Below are positions 1 to 64,000 of a stretch of 64,000 nucleotides of DNA, one piece after another. The notes beneath the pieces were generated by a model. It saw only the letters and a list, made by a program, of their open reading frames with translations, did no database searches and had not been told where the DNA came from. A program made the translations under genes and the position numbers. The first letter of the stretch is position 1. Each line of letters begins with the position of its first letter. Source of the DNA: an uncultured delta proteobacterium (GTDB lineage: Bacteria; Myxococcota_A; Polyangia; Fen-1088); NCBI GenBank assembly GCA_963737265.1, contig CAVTRY010000021.1, positions 224,001 to 288,000 on the forward strand. The letters run 5' to 3'.

Positions 1-151
1 CCAATTCCCAGGATTCGCCGATGGGTCCGGGCGGCAAGGCCGGCCGCCACGTGGCCATGCGCCGCCCACCCCAAACCAGGGGTTGGTAGACCGGATGAAA
101 AATCAAAGGAGCGCGAATGTCCATGGAAACGAAGCCGTTTCTAACCTACTT

Positions 152-1054
152 TCAGGCTCCGAACACGAGTGCTAGCACAAGAACGAGCAGCGAAATCAGG
201 ACTGTTGCGGCGATGGCGGTGCCGACCACTGGCATGTGGCTCTTCGGCACGGAAGAATGGCGTGCATTGATGTCAGCTTTGAGATTCCCATCCGCCTCCC
301 GCATCTGACGCAGGTAGCGTTCCTCGGGATCGACGACGCGCAGCCGCGTACCGCCGACGCGAACGATTTCTCCGTCGTGCAGAGCGCGCGATCCGGTGAG
401 CTTTTGCCCCTCGACCTCGACGCCATTCTTGGACTGGAGATCGCGCACGACAATGCCTTGCGCGCTCCGCTCTAACGCCGCATGTTCGCGTGACACGTCG
501 TCATCTGGCAAGGCCAAGTCGCAATGAGCCCCTCTACCAAGCAGAAAAGCGCGACCACTCGCGGCCAGAACCATCTCGCGGCCCCGCGCCGGGCCCTCCA
601 GAACCACCAGCCGTGCGCACTCGGCGGGCGGACAGGTCTCGAAGATGTCGTGCACGAGGCGGCGCGCGAGCGTGGCGGTGCTCTCCGTCGCCGGCTTCGG
701 CCGAGCGTCGGGAAGCTCGCCTTCGAAGACGACATCGACGCCAGCGACACCGATGGTCTCGCCCAGGGCGACGACCTCGGAGACGTTCGCCGTCAGCCTT
801 CGCTCGCCGAGCCAGGTCCCGTTCGCGCTGCCCAGGTCCTCAAGGCGGTAGCCGCTGTCAGCGCGAAATAGGCGTGCGTGGCGGCCCGAGACGGCGGAGA
901 AAGGCAATTCAATGGTCGCACCCACGTGGCGGCCGATGACGACCTCGCCGGTCTCAAAAGGCACCTCGACCCATCGCTCGTTGACAGGCGAGCTGAGATC
1001 GAACTCTGCACCGGCCCGGGCCGCGCGGGCGCGGATCAGAAACCGCAACAGCAA
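152..1054 (-). CDS. Tandem FHA-domain protein with C-terminal transmembrane helix
   Basis: Two FHA signatures (IGR...VSGRHA...DLGSANGT; LGR...VSREHA...DLQSKNG) and a hydrophobic C-terminus. Confidence 0.9.
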   Translation of the reverse strand: MLLRFLIRARAARAGAEFDLSSPVNERWVEVPFETGEVVIGRHVGATIELPFSAVSGRHARLFRADSGYRLEDLGSANGTWLGERRLTANVSEVVALGETIGVAGVDVVFEGELPDARPKPATESTATLARRLVHDIFETCPPAECARLVVLEGPARGREMVLAASGRAFLLGRGAHCDLALPDDDVSREHAALERSAQGIVVRDLQSKNGVEVEGQKLTGSRALHDGEIVRVGGTRLRVVDPEERYLRQMREADGNLKADINARHSSVPKSHMPVVGTAIAATVLISLLVLVLALVFGA

Positions 1055-1072
1055 CGGGATCCGTCGGACTCG

Positions 1073-1639
1073 TCAGCCCGAGGTGGATGTTGACGTTGCC
1101 GATTGTTCATCCGCCAGCGCGCCCGTGGCCACGCCGGCAGCGGGGTCTGTTACTGGCGCCGCCTCTGTGGCGGCGGGCGCGGGAAGCGGACCAGGATCGA
1201 TGCCGTGCCGCTTGAGGGTCGCCAGGTAATGGTCGCGTTCGGCGATCGCCGCCAGGAGCTTGGCGCGCATCACGTCGTTGTTCTGCTTGAGCCGCCCGAT
1301 CTCGGACAAATCCCGCTGCCGAGTCGAATCGGTTTTCGAGGCTCGCGCGAGCGCCTTGAGGAACTCCGCCTGAGGCACCTCTTGGAACGGCGTCGAGCGA
1401 TACTTGCCCACGTCTACTTTCTCGAGATAGCCCTCGGCCGACAGGCCGAGCAATGCGCGCGAGACGGCCGCTTCGCTTGCCCCGATCGCCATGGAAATGT
1501 CGACCGGGGTGAAGACCTGGCCTGAGCTGGCGAGGCTCTTGAGCTCGTCAAAAAACTCTTGCCGCCCAAGTTTTGTTCCCGAATCCGAACCAGAACCGGA
1601 ACCCGATCGTGCACTGGTGTGACTGCGCTTGAGACTCAT
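1073..1639 (-). CDS. Hypothetical protein with putative winged-HTH and coiled coil
   Basis: FTPVDISMAIGASEAAVSRALLGLSAEGYLEK resembles a wHTH; fits the gap between lgt and the FHA gene. Confidence 0.6.
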   Translation of the reverse strand: MSLKRSHTSARSGSGSGSDSGTKLGRQEFFDELKSLASSGQVFTPVDISMAIGASEAAVSRALLGLSAEGYLEKVDVGKYRSTPFQEVPQAEFLKALARASKTDSTRQRDLSEIGRLKQNNDVMRAKLLAAIAERDHYLATLKRHGIDPGPLPAPAATEAAPVTDPAAGVATGALADEQSATSTSTSG

Positions 1640-1728
1640 ATTCGCCCCCACAAGACAATGACCGTGCCTTTATACATCAATTTGCCACCCGGCGTCCCCT
1701 GGACAAAATTCGTGCAGGGCGACTGTTG

Positions 1729-2814
1729 CTAGCGCCTGCGCTTGCCCCGAGCCTTGCGCCCGGGTTCGGACGACGGCGCGGCGACCGGCAACGGGTGCTC
1801 CCATAGGCGCACAGCGTCCGGATCCGCTTTGAATTTCTTGAGCAGTCGAAAGAGCAAGAAGAGCGCGGCGATCACCGAGACGATGCCGATAAACTGCGAC
1901 GTCGATACTGGCCCTACGGCGCCTCGGTCGGAGTCGCCACGGTAGATCTCGATGATGGGGCGCAAAATTCCGTACCCCATCACCCAACCGAGAAAGACCT
2001 CACCGGAGAATTTGCGCACGTGGCGCAGATACATGAGCAGGCCGAAAAGCGCCAGCCCGGCGAGGGATTCGTAGACCTGGGTCGGATGGACTGGGTAGGA
2101 AAACAGGGACGACTTGTCGAGGCCGGAGTTGCTGACATGGTCGTACCAGGCGGGCGAATCGTGCGGAAACCGGATGGCCCAAGGCAGGTCGGCGCGTTTG
2201 CCATAGTCGCAACCGAAGAGCAGACAACCCACTCGCGTGATGGCCGTCCCGAGAACGACCGAGGGCGCTGCCACGTCCGCCCAGCGAAGCAAATGAATCT
2301 TGCGCTTGTGACAACCATACCAGCTTGCCAGGAAGCCGCCGATCATGCCGCCGTAGGCGACCAGGCCGCCCTTGTTGAGCAGAAAGATATCCAGCGAATT
2401 GGCGAATTCGTGCCATTCGGTGATGATGTACAGCAGCCGCGCGCCGATGATGGACCACACCGCCGTCCACATGTAGATAGCGCCTGCCTGTTCGTTGGGG
2501 ATGCCGTCGTTCTTCGCCAGGCGCAGGGCCAGGAACCACCCCACCACCATCGATGTGCCTAGCATTACGCCGTACGAGAAGATGGGCACGGGCTCCCACG
2601 GTCGCGCCAACATGCCCCCCGAAGGAATCCACCTGCCGCCGCGAAGTCCCAGCAGAAGCCAGGCGCCGAACAACAGGTAGATCGGCGTCGAGGTGCGCGG
2701 CGTTTCGGGATTGCGGCGCCGTGCTCGACGATTCCACAGGGCGCTACCCACGGCCAGCAGCAGCGCCGCGACAAAAAGAAGTTTCGACGGAACATGCGCG
2801 AGGATCGGAAGCAT
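1729..2814 (-). CDS. lgt: Prolipoprotein diacylglyceryl transferase
   Basis: IGARLLY, GGLVAYGG, HPTQVYE, RPIIEIYRGD motifs; start ATG 2814 inferred. Confidence 0.9.
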   Translation of the reverse strand: MLPILAHVPSKLLFVAALLLAVGSALWNRRARRRNPETPRTSTPIYLLFGAWLLLGLRGGRWIPSGGMLARPWEPVPIFSYGVMLGTSMVVGWFLALRLAKNDGIPNEQAGAIYMWTAVWSIIGARLLYIITEWHEFANSLDIFLLNKGGLVAYGGMIGGFLASWYGCHKRKIHLLRWADVAAPSVVLGTAITRVGCLLFGCDYGKRADLPWAIRFPHDSPAWYDHVSNSGLDKSSLFSYPVHPTQVYESLAGLALFGLLMYLRHVRKFSGEVFLGWVMGYGILRPIIEIYRGDSDRGAVGPVSTSQFIGIVSVIAALFLLFRLLKKFKADPDAVRLWEHPLPVAAPSSEPGRKARGKRRR

Positions 2815-2883
2815 CGCGCCCGTTCTAGCAGAAATCGCGGGGTCGAGGCGACCCGCGGGTCGCCCCACCCATGTCCGTCTATC

Positions 2884-2916
2884 CTAGTTCTTTCGCTAGT
2901 TCTTTTCCTAGTTCTT
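2884..2916. repeat. Three copies of CTAGTTCTT at 12-bp period at the dnaK stop
   Basis: ctagttctt-tcg-ctagttctt-ttc-ctagttctt, i.e. AAGAACTAG (K-N-stop) repeated on the minus strand. Confidence 0.7.
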
Positions 2917-4839
2917 CGGCGTTTCGGTGTACTCGGCGTCGATGACGTCGTCCTTCTTGGCTGCGCCGCCGCCGTCGCCGGCTGGTTGGCCTCCGCCTGC
3001 CGCGCCCGCCTGCGCTCCTTCGCTACCGCCCGCGGCTTTGTAGAGCGCCTCGGCCATTTTGTGCGAGGCCTTTTCCAAGCGCTCGAACGCGCCCTTGAAC
3101 ACCTCGGCATCGACGGCCTCGCGGTTCGATTCCAGCGTCGTATGCGCGTCCTTGAGAGCTTCCTCAAGTGCGCCGCGCTCGCCAGCGGGAATCTTGTCCC
3201 TGTTCTCGTCGAAGTGCTTCTGCACGCTGAATTGCAGGCTTTCCAGCCGATTGCGCCCCTCGATAGCCTCGCGCCGCTTCTTGTCTTCCACCTCGTGTTC
3301 CTGCGCCTCGCGGGTCATGCGCTGCACTTCGGCCTCGGACAGGCCGGATGACGCCGTGATGGTGATCTGTTGCGCCTTGCTGGTGGCCTTGTCCTTGGCG
3401 GATACGTTCACGATGCCGTTAGCGTCGATGTCGAAGGTGACCTCGATTTGCGGCACGCCGCGCGGCGACGGCAGGATGCCTTCCAGGCCGAACTTGCCGA
3501 GCAAGCGGTTGTCGTTCGCCATGGGCCGCTCGCCCTGGTACACCTTGACCTCGACCGAGGTCTGATTGTCCGCCGCAGTCGAGAACACCTCGGACTTCTT
3601 GGTCGGAATCGTGGTGTTGCGCGCGATGAGCGTGGTCATCACCCCGCCCAGCGTCTCGATGCCGAGCGACAGCGGCGTCACGTCGAGAAGAAGCATGTCC
3701 TTCACCTCGCCCGACAGCACGCCCGCTTGCACGGCCGCGCCCAGCGCCACGACCTCGTCGGGATTCACGCCCTTGTGCGGCTCCTTGCCGAAGAAGTCCT
3801 TCACCACCTGCTGCACCTTCGGGATGCGAGTCGAGCCGCCCACCAGCACCACCTCGGCGATATCGGATGGCTTCTTGTTGGCGTCCGACAATGCTTTCTT
3901 GGTGGGCGCGATGGTGCGCTGAATGAGGTCGTCCACCATCTGCTCCAGCTTGGCGCGCGACAGTTTTATCTGAAGGTGCTTCGGGCCCGAGGCATCCGCG
4001 GTGAGGAAGGGCAGATTGATTTCGGTTTCCAGCACCTGCGAGAGCTCGATCTTCGCCTTCTCGGCCGCTTCGCGCAGACGCTGGATGACCATCTTGTCCT
4101 TGGAGACGTCGATGCCCTGATCCTTGCGAAACTCGGCGATGAGCCAGTCCATGATGCGCGAATCGATGTCATCGCCACCGAGGTGCGTGTCGCCGTTGGT
4201 GGACACGACCTCGACCACGTTTTCGCCGACTTCGAGAATGGAAATATCGAAGGTGCCGCCACCAAAGTCGTACACGGCGATGAGCTCATCCTTCTTCTTG
4301 TCGAGCCCATAAGCCAGCGCGGCCGCGGTCGGCTCGTTGACGATGCGCTTGACGTCGAGGCCGGCAATACGGCCCGCGTCCTTGGTCGCCTGGCGCTGCG
4401 AATCGTTGAAGTATGCCGGCACCGTGATGACGGCCTCGGTAACCTTCTCGCCCAGGTGATCTTCGGCGGCCTTCTTCAGCTTTCCCAGCACCTTGGCCGA
4501 GACCTCGGGCGGCGTGACCTGCTTGCCGCGAATCTCGAAATCCACCTCGCCGTGGGCGCCACGTATGGACTTGAAGGGCATGCGCTTGATGTCCTCCGCG
4601 GCCTCTTCGAACCTGCGTCCCATGAAGCGCTTGGCGGAGAACACCGTGTTCTCCGGGTTGGTAATGGCTTGCCGGCGCGCAATCTGGCCGACCAGAACCT
4701 CGCCCTTGTCGTCCCATGCCACGACCGACGGGGTCAGCCGCCCGCCTTCCTCGTTCGCGATGACCTTGGGCTCTTTGCCGTCCATGATGGCAACGACAGA
4801 GTTGGTTGTCCCGAGGTCGATTCCGATTATCTTTCCCAT
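2908..4839 (-). CDS. dnaK: Chaperone DnaK (Hsp70)
   Basis: [35 protein letters not shown] motifs; 643 aa. Confidence 0.99.
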
Positions 4840-4934
4840 GATTTAGGTCCCTTTGTGCTTGTGTCAGAGGCGAAGCGTAACGTCCGCAACAAGAGGTAAG
4901 CACCTCACCCCGTGGGTCAAGCGCCCCAGCAAGA

Positions 4935-6230
4935 TCAGGGGCGTCGCGAGCCCTGCTTGCCGATGTCGAGATCGGGCCGCAAACCCATGGCACGGGCCAG
5001 GCGAAACAGCCCTTCCATCGCGACGGTTCCGGGAAACACCACCGAGCGGATCTCGACGCGGTCGAGCGCGCGATCGAGCAGGCGCGTAGGCGCGCCCGAG
5101 CCACGCAGCCAACGGGAACGTCCGCCATCCATCGCCGGAGAAATGACCAACATGACCGCGAGGGCCAGTGCCGCCGCCATACGCGCCCGGCCAAGCTTGC
5201 CCGACACGTGCACGAGTCCCGCACAGGCGAAGACGCCGCTGACCAGAATCGCCACTGGCAAGGCTGGACGTGTGGGCTCAAGCAAGGTGGAAAACCGTTC
5301 GGGCGAATGCGCGAAGAACAGAGACGTTATCAGGGTGAGGGCAAGCCAGGCCGACACCAGCGGCGCCCGGGTGGCCAGCACGAAGATGCCGACCGCGGCG
5401 AGAATACCACCGACCACCCCAAGCTCGTCGCCGAGCTCAAGTGCTATGGCTAAAAACCCATGGCCACCAGGGGCGGCCGTAGGTGCCAGCTTGGCAAGCA
5501 GCCGGCCCATGGACACCGGCGTGGCCGCGCCAGCCACGCTCGCCAGCGCCGAGCCGCCCCAAACCGCCACCAAGCAAAGCGGAGCAAGAAGCGGCCAACG
5601 CGCCCCCTTGCGCAGCGACCACAGCGACATCCCGACCAAGGGCGGCCACAACAGCAGCCCAGCCATCGGGTCTACACCCGCCGCCAGCCCCGCGATCCCC
5701 GCCAACGCATAGCCAGACGCACTGCTGCCCGTTTCATGCAGAAGCGAAAGGCCAGCCAAAAGGCCGCCCGCCACGACCAGCAGAGTTGCCGACGCGCTAC
5801 CCGCGGTTGTGCCGACATCGAAGGTCGCCAGAGCAAGCGTCGACGCAAAGACCGCACCCGCGACGGCGATGGGTTCGTGGAGAAAATCGCGCGCCTCTTG
5901 CCGTGCATTGACCGGCGGACGCAGAACCACGATCGCGTCCAGGCACAAACGGCCAACCAGTGCCACGGCGATGGCACACAGAAAGGCCGACGCGAGATTG
6001 GAGCGAAAGGGCGTGTCTCCCAGCGGTACGTACTCAATCACTCGCATGGCAAGCACAGCGAACGGCGTGGTCTGCGTCGTGGTATCGCGCGCGATCCCGG
6101 CCGCGACTTGGGACGCCACCTCGACCCGCGCGAGGCCAAGCGGCATGGACAGGGCATAGAGCACCAGCGCACCGGCAAACAACCCCGGAGCGAGCGCGGG
6201 CCAGGCGCGGCCCTTGGCAGCCTTGTCCAT
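4935..6230 (-). CDS. Multi-pass membrane protein, possibly DUF2723/GT-C-like
   Basis: Many hydrophobic segments; PLGDTPFRSNLASA resembles the DUF2723 N-terminal region. Confidence 0.6.
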   Translation of the reverse strand: MDKAAKGRAWPALAPGLFAGALVLYALSMPLGLARVEVASQVAAGIARDTTTQTTPFAVLAMRVIEYVPLGDTPFRSNLASAFLCAIAVALVGRLCLDAIVVLRPPVNARQEARDFLHEPIAVAGAVFASTLALATFDVGTTAGSASATLLVVAGGLLAGLSLLHETGSSASGYALAGIAGLAAGVDPMAGLLLWPPLVGMSLWSLRKGARWPLLAPLCLVAVWGGSALASVAGAATPVSMGRLLAKLAPTAAPGGHGFLAIALELGDELGVVGGILAAVGIFVLATRAPLVSAWLALTLITSLFFAHSPERFSTLLEPTRPALPVAILVSGVFACAGLVHVSGKLGRARMAAALALAVMLVISPAMDGGRSRWLRGSGAPTRLLDRALDRVEIRSVVFPGTVAMEGLFRLARAMGLRPDLDIGKQGSRRP

Positions 6231-6326
6231 TCCCGCGATCTCACGCGAAAGCGAGGCAGAAGTCGAGCAAGTCGAGAATGTCCTTGTTTATTGACGAAGG
6301 CCGGCTCACCCGGTATCCCGGAAGGA

Positions 6327-7289
6327 GTGCACACCGTTCTGGGACGCCACCAAATCCTCGCCAACCTGGGGCGAGCCTTGCGCGCGCCCGCGGTCGCGAT
6401 TGGCAACTTCGACGGCGTGCACCTCGGCCATCGGGCATTGCTCGATGAGGCAAGGGTGGTTGCGCGCTCGGCCGGTGGCGAAGCCGTGGCCTTGACGTTC
6501 GATCCACACCCCGCACGATTTTTCGCTCCCAAGCTGGCGCCGCCCATGCTGGCGCCGCTCGAACGCAGAATCGAGCTTTTGCACGACGCCGGGGCAGACG
6601 TGGTGCTGGTCGAGCCTTTCACTGCGGAATTCGCCGCGCTGCCCGCCGAGACTTTCGTCGAGCAGGTGTTGGCCAAGGACATTGGCGCGCAACACGTGGT
6701 GGTGGGCGCGGATTTCAGTTTTGGGAAGGATCGACGCGGCAGTATCGGCGTCCTCGCCAGCCTGGGCCAGCGCCTGGGCATCGGCCTATCCGTCGTTCCC
6801 CAGGTCACGGCGAGTGGACTCGTCTGCTCGTCGACGAAGATCCGCGAGTTCGTCCTTGAAGGGCGGGTGGAGGGAGCCAGCCTACTGCTTGGCCGTCCGT
6901 TTGAAATCGACGGCACCATCGTCCACGGCCTTGGGCGTGGGCGAACCCTGGGAGTGCCAACCGCCAACCTCAGGCAGGAGGGGGAAATCCTGCCCAAGCC
7001 CGGCGTGTACGCGGGTCGAGCGAGCCACCTTAGCGGCAACGGCACAGAAGCTTCCACTTGGTTCGCCGCCGCAATCAGCATCGGTGACAACCCAACCTTT
7101 GCCGCCAAGGGCGAGCCTGAGCTGCTCCTCGAAGCGCATTTGCTCGATTTCACGGGTGACCTCTACGACACGCGCATGCGCCTGGCCTTTCTTGCCCACC
7201 TGCGCGAACAGCGACGGTTTGCCTCGGTGGACGAGCTAGTCGCCGAGATAGGGCGCGACATCGCGCGGGTCAGGGAGATTTGCACATGA
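6327..7289 (+). CDS. ribF: Bifunctional riboflavin kinase/FAD synthetase
   Basis: IGNFDGVHLGH, SSTKIR, GRTLGVPTAN, EAHLLDF motifs; GTG start inferred. Confidence 0.97.
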   Translation: MHTVLGRHQILANLGRALRAPAVAIGNFDGVHLGHRALLDEARVVARSAGGEAVALTFDPHPARFFAPKLAPPMLAPLERRIELLHDAGADVVLVEPFTAEFAALPAETFVEQVLAKDIGAQHVVVGADFSFGKDRRGSIGVLASLGQRLGIGLSVVPQVTASGLVCSSTKIREFVLEGRVEGASLLLGRPFEIDGTIVHGLGRGRTLGVPTANLRQEGEILPKPGVYAGRASHLSGNGTEASTWFAAAISIGDNPTFAAKGEPELLLEAHLLDFTGDLYDTRMRLAFLAHLREQRRFASVDELVAEIGRDIARVREICT

Positions 7290-7765
7290 CCACGGATCGT
7301 CTTTACGAAACCGAGACCATGGCCGAGCTGTGCGCTCGCCAAGGCCGCATCGGCGAAGCCATTTCCATCTACCGCTCGCTCGCCGAGAGCGGACCGGACA
7401 CGGTCACGCGCACGCGCGCCCGGACACGCCTAGCGACGCTCGAATCGACCTGGCAGCCGCTGCGCGAGACCGAAGTCCCGCCCGCCGATATTCCGCTTCC
7501 CACCGAACCGGGCGTGGCGGTTCTGGTCGGCGACGATCAGGTGACCGTGGCGTGGGCGTTACCGAGCGAAACGTCGCCATTGGCGCTGGATGTCCTCGTC
7601 CTGCAAAAGACGAGCGCGGGCGTCGATGCGCAAAAAAAGCTGCTGCCCCTGGCTACCGCCACTGGCCGAATTGGCCTTTCGGTCCCTGGCATTCACTCTG
7701 CTGTCGCGGCCGCGGGAACCGTGCGCGCCGGCCGCTTCGTTCCTCTCGCCCGTTCAGGCAGCTAG
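7286..7765 (+). CDS. Hypothetical protein with TPR-like N-terminus
   Basis: TETMAELCARQGRIGEAISIYRSL; ATGA overlap with the ribF stop. Confidence 0.7.
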   Translation: MTTDRLYETETMAELCARQGRIGEAISIYRSLAESGPDTVTRTRARTRLATLESTWQPLRETEVPPADIPLPTEPGVAVLVGDDQVTVAWALPSETSPLALDVLVLQKTSAGVDAQKKLLPLATATGRIGLSVPGIHSAVAAAGTVRAGRFVPLARSGS

Positions 7766-7774
7766 AAACAGGCC

Positions 7775-7905
7775 TCAGGCTTCGGGCTTCAGGCTTCTTG
7801 TCTGGTCGACCTCGTCGCGCCCCTTCGCCGTCAGGTCGAGGTAGCGATAGGCGGTGTTCAGCATGTCCACGCTGCGGGCGTAGGTTGAATAGGTGTGGAT
7901 GATGA
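7775..7905 (-). pseudogene. C-terminal remnant of a DUF899 family gene
   Basis: Minus-strand translation HTYSTYARSVDMLNTAYRYLDLTAKGRDE matches the DUF899 C-terminal pattern; no N-terminus present. Confidence 0.65.
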
Positions 7906-7989
7906 GCAAAGGTTACGGTGTGATCGCGCCGTCCAGCAAATCCGCTTCCTTCGTGCGCATCTCCGTGACACGTTCTAGCTCTAACCATC

Positions 7990-10336
<2,347 letters not shown>

Positions 10337-10400
10337 CCTGGAAACCTACGCCAACGCGACTTAGATCGACCTCCGCTGAACTCGGCTATACTGCGGCGCC

Positions 10401-12005
10401 ATGATTCGTAGAACCGTCGTCCCGTTGGTGCTAACTGCGGTCACCTTGGGCGGAAGCGCCTGCACCATTCTGGTGCAAATCCCCACCACGCCACGGCTGC
10501 AAGGGCTGACCGAGGCGCAAGTCTTTTCCATGGCGCCACCGCCCGAATGGCCGGTTCCTCAACCAGACAATCCCGCCACCGCCGCCGTCGACGTAGCGTG
10601 CGGGGTTGGTCCGCTGCCCACCGACGGCTACCTATACGCGGCGGTCAGCGTGCGCGGCCGGCCCCCGACCGCAGCGTTGGCGCCGCTGAATGTCGCGCTA
10701 GTTTTGGATCGATCGGGTTCCATGGCCGGCGACCCGTTCCGCAACATGGTGGGTGCCGCAGAAACCTTCGTGAATCAGCTGCGCGACGGCGATCGCGTGT
10801 CCGTGATTGCCTTCTCCGACGGTGTTTTCGAGGCCGTTCCTTCGATGGTCATCGATCCCAATACCCGCAACCTGGCCATCGCCAGTATTCGCAGTCTACG
10901 CGACGGCGGCGGAACGAACTTTTCCGGCGGTCTTTTGGCCGGGCTCTTCGAAGTGTTCAGCGCCTTCCAGTTTTGGCAGGTCAACCAAGTGATCCTTTTC
11001 TCCGACGGACAACCCAACATCGGCATCACCAGCGCCGGTGAGCTGGCTCGCATCGCAGAGCTCGCCGCGGAGTCCGGCGTCAGCGTGACGACCATCGGCT
11101 TCGGCCAGGAGCACGACGAAATCCTCATGCAAGGCATCGCCGACGCCTCGGGCGGCTATTATTATTACGTCGATAAGCCTGGGGACTTCGCGCAGATCTT
11201 CCAGCGCGAGGCCGGCGCCATCCTACGCAGCGCCGCGCGCGCCACCGAGGTCGCGTTCACAGTTCCACCGGGCACCCAGGTCGAGGATGTCATCGGTTAT
11301 GACTACATCGTTGCTGGCGGCACCATTTGGGTTCGCATGGGCAGCATTCCGCACGGCGAAGAACGCTACGTCGTATTCAAGATGCGCTCGGGCGGGCAGG
11401 GCCACATGCCGATGAACATCGTCTACGCGGATCTGGCCCGCCGCGGCCGTTTTGGGGTTTCGTGCAGCTCGCGATTCGACGCCAAGCACGGCGGCAGCGA
11501 CGCGTGGGCGCTGGAGCTCGCCGGCCGAGCCGAGGCTGCGTGGGGCTTGCAAGAGGCGATGGCGTGGGCCGATGCGGGCAGCGAGGTGTTCGTGATTTCT
11601 CAGCTCGGTTACACCCGCGGTATCATCGCCAGCATGCGCGACGTGCTGGGGCAGCAAGCCCTGGCCGAGGAAGACAAGATGCTCCTCAATGCGCAGGTAG
11701 AGCTTGGCCTCAATGTCGCCGAGGGTGCCAAGACCTCGTTCATGAGCGGCGGCGTGAACGGCCTGCTCAACTTCGGCGCCCACCAAGCCGTCAGCAACGC
11801 TACCACGGCTGTCGCCTACAAGATCGACCATTCCTTCCGCGCGCGCATCCGCCCGACTGTAGCCGTCACCTTCCAGGGCAGCCCCGGCACGCGCTACGTC
11901 GCGCACGGCACGACCTACAAGCCGCGCGATCGCGACGCCAGCATCCGCTTCAAGCGCGCGCGCTGGAAGAGCTACGAAATGATGCGCGTGCGGCCACAGC
12001 ACTAG
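10401..12005 (+). CDS. VWA-domain lipoprotein
   Basis: Signal with GSAC lipobox; MIDAS DRSGS, GGTN, SDGQPN. Confidence 0.85.
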   Translation: MIRRTVVPLVLTAVTLGGSACTILVQIPTTPRLQGLTEAQVFSMAPPPEWPVPQPDNPATAAVDVACGVGPLPTDGYLYAAVSVRGRPPTAALAPLNVALVLDRSGSMAGDPFRNMVGAAETFVNQLRDGDRVSVIAFSDGVFEAVPSMVIDPNTRNLAIASIRSLRDGGGTNFSGGLLAGLFEVFSAFQFWQVNQVILFSDGQPNIGITSAGELARIAELAAESGVSVTTIGFGQEHDEILMQGIADASGGYYYYVDKPGDFAQIFQREAGAILRSAARATEVAFTVPPGTQVEDVIGYDYIVAGGTIWVRMGSIPHGEERYVVFKMRSGGQGHMPMNIVYADLARRGRFGVSCSSRFDAKHGGSDAWALELAGRAEAAWGLQEAMAWADAGSEVFVISQLGYTRGIIASMRDVLGQQALAEEDKMLLNAQVELGLNVAEGAKTSFMSGGVNGLLNFGAHQAVSNATTAVAYKIDHSFRARIRPTVAVTFQGSPGTRYVAHGTTYKPRDRDASIRFKRARWKSYEMMRVRPQH

Positions 12006-12033
12006 GCCTCCGCAAAAGGAGAAATCGTAGACG

Positions 12034-12696
12034 ATGCGCGGTTCGCTGCGGTTGCTTTTCCGCGACGAACACCTGGTCGTCGCGGACAAGCCCGCCGGGC
12101 TGGCGGTCCATCGCGGCTGGGCGCCAGAGCGCGACGTGGCGATGGTCCGCGTCCGCGATGCGCTGGGCGTGCACGTGTATCCCGTGCATCGCCTCGACCG
12201 CGGCACGAGTGGCACGCTGGTGTTCGCCCTGTCGTCAGAAGTCGCAGGTCTCTTCGCACAGCTGTTTGCGACGGGCGCGGTAGAGAAGACCTATCTAGCG
12301 CTGGTGCGTTCGGTACCGCCTGAAAATGGCGTCATCGATCATCCGTTGCCGCCCGGCGAGGCTCGCGGCGAAGCTCGGGTGCCCGCGCGTACCGCGTTCA
12401 TTCGCCGCGAGGTCTTCGGCCGCTACAGCCTGGTCGAAGCCAGGCCCGAGACCGGCCGCTTGCACCAGATCCGCCGCCATCTCAAGCACATCGCGTGCCC
12501 CATCATCGGCGATGTCCGCTATGGCAAGGGCGAACACAATCGCCTCTTTCGCGAGACCTTCGATCTGCACCGCATGTTCTTGCACGCAGCCCGCATCCGC
12601 TTCCCGCACCCCGTGACCGGCGCCATGCTCGACATGCACGCGCCGCTGCCGCCGGAGCTAGAAGCGACGTTGGCGCGCTTGCGCGCGAGACGTTAG
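12034..12696 (+). CDS. RluA/TruC family pseudouridine synthase
   Basis: DKPAGLAVH, HRLDRGTSG, TGRLHQIRRH, PIIGDVRYG. Confidence 0.95.
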   Translation: MRGSLRLLFRDEHLVVADKPAGLAVHRGWAPERDVAMVRVRDALGVHVYPVHRLDRGTSGTLVFALSSEVAGLFAQLFATGAVEKTYLALVRSVPPENGVIDHPLPPGEARGEARVPARTAFIRREVFGRYSLVEARPETGRLHQIRRHLKHIACPIIGDVRYGKGEHNRLFRETFDLHRMFLHAARIRFPHPVTGAMLDMHAPLPPELEATLARLRARR

Positions 12697-13295
12697 GTCA
12701 ACGCGACCCGCAGGGCTTCCGCCAAGGCGCGGAAGGCCGCCGCTCGATGGGACAGTTGGTTCTTCTGCGCAAGGCCGATTTCGGCCATGGTTTGGCCCAA
12801 GGGCGGAATCCAGAACAGCGGGTCGTAGCCGAAGCCGCCGCTGCCACGCGGGCTGAAGAGCAGAATCCCCTCGCAGGCGCCCGAGCGTACGACCTCCAGA
12901 CTTCGTCCGGCATCCACGAAGGCAGCGGCGCAGCGATAGCGAACCGTGCGCTTTTCCGCTGGTACCAACGCCATCTCGCGCAACATCTTCTCGTTGTTGC
13001 GAGCGTCGTCGCACGGTTCGCCGGCCCAGCGCGCGGAGCGCACACCGGGCGCCCCGCCGAGCGCGTCCACTTCAATACCCGAATCGTCGGCAATCGCCGG
13101 CAGGTGGCAGGCCACGGCGGCCTGACGTGCCTTGGCGATGGCATTGTCCTCGAAGGTGTCTTCGTTCTCGATTAGCTCGGCGTCAGGCGCCACGTCGTCG
13201 ATAGTAACCGCATCCAGGTCGAGGCCGGCTTCGGCCAGCAGCACGGAGATCTCACGCAACTTGTGCCCGTTGCGCGTGGCGACAACGATCTTCAC
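12693..13295 (-). CDS. rdgB: Non-canonical purine NTP pyrophosphatase (HAM1)
   Basis: [23 protein letters not shown] motifs; coupled to rph. Confidence 0.97.
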
Positions 13296-14005
13296 GGCAG
13301 CTTGGCCTCGGCCAGGGCCTGTCTTTGCAGGGCAAACAACTCGCCGGCGCCCTTTTGCGCCAGCGTCGCGAGCTTCTGATAGTCGTCCGGGGAAAAGGGC
13401 TCGCCCTCGGCCGTACCTTGGATCTCCACGAAGTTGCCGCTGTCGGTAAGCACGAAGTTGAAATCCACATCGGCGGAGGAATCCTCGGCGTAGGCTAGAT
13501 CCAGACGTGGCTCGCCGGCGACAATGCCAGTGGAAACGGCGCAGACCGCTCGCCGCATGGGATCCTTGGCAAGCTTCTCTTTGTGAACGAGGCGGCGCAC
13601 CGCCAGTGCCAACGCCACCCAGCCGCCGGTGATCGCCGCCGTGCGTGTCCCACCGTCGGCCTGAATCACGTCGCAGTCGATGGTGATCTGCCGCGGTCCG
13701 AGGCTTTTCACGTTAATTGCCGTGCGCAAGGCGCGGCCAATCAGGCGCTGAATCTCCTGGCCGCGCCCGCCTGGGTTGCGCCCCGACCGGGTGTGGGTCG
13801 AACGCGGCAGCATGGCGTATTCGGCCGTGATCCAGCCCTTGCCCTGCCCTTCCAAGAAGGGCGGGACCTTATTCTCCACGCTCGCGGTGCAGATCAATTT
13901 GGTTTCGCCAAATTCGACCAATGCCGAGCCTTCGGCATAGCGGTTGTAGTCCGGCGTGATTCGGACAGGCCGCAATTCATCGGATTTTCGACCATCGGGG
14001 CGCAT
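13292..14005 (-). CDS. rph: Ribonuclease PH
   Basis: [24 protein letters not shown] motifs. Confidence 0.98.
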
Positions 14006-14117
14006 GGCCGGGAGGATGGAAGTTGGTCACGCAACTGTCAACCACCGCGCTCGCGGCGGCCTAGCACCGAGCCCGCAAAGAAGTATTCCTGACGCGTAAC
14101 GATCTGGTACGTTCAAT

Positions 14118-15263
14118 GTGCAGTACCCGACCATGGCAGACGAAGCAGAAGCACGGCTCGGAACCAGACTCGGCAATTACGCCTTAAAGGAAATCATCGG
14201 CCGAGGCGGCATGGGCGTGGTCTACCGCGCCTCGCACATCTACATTCGCAAGCCCTTCGCCGTGAAGGTCCTGCACCGCCACCTATTCGAACAAGCGGGC
14301 GCCAAGGCGCGCTTCCTCGCGGAGGCACAAACTGCATGCCTGGTAGAACATCCCAATATCGTCGGCATTACCGATTTCGGCGAAGCTCCCGACGACACGA
14401 TCTACCTCGTCATGGCGGAGGCACCTGGCGTGGGTCTCGACATGATGCTGGAGCAGGAAGGCACGCTTCCGCTCTTTCGTGCCATCGGTGTGCTGAGCCA
14501 GGTCGCTCAAGCGCTGTCTGCGGTGCATGCCCGGGGCATCGTTCACCGCGACGTCAAACCAGAGAACATCATGCTGGCGCGAAGAATTGGACGACGCGAG
14601 CTCGTCCGCCAGGTGCGCCAAGCGTGGGACGGAGGCGGCTACTGCGAAACTGTGGAACCCGAGGAGTGCTTCGATCTCGTCACCCTGCTCGACTTCGGCG
14701 CGGCGAGGATGCTGCCGCCGAGCTTCCAAGCACGGGGTGAGCAAGCCCGCCTTTTTTGCACGCCGGCCTACGCCGCGCCCGAGACGGTGCAGGACGGATA
14801 CGCCGATGTGCGATCCGATATCTATTCGGTCGCCGTCGTGTTCTACGAGATGTTGACTGGACGGCTTCCCTTTGACGGCGATACGCCCGCCGAGATTTTA
14901 GCGCAGCAGATCGGCGCGCAGCCCAAGCCGCCGAGTCAGCGAAACCCGCACGTGGAAATTTCTCCCGAAGCCGAGCGCGTGATTCTGCGTGCGCTCGAAA
15001 AGGATGCCGAGCGGCGCCAGGCCACCATGGATGAGCTGTGGAAGGATCTGCAGCGCTGCTACGGTTCCATGCGCTGGCGCCGGCCGAACGCCGCGCTTGA
15101 GGGAGATCTGGACTTCGACACCTTGCGCGCGCCTTCTCAGGCCGCCCGCGCTGAAGTTCCCGGGCCGCTGCTGCTGACGAAACGCAAGCGCGACACTCAT
15201 CGCAGCGTCGTCGCTCCCGAAGACGACGCGACGCCGCCCCCGGCGCGCGTCCGGCACCCCTAG
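14118..15263 (+). CDS. Ser/Thr protein kinase (Hanks type)
   Basis: GRGGMG, AVK, HRDVKPEN, DFG, APE, DIYS. Confidence 0.95.
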   Translation: MQYPTMADEAEARLGTRLGNYALKEIIGRGGMGVVYRASHIYIRKPFAVKVLHRHLFEQAGAKARFLAEAQTACLVEHPNIVGITDFGEAPDDTIYLVMAEAPGVGLDMMLEQEGTLPLFRAIGVLSQVAQALSAVHARGIVHRDVKPENIMLARRIGRRELVRQVRQAWDGGGYCETVEPEECFDLVTLLDFGAARMLPPSFQARGEQARLFCTPAYAAPETVQDGYADVRSDIYSVAVVFYEMLTGRLPFDGDTPAEILAQQIGAQPKPPSQRNPHVEISPEAERVILRALEKDAERRQATMDELWKDLQRCYGSMRWRRPNAALEGDLDFDTLRAPSQAARAEVPGPLLLTKRKRDTHRSVVAPEDDATPPPARVRHP

Positions 15264-15297
15264 TGCCGTCGGCGAGAAATTCCGCGCCAGGTGGGCA

Positions 15298-15657
15298 TCA
15301 GGGGCCTTGTCGAGGCATGCACTGCCGGTAGGGCACGCCACCGGGACGCGTCGGGATCTCGCGACACTCCTCGCTGCGCGGGCAATCGGGATCCTCGGTA
15401 CAAGCCACGCCGATCGCCAGCCATCCGCCCGCCGCGAATACCGCCACGGCCCCGAGCGCCGTTGTCGCCATGCCAGCGGCGGCCACACCTCCTCGACCTT
15501 CGTGGTCGCCAACCACCCAGGCGGTTCCACCCACCGCGAGGAGCCCGGCGCCGATCGCGGCGAGCGTTTTCGGCCCCGAGTAGGGCCGCGCGCAACCGAC
15601 GCCTAGAGCGAGGACGAGTAGCAGGGACGTACTTGTGAAACGACGAACCGACACCAT
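15298..15657 (-). CDS. Small lipoprotein with Cys-rich C-terminus
   Basis: LALGVGC lipobox, two hydrophobic segments, CTEDPDCP...C...C. Confidence 0.6.
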   Translation of the reverse strand: MVSVRRFTSTSLLLVLALGVGCARPYSGPKTLAAIGAGLLAVGGTAWVVGDHEGRGGVAAAGMATTALGAVAVFAAGGWLAIGVACTEDPDCPRSEECREIPTRPGGVPYRQCMPRQGP

Positions 15658-15780
15658 GTCTCGGGCATTGTGCCATGAAATGGGATCCAAACCGTGCGCC
15701 CAAAACACCGCCCCATGGGGTCGACCCGCGAGAACTGCCTGTCTACTTGGACCCGTGCCGGCATATGCTGAACACCACCC

Positions 15781-16995
15781 ATGCCTTCCAGTTCTCTGCC
15801 GATGGTACAGATAGGAGCCCGCGGCCGGGCCCGCGTGGTGAGCGGCCAACCGTGGATCTTTCGTCAAGACGTGATGACTGGGCCGCCGGATGACGCCAGA
15901 GCGGGCGGCCCGGCGTTGGTGCTGGTCACCGATGAGCGCAAGCGGCCGATTGCCATCGCAACCTGGTCCCTCGAATCGCCCATCGCGCTGCGAATCCTCG
16001 ATCGCCAGGTTCAAAAGTCGGGAAAACCTGACTTGCCCGACCTGCTGCTGTTTGTCGAAGCCCGCCTGGCGAGGGCCCGTGCTCGTCGGGCGGCGCTCGC
16101 GCTCGATCGCGACGCCTTTCGCGTGGTCCACGGCGAAAGCGACGGACTGCCCGGTCTGTTCGTCGACATCTACGCCGACGCGGCCGTCATGCAAACCACC
16201 TCGGTCGCCATGGACGCGCACCGAGGAGCTATCGCGGAGGTGGTGCAACGGGCGTTCGGCGTGCGCGTGGTCATTTCGCGCGATGATGGATCCGCGCGCG
16301 ACTTTGAGGGCCTTCGGCGGCTGAGCGAGGTAGTCCGAGGGCAAGGTGGTTCGGAGATTACCTACCGACTCGGCCCGAACGGGCTGACCGCTGACCTGCT
16401 CACCGACAGCAAGACCGGCGGTTTTCTCGATCAAGCCGACAACCACGCCCTGGTCGCGGCCTTGGCCCCGGTTGGCGCGCGCTGCCTGGACGCTTTCACT
16501 TACCACGGCGGATTTGCCCTGGCCCTGGCGCGCAAGGGCGGCCCCGTGCTGGCCACCGACGAGGATCCCAACGCCGTCGCACGCGCCACAGCGAATGCCG
16601 CCCGCAACGGCCTTGCCAATCTCACCGCGAAGCAGGCCAACGCCTTCGATTTGCTCCGTTCGCTGGAAGCGTCGGGCGACCGCTTCGATGTGGTCGTCCT
16701 GGATCCACCCGCCTTCGCCAAGCGCAAGAGTGGCGACAACGCGGCCGAGCGGGCATATCGGGAAATCATCCTGCGCGGATTGCGCCTGGCCGTTCCCGAC
16801 GGACTCGTGGTCGCGTGCTCCTGCTCGGGCCGGATTTCGCGCGAGCATTTCGATGCCATCGTCGCCGAGGCGAGCGCGGACAGTGGACGCCAAGTGCAAA
16901 TCTTGGCCCGCATGGGCGCGGGACGCGATCACCCGGAGCTCGCGGGCCTCCCGGAAACCGGGCATCTCAAGTGCTGGATCTTGCGCGTGCTCTAG
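15781..16995 (+). CDS. RlmI/RlmK-like class I SAM-dependent rRNA methyltransferase
   Basis: PWIF, HGESDGLPGL, KTGGFLDQ, DPPAF, SCS motifs. Confidence 0.92.
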   Translation: MPSSSLPMVQIGARGRARVVSGQPWIFRQDVMTGPPDDARAGGPALVLVTDERKRPIAIATWSLESPIALRILDRQVQKSGKPDLPDLLLFVEARLARARARRAALALDRDAFRVVHGESDGLPGLFVDIYADAAVMQTTSVAMDAHRGAIAEVVQRAFGVRVVISRDDGSARDFEGLRRLSEVVRGQGGSEITYRLGPNGLTADLLTDSKTGGFLDQADNHALVAALAPVGARCLDAFTYHGGFALALARKGGPVLATDEDPNAVARATANAARNGLANLTAKQANAFDLLRSLEASGDRFDVVVLDPPAFAKRKSGDNAAERAYREIILRGLRLAVPDGLVVACSCSGRISREHFDAIVAEASADSGRQVQILARMGAGRDHPELAGLPETGHLKCWILRVL

Positions 16996-19900
16996 AACCA
17001 GACGCGTGCACCTAGGCGCCCGCTGATGGGCACTTGATAAGATGTCGCGTGAAGATAGTTAGGATTGTTAGGAGCGGCGAATCCCGCACTGCACGTGGTG
17101 CCTTTGGCACCGCAAGCGCTTCCGTTGTTGTCGGCTAGGGGAACTTGCGCCAGGTTAGTGCCAGGCGCTTGCGGCATCACCTGATCATAGGTGTACGTGT
17201 TATCCACGCTGAGCGCTGTCTTCTGGTTGAGGACATTGAAGATGTCGATGAATGCTTCGGCGGAGAGAGCCTTCGAGAGCTTGGTTCGATAGGCCAGGTG
17301 CACGTCGAGTTGGGTGACAAAGGGCGTGCGGCCCGCCGACCCGCGCGGTAGGATGAAAGTCTCGCCGGGCCCTTCAAAAGGCGCGGTGCCGACAGGCGTG
17401 ATGGGCTGCCCCGAATGTCCCATGAAACTAAGCCCGGGAGAAAGAGAGTGCTGGCCCCAAGCAAAGCGATAGTACCCGTCCATGTGGATCACGTGCGGCC
17501 GATCGTTTGGCAATGGCCCGTATCGATTCGCCGTCAATCCCTTGATGTCGTATTGCGTAGAGGCGTTCGGATCGAGCTGACCATTGTCCGCGTCATAGAG
17601 ACCGGTGTAATTACCGAACAGGCGCGAATAGGCATACGAGCCTGAGAAAAACCAGTTCTGGGCCAGCCGCTTGTTGGCCGTAAGCTGAAGCGCAGTGTAG
17701 GTCCGTTCCGGCTTGGGCCAGGTCGGATCGGTGATGTTGCCGAGGAGGTTCGGGCCAGTTGGGTTGCCCGTTATTGGGTCGGGGACAAGACTACCTCCCG
17801 TGTCCTCAATGATTCGGCCGAGCCAACGGCGGACGAACGAAGCTCCCACCACGAGATCGCGCAGCGCCTGGTATTGGCCGCCCACGACGACTTCATTGTT
17901 GTAGCTGCCTTTAATATTGGACTGTACCGGGAGTCGGCCGCCGCTAATTGGGAGCGAATCCAGAACTTGGTCTTTGCAGGCGCTCGAACTCCATGCCGTC
18001 GGCGGACAGGAAGGATTGTAGTCAGTCGACAAAGTGCCCCATCCTCCAAAAGCTCTTTCGGCCAGATCCATCGGGATCGACTCGTAGTACTGACCGTAGT
18101 GGGCGAATATCTTGGAGCGTCCTTCCTTTGTCGGGTCGTAAACCACGCCGATCCGTGGGGCGAAGGAATCGGTAATCGAGAGAGCGGTGTTGCCCATGTA
18201 GTCAGTCATCCGCTGCGTCTCCCAACGCACACCCAAGTTCACGGTCAAGTTAGGCACGGGCAGGTAGCTCTCTTCGATGAATGCACCGCTGTTGAATGCG
18301 CGGGTCGTGGAATCGGCTACGTCTTGATAGGTGTTATTCGGCGATTGAAAGAGTGTGTAAACCGTCGGCGCTGACTCGGGCATGCCGTTCGGAAGGGTAT
18401 TTCCCGTCGGAAGAACCAATACCGAACCACGCGATCCATCGATGCCAGAATTCCACACTTTGTCGCCGTATTGGTTGAATTCATAGTCGAGGCCGTACTT
18501 GAGCTCGTGCAGGCCGAGCGCCGTGAAAATGTTGGTACTCTTGACTTGTCCAGCCAGCCTGAAAGCCGAAACATCATGCATAATTCCGTATCCGCCCGAT
18601 TGGTATCCCTGCACCGGGCAACTTTGAAAACCCGTCACCGCGTCGTCCTGACACAACGGCGCCACTTGGGGGTTGAACTGCGCCAGCGACGGCGAATTGT
18701 ACCAATTCACATCATTCGCACTCTCGGCGTCGCCATAGGGCGAGCGTTGCGAGTAGCCCTCGGTGTGCAATCCCAAGGTGGCGTCGATGCGCCAGTGGCG
18801 CTGAAAGAACGCCGACTGCCAATGCGCGATGATGTCCTGGCGATTCGTCTGTTCCTGCGTCATGCCGGCCAAAAGATCCATGTTGGCACCGCGCATATAT
18901 TCCTGATCCTTGCGAATGCCGACCAGGCTCAGGCTCAGCGTGTGATCTGGCCGAATTCGCCAAGTTAGCTTGCCAGCGTAATTCTGTGTGGTCGACTCGC
19001 CGGGGATCACGCGGCTGAAAAGCGGCTGGACGACAGGCGACCCATCCGGGTTGGTGGCAAGCGTGCCGTCTCTCTCGACGAAGCGATCCGTGTACTGAAT
19101 GAAATTGCTGCGGCCGATCTCGGGCACGTAGCCCATCCATAGGAACAGCTTGTCCTTGATAATCGGGCCGCCGACTTCGACCCCCATTTGCGTGGTGTAA
19201 TCCGGCTGGGTGTTCCCGGTCAGAACGGTAGAGGTGCTCAAAATTCGCTGCTGACTTCCCGACATCCACCCCGGCTGGACCCAAGAAAACGCGCTTCCCT
19301 TCCATTCGTTGGTGCCCGACTTCAACGCCATGTTCACGACACCGCCCAAGGCGCGACCGTACTCAGCTCCGTAGCCGGCGCTCACGACCTCGGCTTCCTC
19401 GAGAAATGCCACGTTCAGGTTCGTCCCAAGCAGGCCATCCCGCAGCGACGTGACGTTGAGGCCTTCGAGGTAGTAAGCATTGTCCGCCCCTGTGCCGCCT
19501 GACAGCGAAACCCCAAAATTGCCCTGGTACCCGGTGGGCGTGTCGTCATAGGCGCCCGGCGTTTTCTGCATCAGCGACGCCACATCGGCACCGGCGTTGG
19601 GGATGCCATCGACAAAGTCCGCGCTGAAGGTGGTGCCGATACGCGACGAGCCCACGTCGATGGCGGGCGCACTGTAGGGGGCGGCGATGGTTTCGGCCTC
19701 CGCGGGAACCGCCGGCAGCCGCATGTTCACGCGCACCGTCTTGTCCACCGACACCGCCGCGTCACGCTCGGCAAGCACATCATTGCGGTGAAAGCGAATC
19801 GTGTAGCGCCCGATAGGCAAGGCGGTGAACTGATAACTGCCCTTGTCATCGGTCAGGGTCGCCAAGTCGCCTTCAGGCCCGCTGGCCACCACGGTCACAC

Positions 19901-20051
19901 CGGCGACCGGCTGGGCGCTGTCGCTATCGCGCACCTGACCGAGAATCGTGCCCTCGGTGGGCGCGGCTGCCGCCGCCTCGTGGGCTCGTAGCAAGCACAG
20001 CGATGCCGCCAACACAGAAGCGGGCCAAGCAGAGCCAAATTGTATTTTCAT
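16992..20051 (-). CDS. Oar-like TonB-dependent outer membrane receptor
   Basis: Signal peptide, carboxypeptidase-regulatory-like N domain, AEYGRALGGVVN plug, terminal F; 1019 aa. Confidence 0.9.
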   Translation of the reverse strand: MKIQFGSAWPASVLAASLCLLRAHEAAAAAPTEGTILGQVRDSDSAQPVAGVTVVASGPEGDLATLTDDKGSYQFTALPIGRYTIRFHRNDVLAERDAAVSVDKTVRVNMRLPAVPAEAETIAAPYSAPAIDVGSSRIGTTFSADFVDGIPNAGADVASLMQKTPGAYDDTPTGYQGNFGVSLSGGTGADNAYYLEGLNVTSLRDGLLGTNLNVAFLEEAEVVSAGYGAEYGRALGGVVNMALKSGTNEWKGSAFSWVQPGWMSGSQQRILSTSTVLTGNTQPDYTTQMGVEVGGPIIKDKLFLWMGYVPEIGRSNFIQYTDRFVERDGTLATNPDGSPVVQPLFSRVIPGESTTQNYAGKLTWRIRPDHTLSLSLVGIRKDQEYMRGANMDLLAGMTQEQTNRQDIIAHWQSAFFQRHWRIDATLGLHTEGYSQRSPYGDAESANDVNWYNSPSLAQFNPQVAPLCQDDAVTGFQSCPVQGYQSGGYGIMHDVSAFRLAGQVKSTNIFTALGLHELKYGLDYEFNQYGDKVWNSGIDGSRGSVLVLPTGNTLPNGMPESAPTVYTLFQSPNNTYQDVADSTTRAFNSGAFIEESYLPVPNLTVNLGVRWETQRMTDYMGNTALSITDSFAPRIGVVYDPTKEGRSKIFAHYGQYYESIPMDLAERAFGGWGTLSTDYNPSCPPTAWSSSACKDQVLDSLPISGGRLPVQSNIKGSYNNEVVVGGQYQALRDLVVGASFVRRWLGRIIEDTGGSLVPDPITGNPTGPNLLGNITDPTWPKPERTYTALQLTANKRLAQNWFFSGSYAYSRLFGNYTGLYDADNGQLDPNASTQYDIKGLTANRYGPLPNDRPHVIHMDGYYRFAWGQHSLSPGLSFMGHSGQPITPVGTAPFEGPGETFILPRGSAGRTPFVTQLDVHLAYRTKLSKALSAEAFIDIFNVLNQKTALSVDNTYTYDQVMPQAPGTNLAQVPLADNNGSACGAKGTTCSAGFAAPNNPNYLHATSYQVPISGRLGARVWF

Positions 20052-20202
20052 TCCTCTTACCCTTCGAGGCGGCCGAGGCGGGAAAGGTCTCTATCGGCGG
20101 AACTTGGCGCCACCTTTAGGGAAATCTAAATGGGGAGCCCACCTCAGGCAACAACCGAGTGTCGGGACGTCGAGTCGACGGCCTGATTCGGCCACCAACC
20201 TG

Positions 20203-21687
20203 CTAGTCAAGCACGGTATCGCCCATCAGGTAGCGATCGGCGCCGATAGCGGCATCGCGGCCCTCGGCGATGGCCCACACGACGAGCGACTGGCCGCGCG
20301 CCATGTCGCCTGCTGCGAAGACGCCGGGGACGGAGGTCTGCTTGCTGGCGTCGGTCACAACATTGCCGCGGCCGTCGAGGTTCACCCCGAGATCGGCGAG
20401 TAGGCCGGTCTTCTCCGGACCAAGAAAGCCCATCGCCAAGAGCACCAAATCCGCCGGCAGCACACGCACCGTTCCTGGCACCTCTTCGATTTTCGGTGGC
20501 CCGCCCGCTTGCGCGACGAATCGCACCTCAACGACCTCGATGGCACACACGTGGCCCTTGTCGTCGCCAAGGATGCGCTTGGTCTGCACCTTGAATTCTC
20601 GCGGATCCTTGCCGAAGATCGCAGCGGCCTCTTCCTGGCCATAGTCGACGCGATAGATCTTCGGCCAGTTCGGCCAGGGGTTGTCGTCGGCTCGCGTCTC
20701 CGGCGGGCGCGAGAGCAATTCCAGTTGCATCAAGCTCTTGCAGTGATGCCGCAGCGACGTTCCGACGCAGTCGGTACCGGTGTCGCCGCCGCCGATGACG
20801 ATGACGTGTTTGTCCTTGGCCGAGATGAAGCCTGCCTCGGCCTTGCTACCGTCGAGCAAACGTTTGGTGTTGGCGGTGAGGAACTCCATGGCGAAGTGAA
20901 CCCCGGCAAGCTTGCGGCCCTCGACCGGCAAGTCGCGCGGGACCGTGGCGCCACCGCACAGCACGACCGCATCGAATTCCTTGCGCAATTTATCGGTCGA
21001 ATAGGTTTTGCCCACCTCGGTGTTGGTCTGAAACTTCACGCCCTCGTCCACGAGCAGCTTGATCCGCCGCTCGACGATGCCCTTGTCGAGCTTCATGGCG
21101 GGAATTCCATACATCATCAAACCGCCGATGCGATCGGCGCGCTCGAACACGGTCACGAGGTGGCCGGCTTGATTGAGCTCGGCGGCGCAGGCCAAACCGG
21201 CCGGACCCGACCCGACCACCGCGACCTTCTTGCCGGTGCGAAAGCTGGGCGGGCTGGCCACCACCCAGCCCTCGTCGAAGGCGCGGTCGGCGATGGCGCA
21301 TTCGTTCACCTTGATGGTGACCGGCGGCGCATTGATGCCGAGCACGCACGATCCCTCGCACGGCGCCGGACACACGCGACCGGTGACCTCGGGAAAGTTG
21401 TTGGTCCGGTGCAAACGGTCGATGGCTTCGCGCCAGCGGCCCTTGTAGACGAGATCGTTCCATTCGGGAATCAGGTTGTGCAGCGGACAACCGCTGGTCA
21501 GCCCGTCGATGATTTTTCCCGTGTGGCAAAAGGGCACGCCGCAGTCCATGCAACGCGCACCCTGCTCGCGCATGGTGGCTTCGGGCAGGTGCTTGTGGAA
21601 CTCGCGGTAGTCGGCAACCCGTTCGCCAGGCGGTCGTGAATCAGGAGTGACGCGAGAAAATTCGAGGAATCCGGTTGGCTGACCCAT
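20203..21687 (-). CDS. gltD: Glutamate synthase small subunit
   Basis: RCMDCGVPFC, GSGPAGL, GGGDTGTDC, RGQSLVVWAI; start ATG 21687. Confidence 0.98.
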   Translation of the reverse strand: MGQPTGFLEFSRVTPDSRPPGERVADYREFHKHLPEATMREQGARCMDCGVPFCHTGKIIDGLTSGCPLHNLIPEWNDLVYKGRWREAIDRLHRTNNFPEVTGRVCPAPCEGSCVLGINAPPVTIKVNECAIADRAFDEGWVVASPPSFRTGKKVAVVGSGPAGLACAAELNQAGHLVTVFERADRIGGLMMYGIPAMKLDKGIVERRIKLLVDEGVKFQTNTEVGKTYSTDKLRKEFDAVVLCGGATVPRDLPVEGRKLAGVHFAMEFLTANTKRLLDGSKAEAGFISAKDKHVIVIGGGDTGTDCVGTSLRHHCKSLMQLELLSRPPETRADDNPWPNWPKIYRVDYGQEEAAAIFGKDPREFKVQTKRILGDDKGHVCAIEVVEVRFVAQAGGPPKIEEVPGTVRVLPADLVLLAMGFLGPEKTGLLADLGVNLDGRGNVVTDASKQTSVPGVFAAGDMARGQSLVVWAIAEGRDAAIGADRYLMGDTVLD

Positions 21688-21695
21688 GCCTGGTC

Positions 21696-24600
21696 TTACT
21701 TTCCGTGGATGCGAGCGGCGTCTTTGGAATTGAGCTCGAACGCGGCCATCTCGGCCTCTTCGCGCGAGAGGCCACTGGCCAGCATCTTGTTCTGAGCTTC
21801 GAGAACTCGGCGATAGTCGTTGGGAATCACGCGCACGAACAGCGGCCGGAACAGCGACCAACTGACCAGGATGTTGCGCGCACGCTTGCTATCCGTCAGT
21901 TCGAGGTGGCGGCGAAGCATGGTAAGCACCGTTTCGATTTCGGCGGGATCATCGAGAGGTCCGATGCCCACCATCTCGGCGTTGCAGTTGTGGCGCAGCT
22001 CGCGGTTCTCGTCGAGCACGTAGGCGATGCCACCCGACATGCCAGCCGCGAAATTGCGCCCCGTGGGACCCAGGATGACGACCCGGCCGCCGGTCATGTA
22101 CTCGCACCCGTGATCCCCCACGCCCTCAACCACGGCGTCGGCGCCGCTGTTGCGCACGCAAAATCGTTCGCCGGCCAAGCCACGGATGTACGCTTCGCCG
22201 CTGGTGGCGCCGTAAAGCGCGACGTTGCCGACGATGACGTTTTGTTCGACCACAAAGGTGGCGTCGGCCGGCGGGTAGACGACCAGCTTGCCACCCGACA
22301 ACCCCTTGCCGACGTAGTCGTTGGCGTCGCCTTCGAGTGCGAAGGTCACGCCCTTGGGGACGAAGGCCATGAAGCTCTGCCCGGCCGAGCCCTTGAAGTG
22401 AACGTGGATGGTGTCCTCGGGCAAGCCTTCTGGGCCGTATCGTCGCGTGATTTCGCTGCCGAGGCGAGTTCCCACCGTCCGGTTGACGTTGCGAATGGGG
22501 AAGCTCGCGCGAACCTTCCGCTTCTCATCGAGCGCCGGCCGGCACGTCGGAATGAGCTTCATGTCGTCGAATTCGTCTTCGATACCGTGCTTCTGCGCGA
22601 CGGTGCAGTGTCGCCCCACGCTGACCGGGATCTCGGCTTGGTGGAGAATGGAGCTCAAATCCACGCCCTTGGCCTTCCAGTGGTCGAGGGCGGCGTGCAT
22701 CTCCAGGCACTCGCTGTGACCGACCGCCTCGGCCAGGGTTCGGAACCCAAGTTGGGCGAGCAGCTCGCGCACGTCGCGCGCCACGAAGCGCATGAAGTTC
22801 ACCACGTGCTCGGGTTTTCCCGCGAAGCGGTGGCGCAGCTCGGGATCCTGGGTGGCGATGCCGGCCGGGCAGGTATTGAGGTGACAGGCGCGCATCATGA
22901 CGCAGCCCAGGGACACCAGCGGCGCCGAGGCAAAACCAAACTCCTCCGCGCCCAGCAGCGTTGCCACCATGACGTCGCGGCCGGTCTTGAGCTGGCCGTC
23001 GGTCTCGATGGCCACGCGGCTGCGCAGATCGTTGAGCAGCAGCACCTGGTGGGTCTCCGCTAGGCCAAGCTCCCACGGCCCACCCGCATGCTTGATGCTG
23101 GTGAGCGGCGAGGCGCCGGTGCCGCCATCGTGACCGCTGATGAGAATCACGTCCGCCTTGGCCTTGGCCACGCCTGCCGCCACGGTTCCCACGCCCACCT
23201 CGGCGACCAGCTTAACGCTGATGCGCGCCCGATCGTTCGAGCACTTCAGATCGTGGATGAGCTGGGCCAGATCTTCGATGGAATAGATGTCGTGATGGGG
23301 CGGCGGCGAGATCAGCCCAACGCCGGGCGTGCTATGGCGGACCTTGGCGATCCACGGATAGACCTTCTTGCCCGGCAACTGACCGCCCTCGCCGGGCTTC
23401 GCCCCCTGGGCCATCTTGATTTGAAGCTCGGACGCGTTGGTGAGGTAGTCGCTGGTCACGCCGAAACGCCCCGACGCCACCTGCTTGATCGCGCTGCGCT
23501 TGGAATCGCCGTTGGCCATGGGTTTGAAGCGCTCGGGATCCTCGCCGCCCTCGCCGGTATTGCTGCGACCGCCGAGACGGTTCATGGCGATGGCAAGCGT
23601 CTCGTGCGCTTCCTTGCTGATCGAGCCGTACGACATGGCGCCGGTCTTGAACCGCTTGACGATGGCCTCGATGGGCTCGACCTCGTCGATGGAAATCGGC
23701 TGGCGCGAGGAACGAAATCCCATCAGTCCGCGCAAGGTGTTGTGGTTCTTCGACTGGTTGTTGATGAGCTCGGCGAACTGCTTGTACGCGGAATAGCTGT
23801 TCGTTTGCGTGGCGTTTTGCAATCTCGCGATGGCTTCGGGACTGAAAAGATGGCTTTCGCCGTCGCTGCGATAGCGGTATTCGCCGCCGGTATCGAGCCC
23901 CGTGCGCGCCACTGGACGGCTGGGATAGCCGCGCGCATGACGGCGGCGCGCCTCCTCGGCGATCACGTCGAGCCCGACGCCGCCGACGCGAGACGCGGTT
24001 CCGCAGAAGTAGCGATCCACGACATCCGGATGAAGACCGATGGCTTCGAAGACCTGTGCGCCGTGGTAGCTCTGCACGGTCGAGATCCCCATCTTGGAAA
24101 TGACCTTCACCACGCCTTTGACGGCCGCGCTGACGTAGTGCTTGCGCGCGTTGTCCGCGTTGGCCTTGAGGATGCCTTGTCTGACCATGTCGTCGACGGT
24201 TTCGAGCGCCAGGTAAGGATCGACCGCGCTCGCGCCGTAGCCGATGAGCAGGCAGAAGTCGTGCACCTCGCGCGGCTCGCCGCTTTCGACGATGAGGCAG
24301 GTTTGCGTTCGGGTGGCTTCGCGCAGGAGGTGGTGGTGGACGGCCGCGCAGGCGAGCAGGGCCGGAATGGGCGCCAGGTCGCGGGTGTGGTCGCGATCGG
24401 AAAGGATGATGACGCCGCAACCTTCGCACACCGCCGCCGCGGCCTTGGCGCAAAGCTCGTCGAGCGCCTCTTTGAGCGCCGCCTCGCCACCCGCGGCGCG
24501 AAACAGCGTGGGCAACGTGCGCGAGCGGAAGCCCCGGCTGGTCGCCGAACCGTCGAGGGCGCGCAACTGCTCGCTCTCGGCATTGCACAGCACGGGACCA

Positions 24601-26330
24601 GAGAGGTCGATCTGGTGGGCGGATTCGGGCTGCGGATCGAAGAGATTGCGCTCGGGACCGATGGTGGTACCGGCGGCCATGATGAGCTCTTCGCGAATGG
24701 CGTCCACCGGCGGATTGGTCACCTGGGCAAAGAGCTGCTTGAAGTAGCTGAACAGGCTCTGCGGGCGATTGGACAACACGGCCAGCGGCGTGTCCGTGCC
24801 CATGGAGCCGATGCCCTCGCCGCCGGTTTCGGCCATGGGCGTGATGAGACGAATGTCCTCGGTGGTGTACCCGAACGTGCGCTGGCCGACTTCGAGCGCC
24901 TTGTGGTCGAGCGGTGGCTTGTCCGCGCCAGGCGGCAGCTCGAACAGAAACACGCGCTGCTCGTCGAGCCACTTGCCGTAGGGAAGCGCGGTCGCCATCT
25001 TGGACTTGATCTCTTCGTCCGCAATCACGCGCTTCTCGGCGGTATCCACCAGGAACATGCGGCCGGGCTGGATGCGCCCCTTGTGCGACACCTCGGACGG
25101 GGGAATGTCGAGCACGCCGGTTTCCGACGCCATCACCACCATGCCGTCCTTGGTGATGGTGTAGCGCAAGGGCCGCAAACCATTGCGGTCGAGCACGCAG
25201 CCGATCTGCACGCCGTCGCTGAAGGCCACGGCCGCGGGACCGTCCCACGGCTCCATCAAACAGGAATGGTACTCGTAAAAGGCGCGCTTCTCGGGACTCA
25301 TGGTTTTGTGCTTGTGCCACGGCTCCGGGATCATCATCATCACGGCGTGGGGCAGCGAACGCCCGCCCATGACCAAGGCTTCGAGCACGTTGTCGAACAT
25401 GGCCGAGTCGCTGCCGGATTGGTCGACGACCGGCCGCAAGTGGTTGATGTCGTCGCCAAAAAGCGGCGAAGCCAGCTGGCTTTCGCGCGCGCTCATCCAG
25501 TTGACGTTGCCGCGCAGGGTGTTGATTTCCCCGTTGTGCGCGACCAGGCGATAGGGATGCGCGCGCGACCAACTGGGGAAGGTGTTGGTGGAAAAACGCG
25601 AGTGCACCAGCGCCAGCGCCGAAACCACCGAGAGCTCGGACAAGTCGGGGAAATACGAATCGAGCTGATCGGCCTTGAGCATGCCTTTGTAGACAAGGGT
25701 TCGCGCCGACAGGCTGCAGACGTAGAAGTCGCCACGCCCGGCGATGTCGCTCGCGCGGACGAGCTTCTCCGCCGCACGGCGAACCAGGCAAAGCCGGCGC
25801 TCGAAGGCGGCGACGTCGGCCACGCCTGCGCCACGCCCGACGAATACTTGGCGGATGAGAGGCCGGGACTCGGCCGCGCTCTTGCCGAGTCCGGTCGGGT
25901 TCGCCGGAACATCCCGCCAGCCCAGAACCTTCTGGCCGAGCAGCGCAACCGACTCTTCGAACAGCTGCTCGCAGCGAGCGCCGTCTTGGCTGTCCCGAGG
26001 CAAGAACACCATGCCCACGCCGTACTCCTCGACCGCGGGGAGCGCGATACCCAAGCTTGACGCCACATTGCGCATAAAGGCATCTGGAATCTGCAGCAAG
26101 ATGCCGGCACCGTCGCCGGTGTTCTCCTCGCAACCGCAGGCGCCGCGATGGGCGAGGTTTTCTAGCACCTGGATCGCGTTGCGAACGATCTGGTTCGACT
26201 TTCGCCCTTGGACGTCCACCACCAGCCCCACGCCGCACGCGTCGTGCTCGTCTCGTGGATCGTAAAGTCCTTCTGCCTCGCGCTGCTGGTAGGGGATCTG
26301 TTGCTTTCGTGAATTGTCGATGCTGCTCAT
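21696..26330 (-). CDS. gltB: Glutamate synthase large subunit
   Basis: [33 protein letters not shown] motifs. Confidence 0.99.
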
Positions 26331-26449
26331 TTCGTATTGCTCCGGCGCGCTCGCCTGCAACATTTCTATATACTAGGAGGGAACCCTAACGTCCGGGCTT
26401 ATCGTCAGCAAACCATCGCGTGGCGGCCAGAACTAGAATTTCCGAAGCG

Positions 26450-26476
26450 GAAATATAGTAGAAACAAATCGGACAC
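26450..26476. promoter_or_regulatory. Putative OmpR/GlnR-type operator (three 11-bp-period pentamers)
   Basis: GAAAT-n6-GAAAC-n6-GACAC in the divergent gltB/regulator intergenic region. Confidence 0.45.
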
Positions 26477-26573
26477 AAACCCGTGGGGTTAGTCGGACGC
26501 GAAACATGACGACGCCCGACCGTGCCTAATTCAACTGTTGTTTGCGACCGGGCTAGGATATGTTTCGTAACCA

Positions 26574-27269
26574 ATGCGATCCCTCGTGGTTACTTCCCGA
26601 CCGCAACTTGGCGCCTCCGAACCAGACTCTCCCGCCGCGGCACTTCGTGAGCTCGGGTGCGAGGTCGTCGCGGTAGGCTACGACCTCGATGAGCTGCCGG
26701 ACGACATCGAGCACGTGCGACCATCGGTGGTGGTGGTCGACGCCGGACCGCATCTGGAAGTCGGGCGGGCCGTGGTCAAGCGGGCCAAGCAACTCTCAAC
26801 CCTCGCCGACATCCCGATTCTTCTGTGCATCGAGGTGTCCCGCCTGGCAGGGCTCGATCCCGAGCTCGGCATGGACGATTTCATCCTGTCGCCCATCGTC
26901 GGTCCGGAGCTTTACGCACGCGTGCGCCAGCTCGACTGGCGACTCTCCTCGTTCTCGGCCGCCGGCCGCATCAAGCTTGGCGACTTGGTCATCGACACGG
27001 TAGCGGTGGAAGCCACCTTCCGCGGGCGAGTGCTGAAACTGCCCAGGCAAGAATTCCAGTTACTCAAGTTCCTGGCCGCAGGCACGGGCCGTGTGTTCAC
27101 GCGCGAGCAGCTCCTGTCGCGCGTCTGGGGCTATCGCTACACCGGCAACACGCGCACGGTCGACATCCATGTGCGGCGCCTGCGTTCCAAGCTCGGAACG
27201 GGCGCGGACATGATCGAGACCGTGCGCCATGTCGGCTACAAGATGAAGTCGCCAGTGTCGACACCTTGA
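26574..27269 (+). CDS. OmpR-family response regulator, GlnR-like
   Basis: Atypical receiver plus EFQLLKFL...VFTREQLL..VWG...RTVDIHVRRLRSKLG; divergent from gltBD, no adjacent kinase. Confidence 0.85.
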   Translation: MRSLVVTSRPQLGASEPDSPAAALRELGCEVVAVGYDLDELPDDIEHVRPSVVVVDAGPHLEVGRAVVKRAKQLSTLADIPILLCIEVSRLAGLDPELGMDDFILSPIVGPELYARVRQLDWRLSSFSAAGRIKLGDLVIDTVAVEATFRGRVLKLPRQEFQLLKFLAAGTGRVFTREQLLSRVWGYRYTGNTRTVDIHVRRLRSKLGTGADMIETVRHVGYKMKSPVSTP

Positions 27270-28159
27270 GCGCGCACGCCGTGCCCGCAGCCAGAAAGAA
27301 GCGCAGGATCCGAGTCGCCTTTCAAGGCGAGCGCGGGGCTTTCTCCGAGGAAGCCGCCCGGCGCATTCTCGGCAAGACCTTCGAGCCCTGTCCCAAACGC
27401 GAATTCGAACAGATGTTCGAAGCGGTGATCCGTGACGAAGCCGATTGCGCCATCGTGCCCATGGAAAACACCCTCGCCGGCTCGGTGATCAAAAACTACG
27501 ACCTTCTCGTCGACTACGATTTGGAAGTCATCGGCGAGGTCGTGCTGCGCGTTGCCCACAACCTGATTGCCGCCAAGGGAACGCGCCTCGCCTCGGTGCG
27601 GAAGATCTACTCCCATCCGGTGGCGCTCGCTCAATGCGAAGATTTCCTGCGCCGCCTGCGCGGGGAAGTACCGAGCCTCGAAGTCCTGCCGGCCTACGAC
27701 ACCGCGGGCGCAGTCAAGATGGTTGTCGAGAACGGCCGGCGCGACGAAGCGGCCATCGCCAGCCACATCGCCGCCACGACCTACCACGCGCAGATTCTCG
27801 CCGCCGGTATCGAAAGCAACCCGCAAAATTTCACCCGCTTCTTCGTCATGGCTCGGCCCGACCGACGCAAGACAATTCCGCTCAAGAACCGCGCCAAAGC
27901 GCTCAAGACCAGCATCGTGTTCCGCACCACCAACAAACCCGGTGCGCTTTTCCACGCCCTCGAGGCCTTCGCCAAGGGGAAGATCGATCTCACCAAGATC
28001 GAATCGCGGCCCATCGTCGGCCGGCCGTGGGAGTATTCTTTCTATCTGGATTTCCTCGGCGACCGCAACACCCCGGCCGCGCGTCGCGCATTGGCCAGCC
28101 TGACCTACGTCGCCGAGAGCCTGCGCATCTTCGGCACCTACCCACGTGCGGATGCGTAG
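27266..28159 (+). CDS. pheA: Prephenate dehydratase
   Basis: FQGERGAFSE, SHPVALAQC, NFTRF, TKIESRP. Confidence 0.95.
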   Translation: MSAHAVPAARKKRRIRVAFQGERGAFSEEAARRILGKTFEPCPKREFEQMFEAVIRDEADCAIVPMENTLAGSVIKNYDLLVDYDLEVIGEVVLRVAHNLIAAKGTRLASVRKIYSHPVALAQCEDFLRRLRGEVPSLEVLPAYDTAGAVKMVVENGRRDEAAIASHIAATTYHAQILAAGIESNPQNFTRFFVMARPDRRKTIPLKNRAKALKTSIVFRTTNKPGALFHALEAFAKGKIDLTKIESRPIVGRPWEYSFYLDFLGDRNTPAARRALASLTYVAESLRIFGTYPRADA

Positions 28160-28162
28160 CCC

Positions 28163-29050
28163 ATGTTGACCATTGATCTGCGAGGAAAACGCGCCCTGGT
28201 CGCAGGCGTCGCCGACGATGGTGGGTTTGGTTTTGCCATCGCCAAAGCCCTGGCCGAGGCCGGCGCTTCGGTGTGCATCGGCACGTGGCCGCCAGCGCTC
28301 GGAATCTTTCAGACCATGCTCGATCGGGGAAAATATGACGACTCGTTGACCCTTTCGCATGGCGGAAAGCTCGCGTTTGAACGCATTTATCCGCTCGACG
28401 CCGCGTTCGACGAGCTGTCGGACATTCCGGCGGAAACGCGCGAGAGCAAACGCTACCGCGACCACGGAGATGTGAGCATCCAGGGCTTGGCGAATCGTCT
28501 GTCGGCGGACTTCGGTCCCGCGTGCCTCGACGTCGTCGTTCACAGCCTGGCCAATGCCCCAGAGGTAAAGAATCCCCTGCTCGAAACCAGCCGCAAGGGG
28601 TACCTGGCCGCGCTCGGAACCAGCGCCTTTTCCTTCGCATCGCTTTTGCGCCGGCTGGGACCGCTCACGAATCCGGGTGGATCGTTCCTCACGCTTTCCT
28701 ACCTCGCCGGCGAACGGGTCGTGCCCGGCTACGGAGGCGGCATGTCGTCGGCCAAGGCCGCCTTGGAAAGCGACATGCGCACGCTGTCCTACGAGGCGGG
28801 ACGAAAGTGGGCGATTCGGGTCAATGCAATTTCGGCCGGCCCGATGGCTTCGAGAGCGGCGAACGCCATTGGTCGGATTCAGGACTCCATCGAACACCAT
28901 CGCGCGACATCGCCGCTGGCCGAAGCGATTTCCGCCGCCGAGGTTGCCAGCGCGGCAGCCTTTCTTTCCAGCCATTTGGCCTCGGGAATTACCGGGACGA
29001 CACTCTACGTGGACAAGGGCTACCACGCCATGGGCGTGACCAGCGTCTAG
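28163..29050 (+). CDS. fabI: Enoyl-ACP reductase (plant/chlamydial-like FabI)
   Basis: GVADDGGFGFAIAK, HSLANAPEV, YGGGMSSAK. Confidence 0.93.
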   Translation: MLTIDLRGKRALVAGVADDGGFGFAIAKALAEAGASVCIGTWPPALGIFQTMLDRGKYDDSLTLSHGGKLAFERIYPLDAAFDELSDIPAETRESKRYRDHGDVSIQGLANRLSADFGPACLDVVVHSLANAPEVKNPLLETSRKGYLAALGTSAFSFASLLRRLGPLTNPGGSFLTLSYLAGERVVPGYGGGMSSAKAALESDMRTLSYEAGRKWAIRVNAISAGPMASRAANAIGRIQDSIEHHRATSPLAEAISAAEVASAAAFLSSHLASGITGTTLYVDKGYHAMGVTSV

Positions 29051-29068
29051 GGTTCGGCGGAGTCGCCT

Positions 29069-30634
29069 TTGCCTGAGCTGCAGCGCCTATCCTGGATCCT
29101 AGCACTCCTCGCGTCGGTGCCCATCGCGGAACGGATCGCCCAAGCCGCGGAAACAGCCGCGATCGGCGAAGATGCGGTGGACAGGATGATTGACCTCAAC
29201 AAAAAGGCGTTCGCCGATATTCAGAGCTCGCGCTTCGACGCCGCCAGGTACCGGTTGCAAGAAGCGCTCGTCATCGGCGAAACCGCCGGTCTCGAAGACG
29301 ATGAGATTACGGCGCGGACCTATGTTCATCTTGCAGCCGTGTGCCTGACCGGCTTCAAGAACCGCGACGAGGCCGTCACACAGTTCATGACCGGGCTCAA
29401 GCTCAATCCCAACATCACGATCACCGTCGGCCTTGAGACCCCTGCGCTGAAATCCGCCTATTTGCTGGCGCGCAAGCGGATGGGCCTTCCGCCCAACCCC
29501 GACACGATTTCCTCTCCATTGCCGTTACCGTCATCTTCCGCCGGGCCAGCGACGGAATTGGCGGTCACGACGCCATCGCCAGTGGCGGAAACCACGACCA
29601 TCACCAAGCAGACTCGCGGCAGCGCGGGTGGAACCGAGGATCCGGATCCACCGGTCCGCATCCGCGTTCCGCTCTATTGTCCCCTGCCCTTCGAGATTCC
29701 GGCTGGACAAGACCTCGTCGTGCGCTGTCTCACGCGTAAACCGCAAAAGAAGTGGAGCGCGACCTTCTACTATCGGCGGGAAGGGGCGACCGGGGCCGAC
29801 TACAGCGCCTTGACAATGGACCACAGCCCCAAGGGCTGGCTGGTCGGGACCATCCCGGGCGACGCCATCCACGCCAGGTCGCTCTCGTACTACGTTCAGG
29901 CGCAAATTGCGGGTTCGCCCGAAACCTTGTCCTGGGGGCGCCCCGATGCGCCGAACGCCTTCATTGTCAAGGAGGATGACGAGTCCGACGCCGGACGTGG
30001 GCGTGCCGCTCGAACCCGACAGCGTGGAGCAGCTTGGATTTCAGTCGCCAGCGGCTCGGGCGTCGCCCTGCATGGAAGACAGTCAGTCGACAGCGGCGCA
30101 CCCGTCCCCGTCCATGCGGGTTTCTCGCCGGCCGGCCTTCTTCAGATCGAACCCGAGGTCGGCTATCAATGGAGCGAAAGACTCGCCGTGTCCGTCATGG
30201 CAAGGTATCAAGTCGCGCCCAAGGACAGCGACGGATACGTGCCCCGCCCCGGGGAAAGGGATATTCTGACCTCGGCCCTGGCAGGTTTCGTGCGGGCCCA
30301 ATTTGGATTCCTGCCGCACGACCATTTCCAACCCCACGCCTCGGGCGGACTCGGCCTTGGCAACAGCTTTCTCGCCAACGTAAAAAAACAATGCAGCGAC
30401 AGCTCCTGCACGCTCAACCACAGCGACACGCTTCATGGTGGCCCGATCGGCTTCATCCTTGGCACCGGCGCCTTCTTTCCAGTGAGCCCGGCCTTTGGCG
30501 TCTTTGTCGACGTGAACGAAATCGCAACCCTACCTCGGTTCATGGTGCTCACCGAGGTCAACCTGGGCATTACCGTCACGCTCGACCGTAAAGAGCGGAG
30601 CCCGTCTCGCAGGCCGAGCAACGCCGGTTTGTAG
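29069..30634 (+). CDS. Exported protein with TPR-like N-terminus and beta-rich C-terminus
   Basis: Signal peptide, helical repeat, Pro/Thr linker, amphipathic beta C-terminal region. Confidence 0.65.
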   Translation: MPELQRLSWILALLASVPIAERIAQAAETAAIGEDAVDRMIDLNKKAFADIQSSRFDAARYRLQEALVIGETAGLEDDEITARTYVHLAAVCLTGFKNRDEAVTQFMTGLKLNPNITITVGLETPALKSAYLLARKRMGLPPNPDTISSPLPLPSSSAGPATELAVTTPSPVAETTTITKQTRGSAGGTEDPDPPVRIRVPLYCPLPFEIPAGQDLVVRCLTRKPQKKWSATFYYRREGATGADYSALTMDHSPKGWLVGTIPGDAIHARSLSYYVQAQIAGSPETLSWGRPDAPNAFIVKEDDESDAGRGRAARTRQRGAAWISVASGSGVALHGRQSVDSGAPVPVHAGFSPAGLLQIEPEVGYQWSERLAVSVMARYQVAPKDSDGYVPRPGERDILTSALAGFVRAQFGFLPHDHFQPHASGGLGLGNSFLANVKKQCSDSSCTLNHSDTLHGGPIGFILGTGAFFPVSPAFGVFVDVNEIATLPRFMVLTEVNLGITVTLDRKERSPSRRPSNAGL

Positions 30635-30648
30635 TTCGGTGCTCTAGT

Positions 30649-33600
30649 CTAGCGTCCTGTAAGAGAAGAGGCTTGTGCAGGGAAGTGCATCGTCAGTCGG
30701 CTTCCGCGGCCCAGCGTGGAAGACAGTCTGACGTCGCCGCCCAGTTCGTGGGCGATGGCGCGGATGGCGTCCATGCCAACGCCTCGGCCCGACACGGAGG
30801 AAACGTTTGCTGCCGTCGAGAAGCCCGGTAGGAATAGCAGCTCGTGGACCTCGTCAGCCGACATCGCCGCCGCCCGCTCGGCGTCGATGAGACCGCGCTT
30901 GAGCGCGATTTCCTTCACGCGCGTCGTGTCGACGCCGCGACCATCGTCTTCGACGGCAAGGTCGATCCAGCCCTGGCGCGCTTGCCCAGAGATGCTGATG
31001 CGACCGCGTGGCGCCTTGCCTGAGCTCATGCGGACGTCCGAGGGTTCGAGCCCGTGGTCGACTGCATTGCGAACTGCATGCACGACTGCACTGCGGATCT
31101 TTTGCATGGCCTTTGAGTCCAAGAACAGGTCGAGATCTGCCAGAGAGACCTCTTCGAGTGGTTTGCCGCGTTCGCTGGCCAAATCGCATGCGGTGGAGGC
31201 TACGGGGGCGAGGATGTCACCCAGCGACGACGTGGTGAGGTGGACCACCGCCTTCTCGAGCTCCTGGAGCGTGGGCAGGATCGCCTGGCGATCTTCATGC
31301 GCGAGAGCAACGGCTTGTCGAAGTCCGCGAAGCGAGTCGCGCAGGACGGTGATGCGTCCTTCCAGTACACGTTGAACAGGCTGACCTGTCTTGGCACCGC
31401 GCACGGCAGGAAGGACGATGTGAAAGTGACGAACATCCTCGATTAGATAAATGCGGCACGACGTCGGCAATGAGCGTGCGTAGGCCGTCAAGTGGTTCAA
31501 GCCCGCCTGGGTTGCAGCGGCCAGCCAGCTCTCAAGCTCGTGCTCGCCTCTGTCAGCGGTGTCGGGCAAGACCAGCAACAAGTGCTCGGCAGCCTCGTTG
31601 CCGCGGATCTCGCGGCGAATATTCTCGTAGGAATCAAGATGTTGGCGCAAGGCGCCTGCGACGCCTGGGCCATTTTGGGGAAGGGTCTTGGCCAACGACT
31701 CGAACGTCTCTTGTACCACACGGAAGCGGTGTCGACGCGCGCAAGCGATGGTTGCTGTCACCAGGCCAGCGACCTGGCCCGGGTCTGCGGAACCGAGGCG
31801 ATCGACGAGCTCTCCGGCATCGTTATGGAAGCGTCCAAGGAGGTCGATCTCCAATTCCGGGCGCGATTTCATCTCGACCAGATTGCGTGCATCGATCATC
31901 CAGGTCTCCAAGGCATCGAGGACGGCCCGTGGTTCCAGCCCTTCCTTTGTCATGCGTCGATGATAGTCGGTCGCAAGGTTCGCGAGCGTGGGCAAGCCGA
32001 ACGAACGGGCCGCCGCGGCAAACAAAATCACATCCGTGGCCTCGCTGCCGGGCGCGGACCGTTCGGGTACGCCTGGGCCAGCGAGCTTTCCCGCCAAGGA
32101 CCGCAACAGCGCCTTGGCTTCGACGAGGAAATAGGGCCACAGCTCTGCGTTGCCAACTTCCGCAGACAGCGACCGCGTGCTCTCGAGTGCATCGTTGGCC
32201 CTTTGCAAACAGGGTAGGAGTTGTTCTCCGGTCACCCCTTGCCGTGCAAGTTCACGCGAGATGGAATCGCACGCAGCGACAAAACTCGCGAACCCATGCG
32301 ACTGTGCGTCGCTGCGCAGCTTGTTGGTGCGACCAACCAGCCGCTCGCGGGCCTTCTCGGCTCCTTCGTCGGCAAGGGAGCCGAGATCCGTTTGCCAATC
32401 GTCGAAGGGTCGCTCGTGAGCGCGCAAGAACCCCATAGCCGCATCACCAGGAGTTTCCTGTTCACCACCCAAGACCTGGCGACCCAGCTTCTCGAATTCG
32501 GCCAAGAGCCTGCGGACTTCGGCGATGCGTTCGTGCATCGCAATTCCGATGTCGCCATTGATCCCAATCTGGCCGTCGCGCACCTTCTGAAAGTAGTCCT
32601 CGGTCGCGTGTGCGAGGTCCTGGACGGCTGTGAGCTTGAACATGCGAGCATTGCCCTTGAGAGTATGCATGCCGCGAAACAATGAATTGACGGCGGCCGC
32701 CCGGCGGCTGGGATCCTCCAAGTCAGCGAGTGATTGTTCGCATGCGTCGAGTACCGCGTAGGCTTCCGCAATGAAGGTGTTGAATAGGTCAGGCTCCATC
32801 GAGGCGATTTGCCGGATGCGCGCAAGGTTCTCTTGGTTCTGCTGGTCACGCCGGGCGATTTCCGCCTGCAGGCGGTGCATCTCGGTCACGTCCTTCACCA
32901 AGAACATGATCTTGACGATGGAACCGTCCTTGTAGAGTGGGGCATAATCCAATTCCAGGGCTCGCTCATCGGTGCTGCCATCGGGATTGGCCCTCAGATA
33001 ATTCAACTGGCGAATACGATCGGGTTCGGACAGATCCCATTGCAGGTCGTCCGAACCAAAGATGTGGATCAGCCAGAACTTCATCCGGCTGACAGCTTCC
33101 GATTCTGCTACCGATTCCAAGCGCAGAAACTCTGTCACCGTCTGGCCGGCGATGGGTACATTGCCGAAGATCTCTTTTGCGAAGGCCGAAACCTCGTTGT
33201 TAATGCGACCATCGGCGCCTACCGTGAAGATGGCCTGCAACATGTTGTCGAAGAGATCCTGAACGTTCTTCTGCGCCTGAACGACCTTCTGTTCACGATC
33301 GACAATCGCATCGCCCATGCTGTTGAAGACCATGGCAAGGTTGCCGACCTCGTCGTTGGAACGAACATCCGCGCGCGCGTGCAAATCGCCGTTTTCGAGT
33401 CGACGGGCGGCTTCGGTCACTCGTGCAAGCGGCTTCACAATCACTCGGCGAGCCAGCAGAATCAACAGGGCCGCCGTGCCGGCGGCGATGAAGATCGCAA
33501 ACCACAGCATGCGGCGCCGGCTGATCTGATAGGCGGCGTTCTCGTCGGCCAGCGAGAAGTCCAAAACGACAAATCCGACCACGGCACCGTGCGCGTCCCG

Positions 33601-34008
33601 GATATCCTTCAGGATTTCGATCTTGTCCGGAGACTCGGACAGGCGGCTTTGGACCTTCCCATGGTCGAACTCGTAGGCGGGCCGATTTCCCGGGTTGAAT
33701 GCGCCGACCGTCCGGTCCTCTTTGGCGGAGTAGACCGTCGCGAACGCGATCGCCTTGTTGCTGCGCAGCTTTTCCAGCTCGATGGCGACGGCGTCGCTAT
33801 CCGCAAACACGAGCGGGGCGGCGCAGGACGCGGCAAAGAGATCGGTCACCATGGATCCGGCAACGGCCTTGGCGTCGACAAGACCTCTTCTTTCGCGCTG
33901 GGTCAGCTCCTTGAGCAGCAGCCACGACAGGCCTGCCAGCACCAGCACGGTGGCGACGGCCAGTTTGGACCCAACCGAAAAGAATCGGCGTTTGTCTGCT
34001 TGCTTCAA
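30649..34008 (-). CDS. Membrane-anchored HAMP/PAS/Hpt/HATPase (CheA-like) kinase
   Basis: Two TM helices, HAMP (DEVGNLA..FNSM), Hpt HTLKG, HAVRNAVDHG, DDGRG, SGRGVGMD; start uncertain. Confidence 0.85.
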   Translation of the reverse strand: MKQADKRRFFSVGSKLAVATVLVLAGLSWLLLKELTQRERRGLVDAKAVAGSMVTDLFAASCAAPLVFADSDAVAIELEKLRSNKAIAFATVYSAKEDRTVGAFNPGNRPAYEFDHGKVQSRLSESPDKIEILKDIRDAHGAVVGFVVLDFSLADENAAYQISRRRMLWFAIFIAAGTAALLILLARRVIVKPLARVTEAARRLENGDLHARADVRSNDEVGNLAMVFNSMGDAIVDREQKVVQAQKNVQDLFDNMLQAIFTVGADGRINNEVSAFAKEIFGNVPIAGQTVTEFLRLESVAESEAVSRMKFWLIHIFGSDDLQWDLSEPDRIRQLNYLRANPDGSTDERALELDYAPLYKDGSIVKIMFLVKDVTEMHRLQAEIARRDQQNQENLARIRQIASMEPDLFNTFIAEAYAVLDACEQSLADLEDPSRRAAAVNSLFRGMHTLKGNARMFKLTAVQDLAHATEDYFQKVRDGQIGINGDIGIAMHERIAEVRRLLAEFEKLGRQVLGGEQETPGDAAMGFLRAHERPFDDWQTDLGSLADEGAEKARERLVGRTNKLRSDAQSHGFASFVAACDSISRELARQGVTGEQLLPCLQRANDALESTRSLSAEVGNAELWPYFLVEAKALLRSLAGKLAGPGVPERSAPGSEATDVILFAAAARSFGLPTLANLATDYHRRMTKEGLEPRAVLDALETWMIDARNLVEMKSRPELEIDLLGRFHNDAGELVDRLGSADPGQVAGLVTATIACARRHRFRVVQETFESLAKTLPQNGPGVAGALRQHLDSYENIRREIRGNEAAEHLLLVLPDTADRGEHELESWLAAATQAGLNHLTAYARSLPTSCRIYLIEDVRHFHIVLPAVRGAKTGQPVQRVLEGRITVLRDSLRGLRQAVALAHEDRQAILPTLQELEKAVVHLTTSSLGDILAPVASTACDLASERGKPLEEVSLADLDLFLDSKAMQKIRSAVVHAVRNAVDHGLEPSDVRMSSGKAPRGRISISGQARQGWIDLAVEDDGRGVDTTRVKEIALKRGLIDAERAAAMSADEVHELLFLPGFSTAANVSSVSGRGVGMDAIRAIAHELGGDVRLSSTLGRGSRLTMHFPAQASSLTGR

Positions 34009-34213
34009 GACGATGGTTCTCTCGTCCCAATACTCGACGGATGGCAGTGAATCTGAAGCACGGTTCGGGTTGCCGACTTGCAGACAATAGCCCACCGCAG
34101 GAAGTGCAGCTTTAACTTTTCCCTCGGATTGACGATGTCTAGTGCGCTTGTCCCCGCCGAAGGTCGGCGTCGACGGATGGAGAGTCTTAAGAACGAAAGA
34201 AGGGTGACCAACG

Positions 34214-35239
34214 ATGAGGATGGCAAAACGGGTTGCAATTGGCAGTCTCACTTTGGCCGGGGTTCTGAGCGCTTGTGGTAGTAGCAATAACGACAGCGGC
34301 GGCACATCTCCAACGAGCAAGACGTGCACGACGTTGCCACCGATGGCCGCTATCACGTCTTCGACCAAGTTCGGTTTCGTGCAGTTCTACGAGGCAGACG
34401 GGTTGTGGCGAACGGCCAACACGAACAGTATCGTAAGCGAGGCTGCCAACCGTGGGTACAACCTCGTTTTCAACCCTCCCACCTCCGACGATGCCGCGCA
34501 ACAGGTTTCCCGCATTCAGGATCTCATCGACGCTAAGGTCGATGTCATGATCGTCGCGCCGCACGACACAACGACGATTTCACCAATGGTTGTAACGGCA
34601 CGCAAGGCATGCATCCCGGTCTTCATCGAGGACCGCGCGGTGGATGCAACCGTGGCTATTCCGGGCCTTGACTATGTTTCCTACGTCGGTTCCGACATGG
34701 TCGGGCAGGGTCAGATGACCGCTCAGTGGCTCATCAACAAGACTGGGGGTACCGCGAAGCTCGTGGAGATCGAAGGTACGACGGGCTCGTCGGCGGCGAT
34801 CGGCCGCAAGCAAGGCTTCGACTCGACAATCGCTGCTTACCCGGGAATGCAGCTCCTGACATCGCAGGGGGCCGACTTCGATACGACCACAGCATACAAC
34901 CTTGCGAAGACGCTACTGCCGCAATATCCGCAGGCCGATTGGATATTCTCACACAACGACGGCATGTCCTTCGGCATCATCCAGGCGCTGCAAGAGGCGG
35001 GCCGGACTCCCGGCACGGACATTCAGATCGTCTCGATCGATGGTACCCTACAGGGTGCCCAGGACCTCCAAGCTGGACTAATCGCCGAGATCACTTCGTG
35101 CAACCCGCACTTCGGCCCGCCGGTCTTCGATGCGATCGAGCAGTACTCTCAAGGACAGACGGTTCCGACCACGATCTTGAGTGTTGACCGGACAATCGAT
35201 TCGACCAATGTTAGTGCATACATGCCGGAGGCATTCTAG
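34214..35239 (+). CDS. Sugar ABC-type periplasmic binding lipoprotein (RbsB/YtfQ-like)
   Basis: LSAC lipobox, WRTANT, EDR, HND, SIDG motifs; no permease nearby. Confidence 0.9.
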   Translation: MRMAKRVAIGSLTLAGVLSACGSSNNDSGGTSPTSKTCTTLPPMAAITSSTKFGFVQFYEADGLWRTANTNSIVSEAANRGYNLVFNPPTSDDAAQQVSRIQDLIDAKVDVMIVAPHDTTTISPMVVTARKACIPVFIEDRAVDATVAIPGLDYVSYVGSDMVGQGQMTAQWLINKTGGTAKLVEIEGTTGSSAAIGRKQGFDSTIAAYPGMQLLTSQGADFDTTTAYNLAKTLLPQYPQADWIFSHNDGMSFGIIQALQEAGRTPGTDIQIVSIDGTLQGAQDLQAGLIAEITSCNPHFGPPVFDAIEQYSQGQTVPTTILSVDRTIDSTNVSAYMPEAF

Positions 35240-35284
35240 CCGGTCCGCCAGGCGCCGAGGCGCCACCCAAGGCGGATTCTGGTT

Positions 35285-35327
35285 GCGGGCGGTGCGAAGC
35301 GGCGATCGCTTCGTATCGCCTGTTTTC
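35285..35327 (+). terminator. Probable intrinsic terminator
   Basis: gcgggcggtgcgaagcg / cgcttcgtatcgcctgt stem (with G-U pairs) followed by TTTT, downstream of the binding protein. Confidence 0.6.
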
Positions 35328-35545
35328 TATTGTGTGAGCTGCTCTTTGCTTTTGCTCGCCTATTCACGGTCGGTTGGCGCAGCAACATGTCGAAGACCGA
35401 CCTGGTCGTGAGCGACGTTAGTTGCTCGCCCGACAAGCGGCCTGTGGCAAGTCCTTCGACGTTGGCATTCAACGTCTTGGATCATCATGCCGTGGTGATG
35501 TCCCCGTTGTGGCCGCCTGTCAGCCACGAAGTTAGAATAGTTTAG

Positions 35546-36214
35546 CTACTCAATGACCTTGACCATCTTCAGCAGCTCGGCCTTAAAGGCGACCTTCTGA
35601 GCGCGAGACTGGGGAAGGTTGACCAGCAGCTTGGGCTTACCGGAGATAACGTCGAAACCGAGGACGATGCCCTGTTGGACGTACGAGCCAATGGTTGCGA
35701 CCGTCAATACATTGACACCGTCAAGGCTCTGCTTGATATCCCGGATTTCGCCCTCGAAGCCAGGCATGACGAAGACGACGCTGGTGCCCTGACTCTTGCA
35801 CAGACTGGCCAGTGCTGCGCCGGACTGGAACCGGACAATCGACTCCTCGTGGGGTATACCGGCGATCTGGGCGATGCGGGCCAACGCCCCTTGGATTTGG
35901 GAGGCTGCGCGAGCACTATCCGGATCCTTCGAGGTCAGGAGGACTATCTTGACCTTGCCCTTGGCACGCTCGGCGAAGCCCTTGTCGTAATCGGCCACGC
36001 TGGTAAAGAGCTGAACCTGCATGGGAAGGGGAACCGCGACATCGCCGGCTTGGGCCGCGCGCGGGGTGCAAAAGAGCAGAGAAAATCCGACCAATGCGCC
36101 AGCAAGGATCCGGCTGGCCGTTGACGGGCCCATCCGGCAGCTCCTGCCGGTGAAGGCCGTGGCGCTCTTGCGCGCGGTAGCTGAGCCTTCGGGCCTGTGC
36201 TTCATCGGTCGCAC
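35546..36214 (-). CDS. YfiR/DUF4154-like periplasmic protein
   Basis: Signal peptide; GIVLGFD...KPKLLVNL...F..ELLKMVKVI ending; directly after a TonB receptor. Confidence 0.75.
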   Translation of the reverse strand: MRPMKHRPEGSATARKSATAFTGRSCRMGPSTASRILAGALVGFSLLFCTPRAAQAGDVAVPLPMQVQLFTSVADYDKGFAERAKGKVKIVLLTSKDPDSARAASQIQGALARIAQIAGIPHEESIVRFQSGAALASLCKSQGTSVVFVMPGFEGEIRDIKQSLDGVNVLTVATIGSYVQQGIVLGFDVISGKPKLLVNLPQSRAQKVAFKAELLKMVKVIE

Positions 36215-38569
36215 TTAGTAATCCAACTGGAAGCCAAGCGTTATTCGAAGCTTGTCCACTGGAATGAGTTGCGGTGGTGTTTGCGTGAAGGTCAGGGTTT
36301 GCGAGCTGGACACCGCCATCACCGGTCCAACAACATACGGACCGCTGCCGGCCAACGCGTAGTCGACCAGCAGCCTGTAGGTCAGATGTTTGAGCTTCGG
36401 GACAACGCCCGACAGGGTCAGGCGCCCTTCCAATTGCGGGGGTGCGAACGGCTCTTCGATTGTGCCGTCGGCGAGCACCAAGTACTGGTCCGGCTGGCGC
36501 CGCCCCATGAACTGCGCGGCAACTGCGATCGTGGGGAATACGCCGCCCGGGACAAAGGCGAGGCGCGCGTTGCCGAACACCGAAGGTGCGCTGTTGCCGT
36601 TGCGCAAGAGCTCGGCAGTGCCGGTGGCTTGAGCTTGAACCTGCGACGTCTTGAGCTTGGCCTCGGCCAAGGTCCCGCTAAGACCATAGTGAAGGGTGTC
36701 GAATCCAAATGAGCCGTCTATCGCCAAATTGAGACCGTAATTGTCAATCGTTTCGGCGTTTTGGTACTGGGTCATCGGGACTCCGGTAGCGGCCGGTGCC
36801 GTCAGCGAGTTACGCGTGGCCTCGGTAGTCTCGGCGGCGCTCAGCTGTCGTAACTGCACGAGGTTGCTCCATCGCGAATAGAACCCGCCGAAGAGGAACC
36901 GGTGTGCACCAAGCTTCTGCTGGATACTTCCCTCGATTGACTGAACGGTTTCGGGTTTAAGCGGCGTGCCGAGGTTGATTCCTGGCTGTTCGGCCACCGC
37001 TTCGATGCCATTCAGTGTCGTACTCGCATTGGCCGCAATACGTCCGGCTGCCGAGTCGTTGGACTCATCCCAGCTCGGCGCACGAAACGCCTCGGCGTAG
37101 GCCAGCTTCAGCAGACCGTTCTTCCAGGCTTCCCAGTTGCCGGACAATCGCTTCACCAGTACCGGAGAGAAGCGAGGATCGCGGTCAAGACGAACCCCAC
37201 CATTAAAGTGAAGGGCCGGCGTGGGTGTCCACGTCTGCTGGAGGTACGCGCCGAGCGTCATGTCTGACGCGTCGATGCCGGGTATCTTCTGGGACGCTGC
37301 CAGGACAGAGGCGCCGTCGTCGGCTTGCCCAGGGTCGACGAACTGCTTGTCGTGGGAAGTCTGCATCGTGTTCAGGCGCAGGTCGGCACCCGCCATGGTG
37401 ACGAATCGCGCGTCGTGCAGCCAATCCCAGGAGGTTTGTAGATCGAGGCCCGCCCACATGGCGCTTCCCTTGTCGACAACGTCGCAGGTCGGAAGGTTGT
37501 GCCCGTTGATGTACGGACAGAGGCTGCCACGCGAGGCAATGAGGTCGTCCCGGAACGAGAAGTAGTCACCATAGAGCCGTGTCGAAACGTCGAGCAGAGC
37601 GGAAAGAGTCCGATGGTACTTGAGGTCGAACGAACGGCGGACCTCGGTCTGTTGGGTCCCCGGGTCGTCGTAATTCCCAATCCCGGTGGGTGCGGAATGG
37701 TCGTAGTGCGACTCGCGATAGTTGAGCTCGAAGTTACCCAACGTGATTCTGGCGATCGCGGCCGGAACCCGAGCGAACGGAGAATGGCTCGACTGCGTGC
37801 CGCCCCAAATGCCCGTACCAAGCACATCGCGAGTGTTCCGGCCCGGGTTGCCGGTAAAGGCATCGACACCGGTATTGACCGGACCGAACGTCATGTAGGG
37901 ACCGGCCTGCCTGTAATACTCGGCATGCGCCGACACCTCGCCCTCTTTGCCGAACAAGGAGAACTGGCGTGCATAGCCCGCTCCCGCGCGCACGCTGGTT
38001 GGGATGGACGACTCGGCCACCAGATGAAGGCCTGCATTGTCCTTGGCGCGCTTGGTGACCACGTTGATGAGGCCAAGCATCGCATTCGATCCATACAACA
38101 CCGAACCTGCCCCAACGATAACCTCGATGTGGTCGATGACCTCCATCGGGACGCCGGCGCCGACACCAAACCACGCACTTCCGCGCAGAGGCTCGTTCAT
38201 GGCGTGACCATCGACCAAGAGAAGGAAATGGCTGCCGCGGTCGCCCGTCAGAAGGACCCCACGCGCGCCAATTTCACCACCGTTTAGGTTCTCCGCGACC
38301 GTTACCCCGAGGGTCAGGAAGTTGACTGCTTCGGCCAGAGTCTTGATGCCGTAGCGACGCAAGTCATCGGCGGAAATACTGGTCGAAAGCGCCGGCGCCG
38401 AGCTGGCCCCTTCGGCTTGCTTGGACGCCGAAGTCACGATCTGTTCGCTAAGCAAGCTTTCCAGATCGCCGAGACCGTCTGCGTGGGCGGCTCGGGCTAA
38501 GGAAAGGATCCCTGCGAGCACGGCCAGGACCTTTCCCCACCTCCGCGCGTGACCGGAACGAGGCTTCAT
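36215..38569 (-). CDS. TonB-dependent receptor
   Basis: LESLL..VTSASK, IEVIVGAGSVLYGSNA plug motif, C-terminal Y. Confidence 0.9.
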   Translation of the reverse strand: MKPRSGHARRWGKVLAVLAGILSLARAAHADGLGDLESLLSEQIVTSASKQAEGASSAPALSTSISADDLRRYGIKTLAEAVNFLTLGVTVAENLNGGEIGARGVLLTGDRGSHFLLLVDGHAMNEPLRGSAWFGVGAGVPMEVIDHIEVIVGAGSVLYGSNAMLGLINVVTKRAKDNAGLHLVAESSIPTSVRAGAGYARQFSLFGKEGEVSAHAEYYRQAGPYMTFGPVNTGVDAFTGNPGRNTRDVLGTGIWGGTQSSHSPFARVPAAIARITLGNFELNYRESHYDHSAPTGIGNYDDPGTQQTEVRRSFDLKYHRTLSALLDVSTRLYGDYFSFRDDLIASRGSLCPYINGHNLPTCDVVDKGSAMWAGLDLQTSWDWLHDARFVTMAGADLRLNTMQTSHDKQFVDPGQADDGASVLAASQKIPGIDASDMTLGAYLQQTWTPTPALHFNGGVRLDRDPRFSPVLVKRLSGNWEAWKNGLLKLAYAEAFRAPSWDESNDSAAGRIAANASTTLNGIEAVAEQPGINLGTPLKPETVQSIEGSIQQKLGAHRFLFGGFYSRWSNLVQLRQLSAAETTEATRNSLTAPAATGVPMTQYQNAETIDNYGLNLAIDGSFGFDTLHYGLSGTLAEAKLKTSQVQAQATGTAELLRNGNSAPSVFGNARLAFVPGGVFPTIAVAAQFMGRRQPDQYLVLADGTIEEPFAPPQLEGRLTLSGVVPKLKHLTYRLLVDYALAGSGPYVVGPVMAVSSSQTLTFTQTPPQLIPVDKLRITLGFQLDY

Positions 38570-38730
38570 CCACTCTCCCGAATGGTCGTACCTCCGGCGC
38601 TGGGCACCAGCACTCCGCAGCTTTGGCGAGAAGTCCGTCGCATTCGGCAACGATCGGAAGGTGCGGCGAATATCTTTAGGGACCCTTGCACGCCGAACGG
38701 CTCGGTCAGACTTTCACCACGGGCTGCTAG

Positions 38731-38846
38731 TCTAGAGCACCGAAAGGGTTGACCGATCGAGTGAAATCAAGAAGTTGCGAGCAACGCAGGGACGAGACGC
38801 AAATCCTTGATTTCACGACGGGAGTCAACCCGTTCGGTGCTCTAGA
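38731..38846. mobile_element. MITE-like element (116 bp) with about 41-bp imperfect terminal inverted repeats
   Basis: tctagagcaccgaaagggttgac...gtgaaatcaag versus cttgatttcac...gtcaacccgttcggtgctctaga; CTAG at both ends. Confidence 0.6.
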
Positions 38847-39675
38847 TTCGGCCGGCGCGCAGGTCGGCGACGACTTGGATGGCGACTTCGTGCACGCGTC
38901 CGTTGGATGCGACGAGGCCGCTCGGATTTTGCAAAGTCGGGTTGGCGTAGCACAGGGCGCTGCCGCTGCAATCAGTGATTCTGCCGCCCGCCGCGGTCAG
39001 AATCGCTTCCGGACCGCAACTGTCCCATATCTTGGTGTGACCACCGGGGTAGACGTAAAGGTCGCGCGAACCTTCCGCGATGAGCGCAACCTTGAGCCCG
39101 ACGCTGCCCAAAGCAAGCTCGTCCTCGACGCCGAGCGCCCGTCGAAACCGTTGGTAGTACTCGCTGCGATGGGATTTGGATGAGACCAACCGAATGTCGG
39201 AGGATTTGTCGATCGCCGATACTCGCAACGGCGCGCGTTCGCCTCCGGGCGACTCCTTCCAGGCCCCCATGCCGACCACGCCCAGCCACACCTGTCGCGT
39301 GGCGGGCTGAACCACGACCCCCAGCAACGGCCGGCCTGCAACGCAGAGGCCGAGCATGACGACATAGCTGGTATCGCCGGCTACGAAATCGCGCGTGCCG
39401 TCGATGGGGTCGATCATCCACACCCGTGGATTGACGAGTCGCTCGCCGTCGTCGGGTATTTCCTCCGACAGGACCGCGTCGCCGGGAAACGCGTGGCGCA
39501 AGCGCCGCACGATGAGCTCGCTCGATTGGAGATCCGCCTGGGTCACCGGCTCGCCGCCGCTCTTGTGCTCCACGCCGAGCGGACGGCCGGTGAAACTGGC
39601 GACAAGCGCCCCCGCTTCGAGCGCCACAGCGCGCGCGGTTTCGAGCTCGCGGGAAAGATCCACGGTTGGCGACAT
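38842..39675 (-). CDS. cysQ: 3'(2'),5'-bisphosphate nucleotidase (inositol monophosphatase family)
   Basis: PVTQAD, SEE, IDPIDGT, SKSH, WD motifs. Confidence 0.92.
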   Translation of the reverse strand: MSPTVDLSRELETARAVALEAGALVASFTGRPLGVEHKSGGEPVTQADLQSSELIVRRLRHAFPGDAVLSEEIPDDGERLVNPRVWMIDPIDGTRDFVAGDTSYVVMLGLCVAGRPLLGVVVQPATRQVWLGVVGMGAWKESPGGERAPLRVSAIDKSSDIRLVSSKSHRSEYYQRFRRALGVEDELALGSVGLKVALIAEGSRDLYVYPGGHTKIWDSCGPEAILTAAGGRITDCSGSALCYANPTLQNPSGLVASNGRVHEVAIQVVADLRAGRI

Positions 39676-39803
39676 GCGACGGAACCATAGCAGGCGAATT
39701 CTTGGCGGGGCCAGCTCGCCTCGATTTCTGTCGGCGAACAGATCGCGGTTGCAGGGTCCGCCGCTTCTTCATTTCAACATATTCAATCCGCGTTACACTC
39801 GCC

Positions 39804-40664
39804 TTGGCCGCGCGATTTCGACTCATCGAAGAAGACGGCCGCTACCGCCTCGACGGCAAGGTGACGACTTTCTCGGGCGCGCCCAGCCCCGACGAACGCC
39901 TCGCCCTCTACCTGGCACGCGAGCAGGCCGCCGGCTGGAAGCACACCTCGCTTGGCCGCGCCCTCGACACCCTGTGGAACCGCGTTTCGTCGACCGATGG
40001 CCAAGCCGCCCTCTTTCCCGTCGAGACCGTACCGTGGTTCGCCACGCGCGGCTTTTCCGCGATCGACTACTGCCAACACCGCCACATCCTCGAAACCATC
40101 GAGCGCGCAACCCGCGAGCGCACCGTCATCGCCGCCCGCTACCGCGCCGCCTCGTCCGGCCAACTCACCAGCCGCCACATCGAACCCGGCCAGCTTCACT
40201 GGGATCCCGGCCTCGAGAGTCTCTACCTTATCGGGTGGTGCCGCCTGCGCAACGACGTGCGCGTCTTCGCCATCCATCGCTTCGCCGCCGTCACCCTCCT
40301 CGACGAGCGCTGCCCGCCCCGCGCCGAAACAAGATCGGTGGCGGCGTTGCGGAAGGCCTTTCGCGTGTGGCGGAGCGATCGCGTAGAAAGGGTCCGCATC
40401 GCATTCACCGCCGACATCGCCGCCGAGATCCGCGAACGCAAGTGGATGGCCGGACAACAAGTCGTGGAAGACAACGGCGGCGTGATCCTCAGCGGAGACG
40501 TCGCGGGATTGGCCGAAGTCGAACGCTGGGTCTTGAGCTACGGACCATCGGCGAAAGTGCTGGAGCCGGTGGAGCTGGCCGAAAGCGTGGCGAAGAAGCT
40601 GCGCGAAGGCGCGGCGGGGTACGCGGAAAAGACGGCGCGCGGACGAAAGGTTGACCAGAGATGA
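39804..40664 (+). CDS. WYL/WCX-domain regulator, N-terminal HTH apparently missing
   Basis: RHIEPGQL...LYLIGWCRLRNDVRVFAIHRF (WYL) and WVLSYGPSAKVLEPVEL (WCX). Confidence 0.85.
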   Translation: MAARFRLIEEDGRYRLDGKVTTFSGAPSPDERLALYLAREQAAGWKHTSLGRALDTLWNRVSSTDGQAALFPVETVPWFATRGFSAIDYCQHRHILETIERATRERTVIAARYRAASSGQLTSRHIEPGQLHWDPGLESLYLIGWCRLRNDVRVFAIHRFAAVTLLDERCPPRAETRSVAALRKAFRVWRSDRVERVRIAFTADIAAEIRERKWMAGQQVVEDNGGVILSGDVAGLAEVERWVLSYGPSAKVLEPVELAESVAKKLREGAAGYAEKTARGRKVDQR

Positions 40665-40683
40665 CAATAGCGGGGTGTAGGGT
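40651..40683 (+). promoter_or_regulatory. Putative WYL-activated promoter of cas3 operon
   Basis: TTGACC-agaga-TGACAA-tagcggggtg-TAGGGT; same architecture at 47999-48031. Confidence 0.6.
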
Positions 40684-40710
40684 GGCGGGGATCAGAAAGA
40701 CCCACGAGGC

Positions 40711-43536
40711 ATGAACATGTCCGAATCCAACGAACACCCGGAGATCCCGTTCTTCCGCACGAAGTTCAAGGCGCTGATGGGGTTCCTCCCGATGCCGTGG
40801 CAGGAAGCCCTGTTCTCACGTTTCCTCAGCGCCGACCTCCCGTCCGCATGTGACATCCCCACGGGCTTGGGCAAGACAGCGGTGATGGCGATCTGGCTTA
40901 TCACCCTGGCTCGTCAGGCCCAACGGGGCGATGTAGGGTTGCCCAGGCGCTTGGTCTACGTCGTGAACCGCCGGACAGTGGTGGACCAAGCGACCCGCGA
41001 GGCCGAGAAGATGCGCGAGGCACTAGGTACTCCCGATCTCGCTCCCGAGGCCAGCGCGCTACGGGGGCTATGTGCAACCGCCTCCGAATGTCCCCTTGCG
41101 GTCAGCACGCTGCGCGGCCAGTTCGCTGACAACGCTGAATGGCGCATTGATCCGGGCCGACCGGCGATCGTGGTGGGGACGGTGGATATGATTGGCAGCA
41201 GACTGCTCTTTTCGGGTTACGGCTGCGGCTTCAAATCCAGGCCACTTCACGCCGGATTTCTCGGTCAGGATTCACTTCTGGTACACGACGAGGCCCACCT
41301 TGAGCCTGCGTTCCAAGCCCTCATCACCGCGATCGAAAGGGAACAGGATCGTTGCCATGACGTGCGGCCCCTCCGAGTACTAGCCTTGACGGCCACGTCG
41401 CGAGACAATCGGTCCGCGGCTGGTCTCACGGACGCCGAGCAGACACCGGGCTCCGTTCCCAATGCGAGCCAACCGCTCCGCGAGGTGTGGAAGCGCACGT
41501 CCGCGAAGAAGGGCATCGCGTTCCATCCTGTCAGCGAAGAAGGTGCGATTCCGGACAAGGTTCTGGAACTGGCGAAGGTTGACGAGAACAGCGGCAAAGC
41601 TGTCTTGGTCTTTCTCCGAAAACTCGACCACGTCGAGAAGGTCGCTGGGAAGCTCCCAGAGGAAAGGACCCGGTCGCTCACCGGTACGATGCGAGGATGC
41701 GAGCGAGATATTCTGGTCACCGGGGATTCGGTCTTTGCGCGCTTCCTCCGCAAATCGCCGGTGGGTGTGACACCTCAAAGCGGTACCGTGTACCTCGTCT
41801 GCACCTCGGCCGGTGAAGTTGGCGTCAATATCTCAGCTGACTATCTCGTCAGCGACCTGACCCCCTTCGACAGCATGGCCCAGCGCTTCGGCAGGGTGAA
41901 TCGATTCGGTGATGGCGACGCGAGAATCGACATCGTTCACGCGGTTGTCGGCTCCTCGGAAGAGACTGCCGAACCGCCCCTCAACGCGCAAGACGCGCCA
42001 GTCCCCTCGAATGGTACGGGGGCAGGAGACGGAACAGAGAATGACGCCAGTGCAAACGCTACCCTCGTCGAGGGGGACAACAAAGGAAAAGATACGGACG
42101 ACGGCGTGTCTGCCTTTGACCGCGCTTGCACCAACACTTTCCGACTGCTGGAGCGCCTGCGGGTGCGCGACGATGGTCGTCGTGATGCCAGTCCCATCGG
42201 TCTCGCAACTCTGCCGCCTGAAGACCGCCAAGCCGCATTCACGCCCGCACCGGCGATTCCCGCGGTGACTGACATTCTGTTCGATGCCTGGGCGCTGACC
42301 TCTGTGCGCGGGAGAATGCCTGGCCGGCCTCCGGTTGCCGAATGGCTGCACGGCATCGCAACGTGGGAGCCTCCTGAGACCCACGTCGCGTGGCGCGAAG
42401 AGGTCAGCCGTCTACGCGACAACATCCTGGAGCAAGCCGCCCCCGAGGATCTGCTCGATGATTACCCACTCAAGCCTCACGAGTTGCTACGCGATGTCAC
42501 TGGTCGCATCGAGCGGGAGATCAAGAACCTCGCAAGGATCGCTGAGAACAAGCGGCTCCCCGTCTGGCTCCGTGACGACGACGGCAAGATAGCGGTGACG
42601 ACGCTCGCCGATATCGTGAACGGCGACGGCCTCGATCTCCGCAGAATGACAGTCATATTGCCGCCAGAGATGGGCGGTCTGAGCGACCGAGGCACCCTCG
42701 ACGGCAAAGCCAAGTTCGATGAGGGAACCCACTACGACATCGCTGACGAGTGGAAGGACGAACATGGTCACTTCCGCCGAAAGCGCCTGTGGGACGACGA
42801 GCCCCAACCACACGGAATGCGATTGGTGTGTGCAATCGACTGCGATCCTGACGCCGCCGAGGCGACGGGGGATGAAGAAGAAGGCGGCAAGCGCTGGTGG
42901 CGTTGGTATGCCCAGCCGCGTTCAGCAGACGACGAGGGCTCTCAAAGCGCCCTGACTCCGCAGGAGCTCGGTCCCCACCTCTCTGCTGCTTCACATTTCG
43001 GCACCATGATCGTCGGCCACCTCGGGCTCGATGAGCCTGCCAGGACTGCTGTCTTGCTCGCCGCAGGCTGGCACGACCAGGGGAAACGCCGAGCGATCTG
43101 GCAGCGCGCCGTCGGAAATCAGCACTATCCCAGCCTCGTGCTGGCAAAGCCGGCCGGCAAGATGAACATTGCCAACCTGAGCAACTACCGCCACGAGTTG
43201 GGTTCGCTGCTTGAGGTCCAAGCCGATGCGAAGTTCCGCTCCCTTGCGCAAGAGGTGCAGGATCTTGTCCTGCATTTCATCGCCAGCCATCACGGTCGTG
43301 CTCGGCCGCACTTCTTCGAGAGCGAGGCATTCGACAACGAGCATCCCGAGTCCTTGGCGCTTGCCGCCGCCGGCGAAGCCCCACGCCGATTCGCTCGACT
43401 CCAGCGACGGTACGGCCGCTGGGGTCTCGCCTATCTCGAGTCGTTGCTTCGCGCCGCCGATGCCCTCGCCTCCCAGGTCGATGACGGCCGGCCAGCAGGC
43501 TCGGACGCACGAGACGCGACCGGAGGTGTTCAATGA
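40711..43536 (+). CDS. cas3: Type I-G Cas3 helicase with C-terminal HD nuclease
   Basis: PTGLGKT, DEAH, TAT, QRFGRVNRFG; C-terminal WHDQGK, RHE, SHHG. Confidence 0.96.
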   Translation: MNMSESNEHPEIPFFRTKFKALMGFLPMPWQEALFSRFLSADLPSACDIPTGLGKTAVMAIWLITLARQAQRGDVGLPRRLVYVVNRRTVVDQATREAEKMREALGTPDLAPEASALRGLCATASECPLAVSTLRGQFADNAEWRIDPGRPAIVVGTVDMIGSRLLFSGYGCGFKSRPLHAGFLGQDSLLVHDEAHLEPAFQALITAIEREQDRCHDVRPLRVLALTATSRDNRSAAGLTDAEQTPGSVPNASQPLREVWKRTSAKKGIAFHPVSEEGAIPDKVLELAKVDENSGKAVLVFLRKLDHVEKVAGKLPEERTRSLTGTMRGCERDILVTGDSVFARFLRKSPVGVTPQSGTVYLVCTSAGEVGVNISADYLVSDLTPFDSMAQRFGRVNRFGDGDARIDIVHAVVGSSEETAEPPLNAQDAPVPSNGTGAGDGTENDASANATLVEGDNKGKDTDDGVSAFDRACTNTFRLLERLRVRDDGRRDASPIGLATLPPEDRQAAFTPAPAIPAVTDILFDAWALTSVRGRMPGRPPVAEWLHGIATWEPPETHVAWREEVSRLRDNILEQAAPEDLLDDYPLKPHELLRDVTGRIEREIKNLARIAENKRLPVWLRDDDGKIAVTTLADIVNGDGLDLRRMTVILPPEMGGLSDRGTLDGKAKFDEGTHYDIADEWKDEHGHFRRKRLWDDEPQPHGMRLVCAIDCDPDAAEATGDEEEGGKRWWRWYAQPRSADDEGSQSALTPQELGPHLSAASHFGTMIVGHLGLDEPARTAVLLAAGWHDQGKRRAIWQRAVGNQHYPSLVLAKPAGKMNIANLSNYRHELGSLLEVQADAKFRSLAQEVQDLVLHFIASHHGRARPHFFESEAFDNEHPESLALAAAGEAPRRFARLQRRYGRWGLAYLESLLRAADALASQVDDGRPAGSDARDATGGVQ

Positions 43537-44411
43537 GCGGGCGGGCCGAAGACACAATCCGCATCCGCGTCGATCCAACCAATCCCGGCCAATTCTTCGC
43601 CTGCTGTGGTCTTCTGGAACTCGCGGACCGCCTCTGGGGCGGGGCCGAGGGATGGTTCGACGCCGACAGTCTCGGCTTCAACCTGCGGGCATTGTCCGCC
43701 TCTGGGCGGACCGCGGAAGACCTGCTGGTGCAGATGGCCCGTAGCGCGCTGACAAACACTATGACGGCCGCACAAATTGATCGGCGTGAATCCCTCGGTG
43801 CAATCCCGAAGAAAGCAAGGAGCAAAGCTATCGACACCGAAAAGGCGAAACTCGACAGCATTTGGAGAGAGGCGCCCGTGGTTCTGGGACACCCGTTCGG
43901 AATTCTCTTGGATTGGTTCCGGGACGACCAGTCGGGAGGTAGTGACCTCAAGACCTGGGCGGGGCAACAGTCGGCGATAGAGATAGCCCGCAGCATGCGG
44001 GCGGCCGCCGGCACGGTCCTGAGGGAAATTCAGCCTGACCTCTGCCTATCGGCCATGGCTGCCGACGACTCTCTTCCTTTCAACTTTGATTCGGATCTTG
44101 GCGCAGTGGGCGGAGCCCTCGACGTTGGCTTCAGCTTCGACCCATTGAAAGACATCGCCGTCCGAATCAAACCACTCACCGAGTTTGCGGCCTTCGTCGG
44201 CCTTCAACGATTCCGCCCACGCCGGATGGGCAAGGAAAACCGGTATCGCTACGGAACGTGGAAGCAGCCTATGGAACCGAGCGTCGCTCAAGTTGCAGCG
44301 TGCGGACTGCTTGGCACAGAAGCGGCTGCGATCTGGGAGTTTAGGCTTCTCTATCGAACGAAATACTTGAAGAGCTTTCTGCCTTCTCAACCAACTGGAG
44401 GTCCCCAATGA
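43533..44411 (+). CDS. cas8: Type I-G large subunit (Cas8u2/Csb3-like)
   Basis: VDPTNPGQFFACCGLLELA start, KTWAGQQ, GLQRFRP; located between cas3 and cas7. Confidence 0.8.
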   Translation: MSGRAEDTIRIRVDPTNPGQFFACCGLLELADRLWGGAEGWFDADSLGFNLRALSASGRTAEDLLVQMARSALTNTMTAAQIDRRESLGAIPKKARSKAIDTEKAKLDSIWREAPVVLGHPFGILLDWFRDDQSGGSDLKTWAGQQSAIEIARSMRAAAGTVLREIQPDLCLSAMAADDSLPFNFDSDLGAVGGALDVGFSFDPLKDIAVRIKPLTEFAAFVGLQRFRPRRMGKENRYRYGTWKQPMEPSVAQVAACGLLGTEAAAIWEFRLLYRTKYLKSFLPSQPTGGPQ

Positions 44412-44928
44412 GCGAGGAATCAACCGTCAAACTCGAGAGTTACGATTCGTGGCTAGCTGACGATACCGGCCCGGCCGCACTGGTCATCCGGGAGAACCTG
44501 ATTCCCGTGGAGGGGCCCGACGGCGTTTTGTTCCCCGCCACATTCGCCGCCGGGGACGGGTTCAAGGGCGGATACAATATTGACACATTCCCTGATGGCA
44601 AGAACGTCTGCCTCGTCGACAGCGTCGGTTCGCAAGCGAACAGAATCGAGCCATTGTTTGCCCAGGGGGCCTATGTGGGCCTAGTGCCCCAAGTGATCGT
44701 GAAGGCCGGGGAAAAGAGGGTGAACCTGCTCGATGCTGGGCACCGCGCAGGGGATGCCATAGTCCGGTGTTCCGCGCTGAAACAGCCGCTCCAGGACGCG
44801 TTCAAAGCGGCTCTCAGGGGCGACTGTCGGCCCCTTGCAGAGATCGCACCGACCTCCCTCGTATTCGGCGTCTGGGTGATGGAAACCCGAAGAAGGTTCA
44901 GAAGTCACGGAGCAAGTCTGCCAAGTAG
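44408..44928 (+). pseudogene. cas7: Type I-G Cas7 (Csb1), internally deleted
   Basis: FPATF, DSVGSQANRIE, HRAGDA, PTSLVFGVW then homology stops at codon 156; Lys-rich tail with stop at 44926-44928 in another frame. Confidence 0.85.
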
Positions 44929-44940
44929 GGGGATCATGGC

Positions 44941-46569
44941 ATGCCTTCCGCTCTTGGCCTCTCGATTCACTTCCTCGATCCGGTATTCCACGGCCGACGG
45001 GATGGCGGTGAGCCGGAGTGGCCGCCCTCTCCCCTTCGCGCGCTGCAATCGCTGATTTCCGCCGCCGCGGCGAGGCGGAGCGACGTTCGACTCCCCAAGG
45101 GCACCGAGTCGGCCTTGCTGTGGCTTGAACGTCAATCGGCGCCAATGCTCATTGCCCCCGCAGGAATGACAGGCACCGGATATCGCCTTTCCGTCCCCAA
45201 CAACGCGATGGATGTCGTCGCAAGTGCCTGGACTCGCGGCAACAACTCCAACTCGGGCGACGCCAACCCAGCCACCCATCGCACCATGAAAGCTGTCATT
45301 CCGACGTGGATGCTGGATGGCGACACCGTCCGCTACCTTTGGGAGCTTCCCGAGCCCATCTCCGACGAGGTTCGCGCTCATGTCGACAGCCTCTGCACGG
45401 TCGCCCGCAGCATCGTCGCGCTTGGGTGGGGAATAGACATGGTCGTTGCCCATGGTGCAGTCATCTCCGAACAGGACGCCGCCGCCTTGCCCGGCGAACG
45501 ATGGTTGCCAGTCGACGAGGCCACGGCGAACACGCTCCGCGTTCCCAAAGAGGGGACGCTTGGGGATCTCGCAAGGCGACATGAGAGGTTCCTGAGCCGG
45601 CTGCACAACGACGACCGCGGACGAACCACGTTCGCCGCGCCTCCGCCGCTGACTGTGTTCGGTGTTGTCGGCTATCGCCGGGCTACCGACCCGCAGCCGC
45701 GGGCTGCAGCCGCCTTCGCATTGTTGAAGCTCGACGGAACGCGATTCCGACCGTTCGATGCCGCACGGCGGGCGCTTTCCGTGGCTGGCATGGTTCGGCA
45801 TGCGACAAAGGTAGCAGCCAAATCGTCTGGAAAGCCGGACTCCTGGATCGACACGTTTGTCCTTGGGCACGGTGAGATGATCGGGGCCTCTGAACACAAG
45901 GCAGTAGGTCCCGACCGTTTTGCCTACCTGCCGATGCCAAGCATTGAGCGCCGAGGTGGTGGCCATGCCTGCCACGTCGGCAGCGTACGGCGAGTGATGC
46001 TGACGTGCATGACGCCAGGACACCGGGATGAGATCGCCTGGGCGCGACGGTCTCTGTCCGGACAGGATCTCATCGATGAAAGGAAGGACGAGCCAACCGC
46101 GCTTCTCAGACTTCTGCCAAGCGGTGACGGGGTGCTTCAGCACTACCTCCATCCTGCTTCCACCTGGGCTACTGTCACCCCAGTCGTTCTCCCCGGCTTC
46201 GATGATCCCGAGCACTACCGGCGGCGACTCAAGAAGGGATCGAGCGTTGACGAGCAGCAACGACTGCTCGCCCGCCTTGCCGACAGGATCGAGGGGCTGC
46301 TCCGCAAAGCCATCGTCCAGGCCGGCCTTCCATCAACACTGGCCGACCACGCCACTCTCGAATGGCGGAAGGTGGGCTTCTGGCCGGGTACCGAGCGTGC
46401 CGACTGCTATGGCGTCCCCGACCACTTGAAGCGCTTTCCCCGTCTGCACGTGAAGGTCACCTGGCGAGACGCCGCTGGCAATCCCCTCGCCTTGCCTGGC
46501 CCGCTCTGCCTCGGCGGTGGTCGCTATTGCGGATTGGGGCTTTTCGCGGCCCTACCGAACGTCCGGTAG
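44941..46569 (+). CDS. csb2: Type I-G Csb2 (Cas5-Cas6 fusion)
   Basis: EWPPSPLRALQSL, LGWGID, WATVTP, GPLCLGGGRYCGLGLF Gly-rich loop. Confidence 0.93.
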   Translation: MPSALGLSIHFLDPVFHGRRDGGEPEWPPSPLRALQSLISAAAARRSDVRLPKGTESALLWLERQSAPMLIAPAGMTGTGYRLSVPNNAMDVVASAWTRGNNSNSGDANPATHRTMKAVIPTWMLDGDTVRYLWELPEPISDEVRAHVDSLCTVARSIVALGWGIDMVVAHGAVISEQDAAALPGERWLPVDEATANTLRVPKEGTLGDLARRHERFLSRLHNDDRGRTTFAAPPPLTVFGVVGYRRATDPQPRAAAAFALLKLDGTRFRPFDAARRALSVAGMVRHATKVAAKSSGKPDSWIDTFVLGHGEMIGASEHKAVGPDRFAYLPMPSIERRGGGHACHVGSVRRVMLTCMTPGHRDEIAWARRSLSGQDLIDERKDEPTALLRLLPSGDGVLQHYLHPASTWATVTPVVLPGFDDPEHYRRRLKKGSSVDEQQRLLARLADRIEGLLRKAIVQAGLPSTLADHATLEWRKVGFWPGTERADCYGVPDHLKRFPRLHVKVTWRDAAGNPLALPGPLCLGGGRYCGLGLFAALPNVR

Positions 46570-46825
46570 AAATCATCCTGCGCGTTGGCACGACAACGTC
46601 CAATACCCGAATTCTCATGGGCTCCACATCGCGCACGTGGCGCATCTCGCGCAAGCGTTCCCAGTATCCACCCGGCCAGGCCTTGCTCTGGATCGGTTCC
46701 AGAATGACCGCATCACCCTCCCGCCGAACCCGCACCTCATCACCAGGCAGGCGAAAATCTTTCGGCAGTATTACTGCCTGCGATCTTCCATTCTTGAACA
46801 GTCGTGTAGTGGCAACCGATCCCAT
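46570..46825 (-). pseudogene. vapB: VapB/VagC (AbrB-fold) antitoxin lacking own stop and lacking vapC
   Basis: TTRLFKNGRSQAVILPKDFRLPGDEVRVRREGDAVILEP; frame runs on into antisense of csb2. Confidence 0.75.
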
Positions 46826-46863
46826 GGCCTTGCCTTCCTGACAGCTACCGGCACACATTCCAC

Positions 46864-47920
46864 CTACCCCGCCAGCAACCCGCTCACCGCAAGGTCGTAG
46901 TCCGGCCTTGTCCCGTCCCACAATGGCAGGTTCGTGTCCGGCCCAAGGTCGAGTCCGCGGTCATCCGCCCACTCGGCGAGCCAGGTCAGGATGTCGCCAG
47001 CCCATTCGCGCGGAGGCTCCTTGTCCAACGACTTGCCGGCGGGCGACGTGAAGACGAACTCGCCGTCGGCGCCGCGCGCGACCGACCAGCCGCCCTCGTG
47101 AACCATGTGATGGTGGGCGGTACAGAGCATCACCAGGTTGTCGACGCTGGTTTCGCCACCGTGTAGCCAGTGCTGTATGTGGTGGCCATGCAGAAAGCGC
47201 GCGTGAGTGCAGCCTGGAAACGCGCAGCCCTGGTCGCGCAACATCAGGGCCCTGCGAATCGCGGGCGAAATCGTCCGGGTGCGACGGCCGATGTTCAGCG
47301 TCTCGCCGCTGCCGCTGGCCGCCACCACGCCGCAATCGCAGGCCACCCTTCGCAGCGTTTCCGCGGAAACGCGGGTGCCGTCTTCGAGGGTTCCAGCCGT
47401 CGAACCATCCGGACCAAGCACATTTTGATCCACGTGCACCACGACCTGGAAACGCTCGCCGCCGGTTCCGGTCACGGGCTTGCTGGTCAAGAAGGATTCG
47501 GCCATCGCCACGGCGCCGTCCGCACGTGACGGCCAGCCCGCTTCGTCCGACGTTTCCGCGGAAGAGTCTACATGGGAGCCCTCGAAGGGTTCCCATATCC
47601 TCCCGCGATGGTTCGCTGCCGGCAAAGCCGGCAGGCTCCCCACGCTCACATGCCCCTCCTTCTCGGCGTTCACCTCGCGCGCCCGGTCGATCGCGCGCAG
47701 GACCAAATCCGCCTCGTCGGGAGAAAGCACCAATTCCAGCTTCACCATTCCGCCCGGCAACAGTCGTTGGCGCACGGAACGGTCCTCGGGCGCTGGCGCC
47801 GCGTCCGCAGCCTGCGCGCTTCTATAGCCTCGGCAAATCCGTTCGAGCTGCGCGCCAGTCGCGTGCAATGCCAATTCCAGAAGGCGCGCTTCGTTCTCTG
47901 GCGTGGCCACGCGGGTCACT
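46864..47920 (-). pseudogene. DUF222-HNH endonuclease, 5'-truncated
   Basis: TRVATPENEARLL, RRVACD, RDQGCAFPGC, HHIQHW..GG.T..DNLVMLCTAHHHMVH; N-terminal DUF222 part absent. Confidence 0.8.
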
Positions 47921-47998
47921 CGACGGAGAACATGCCGAAGACTATACATCCGTTCAGTTTCCGCGGCAATTGGAATTTCTTCAATTGCGTCCGATTCA

Positions 47999-48031
47999 TT
48001 GTCCTTACCTGACAATGCCTTTCCGTACCCT
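47999..48031 (+). promoter_or_regulatory. Putative WYL-activated promoter of cas4-cas1/cas2, possibly leaderless
   Basis: TTGTCC-ttacc-TGACAA-tgcctttccg-TACCCT, ending 6 nt before ATG 48038; includes the CATTGTC/GACAATG palindrome. Confidence 0.6.
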
Positions 48032-48037
48032 GGTGGC

Positions 48038-49747
48038 ATGGAAGAAAATGCCACGCCCGCCCAGCCCGTCGATGTGCCCGAATTGATCCCGGCGCGGATG
48101 CTCAACGAGTTCGCGTATTGCCCACGCCTCGTCTACTTGGAATGGGTGCAGGGCGATTTCGCGGACAGTGCCGACACGGTCGATGGCCGGCACCAGCATC
48201 GTCGCGTCGACAAGGAATCCGGAAATCTGCCGCCCGCGGATCGCATGCCGGAAGAGCACGACATCCTGCACGCCCGTTCGCTCTATCTCTCGGCGCCACG
48301 GATAGGGCTGGTCGCGCGCATCGATCTTGTCGAGGCCCAGGACGGCAAGGTGACCCCCATCGACTACAAGCGTGGGGAGGCCCCCGATGTTGCCGAGGGT
48401 GCGTGGGAGCCCGAGCGTGTGCAGGTGTGCGCGCAGGGACTGATTCTGGAAGAGAACGGATACGCCTGCGAGGGCGGCGTGATCTACTTCGTGGCCTCGC
48501 ACAAGCGTGTCGCGATTCCCTTCACCAATGAACTGCGGACACGCACATTGTACCTGCTTGCCGAAATGCGCGCGGCCATGGCCGCAAACGAGATTCCACC
48601 ACCGCTCGACGACAGCCCCAAGTGCCCGCGATGCTCCCTGTGCGGAATTTGCCTGCCTGACGAGATCAATCTATTGCGTCTTGCCGATGCCAACAAGTCG
48701 ACGCCGCCCGAACCACGGCGGCTCGTCGCCGCGCGCGACGATGCCTTGCCGCTCTACGTGCAGGCGTCCGGTGCGCGTGTGGGCAAGAGCGGCGAGGAGT
48801 TTGTCGTCACCCCACGCGAGGGGGAGAAGCAGACGGCGCGCATCGGGCAGACATCGCAGGTCGCCCTGCTCGGCCAGGTGCAGATGAGCACCCAGGCCAT
48901 CGAGGCAGCCCTCGGCCGCGGCATCCCGGTCTGCTATTTCTCGTTCGGGGGGTGGTTCTACGGGATGACCACCGGGCTTTGGCACAAGAACGTGGAACTG
49001 CGCCGCTTGCAGTTCCGCGCCGCGGAGTCGCCTGTAACCAGCTTGGCGCTGGCGCGGGCATTCGTCGCGACCAAGATCCGCAACTGTCGCACGTTCCTAC
49101 GCCGCAACGCCGACGACGTCCCCGTCCAGGCCATCGACATGCTTCGCCGTCTGGCCGAGGACACCGAGCAATGTGCCTGCGCCGAATCGCTGCTGGGCAT
49201 CGAAGGCACCGCGGCTCGCGTCTATTTCGAGAACTTCCCGCGCCTGCTCAAGCGCCCGGACAGCGATGGCAACCTGGCTTTCGATTTCACCGGCCGCAAC
49301 CGCCGGCCGCCTCGCGATCCGCTGAATGCCTTGCTGTCCTTGGCCTATTCGCTGCTCGCCAAGGACTTCACTGTCACCCTGCAGTCGGTGGGATTCGACC
49401 CGTTCATGGGCTTCTACCATCGGCCGCGCTACGGCCGGCCGGCGCTGGCGCTGGACCTGATGGAAGAATTCAGGCCGCTGGTCGCCGACTCGGTGGTCCT
49501 TGGAGCCGTCAACACCGGCATCGTCCAGCGCGGCGACTTCGTTGGCCGCGCTGGTGCGGTTTCGTTGTCCGACAGCGGGCGCGGCCGTTTCCTGCATGCC
49601 TACGAGCGCCGCATGGACGAGTTGGTCACGCACCCGGTTTTCGGCTACCGCATTAGTTACCGGCGCGTGCTCGAAGTGCAGGCAAGGCTGCTGGCCCGAT
49701 TCCTGGGCGGTGAGATTCCCGAGTACCCGGGCTTCCAGACGAGGTAG
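48038..49747 (+). CDS. cas1: Cas4-Cas1 fusion
   Basis: Cas4: YCPR, RIDLVE, DYKRG, CPRCSLCGICLP; Cas1: GIEGTAARVYF, NALLSLAY, GFYH, DLMEEFR. Confidence 0.97.
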   Translation: MEENATPAQPVDVPELIPARMLNEFAYCPRLVYLEWVQGDFADSADTVDGRHQHRRVDKESGNLPPADRMPEEHDILHARSLYLSAPRIGLVARIDLVEAQDGKVTPIDYKRGEAPDVAEGAWEPERVQVCAQGLILEENGYACEGGVIYFVASHKRVAIPFTNELRTRTLYLLAEMRAAMAANEIPPPLDDSPKCPRCSLCGICLPDEINLLRLADANKSTPPEPRRLVAARDDALPLYVQASGARVGKSGEEFVVTPREGEKQTARIGQTSQVALLGQVQMSTQAIEAALGRGIPVCYFSFGGWFYGMTTGLWHKNVELRRLQFRAAESPVTSLALARAFVATKIRNCRTFLRRNADDVPVQAIDMLRRLAEDTEQCACAESLLGIEGTAARVYFENFPRLLKRPDSDGNLAFDFTGRNRRPPRDPLNALLSLAYSLLAKDFTVTLQSVGFDPFMGFYHRPRYGRPALALDLMEEFRPLVADSVVLGAVNTGIVQRGDFVGRAGAVSLSDSGRGRFLHAYERRMDELVTHPVFGYRISYRRVLEVQARLLARFLGGEIPEYPGFQTR

Positions 49748-49751
49748 AATC

Positions 49752-50042
49752 GTGCGCAATGTGTTCCTCGTGTGCTACGACGTGTGCGACGACAAGCGTC
49801 TAAAGAGGGTTTACAAAGCGATGCGCGGCTTCGGCGACCACCTACAGTTCTCGGTCTTTCGCTGCGAGCTTTCCGCCCGCGAGCGCGCCGAGATGATCGC
49901 CGAGCTTTCTCCGCTCATCGCCCACGATGAGGACCAAGTGCTGATCATCGACATCGGCCCGGCCGACGGCCGTGCCAGCCTGGTGTTCCAAGCGCTCGGA
50001 AAGCCCTACGTCGCGCCAGAGCGCCACGCAGTCATCGTGTGA
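49752..50042 (+). CDS. cas2: Cas2
   Basis: FLVCYDVCDDKRL...GDHLQFSVFRC; 96 aa from GTG. Confidence 0.95.
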   Translation: MRNVFLVCYDVCDDKRLKRVYKAMRGFGDHLQFSVFRCELSARERAEMIAELSPLIAHDEDQVLIIDIGPADGRASLVFQALGKPYVAPERHAVIV

Positions 50043-50282
50043 CCCGTGATCTCTGACAACCGAAGAATCCCCATGGTTTCGCCCTCGCGAGCGCCGTCGC
50101 GACGCGATTTGCTTCCGTGCCGCTCGCACGCCGACGCCGTCGATAACATAGCGAAATCCGGGCGAAAAGGAGACCACCCTCCATCGGATAGTTCTTCGTT
50201 CACGGTTTCTTGCCGTGTCACGTGGATTCGCTCGCAAACGGCCTCGCAAGTCCCTTCACCCACAGCAGAATTCGCAGGAGCC
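50043..50282 (+). promoter_or_regulatory. CRISPR leader
   Basis: Non-coding 240 bp between cas2 and first repeat. Confidence 0.75.
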
Positions 50283-53200
50283 ATTTCCGCCGTCCTCGGA
50301 CGGCGGCCCCATTGAAGCGGAGGTTACCGCGGTGGGGCTCACAGCCTCATCCATGGGATTTCCGCCGTCCTCGGACGGCGGCCCCATTGAAGCCCTGACC
50401 ACGCACGCGGTTCTCTCCTCGTACGCGCATTTCCGCCGTCCTCGGACGGCGGCCCCATTGAAGCTCATGGCCACGCTCGCAGCTGGGACGAAAACCGAAT
50501 TTCCGCCGTCCTCGGACGGCGGCCCCATTGAAGCTTGCCGGCCAGCAGGCCATCGGCGCCGGCCGGGTTATTTCCGCCGTCCTCGGACGGCGGCCCCATT
50601 GAAGCTCGTTGCTCACCCACGCGGTGAACTTCTTCAGTAGGTCATTTCCGCCGTCCTCGGACGGCGGCCCCATTGAAGCGGCTATAACGAGTCGAGCGAC
50701 AACTCGCACTGGGATATTTCCGCCGTCCTCGGACGGCGGCCCCATTGAAGCGATGAGCGTCGTGAAGAAGAACGGCCCGGTGCCGAAATTTCCGCCGTCC
50801 TCGGACGGCGGCCCCATTGAAGCGTAGATGTCGCCGAGCCCGATCATGACGCCCCTCCATATTTCCGCCGTCCTCGGACGGCGGCCCCATTGAAGCAAGC
50901 CGGCGGATGACCGGAGAAAGTCTCAGAAGCTGGCATTTCCGCCGTCCTCGGACGGCGGCCCCATTGAAGCGACATGACCCGAGCTGTCCTTGACCGCGAT
51001 GCCAAGCTATTTCCGCCGTCCTCGGACGGCGGCCCCATTGAAGCGGTTGACCACGTTCAGGGCCTGGACCGCCTCCGGCCATTTCCGCCGTCCTCGGACG
51101 GCGGCCCCATTGAAGCCAGCTAGCCGTCCACACAGGACTGACCTACTCGTGGCTATTTCCGCCGTCCTCGGACGGCGGCCCCATTGAAGCTTGACCGCTT
51201 GAACTTGTGGAACAAGTCGGTGCAGGATTTCCGCCGTCCTCGGACGGCGGCCCCATTGAAGCCCGCTGGTCTGCTGGTTTTGCCGTCGCGAGATTCGATT
51301 TCCGCCGTCCTCGGACGGCGGCCCCATTGAAGCGCCATGACGTTGCAGATGTGTATTTGACACTCGTCATTTCCGCCGTCCTCGGACGGCGGCCCCATTG
51401 AAGCGTGAAGTCGACAACTTCATTAGGCGAGGACGAACGCGATTTCCCCCGTCCTCGGACGGCGGCCCCATTGAAGCGGCGGGTCACTTGACGGCGTGGC
51501 CGATGCAGTCCCGATTTCCGCCGTCCTCGGACGGCGGCCCCATTGAAGCTTGCGCCTCTCGCGTGCCGCCAGTTACACCAACAAGGATTTCCGCCGTCCT
51601 CGGACGGCGGCCCCATTGAAGCCGCTCCGCCTGCTCCGCTTGGCGCACAAGCGTATCGATTTCCGCCGTCCTCGGACGGCGGCCCCATTGAAGCGCATGA
51701 CGTGGAATTCGCAGAGGCGCTGCTGGCTGAATTTCCGCCGTCCTCGGACGGCGGCCCCATTGAAGCAGCACGTCGTTAGATCGCGCGCCGACAAAAGACG
51801 AGATTTCCGCCGTCCTCGGACGGCGGCCCCATTGAAGCGTCTCGTGGTTTGGTGCCTACGCATCGGGCTCCGCAATTTCCGCCGTCCTCGGACGGCGGCC
51901 CCATTGAAGCCTGGCACGGGGAACGGAGCCGTTTCAGGTTCTCCGGATTTCCGCCGTCCTCGGACGGCGGCCCCATTGAAGCCACATCTGCAAGCGAGCA
52001 TGATCGCGGTTCTTTCTGCATTTCCGCCGTCCTCGGACGGCGGCCCCATTGAAGCCGCACCTGATAGCGCTCGTCCGTTACCGTCGGGCAACATTTCCGC
52101 CGTCCTCGGACGGCGGCCCCATTGAAGCATTTCTCACTAATCTATTCTTGCCAGTGAGAATAGGATTTCCGCCGTCCTCGGACGGCGGCCCCATTGAAGC
52201 GCGGCATCGGCGCCAGCGGCGGCAAGGCGAGCGAGGCATTTCCGCCGTCCTCGGACGGCGGCCCCATTGAAGCTTTGTGATCCAGTCTACAGTGCTACTC
52301 CACCATCCCATATTTCCGCCGTCCTCGGACGGCGGCCCCATTGAAGCGTCGCGCCCCCACCGCCGCATGCCCGCGCAAGCTCCCCGATTTCCGCCGTCCT
52401 CGGACGGCGGCCCCATTGAAGCCGTTGCACGAACACACTAACGCCGCCCGGTTGAGAAATTTCCGCCGTCCTCGGACGGCGGCCCCATTGAAGCTGCGCG
52501 CTCGCGATTTCGGTGTCGCGCAGCTGGTTGATTTCCGCCGTCCTCGGACGGCGGCCCCATTGAAGCATTGTTTCGTCGCTGGTGGCGGACGGTCTGCTGC
52601 ACAATTTCCGCCGTCCTCGGACGGCGGCCCCATTGAAGCTCTCCAGGAACGGCCATTATGGTGCCCTCCGTGCGTATTTCCGCCGTCCTCGGACGGCGGC
52701 CCCATTGAAGCGTGCCGTCGATTTTCTCGGTAATCACGCACTGGCGCGATTTCCGCCGTCCTCGGACGGCGGCCCCATTGAAGCTGATCGCACTGGCGGT
52801 CGAGGCAACGGCGCCTGTAATCATTTCCGCCGTCCTCGGACGGCGGCCCCATTGAAGCCGCAGAGCCGCAGCCCGCATCGCTGGTGCGGCGCCGCCATTT
52901 CCGCCGTCCTCGGACGGCGGCCCCATTGAAGCTTACTCGTTTCTCTCGTGCGAGGTCGGGAAGCCCGGATTTCCGCCGTCCTCGGACGGCGGCCCCATTG
53001 AAGCTGCCGTTGCGAGCGCCCGGTCAGCGTCTCGTTCCCGCATTTCCGCCGTCCTCGGACGGCGGCCCCATTGAAGCGAGTCCTTAATCCAGGCGGTGAA
53101 CCGCGACAGCAGCCGATTTCCGCCGTCCTCGGACGGCGGCCCCATTGAAGCTCGTAGTTGAACATCACCGACGCCGCCTCCACTATGGATTTCCGCCGTC

Positions 53201-55191
53201 CTCGGACGGCGGCCCCATTGAAGCTGGACGAGACGCAGCTTGCGCTGCAACAAAGGCTTCCATTTCCGCCGTCCTCGGACGGCGGCCCCATTGAAGCGGA
53301 TACGTCGTACGCGAACCAACTCCTCGTGGCGGAGATTTCCGCCGTCCTCGGACGGCGGCCCCATTGAAGCGAATTTTCTCCCTTTCGAGGTTGCCAATTA
53401 GAGCGGTATTTCCGCCGTCCTCGGACGGCGGCCCCATTGAAGCGAGGTCACGGGCGCTTGGCTGTCGTACGGGACAACTATTTCCGCCGTCCTCGGACGG
53501 CGGCCCCATTGAAGCTAGGGCAGGTTCTTGGCGGCCTCGTGCGTTCGCAAATTTCCGCCGTCCTCGGACGGCGGCCCCATTGAAGCTTCAAGACGGTCGC
53601 GCATGTCCGGACGCCTGGCTATAGATTTCCGCCGTCCTCGGACGGCGGCCCCATTGAAGCGCAGGCAACCTTGCTGCTGCCCGGCCGGCGGTGGCTATTT
53701 CCGCCGTCCTCGGACGGCGGCCCCATTGAAGCCAACTGACCCAGGCGCAGGCACATCGAATCAAAGCGCTCATTTCCGCCGTCCTCGGACGGCGGCCCCA
53801 TTGAAGCTGCTCGACCGACATCAGCCCAGGCATCGATCAGAAATTTCCGCCGTCCTCGGACGGCGGCCCCATTGAAGCATCCGGATGAGCGCGCCGCCGT
53901 GCTCTTCCGCGGCGATTTCCGCCGTCCTCGGACGGCGGCCCCATTGAAGCTGCACAGGCTGCTCGGACGCTTGGTGTCCAAATGGAATTTCCGCCGTCCT
54001 CGGACGGCGGCCCCATTGAAGCGCGGATATCGTCTGCGTGCTCGATGCGTTCTCGAAATTTCCGCCGTCCTCGGACGGCGGCCCCATTGAAGCATCCGAT
54101 TAGTAGCGGAGCGATTTCGACCACCGCTCCGGATTTCCGCCGTCCTCGGACGGCGGCCCCATTGAAGCTGCCTACGCATCGGGCTCCGCATTGTCGACAG
54201 TTCCATTTCCGCCGTCCTCGGACGGCGGCCCCATTGAAGCCCCAGCCGCCGCATTGCCAAACGGCTGGACGATTCGTTCGATTTCCGCCGTCCTCGGACG
54301 GCGGCCCCATTGAAGCCCGATGACGATTGCCCCCTCGATGGCACTGGGCAGGTTATTTCCGCCGTCCTCGGACGGCGGCCCCATTGAAGCACGAGGCGCG
54401 GGAGGACGCTGCTCAACGATTCGAGCGTATTTCCGCCGTCCTCGGACAGCGGCCCCATTGAAGCGCCGCATGCTTCGCATAGATGACATCCTGCCTGGCC
54501 TTATTTCCGCCGTCCTCGGACGGCGGCCCCATTGAAGCCGTCGTGGATCAACTGCGCGCCCCGCCGGTACGCCGATTTCCGCCGTCCTCGGACGGCGGCC
54601 CCATTGAAGCTCGGATGTCACGCTATTGGCTGCGAGCGCCGGCACGGGGCGATTTCCGCCGTCCTCGGACGGCGGCCCCATTGAAGCCAGTCGGAGCGGG
54701 GCGGGCGATTGGTAGATGGGTTGATTTCCGCCGTCCTCGGACGGCGGCCCCATTGAAGCAGGCAACTGCGGAGAACTCGCCCGCATTCAGAACGAGCAAT
54801 TTCCGCCGTCCTCGGACGGCGGCCCCATTGAAGCAACCGGACGCCCTGCGCGCCGGATACGATCTCGATGATTTCCGCCGTCCTCGGACGGCGGCCCCAT
54901 TGAAGCGGGGCATGGCAGAGCATCGCCAACGAGGATTCGTCATTTCCGCCGTCCTCGGACGGCGGCCCCATTGAAGCTTGGCCACGCCTACCGTCCAGTT
55001 CGCGTGGTGCACCAATTTCCGCCGTCCTCGGACGGCGGCCCCATTGAAGCGAGAGGAAATCCCGATTGCGCTCGCGATTCAGCAAATTTCCGCCGTCCTC
55101 GGACGGCGGCCCCATTGAAGCGGGCCAGTAACGCATGTCTACGGAGAGATCAACTTCGATTTCCGCCGTCCTCGGACGGCGGCCCCATTGA

Positions 55192-56619
55192 CATAGGCAT
55201 TAACCCAATTCCTCCGCAAGATGTTGCTGGAACTTAACGGCGCTGCGTAGACGCTTGCGCGGGACTTGGAGTTGAAGGTGGTCAAGGAATGCCTGCAAGA
55301 AATCGGGAAACCGACTGGCGCTGATCGGCGTGAGCGCCGCGCATACGGTTTGCCAGAGGACGGTCATGAGACGCCATGGCTCGGCTACGACCCGGTGCTT
55401 TGATCGCCTGAGTCCGGCCCTGACGCCTTTCTGCGGCTCGTCGGATGCCGAACCAGTCGAGTTCTCCACAGGGGGGAATAGCCACGTTGGGTGTAGCAAG
55501 TTTGCGGGCGATCTGGGTAAGCAGCATCTTGGCGCAAATCCAGGAATAGACAGTGTCGTTGCGAAAGTTGGGCAGTCGGTCGAGCCCTGCGATGGATTTG
55601 TCCCGCTTGATGTGAAGCTCGATTTGCCAGCGGAGGCCGTATAGTTCCATGACCAGGGCGGCGGTCAGCCGCGACCTCGGTACGGTCGTGAACACCACCA
55701 CGTACTGCGCGGCCGCAAGGGTTTCCTCAGTCACAGACGGACCTTGTTCCCGTCGCGCGCGCTGCCGAGCCTCCTCTGCTTTGTCGGGCGGCAAGAGCAA
55801 CGCGCACAGCCGGCCAGCGATCGCCTTGCCACCCTGCGGATGGACCTCTGCGTACCATTCGCGTGCAACCCCCGGATGCTTGAGGCGAGCCAGCATTCGC
55901 TGAACGTCGAGTAGCTGCCCGTTCATGCCGTACAGAGGAAGCGAGCCACGGTTGTATCGGACCAGTACGTCGGCATCCGCCGCCATGATCGCCGCTATGC
56001 CAGGCGGGTTCGAGCAGCCGCGGTCGCCCATCCACAGTTGTCCCGCCTCGGCATCGAAGTTTCTGAACGTCTCGCCGCCCTTGTCATCCGTGACCTCGAT
56101 TTGCACAGGCCGCAACGTGCTCAAGCGCAGCGCATAGTGAACGCGAGCCGTGGTGCCCTCGGCTCCTGGCCGCGACACCGAAGAGCCGTCCACGATCACC
56201 ACGTCGTAGCCCGCCCATCGCTCCGCTGCGAACGAAGCCTCGGCATCCGTCATCAGCGTCACCAGTCGCGCCAGGTAGGGACCAATGGTTCTCATTCGCT
56301 TGTGCAGCCCGACTGCCGACATCTTGATCACCCCGGCCGCCGCCGCCATCGCCACCGTCACGGCCAGCGACGAGTTCGTCGCCACCTGGTACAGAATCGG
56401 CTGCAGCAAATGTGCCGCCTCGGTCACCTTCGTGCCCATGTGCGCCGGAAACTTCGTGTAGACCACGCCCATCTCGACCGCCAGATCCTCCCATCCGGAT
56501 GGAAGCTGCGCCGCAATCATTGGCCAGTCGCCCGTGGTGCTGTTCTTCGCTATGTTGTCCATCCCGAGCATATGCGGGTGTTCTTGGAGAAATCGCAAGT
56601 TTTTGGGTTAATGCCTATG
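55192..56619 (-). mobile_element. IS4-family insertion sequence inside a CRISPR repeat
   Basis: 17-bp perfect IR CATAGGCATTAACCCAA; 11-bp TSD GGCCCCATTGA at 55181-55191 and 56620-56630. Confidence 0.93.
55282..56598 (-). CDS. IS4-family DDE transposase
   Basis: VDGS, GDRG, YGLRWQIELHIK (Y-R-E-K signature); start codon uncertain. Confidence 0.9.
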   Translation of the reverse strand: MRFLQEHPHMLGMDNIAKNSTTGDWPMIAAQLPSGWEDLAVEMGVVYTKFPAHMGTKVTEAAHLLQPILYQVATNSSLAVTVAMAAAAGVIKMSAVGLHKRMRTIGPYLARLVTLMTDAEASFAAERWAGYDVVIVDGSSVSRPGAEGTTARVHYALRLSTLRPVQIEVTDDKGGETFRNFDAEAGQLWMGDRGCSNPPGIAAIMAADADVLVRYNRGSLPLYGMNGQLLDVQRMLARLKHPGVAREWYAEVHPQGGKAIAGRLCALLLPPDKAEEARQRARREQGPSVTEETLAAAQYVVVFTTVPRSRLTAALVMELYGLRWQIELHIKRDKSIAGLDRLPNFRNDTVYSWICAKMLLTQIARKLATPNVAIPPCGELDWFGIRRAAERRQGRTQAIKAPGRSRAMASHDRPLANRMRGAHADQRQSVSRFLAGIP

Positions 56620-57622
56620 GGCCCCATTGAAGCCATTCAGAGACCCAGTCAGAACCCCTGGTGTCTCCGGTGATTTCCGCCGTCCTCGGACGGCGGCCCC
56701 ATTGAAGCAGCTGGCAGAGGAAACGCCGTCCGGTTGCTACGATGATTTCCGCCGTCCTCGGACGGCGGCCCCATTGAAGCGGGTTAGTTGGCTATTGCCA
56801 CTCCGTAGAATGCGCCATTTCCGCCGTCCTCGGACGGCGGCCCCATTGAAGCTTGGCCACGACGCCGCCACACCCGGAGCATTCTTGGATTTCCGCCGTC
56901 CTCTGACGGCGGCCCCATTGAAGCAGGATTGCCGCCACGCCGTCTTCGCTCATCGTCGATATTTCCGCCGTCCTCGGACGGCGGCCCCATTGAAGCTCCG
57001 CGGCGTGGATACTGCCTGCTTTAGCTGGCAGATTTCCGCCGTCCTCGGACGGCGGCCCCATTGAAGCCTCGGGTGGGGCGCAGGGTGTGCTGGGGCAGGT
57101 CATCGATTTCCGCCGTCCTCGGACGGCGGCCCCATTGAAGCAGAGCGTAGCGTAAGTATTGGTTCGAAAAGTACGGCATTTCCGCCGTCCTCGGACGGCG
57201 GCCCCATTGAAGCTCATTCGTCTGGCGTGGCTACCTGTAAAGACCTGCGAGATTTCCGCCGTCCTCGGACGGCGGCCCCATTGAAGCCACACCTCGCGGT
57301 AGCAATACGCGAGCGCCTCAATATCATTTCCGCCGTCCTCGGACGGCGGCCCCATTGAAGCTAGGTCTCTGGCTGCTTCTCGGCCCCGATCACCTCGATT
57401 TCCGCCGTCCTCGGACGGCGGCCCCATTGAAGCCCCGACCTGGTGCCCGATACGCGGATGCCCTGGAACACATTTCCGCCGTCCTCGGACGGCGGCCCCA
57501 TTGAAGCCACCCCAAGCTGTTTCTGTCCTCGCACGGGCGGCCCATTTCCGCCGTCCTCGGACGGCGGCCCCATTGAAGCAACATTATCCGACAAGGGGCC
57601 GAAGCAAGATCGCCAGATTTCC

Positions 57623-59113
57623 CGCCCATCACGCTTTCGGGTGAGCTTCCGTCGAGGGTCAGTGGCAGCATGAGAAATACAGGATCTGCATGAGGTTGTC
57701 GGGGTTGCGGTAGCCGTGGCCACGCTGGCTGATGCCGCGAACACGTGAATTGTTGCCTTCGAGGGCTGCGTTGGAAAGACCGTGCTTGGCCCAGGCAATA
57801 ACGCCCGACCAATGGCGCTTAATCATGTTCCAGAATCGCTTCAACGAGCCAAGTCGTTGCCAGCGTAATAGGCGACGCCAGTGGTCGAGTGCTGCAGCCA
57901 TACCGACCTCAGTGTGATAGCCCCATACGACGTCGAACTGCTCCTTGAGCAGGTACGCTACCTGGAGACGTCGGTTGAGGCGGAATAGCTCGTCAAGCTC
58001 GCGACGGCGACGCCAGTGAAGACGACGACGCTTCTTGAGCAGGAGGAACTTCTTGCCTCGGATGGCCTCGCGATACAGGCCACCCTTGCGCCAAAATTCC
58101 GCCTTGCGGACCTGGTCGACGGCGTCGGTGAGGTGGTGCTCGATGTGGAATCGGTCGAAGACGAGGTCAGCCTGTGGGGCATGTTCGCAGATGGCGTTGA
58201 TGTAGCCTTGGGCCATGTCCAGCGTGACTGCCACCAGCCGATGCGACCGGCGCGGTCCCAGCTTCACGAAAAACTGCTTGAGTGTTTCCTCCTGCTTGCC
58301 CTCGCCGATCCAAACCACGTGTCCGGCCTCGTGGTCCCAGACGATGGTCAGATACTTGTTCTGGCCTCGGCCGTAGCTGACCTCGTCGACGCCGATGATG
58401 CGAAGCTTGCGATGGAAGCGGCGCTCGACCGCATCCTCGACCCAGTGGGTGATGAGGCGCATGACGGTAGTCCAGTGCAGCCCGAGTTGGCGGCACACGC
58501 CGGCAATGGAAGTCGTGCGGGCACGCCGCAGGACCTCCGCCTCGAACATGTGAGTCATGCGCGAGCCGGTGCGCGCCCACGGGACCTGTTCGACCCGGAT
58601 CCCACAGCGGCGACAGCGCACGCGCCGCAGAGGCGCGATGACGACCGTGCGGATGCCCCAACCGTCGAGATGACGCCAGGCCCGGGCGCAATTCTTGATA
58701 TCCAGCGCGCAGCGCTTGGTCTCTCCACAGCCGGAGCACACAGCCGACTGCCTGGTCGGATACAGGTGTACATGCCAGGAGCCATCGGTACCGCTGTAGC
58801 TGTCGAAACTGACACGCCAGCCGTTTGCAATGGCCAGCTGCAATGCCAAAATACCAGGGACGGACGTTCGTTGGGAGTTCCTCGTGATTTGCATAAACCC
58901 GAAGGATCACCGACGGACGTCCACTTTTCATTTCGCGCACCGTCGCGCGCGGCGACGAGATCCTCGTCGTCGCATAGCAGCACCTGAGCCGCCAGCGAGG
59001 AGGCCGTCACCCGTAGGGCCGGAGCGAAGCGGAGGAGGCGCGAAGCGCCTTGCCGGCCCCCGGAGCGGCGGCTACGCCGTTGCCTTCGCAATCACCCGAA
59101 CGCGCGATGAACC
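57623..59113 (-). mobile_element. ISL3-family IS, copy A (1491 bp)
   Basis: Ends GGTTCATCGCGCGTTCGGGTGA / CGCCCATCACGCTTTCGGGTGA (17/22); TSD AGATTTCC at 57615-57622 and 59114-59121. Confidence 0.95.
57659..58894 (-). CDS. ISL3 transposase
   Basis: CSGC/CRRC zinc finger, IGVDE, LDMAQGY, DRFH, EGNN. Confidence 0.95.
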   Translation of the reverse strand: MQITRNSQRTSVPGILALQLAIANGWRVSFDSYSGTDGSWHVHLYPTRQSAVCSGCGETKRCALDIKNCARAWRHLDGWGIRTVVIAPLRRVRCRRCGIRVEQVPWARTGSRMTHMFEAEVLRRARTTSIAGVCRQLGLHWTTVMRLITHWVEDAVERRFHRKLRIIGVDEVSYGRGQNKYLTIVWDHEAGHVVWIGEGKQEETLKQFFVKLGPRRSHRLVAVTLDMAQGYINAICEHAPQADLVFDRFHIEHHLTDAVDQVRKAEFWRKGGLYREAIRGKKFLLLKKRRRLHWRRRRELDELFRLNRRLQVAYLLKEQFDVVWGYHTEVGMAAALDHWRRLLRWQRLGSLKRFWNMIKRHWSGVIAWAKHGLSNAALEGNNSRVRGISQRGHGYRNPDNLMQILYFSCCH

Positions 59114-61224
59114 AGATTTCCGCCGTCCTCGGACGGCGGCCCCATTGAAGCCAATGCGCTGGGCGCGCAGGTATTCGAGCGTCTTGCATTTCCGCCGTCC
59201 TCGGACGGCGGCCCCATTGAAGCAAGGTGCTTTATCGAGATGCCAGGGTTGCAGACTGGAATTTCCGCCGTCCTCGGACGGCGGCCCCATTGAAGCGCAG
59301 CGCAAAAAATCGTGCTTTACTTCACCGCAGGCAATTTCCGCCGTCCTCGGACGGCGGCCCCATTGAAGCGATACTTCCTGGAAAGTGCCGTAGCTGGGGA
59401 CGGGAATTTCCGCCGTCCTCGGACGGCGGCCCCATTGAAGCTCGCAGGAATTGAACCTAGATCCCAGCGCAGCCACAGATTTCCGCCGTCCTCGGACGGC
59501 GGCCCCATTGAAGCTTGTACTCACGGTCAAACACAGCGCCGCGCCATTGTGATTTCCGCCGTCCTCGGACGGCGGCCCCATTGAAGCACGGGATGCCTGG
59601 AATACGTCCTCGCCGACATCAACGAAATTTCCGCCGTCCTCGGACGGCGGCCCCATTGAAGCACGATCAGCTCCTGATGGGTGGCATCTGATTTACTGAT
59701 TTCCGCCGTCCTCGGACGGCGGCCCCATTGAAGCCGTAGCCGCGCCTGCGTTGACGTAGACACCCTTTGATTTCCGCCGTCCTCGGACGGCGGCCCCATT
59801 GAAGCACCTCTGGCATCTACACGACGTGGTCGCTGCACTGTATTTCCGCCGTCCTCGGACGGCGGCCCCATTGAAGCGCGGCTGACGTCTACGTCGGCGA
59901 CATCCTGACACAGATTTCCGCCGTCCTCGGACGGCGGCCCCATTGAAGCATCCACAGACAGCAACCAGGGGTCAGCAGCGACAACGATTTCCGCCGTCCT
60001 CGGACGGCGGCCCCATTGAAGCCTGGTAGGTGACGAGCGGCGGAGTCGCAGCGGCGCTCATTTCCGCCGTCCTCGGACGGCGGCCCCATTGAAGCCCAAA
60101 TATCAGCAGTGGGGCCGTTGTCACAGGAAGAGGATTTCCGCCGTCCTCGGACGGCGGCCCCATTGAAGCGCTGCGGTCGCGATTCGGCGCCGATGCCGGG
60201 GCGGATGATTTCCGCCGTCCTCGGACGGCGGCCCCATTGAAGCGACATGGACGATGCGAGCGTCGATCCGACGATCGAATTTCCGCCGTCCTCGGACGGC
60301 GGCCCCATTGAAGCTCCCATTCGACCCGAAACATCGCCAGACGTTCCGGCATTTCCGCCGTCCTCGGACGGCGGCCCCATTGAAGCACAAAGGAAACAAA
60401 GGTAGTCGATGGTGTTACCTTGATTTCCGCCGTCCTCGGACGGCGGCCCCATTGAAGCTGGGAAGAGGCCTTGAGTGACGACCGGATCGCCGCCGATTTC
60501 CGCCGTCCTCGGACGGCGGCCCCATTGAAGCGCAGGCAACGAGAGGGTCGTGGTGGGCTCGGTGCAGACATTTCCGCCGTCCTCGGACGGCGGCCCCATT
60601 GAAGCCTTATTCATTTTGGCTGGCATTACCGTAGACCTTGGATTTCCGCCGTCCTCGGACGGCGGCCCCATTGAAGCAAACTCAGCTTCGGCCGATTCAC
60701 TGGTTTCATAGTATTTCCGCCGTCCTCGGACGGCGGCCCCATTGAAGCTGTGGGGGCGAATCGTAGCCATCGAGCAGAAACTGGATTTCCGCCGTCCTCG
60801 GACGGCGGCCCCATTGAAGCCAGGGCCTCTCGGATCAAAGGCAATCTTGAGGCGGTATTTCCGCCGTTCTCGGACGGCGGCCCCATTGAAGCAAGCTGCC
60901 AGGCGGGCTCAACTGCAAGCCAAGGTGCAATTTCCGCCGTCCTCGGACGGCGGCCCCATTGAAGCCGCTTCAGGCTGCCCACCACGTCTGCCAGTCCAGG
61001 TGATTTCCGCCGTCCTCGGACGGCGGCCCCATTGAAGCAATCGCCCCTTTTTCGCGCACGCTGGCCCCGCCATGTTATTTCCGCCGTCCTCGGACGGCGG
61101 CCCCATTGAAGCCCACCGGCCCGAGTTCCGCGAGCATCGACTGGCCAATTTCCGCCGTCCTCGGACGGCGGCCCCATTGAAGCCCGTTTGTGCACATGAG
61201 CGACGGTAGCGGTGCAACATTTCC

Positions 61225-62715
61225 GGTTCATCGCGCGTTCGGGTGATTGCGAAGGCAACGGCGTAGCCGCCGCTCCGGGGGCCGGCAAGGCGCTTCGCGC
61301 CTCCTCCGCTTCGCTCCGGCCCTACGGGTGACGGCCTCCTCGCTGGCGGCTCAGGTGCTGCTATGCGACGACGAGGATCTCGTCGCCGCGCGCGACGGTG
61401 CGCGAAATGAAAAGTGGACGTCCGTCGGTGATCCTTCGGGTTTATGCAAATCACGAGGAACTCCCAACGAACGTCCGTCCCTGGTATTTTGGCATTGCAG
61501 CTGGCCATTGCAAACGGCTGGCGTGTCAGTTTCGACAGCTACAGCGGTACCGATGGCTCCTGGCATGTACACCTGTATCCGACCAGGCAGTCGGCTGTGT
61601 GCTCCGGCTGTGGAGAGACCAAGCGCTGCGCGCTGGATATCAAGAATTGCGCCCGGGCCTGGCGTCATCTCGACGGTTGGGGCATCCGCACGGTCGTCAT
61701 CGCGCCTCTGCGGCGCGTGCGCTGTCGCCGCTGTGGGATCCGGGTCGAACAGGTCCCGTGGGCGCGCACCGGCTCGCGCATGACTCACATGTTCGAGGCG
61801 GAGGTCCTGCGGCGTGCCCGCACGACTTCCATTGCCGGCGTGTGCCGCCAACTCGGGCTGCACTGGACTACCGTCATGCGCCTCATCACCCACTGGGTCG
61901 AGGATGCGGTCGAGCGCCGCTTCCATCGCAAGCTTCGCATCATCGGCGTCGACGAGGTCAGCTACGGCCGAGGCCAGAACAAGTATCTGACCATCGTCTG
62001 GGACCACGAGGCCGGACACGTGGTTTGGATCGGCGAGGGCAAGCAGGAGGAAACACTCAAGCAGTTTTTCGTGAAGCTGGGACCGCGCCGGTCGCATCGG
62101 CTGGTGGCAGTCACGCTGGACATGGCCCAAGGCTACATCAACGCCATCTGCGAACATGCCCCACAGGCTGACCTCGTCTTCGACCGATTCCACATCGAGC
62201 ACCACCTCACCGACGCCGTCGACCAGGTCCGCAAGGCGGAATTTTGGCGCAAGGGTGGCCTGTATCGCGAGGCCATCCGAGGCAAGAAGTTCCTCCTGCT
62301 CAAGAAGCGTCGTCGTCTTCACTGGCGTCGCCGTCGCGAGCTTGACGAGCTATTCCGCCTCAACCGACGTCTCCAGGTAGCGTACCTGCTCAAGGAGCAG
62401 TTCGACGTCGTATGGGGCTATCACACTGAGGTCGGTATGGCTGCAGCACTCGACCACTGGCGTCGCCTATTACGCTGGCAACGACTTGGCTCGTTGAAGC
62501 GATTCTGGAACATGATTAAGCGCCATTGGTCGGGCGTTATTGCCTGGGCCAAGCACGGTCTTTCCAACGCAGCCCTCGAAGGCAACAATTCACGTGTTCG
62601 CGGCATCAGCCAGCGTGGCCACGGCTACCGCAACCCCGACAACCTCATGCAGATCCTGTATTTCTCATGCTGCCACTGACCCTCGACGGAAGCTCACCCG
62701 AAAGCGTGATGGGCG
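61225..62715 (+). mobile_element. ISL3-family IS, copy B (1491 bp, inverted relative to copy A)
   Basis: Same ends and identical 411-aa protein; TSD ACATTTCC at 61217-61224 and 62716-62723. Confidence 0.95.
61444..62679 (+). CDS. ISL3 transposase
   Basis: Identical translation to 57659-58894. Confidence 0.95.
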   Translation: MQITRNSQRTSVPGILALQLAIANGWRVSFDSYSGTDGSWHVHLYPTRQSAVCSGCGETKRCALDIKNCARAWRHLDGWGIRTVVIAPLRRVRCRRCGIRVEQVPWARTGSRMTHMFEAEVLRRARTTSIAGVCRQLGLHWTTVMRLITHWVEDAVERRFHRKLRIIGVDEVSYGRGQNKYLTIVWDHEAGHVVWIGEGKQEETLKQFFVKLGPRRSHRLVAVTLDMAQGYINAICEHAPQADLVFDRFHIEHHLTDAVDQVRKAEFWRKGGLYREAIRGKKFLLLKKRRRLHWRRRRELDELFRLNRRLQVAYLLKEQFDVVWGYHTEVGMAAALDHWRRLLRWQRLGSLKRFWNMIKRHWSGVIAWAKHGLSNAALEGNNSRVRGISQRGHGYRNPDNLMQILYFSCCH

Positions 62716-62723
62716 ACATTTCC

Positions 62724-63483
62724 GGGTCTTCTAGGAATGTTCTGCAATAGGCGCAGATCAGAGCCCTTTTCGGCCGAGATTCTGCGATCTAGCGCAACCG
62801 TGAAACTCGTCTACTCCAGTTTTCCGCAGATGCGGAGGATTTTGAGCTTGAGGTAGTCGCGATCATGGAACCCGTAGGCCTGCTTCTTGATCGTGCCGAC
62901 CACGTTGTTGAAGCCTTCGGCCATGCCGTTGGCCACACGGTGCTGGAAGTAGTTCTCAATCCCGGTCCTTCGTCGTTCGATCGTCTTGAGGACGTGAACG
63001 AGTTCAGGAATGCCGCTCTCCCGCACTTGCCCCTCCCATTCCTTTAGTCGCTTTCGCCCGTCCTTGAGATCCTTCGCTTTGAAGACTTCTCGAAAGGCTT
63101 CCTTGAGTATCTGGCCTGCTGTGAGGTCTGTGTTCAGCGCGAGCAACTCCTTCAGCGAGACGCGTTGCCGGACGCTCAGGCTCTCCTGGGCTCGTAGCAG
63201 AACGTAGCGCTGTCCCTTGATGAGCCTCCGTCCGGCAAGGGACAGTTGCCGCTGAAGGCGGCGGCGGATCTCGTCGAGAGCATCGTGCACGATCTTGCTC
63301 ACGTGGAAGTGGTCGAAGACAATGGCCGCCTTGGGCAGACGTTTCCGCAGCACCTTCACGTAGGGGTCGTGCATGTCCGTCACCGCAACCTTGATCCGCC
63401 TCGCGCGCTGGGGGCCCAGCCACGTGAGGAACCGGCCCACTGCCCGGCCGTCATTGCCGTGTGTCGCGTAGATCACCAGCCGG
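62724..63483 (-). mobile_element. Second, distinct ISL3 element (3' part only; transposase fragment 62811-63482)
   Basis: ISL3-like end GGGTCTTC; TDMHDPY, FDHFH, NGMAEGFNN, AYGFHD motifs. Confidence 0.85.
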
Positions 63484-64000
63484 AAGCTGTCACGGTTGCT
63501 AAAGGCACAGGGGCAGACGGTGAATCGCAAACGGGTGCAGAGACTGATGCGAATCATGGGCATCGAAGCGCTGGCGCCCAAACCACGGACGACCGTGCCC
63601 GCGCCGGAACATACGAAATTCCCGTACTTGCTGCGCCATCTCGCGATCATTCGGCCCAATCAGGTGTGGGCCTCGGATATCACGTACATCCCGACGAGAC
63701 AGGGGCATTGCTACCTGGTCGCCGTGATGGATTGGTACACGCGCCGGGTTCTGTCCTGGCGCATTTCAAACACGATGGACAGCCGTTTTTGCATCGAGGT
63801 CGTGGAAGAAGCTCTTGCGAACTTCGGCTTGCCGGAGATCTTCAACACCGACCAGGGGTCGCAGTTTACCGACGACAACTTCACATCGGTTTTGCTGGAC
63901 AAGGGCGTAAAGGTCAGCATGGACGGTCGCGGCCGATTCATGGACAACATCTTCGTCGAGCGTCTATGGCGGTCTGTCAAATGCGAGGAGGTCTACTTGA
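63478..64000 (+). pseudogene. IS3-family transposase (OrfB/rve) fragment, running off the window
   Basis: VNRKRVQRLMR, PNQVWASDITYI, FNTDQGSQFT, DNIFVERLWRSVK; no upstream part or IR. Confidence 0.9.

Follow-up and report, generated by a model that had tools for sequence, protein, structure and literature searches.

In the 64-kb window (the whole stretch of DNA that was analysed, 64,000 nt), a palindromic box stands before both cas operons of a type I-G CRISPR locus; this box is conserved before the cas operons of related loci and is linked to a family of cas-adjacent WYL proteins. We propose, with a probability of roughly three in four, that a CRISPR-associated WYL activator resembling DriD uses it as operator-promoter.

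Box 1 (TTGAC-N7-GACAA, 40651..40667, plus strand) opens the candidate cas3 promoter TTGACC-N5-TGACAA-N10-TAGGGT at 40651-40683, and box 2 (TTGTC-N7-GACAA, 47999..48015, plus strand) opens TTGTCC-N5-TGACAA-N10-TACCCT at 47999-48031, before cas4-cas1. The earlier note had located both motifs correctly, with their identical spacing and with the cas4-cas1 ATG 6 nt after the hexamer; unnoticed there was that the first 17 nt of both motifs form an inverted repeat, TTGTC-N7-GACAA, perfect in box 2 and with one mismatch in box 1. Box 1 overlaps the final codons and TGA stop (40662-40664) of the WYL gene. Its -10-like hexamer TAGGGT (40678..40683, plus strand; putative transcription start about 40690) lies 27-33 nt before the cas3 start, so the leaderless look is confined to cas4-cas1, where TACCCT (48026..48031, plus strand) lies 6 nt before the ATG at 48038 and a leaderless mRNA is predicted. 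Besides these two sites the window holds no exact match to TTGWCC-N5-TGACAA (first-order Markov expectation 0.008, for a pattern derived from the same two sites), and no box occurs in the CRISPR leader of the window. A matrix derived from the arms at other loci ranks box 2 first when only the arm and TA..T columns are scored; under the full 33-column matrix built from first-gene sites it comes only sixth, at 4.9 bits.

With the test pattern fixed beforehand from the window, we scanned 27 loci of related WYL genes (412,661 bp) and found the motif conserved: there were 14 exact matches where 0.05 were expected and 21 with at most one mismatch, all of them downstream of the WYL gene and on its strand, although these counts are not independent events because the loci are related MAG contigs. 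Close matches, in the 412 kb of flanking sequence as in the window itself, are found only after a WYL gene or ahead of a cas gene. De novo sampling that left out the window recovered the element in 19 of 20 regions, at 27.6 bits against 13.3-14.0 bits for shuffled sequence. The cas operons behind the box are of subtypes I-G, I-C, I-E and I-MYXAN, and where genes have been inserted (L003, L005, L012) the box keeps company with the cas genes. It is absent from the 300 bp upstream of all 25 WYL genes inspected, the best match to this motif having at least 3 mismatches, and six plasmid I-G loci without a WYL of this clade (controls from other phyla) yielded no match at one mismatch or fewer. The TAG or TGA of the motif often doubles as the WYL stop codon; a C-terminal peptide compatible with the box is found in 61 of 113 full-length homologous proteins, and the main C-terminal signature in none of 563 internal windows. 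One locus with cas genes (L020) lacks a clear box, and three Binatia loci have perfect arms but neither a hexamer at spacer 10 nor cas genes; an Rfam search with the Binatia hairpin gave no match. The earlier idea of a promoter before both cas modules is supported in this window but is not general: a box precedes cas1 in two of nine other loci (L014, and L012, whose gene is deduced from 15 codons), and it is missing before cas4-cas1 in L003 and L018, where this gene is also separated.

The spacing to the hexamer is strikingly fixed. Of 18 Myxococcota sites, 17 have an xAxxxT hexamer at spacer 10, and at each other spacer from 5 to 19 at most one of the 18 has it (counts that exclude L018, L021, L016, L026, Binatia, Thermus and the window); where the hexamer falls outside the WYL ORF, 10 of 11 sites have it at spacer 10. 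At none of 26 tabulated sites does a -35 element match at more than 3 of 6 positions, and a TG extension is absent from the tabulated sites at the position checked. We rejected a reading of TTGACC or TGACAA as a sigma70 -35 element, since the spacing is wrong and a sigma70 scan of 39500-50300 found no plus-strand promoter. The sequence thus supports the WYL-linked, activator-type promoter that had been suggested before cas3 and cas4-cas1, with a -10-like hexamer at fixed distance from the box and no -35; the -10 elements and starts themselves are predictions.

The earlier note had compared the site to that of PafBC; the comparison shifts to other WYL regulators once the box is seen as a two-armed palindrome, like the sites of DriD and DdaA. 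Full-length orthologues of the window's WYL protein carry HTH_11 (weak), WYL and WCX domains, with the wHTH also present in the model of an orthologue (helices at residues 2-49), which gives a class A WYL architecture. A helical linker (helices 76-116 of the model) joins wHTH and WYL as in the DriD fold. DriD is both the best profile match (E 1.5e-17) and, in sequence as in fold, the nearest relative with a solved structure, occupying Foldseek ranks 1-7 with a TM of about 0.57, although the rmsd of 11-14 Å at that score means that the domain packing differs; in profile and in fold, BrxR and CapW fall far behind DriD and PafBC. Geometry, sequence and modelled fold together point to a putative DriD-type homodimeric activator rather than one of PafBC type.

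DriD of Caulobacter crescentus binds CGAC-N7-GTCG, which shares the palindromic GWC-N7-GWC core, and its sites, which overlap the -35 position, keep a constant distance to the -10 (PMC13004042). The arm-to-hexamer distance, read off three printed DriD promoters, is 12 nt and is equal in the boxes described here, which likewise lie over the -35 position without a -35 element. The family differs from DriD in its low identity (about 22%), in the outer box bases TT...AA, in targeting adjacent cas operons where DriD serves scattered DNA-damage genes, and in an alanine at the first ssDNA-binding arginine (F-A-x-x-R replaces R-x-x-R in 19 of 19 aligned family proteins). The same change is found in DdaA of Acinetobacter/Moraxellaceae (PMC12392091), a WYL activator of I-F CRISPR-Cas and restriction-modification genes through CGWCA-N5-TGWCG (PMC12392091; PMC13010146), again with a GWC-N7-GWC core. 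By its published description DdaA is a global DNA-damage regulator and not a dedicated cas-adjacent gene; its site lies some 50 bp before the start, further up than the box here, and the Myxococcota sites differ from its motif in outer bases as well as position. PafBC of mycobacteria is a heterodimer that acts on one half-site by sigma adaptation, with GTC 12 nt before the -10; the spacing is equal here, but the proximal arm is GAC, a second arm is conserved, and each locus (window and annotated related loci) has one WYL gene. SiwR of M. smegmatis is a homodimeric WYL activator of an adjacent operon that uses a palindrome between the genes and needs the -26 region (PMC10693628); its targets are dinB-like and its palindrome is a different one. 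A group of WYL proteins across myxobacterial CRISPR subtypes has been described, with no operator, promoter or direction of regulation given in the part concerned (PMC11237760).

The arms of the box change as the WYL proteins diverge. L021 and L026, whose sister WYL proteins sit on a long branch, have GTGAC-N7-GTCAC and CGGAC-N7-GTCCG, and L016 has ATGTC-N7-GACGT. Thermus thermophilus HB8 and JL-18 have CCGWC-N7-GTCGG before cas3 and casA; in HB8 the same geometry occurs twice at the WYL-cas3 locus, both times inside the I-E operon, the WYL gene being TTHB186. Among distant plasmid WYL genes, the full geometry is found at the 3' end in Thermus (two strains) and at an Acinetobacter YafY-type gene; the Acinetobacter WYL protein compared (L040, 231 aa) could not be recognized as DdaA. 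By background alone the loose pattern turns up at about 3e-5 per position (41 matches in 825,322). Plasmid WYLs of Clostridium, Treponema and Acaryochloris have the arms alone or with shifted spacing, and those of Deinococcus, Variovorax, Spirosoma, Synechocystis pSYSM and Cereibacter show no convincing box.

A possible objection is that the same WYL protein uses the box as a repressor, blocking the promoter until a ligand frees it. Defence-tied WYL regulators are usually repressors (PMC13010146; PMC9122601; PMC4012209), among them BrxR, CapW and the Synechocystis CRISPR regulator Sll7009 (PMC4012209), all encoded beside defence genes, and an operator over the -35 region could well block polymerase. 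We nevertheless think this unlikely: lacking a -35 element at the 26 tabulated sites and a TG extension at the position checked, these promoters would have little basal activity to repress, and a rigid 10-nt spacing is typically an activator's trait. The box is moreover absent before the WYL gene itself (25 of 25), whereas the inverted repeats bound by BrxR precede the BrxR gene and lie downstream of the -10 (PMC9122601), and BrxR and CapW match this family far less well than DriD and PafBC do. It is quite improbable that the box instead serves a different trans-acting protein (a global regulator of LexA type, or an alternative sigma factor), with the WYL gene a mere neighbour of the box. That idea would account for a box retained in this window beside a WYL protein without a DNA-binding domain, but close matches in the flanks and the window always lie behind a WYL gene or before cas, the arms vary with WYL lineage, and the core is the one published for DriD and DdaA. 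Sigma factors space their -35 and -10 elements by more than 10 nt, so the spacing here is too short for an alternative sigma.

Two further readings concern single sites or the motif as such. Box 2 could belong to the divergent DUF222-HNH gene upstream, given that the palindrome is symmetric and that a sigma70-like minus-strand site lies 30 nt off (47969-47941). This seems very improbable: the xAxxxT hexamer at spacer 10 exists on the cas side only, in L012 and L014 the box precedes cas4-cas1 with other genes upstream, and the minus-strand site is no more than chance would give (2 found, 1.4 expected). That the motif arose by chance, or from coding constraint on the WYL C-terminus, might be suspected because box 1 and many related sites overlap the end of the WYL gene and often supply its stop. 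This is refuted by the excess of exact matches (14 against 0.05) and by sites that use different reading frames or, in 9 of 18 cases, lie wholly outside the WYL ORF.

We return to the DriD-like activator. Observing the motif, its conservation, its geometry and its ties to the WYL family and to cas genes, we infer binding, activation, start sites and ligand as follows. An intact wHTH-WYL-WCX homodimer would bind the two GWC arms over the usual -35 region (about -39 to -23) and recruit housekeeping RNA polymerase to a promoter with a -10 hexamer only, switching on the cas operon directly behind the WYL gene; a second promoter would serve cas4-cas1 where the cas3 transcript no longer reaches the adaptation genes. 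By analogy, the WYL domain may be switched by binding a nucleic acid, for instance ssDNA; the alanine in 19 of 19 aligned proteins counts against this. Induction by DNA damage or foreign nucleic acid, as proposed in the earlier note, would be equally conjectural.

The locus in the window is made up as follows. The WYL-WCX regulator gene (39806..40664, plus strand; Pfam WYL and WCX, and alignment with full-length homologues) lies directly upstream of cas3, as the earlier note had it, and is 5'-truncated: it lacks the start and the wHTH, which take up about residues 1-48 in the 333-aa orthologues, and its DNA homology begins at 39806 to L013 and at 39823 to L001. The type I-G set (cas3g, cas8g, broken cas7g, csb2, cas4/1, cas2, array) continues on the plus strand with cas3 (40717..43536, TIGR02621; alternative ATG 40711), cas8g2 (43533..44411, TIGR04106), cas7g (csb1; 44408..44928) and csb2 (cas5/6; 44941..46569, TIGR02165 and PF09609). 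TIGR02570 matches only the first ~160 aa of cas7g, which by comparison with L001 has lost about 600 bp of its interior near 44876, changing frame there. Between interference and adaptation genes stands the DUF222-HNH gene (46864..47950, minus strand), apparently 5'-truncated, with PF02720 matching from profile position 97 of 306 on, and PF01844; then come, on the plus strand, the cas4-cas1 fusion (48038..49747, NF049935), cas2 (49752..50042, start approximate, PF09827) and an array of 110 repeats of 36 nt (50283..61183) interrupted by two IS elements. The motif of the WYL regulon postulated earlier is conserved in relatives, but with the wHTH gone and cas7 broken the circuit in this window is probably a relic, unless an intact WYL copy acts in trans. 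Self-targeting spacers were considered behind the cas7 loss and rejected, with no match above 19 nt to the non-array window or to related loci.

WYL activation of CRISPR is already known from DdaA (PMC12392091). Our searches, of a literature with few subscription papers, turned up neither a description of this box nor a dedicated cas-adjacent WYL carrying its box at its own 3' terminus, and one supplementary file of PMC12392091 gave no matches for Myxococc, Polyangi, Thermus, Sorangium or I-G. Cas-neighbouring WYL genes are common, while their binding sites and direction of control are mostly unreported and defence-linked WYLs are usually assumed to repress; here a cas-linked WYL clade gains a concrete operator, a promoter geometry and an activator prediction across four type I subtypes, and the arm variants that follow WYL lineages offer a small recognition code. 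More tentatively, and with less than even odds, WYL gene and 3' box may be a portable 'sensor plus promoter' cassette placed before unrelated type I cas operons (I-G, I-C, I-E and I-MYXAN in Myxococcota, I-E in Thermus), making immunity ssDNA-inducible with positive feedback. If so, inducing ssDNA could come from invasion, from other defences (Argonaute, restriction) or from Cas3 itself, whose product would feed back positively and boost spacer acquisition through the second box.

T. thermophilus HB8 is a laboratory model for a direct test. Its I-E genes are described as under CRP control. In the passages concerned, neither of which names TTHB186, Argonaute mutants have TTHB187-194 down (PMC4229858) and a mutL mutant has tthb187 and tthb190-194 up (PMC3084264); these expression changes are weak outside hints of the cassette reading.

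The box before cas3 (site 1, at 40651) and the one before cas4-cas1 (site 2, at 47999) both lie where an earlier note on this DNA had placed them, and across the 64-kb window TTGWCC-N5-TGACAA matches exactly at these two sites only. They have 18 of 33 positions in common, and the first 17 nt form an inverted repeat, TTGTC-N7-GACAA, which is perfect at 47999 and has one mismatch at 40651. Site 1 overlaps the final codons and TGA of the WYL gene, with cas3 ATGs, preceded by GAGG, 27 and 33 nt past its hexamer; site 2 ends, as the note also stated, 6 nt before the cas4-cas1 ATG. An arm matrix built from other loci, with training sites picked using the window's own pattern, ranked 47999 first (22.9 bits) and 40651 second (22.3 bits) of 127,962 positions; the best unrelated site scored 13.4 bits. 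In the ranking by the full de novo matrix site 2 is only sixth, since pyrimidines predominate in its spacer, as they do at the cas1 sites of loci L012 and L014. In the related locus L001 (10885-10908), a 7-codon ORF begins with an ATG lying 7 nt beyond the hexamer, and its stop codon overlaps the start of cas3; it may be a leaderless leader peptide coupled to cas3. The window has ATC in place of that first ATG (40691-40714).

The box is a genuine and well-conserved feature. One WYL-alignment scan of GTDB genomes gave 27 loci, 18 of them with confirmed cas genes downstream (I-G of two kinds, I-C, I-E and I-MYXAN). Among the other nine, two contigs stop inside the WYL gene and one 76 nt past it, one locus retains no more than a cas7-like remnant (by eye), in two the WYL is 3'-truncated and both box and cas are missing, and the three from Binatia have no cas genes. 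The note's pattern, fixed ahead of any look at these loci, recurred with 14 exact matches in 412,661 bp against 0.05 expected, and 21 when one mismatch was allowed, all of them on the strand of the WYL gene, either downstream of it or inside its end. A match is present in 13 of the 18 cas loci; three more have variant arms, in one the upstream arm is degenerate, and L020 has no clear box. Where toxin-antitoxin or other genes have been inserted behind WYL (L003, L005, L012), the box remains with the cas gene. A Gibbs sampler given no prior, with the window excluded, recovered the same 33-mer in 19 of 20 upstream regions. Box-compatible C-terminal peptides, in two frames, end 49 + 12 of 113 full-length homologous proteins, and none of 563 internal windows contains the main peptide signature. 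As the loci are related to one another, these counts do not represent independent events.

We put at about three in four the probability that the box is the operator-promoter of a DriD-like WYL activator dedicated to cas genes. Although the hexamer played no part in choosing sites, A2 and T6 stand at spacer 10 in 17 of 18 Myxococcota sites and in at most 1 of 18 at every other spacer from 5 to 19; of the 11 sites whose hexamer lies beyond the WYL ORF, 10 keep this arrangement. At 16-18 nt the best -35 match of any site reaches no more than 3 of 6, and ATG or GTG frequently follows the hexamer by 5-7 nt. This layout suggests an activator-type promoter. Among solved relatives, DriD scores best in both profile and fold, with PafBC behind and BrxR and CapW well behind. 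The DdaA (CGWCA-N5-TGWCG) and DriD (CGAC-N7-GTCG) sites have a core identical to that of the window box (PMC12392091). DriD has been shown to sit over the -35 position, always equally far from the -10, at promoters that lack a -35 (PMC13004042). In three printed DriD promoters the gap between the second arm and the presumed -10 hexamer is, by our count, 12 nt, as in the window box. PafBC acts at an equal distance, but as a heterodimer on one half-site (PMC8635444), and SiwR uses a palindrome to activate the operon next to it (PMC10693628). The main rival, repression instead of activation, has precedents in BrxR, which represses via a repeat ahead of its own gene (PMC9122601), and in Sll7009, a repressor of I-D CRISPR (PMC4012209). 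Unlike the BrxR repeat, the box motif does not precede the regulator's own gene, being absent upstream of 25 of 25 WYL genes, and we consider repression unlikely.

WYL activation of CRISPR-Cas is itself already known from DdaA, a global regulator with a site ~50 bp upstream (PMC12392091, PMC13010146). WYL proteins are reported across myxobacterial CRISPR subtypes, with no operator given in the portion of that report available to us (PMC11237760). We found no description of this box in the literature searched, which took in few subscription papers (further background: PMC9186387, PMC12288472, PMC7662524, PMC5529391). As to the inducer, Ala replaces the first of two ssDNA-contacting Arg in 19 of 19 aligned family members, yet DdaA, with the same change, responds to UV and mitomycin C (PMC12392091).

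The arms of the box vary with the protein. A long-branch pair has GTGAC-N7-GTCAC (L021) and CGGAC-N7-GTCCG (L026), and L016 has ATGTC-N7-GACGT, all with the hexamer still at spacer 10. The Thermus thermophilus plasmid WYL (28-29% identical) immediately precedes I-E cas3, and its 3' end reads CCGAC-N7-GTCGG-N10-TAAGGT-N6-ATG in HB8 and JL-18, with a second box, CCGTC-N7-GTCGG-N10-TAGCCT, before casA in both. On the HB8 plasmid pTT27 these boxes of a model I-E operon lie at L028:9948 (cas3, leaderless ATG) and L028:12752 (casA); published transcriptomes are compatible with nucleic-acid control within the operon, and their authors credit CRP or leave control open (PMC3084264, PMC4229858). Six plasmid I-G loci without this WYL clade, a weak control from other phyla, have no close match. 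Some unrelated YafY/WYL genes likewise end in a GWC-N7-GWC palindrome before downstream genes (L040:3210, GST; L039:6960, amidotransferase; L043:6424, dynamin pair; L042:6538, I-E cas3), so this arrangement may extend to this class of WYL as a whole.

The proposal that both cas operons share the box holds less widely for the adaptation genes, which it precedes in L014 and L012 (the latter cas1 assigned from 15 codons) and does not precede in L003, L006, L007, L018, L019, L020 and L026. In several of these cas1 merely continues the operon; L003 and L018 are genuine counter-examples.

The window's system is type I-G, ordered WYL, cas3g, cas8g2, cas7g, csb2, an antisense DUF222-HNH gene, cas4-cas1 and cas2, with a CRISPR array of 110 repeats carrying two IS insertions (55195-56672 and 57580-59115; DDE_Tnp_1 and ISL3 transposases). 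Its relatives suggest that the locus belongs among Myxococcota/Polyangia. The alignment of the WYL protein with 333-aa homologues starts only at about residue 48, DNA homology begins at 39806, and the missing part corresponds to the three helices of the N-terminal DNA-binding wHTH in a model of the L001 orthologue. cas7 skips from its middle to its 3' tail at 44876-44881 with a frame change, and falls ~600 bp short of its L001 counterpart; Cascade therefore probably does not function, even though the array has 110 repeats. Because the WYL gene and cas7 are damaged, the circuit probably does not operate in this genome, unless box 2 is served by an intact WYL encoded elsewhere. The DUF222-HNH gene (46864-47950, apparently 5'-truncated) is also antisense after the interference genes in L001 (20569-20855). 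Elsewhere in the window, a copper P-type ATPase (7990-10336) is split across two overlapping frames by a frameshift or sequencing error.

DGQHR-domain genes lie in or beside I-G loci (L010:11090-12235, L018:7939-9123, L001:18944-20101), in two of the three as the first gene behind the box; in L007 that gene is a DnaQ-like exonuclease (by eye). In Binatia (L023:10812-10960, L024:10824-10968, L025:10872-11020) a perfect box leads to no cas genes, and is followed by a promoter-like TTGCC-N16/17-TAAA site and by a conserved hairpin of ~135 nt whose ends pair. The hairpin has no Rfam match; it could be either a repeat element or a non-coding RNA under WYL control. A piece of it, 12 nt long, recurs just past the window's array (~61240).

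Follow-up and report, generated by a model that had tools for sequence, protein, structure and literature searches.

ISL3 insertions at one position of a type I-G CRISPR repeat and the target preference of the elements

The CRISPR array and its insertion sequences

The analysed window, 64,000 nucleotides of an uncultured delta proteobacterium, contains a type I-G CRISPR array that continues past its end and is preceded by cas3g, cas8g2, cas7g (csb1), csb2, a fused cas4g/cas1g and cas2. The type assignment is given by the NCBIfam models TIGR02621, TIGR04106, TIGR02570, TIGR02165, NF049935 and TIGR01573, each of which scored over its cut-off. The repeat is 36 nt long (ATTTCCGCCGTCCTCGGACGGCGGCCCCATTGAAGC), and the count of 115 repeats takes in one that is split by element D as well as the degenerate last repeat. 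Five insertion events involving four IS types interrupt the array, and the IS-bearing repeats (68, 82 and 111 of 115) lie in its leader-distal part. Near the leader, two spacers agree at 35/35 positions with chromosomal genes of this assembly, a hint that CRISPR interference is not acting. The features are:

50283-64000, continuing outside the window to about 65372, plus strand: type I-G CRISPR array; leader at 50044-50282, downstream of cas2
55181-55191 and 56620-56630: 11-bp duplication of element D, GGCCCCATTGA
55192-56619, minus strand: element D (IS4-like, 1428 bp), interrupting repeat no. 68 in its 3' part; DDE_Tnp_1 transposase ORF 55282-56598
57615-57622: 8-bp target-site duplication to the left of A, AGATTTCC, two nucleotides of spacer and repeat nucleotides 1-6
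57623-59113, minus strand: copy A of the A/B ISL3 element (1491 bp), preceding repeat no. 82; transposase encoded at 57659-58894
59114-59121: duplication to the right of A, AGATTTCC; an intact repeat (59116-59151) starts with the last six of these nucleotides
61217-61224: left duplication of B, ACATTTCC
61225-62715, plus strand: copy B of the A/B ISL3 element (1491 bp), preceding repeat no. 111; transposase encoded at 61444-62679 (411 aa)
62716-62723: right duplication of B, ACATTTCC, which is also the left one of element C
62724-64000, continuing to window-equivalent position 65047 (C21:289047), minus strand: element C, a second ISL3, defective; transposase remnant 62811-63476
63477-64000, continuing to about 64378, plus strand: IS3-like element nested in C, 902 bp, with rve and HTH_21 domains

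Copies A and B are 100% identical across 1491 bp, and their only gene encodes the transposase. A Pfam search made on copy B, and carried over to the identical copy A, found DDE_Tnp_ISL3 (PF01610, E = 3.9e-61, aa 167-403) and HTH_Tnp_ISL3 (PF13542, E = 2e-16, aa 102-152). The terminal inverted repeats are imperfect, with 17 of 22 positions matching when GGTTCATCGCGCGTTCGGGTGA is compared by eye with the reverse complement of the opposite end. An 8-bp duplication is the rule for the ISL3 family in ISfinder; identical 8-mers flank nine of the 15 two-ended A/B copies in the genome, and the six copies without them have presumably been rearranged. By domains, duplication, inverted repeats and A/T-rich targets, A and B are members of the ISL3 family. 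They resemble other ISL3-family elements that prefer A/T-rich targets in having a DDE_Tnp_ISL3 transposase, an 8-bp duplication and A/T-rich targets. One such element is IS31831, described as preferring A/T-rich regions (PMC1590026). Circular intermediates have been described for ISL3 elements, for which a copy-out-paste-in pathway is presumed (bioRxiv 10.1101/2023.06.07.543989). A and B probably transpose in the same way, with which the eight identical full-length copies described below are compatible.

Element C is also an ISL3 element, with a DDE domain (ORF 62811-63659, minus strand; PF01610, E = 1.6e-60), an 8-bp duplication and termini (GGGTCTTCTAGGAATGTTCTGCAAT and GGTTCTTCTAGGAATGTTCTGCAAT) that are inverted relative to each other. 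It is broken up by the nested IS3-like element and by a deletion, about 245 bp being absent at the nested-element site compared with the copy of C on contig C13. Of the two copies of C, one is located in the array. The IS4-like family of element D has one of its ten copies in the 3' part of a CRISPR repeat, and its 11-bp targets are GC-rich.

A shared register and a re-used target

A, B and C share one cut register, with 8-bp duplications of the form NNATTTCC, that is, two nucleotides of spacer followed by nucleotides 1-6 of the repeat. The initial annotation had proposed such a fixed repeat position for all three ISL3 elements, and we confirmed both its reading of the A and B duplications (AGATTTCC and ACATTTCC, the last two spacer and first six repeat nucleotides, cut identically in both orientations) and the complete repeat that it had placed downstream of A. 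Its third element, said to abut the right duplication of B and to be a different ISL3 from A, does start directly after that duplication, at 62724; its far end is now bounded at 65047, outside the window, where ACATTTCC and the remainder of the repeat follow, and its transposase shares only about 29% identity with that of A and B. ACATTTCC is present three times around B and C and, since the third lies beyond C, all three ISL3 events fell in one register and a single 8-mer served both B and C. By our own arithmetic, three events among the roughly 115 ATTTCC sites of the array would place two on one site with a chance of about 0.026, a low value that counts against the explanation by ordinary transposition given below. 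Judged by its decay, C probably inserted earlier than B, in which case the ACATTTCC target of B would have had the end of C in place of the downstream repeat.

The ISL3 cut points (spacer -2, repeat +6) differ from the repeat borders, where Cas1-Cas2 acts. The cut lies 2 bp into a 9-bp G+C stem; the best perfect stem at the repeat is 8 bp or more. The proposal that the repeat serves as a renewable landing pad stands insofar as the 8-bp duplication regenerates ATTTCC and B and C re-used one 8-mer, but the same would hold for any motif-specific IS.

Genomic copies and the target motif

BLAST of A/B against the genome gave 23 rows, corresponding to 13 full-length copies, two split copies and six fragment rows. 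The array contains two of the 15 copies with both ends, and 13 lie outside it. Eight full-length copies out of the 13 show 100% identity, suggesting a recent burst. All nine clean duplications have a central AAA or TTT (GGAAATCT, ACATTTCC, GGAAATGC, GGAAAATG, GGGAAAGG, AGAAACCT, CTATTTTC, CAAATCTG and GCCAAAAC), in keeping with the duplication length of about 8 bp and the AT-rich targets that the initial annotation had given for ISL3. At least four A/T are found in eight of the nine, compared with 33% of the 8-mers of this genome (63% G+C), and for the six copies that have no duplication the AAA/TTT run recurs in 10 of 12 flanking 8-mers.

Two non-CRISPR copies show the register seen in the repeat: one on contig C15 has GGAAATGC on both flanks and one at C21:89217-90707 has it on the right flank. 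The right flank of the copy at C21:65486 is CGGAAATC. GGAAAT, which is ATTTCC on the other strand, occurs at 3 of the 13 non-array copies versus 3.8% of A/T-run sites (P = 0.012), and GGAAATNN is a candidate for the favoured target form of the A/B elements. No stem of at least 7 bp lies beside any of the seven duplicated sites outside the array, where the best perfect stems are 3-6 bp. Repeat features beyond the short motif do not appear to be needed. Of the three modes of recognition originally suggested, sequence fits the data, a hairpin is absent at all seven non-CRISPR sites, and a bound Cas protein finds no support in cuts that fall off the repeat borders.

The non-array copies are largely in dispensable DNA. 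They are located within or next to IS91 transposase genes (C13, C15, C23/C12), an IS66 transposase gene and an AIPR abortive-infection gene, and also at the end of an OmpA-like gene and at an RCC1-repeat gene. Two pairs of copies, one of them outside the array, are less than 8 kb apart, against a random mean of 0.25 pairs (P = 0.023).

Ordinary preference, directed insertion and their meaning

Of the 3405 GGAAAT sites in the genome, the array without its IS elements accounts for 119 and other repeated DNA for 255. The array therefore holds 3.5% of these sites genome-wide and 32% of those within array plus repeated DNA; for the broad A/T-run motif the corresponding shares are only 0.2% and 2.6%, figures that count against an ordinary preference. 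Against the raw 3.5% share, the array is over-represented, with two of four GGAAAT-type A/B events (binomial P = 0.0068), or three of five when element C is added (P = 3.9e-4), in counts that are small and, being of surviving copies, mix insertion rate with selection. When array plus repeated DNA is taken as the null, about 0.47 array hits are expected and two or more have P of about 0.08, which is not significant but hardly reassuring; this "tolerated DNA" null was picked after the data were seen, and of the three non-array GGAAAT hits only that on C15 touches repeated DNA. The initial annotation had set two findings on the distribution of the copies, taken together, against homing. The first, that most copies lie at unrelated AT-rich 8-mers, is what 13 of the 15 copies do. 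The second, that the array is hit only in keeping with its motif share, depends on the null: the array is over-hit relative to 3.5% and not clearly over-hit relative to 32%. Homing to CRISPR arrays as a special behaviour is not borne out, the repeat harbouring a minority of the A/B copies and the register recurring at GGAAATGC where there is neither repeat nor hairpin.

The pattern looks like an ordinary target-site preference meeting a dispensable array with more than 100 copies of the motif. Motif preference and a tolerant array probably suffice to explain the insertions as ordinary ISL3 transposition. The transposase would pick 8-bp targets with a central A/T run, favouring GGAAATNN, in a 63% G+C genome. 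ATTTCC is the sole invariant motif of this kind in the repeat-spacer unit, so that any hit on a repeat would be forced into one register, and a staggered cut would duplicate two nucleotides of spacer plus ATTTCC. Insertions would survive in the array, which has about 119 motif copies and would bear interruption at no cost; the other surviving copies likewise are mostly in other IS elements and accessory genes. The duplication remakes the motif on both sides of an element, which let B and C settle at a single 8-mer. Regional tolerance or local hopping may add to the clustering. The share of copies in the array would then be set by survival, not by insertion rate.

A preference directed by the repeat itself, in which some feature beyond the hexamer (candidates are cruciform or hairpin extrusion by the cut, transcription of the array or R-loops along it, and a bound Cas protein) raises insertion several-fold, is unlikely. 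The raw over-representation, the position of the cut within the stem and the single register of three events from two elements about 29% identical all favour it. However, most copies are elsewhere, the GGAAATGC sites show the same register without a repeat or a long stem, the enrichment weakens when tolerance is taken into account, and the IS encodes only a transposase. If C is the older element, B also inserted where the end of C had replaced the downstream repeat. Given so few events, the counts are still compatible with a few-fold extra preference for the repeat.

It is quite improbable that local hopping or attraction to IS ends was the main cause, a chance array hit having seeded the others, with A and B, which are 3.6 kb apart, related as daughter and parent, and with B (or C) drawn to a resident ISL3 end. 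The three array events would then not be independent. The identity and proximity of A and B suggest such a course, as do the direct abutment of B and C, the overall clustering (the non-array pair, 7.2 kb apart, is also inverted) and the location of the C21:65486 copy 29 bp into the remnant of an ISL3-like terminal repeat starting GGCTCTTCTAG. Yet six other copies are also 100% identical, so that parentage is unreadable from sequence, the motif rule is still needed for the exact register, and our literature search found no report of ISL3 elements targeting IS ends. It also found none of a GGAAAT-centred ISL3 preference in a high-G+C genome, or of its coincidence with a CRISPR repeat.

In public collections, the junction pattern had no matches in metagenome or genome contigs, the A/B IS end had none in metagenome contigs, and the A/B transposase had no relatives in genome contigs. 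In 40 relatives only fragments turned up. The one other genome with the identical repeat (G001) has 110 identical, uninterrupted repeats and a fragment but no intact copy of an ISL3 element, and so weighs neither for nor against. Public runs with the IS gave short contigs ending at the IS ends. The array insertions can be argued to be real transposition events because their 8-bp duplications are intact. Misplacement of IS copies by repeat mis-joining in a metagenome-derived or draft assembly (25 contigs, 7.6% estimated contamination, array-IS junctions bridged by no public contig) is very improbable, given perfect element-specific 8-bp duplications in three elements, unique spacers on either side, restoration of exactly one repeat and spacer on IS removal, and 13 full-length copies resolved within contigs, as long reads would give.

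A close parallel is found in the CRISPR (direct-repeat) locus of the M. tuberculosis complex, where IS6110 is described as inserting repeatedly, often in the repeat, with up to two copies per array that drive later rearrangements (PMC7708916). There too a multi-copy IS splits the repeat in two with a short duplication, but as described IS6110 belongs to the IS3 family, makes 3-bp duplications and enters several repeat positions as well as spacers, unlike the ISL3 elements with their 8-bp duplications and one register in three of three events. Prophage integration into CRISPR repeats similarly has a mobile element take the repeat as attachment site and interrupt the array; it differs in using a phage integrase, site-specific recombination and one dedicated att site, whereas the DDE transposase here has many non-CRISPR targets. 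IS1397 and ISKpn1 in BIMEs and ISPpu9 and ISPpu10 in REP sequences always enter a short chromosomal repeat, present in many copies and able to form a hairpin, at one given position, and they are nearly exclusive to it, unlike the A/B elements, of which 13 of 15 copies lie outside the repeat and whose seven duplicated sites there have no hairpin. Tn7-like CAST elements, which carry cas genes and choose targets by guide RNAs, share the link between transposition and CRISPR, but the A/B element encodes a transposase only and inserts into the array DNA itself.

A short motif together with a multi-copy, dispensable locus can mimic homing, and a duplication that regenerates the motif allows elements to stack. 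CRISPR arrays gather IS elements, which calls for caution in array annotation and in reconstructing spacer order. If the repeat is hit above its motif share, transposons would provide a route to array decay in addition to prophages that integrate into repeats and IS elements that insert into cas genes. One could go further, to a rather improbable reading in which ISL3 elements have, at the 5' end of the type I-G repeat, a safe harbour that renews itself: two distant lineages would share the GGAAAT register rule, the stem or array transcription would lift the hit rate above that of the hexamer alone, and the target would be remade, so that elements pile up and the older part of the array is progressively cut off. 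If true, this would amount to a mild, transposon-driven erosion of CRISPR memory, to the benefit of mobile elements.

The type I-G locus and the insertions in its array

The window covers C21:224001-288000 of an assembly of 6.55 Mb in 25 contigs, with 63.4% G+C. It contains a complete type I-G cas operon, whose 3' limit lies at window position 50043. The genes cas3g, cas8g2, cas7g/csb1, csb2, a fused cas4g/cas1g and cas2 are found upstream of the leader, all scoring above the NCBIfam cut-off. Inside the operon, between csb2 and cas4g/cas1g, there is an antisense ORF of 413 aa (46864-48105, minus strand); its product has a DUF222 and an HNH endonuclease domain, and it may be a mobile HNH gene. 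The array, which follows a 239-bp leader, is the only one in the genome with this repeat and contains 115 repeats, counting one that is split and a degenerate last one.

The array and the elements inserted in it
50283 to about 65372, beyond the window end: CRISPR array, 36-nt repeat ATTTCCGCCGTCCTCGGACGGCGGCCCCATTGAAGC
55192-56619: element D, IS4-like, 1428 bp, DDE_Tnp_1 domain, inserted towards the 3' end of repeat 68; 11-bp duplication GGCCCCATTGA
57623-59113, transposase on the minus strand: ISL3 copy A, with AGATTTCC on either side
61225-62715, plus strand: ISL3 copy B, with ACATTTCC on either side
62724 to window-equivalent 65047: element C, a second ISL3, starting directly after the right duplication of B

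Copies A and B are 100% identical across 1491 bp, and their transposase carries DDE_Tnp_ISL3 and HTH_Tnp_ISL3 domains. The transposase of C shares about 29% protein identity with that of A and B. For the two copies, their flanking duplications and the third ISL3 at 62724, every detail observed in the initial annotation is right. That annotation also proposed that insertion regenerates the target. When the contig is read past the window, the end of C is followed by ACATTTCC and then by GCCGTCC..., the rest of the repeat. Because ACATTTCC is thus present three times, B and C must have used one 8-mer, with one element inserted into the duplication left by the other, and the regeneration of the target is upheld. 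An origin of the B-C adjacency by deletion between separate insertions through 8-bp microhomology is thought unlikely, since it would take both an illegitimate deletion and a pair of spacers that end in AC.

We infer that C probably predates B, since an IS3-like element of 902 bp is nested in it and it has lost about 245 bp at the insertion point relative to the copy on contig C13, whereas B is identical to seven further genomic copies. The C13 copy is the only other C in the genome (99.1-99.5% identical). If C came first, the target of B no longer had the rest of the repeat behind it. The nested element (63477-64000, continuing to about 64378; rve and HTH_21 domains) has more than 20 near-identical copies in the genome.

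The array acts as a sink for IS elements in general. Five insertion events have occurred in it (A, B, C, D and the IS3-like element inside C), involving repeats 68, 82 and 111 of the 115, all within the leader-distal 40%. Element D, which is unrelated to the ISL3 elements, has ten genomic copies, one of them in the array, all with G+C-rich 11-bp duplications.

Two spacers at the newest end of the array perfectly match genes elsewhere in the assembly. The second from the leader (50394-50428) has a 35/35 match to an M13-peptidase gene (C11:263462-263496) with TTG upstream, and the fourth (50535-50569) a 35/35 match to an ammonium-transporter gene (C22:204712-204746) with CTG upstream. The PAM of type I-G is TTN, which the TTG of the C11 match fits. 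These perfect self-targets hint either that interference is inactive or that the assembly mixes strains; in the first case the array would be dispensable. Several spacers (56996-57032, 57433-57471, 57511-57543, 59151-59187 and 59229-59261) match contigs of up to 17 kb from four soil-metagenome runs (X1-X4) with 0-3 mismatches. These matches are flanked by unrelated sequence, with an upstream flank that fits TTN where readable; they probably mark protospacers on mobile elements that co-occur with the host.

Target sites of the ISL3 copies elsewhere in the genome

A BLAST search of the IS against the genome returned 23 rows. They contain 13 copies of full length and two that are split but keep both ends, while six of the rows are fragments. 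Nine of the 15 two-ended copies have perfect 8-bp duplications: GGAAATCT (A), ACATTTCC (B), GGAAATGC, GGAAAATG, GGGAAAGG, AGAAACCT, CTATTTTC, CAAATCTG and GCCAAAAC. A central AAA/TTT run is present in all nine. The copy on contig C15 has GGAAATGC at both flanks, and the same 8-mer borders another copy, C21:89217-90707, on its right side. Both have GGAAAT at positions 1-6 of the 8-mer, which is the register of the repeat, and no CRISPR sequence was found near either site. A third copy outside the array has GGAAAT in its flank CGGAAATC. Three of the 13 non-array copies have GGAAAT, a hexamer that accounts for 3.8% of A/T-run sites (P=0.012); two of the 13 have it in the exact register (P=0.085).

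The repeat site has a perfect stem of 8 bp or more. At the seven duplicated sites outside CRISPR, no perfect stem within 35 nt exceeds 6 bp. Aligning the flanks of the genomic copies, a check proposed in the initial annotation, recovered the same GGAAAT register with neither CRISPR nor hairpin. Within the repeat-spacer unit, ATTTCC is the sole invariant A/T run with that context. With the motif present at non-CRISPR sites that have no stem, the fixed register in the repeat can be attributed to a short sequence rule.

The remaining six two-ended copies have no target duplication. Exchange of flanks between copies was rejected as the cause, as no left 8-mer equals any right 8-mer; the missing duplications point to deletions or other rearrangements at the IS borders. 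The copy at C21:65486 is placed, as its left flank shows, 29 bp inside a remnant of an ISL3-like terminal repeat (GGCTCTTCTAG...).

Three or four of the non-array copies are within or next to IS91 transposase genes. The others are within or next to an IS66 transposase gene, an AIPR abortive-infection gene, the part of an OmpA-like gene that encodes the C-terminus, or an RCC1-repeat gene. The AIPR gene is disrupted at GGAAAATG by an A/B-type copy (C17:105771-108559; locus L036, C17:103001-111000), which is itself split by an insertion of about 1.3 kb.

Frequency of insertion into the array

Of the 3405 GGAAAT sites in the genome (both strands counted), 119 (3.5%) belong to the array once its IS elements are left out. 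Against this raw share, the presence in the array of two of the four GGAAAT-type A/B events gives P=0.0068, and with element C added (three of five events) P=3.9e-4. Surviving copies are, however, filtered by selection. Other repeated DNA, 7.5% of the genome, has 255 GGAAAT sites, and the array accounts for 32% of such sites within the array and repeated DNA combined. An estimate based on tolerance, whose rate comes from the single non-array GGAAAT insertion touching repeated DNA (the C15 copy), predicts about 0.47 array insertions, with P of about 0.08 for two or more. The copies are also clustered: two pairs are less than 8 kb apart (random mean 0.25, P=0.023), and one of these pairs is outside the array. 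Given the clustering, A and B may not be independent events.

Taken together, the target motif, tolerance and local clustering are enough to account for the array insertions. A real few-fold preference for the repeat may exist, and would be compatible with such small numbers. The initial proposal that these elements home to CRISPR repeats is supported only in part: recognition of a sequence motif and regeneration of the target were borne out, but a homing specific to CRISPR was not, with only two of the 15 two-ended copies lying in the array.

Occurrence in other genomes and known parallels

A protein search of a public genome contig collection found no relatives of the A/B transposase, and the exact IS end was absent from public metagenome contigs. 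The junction pattern of IS end, duplication and repeat gave no match in either the metagenome or the genome contigs. A DNA search of 40 relatives found no intact IS, only fragments of at most 84-88% identity in six genomes. In G001, which belongs to the same genus, an array of 110 identical repeats runs without interruption; its ISL3 match, however, is only partial, with no intact element. The array of G021, also compared, has 76 repeats of a related sequence beginning CTCTCC; one of them contains a 1688-bp insertion in its 3' CCCCATTG part (contig C3, 9781-11468; locus L035). The IS itself occurs at 100% identity in the four soil-metagenome runs, all from one study. The contigs are short and stop where the IS does, at 57623 and 59113. 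No contig crosses a junction with the array, and one carries the junction of the C15 site. Array sequence in these runs was confined to isolated spacer matches.

No description of ISL3 targeting CRISPR repeats was found in the literature searched, with subscription journals, ISfinder/TnPedia and supplements outside its coverage; the supplements to PMC7708916 and PMC10359306 may record where IS elements lie in arrays. An ISL3 element is mentioned in PMC8547433, but not in arrays. A preference for A/T-rich targets is described for the ISL3 member IS31831 (PMC1590026). Two other papers supply parallels, namely IS6110 in the direct-repeat locus of M. tuberculosis for an IS in a CRISPR array (PMC7708916), and IS insertion into cas genes together with prophage integration into repeats (PMC10359306). 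The ISL3 insertions in this array are a new instance of a type of event already known.
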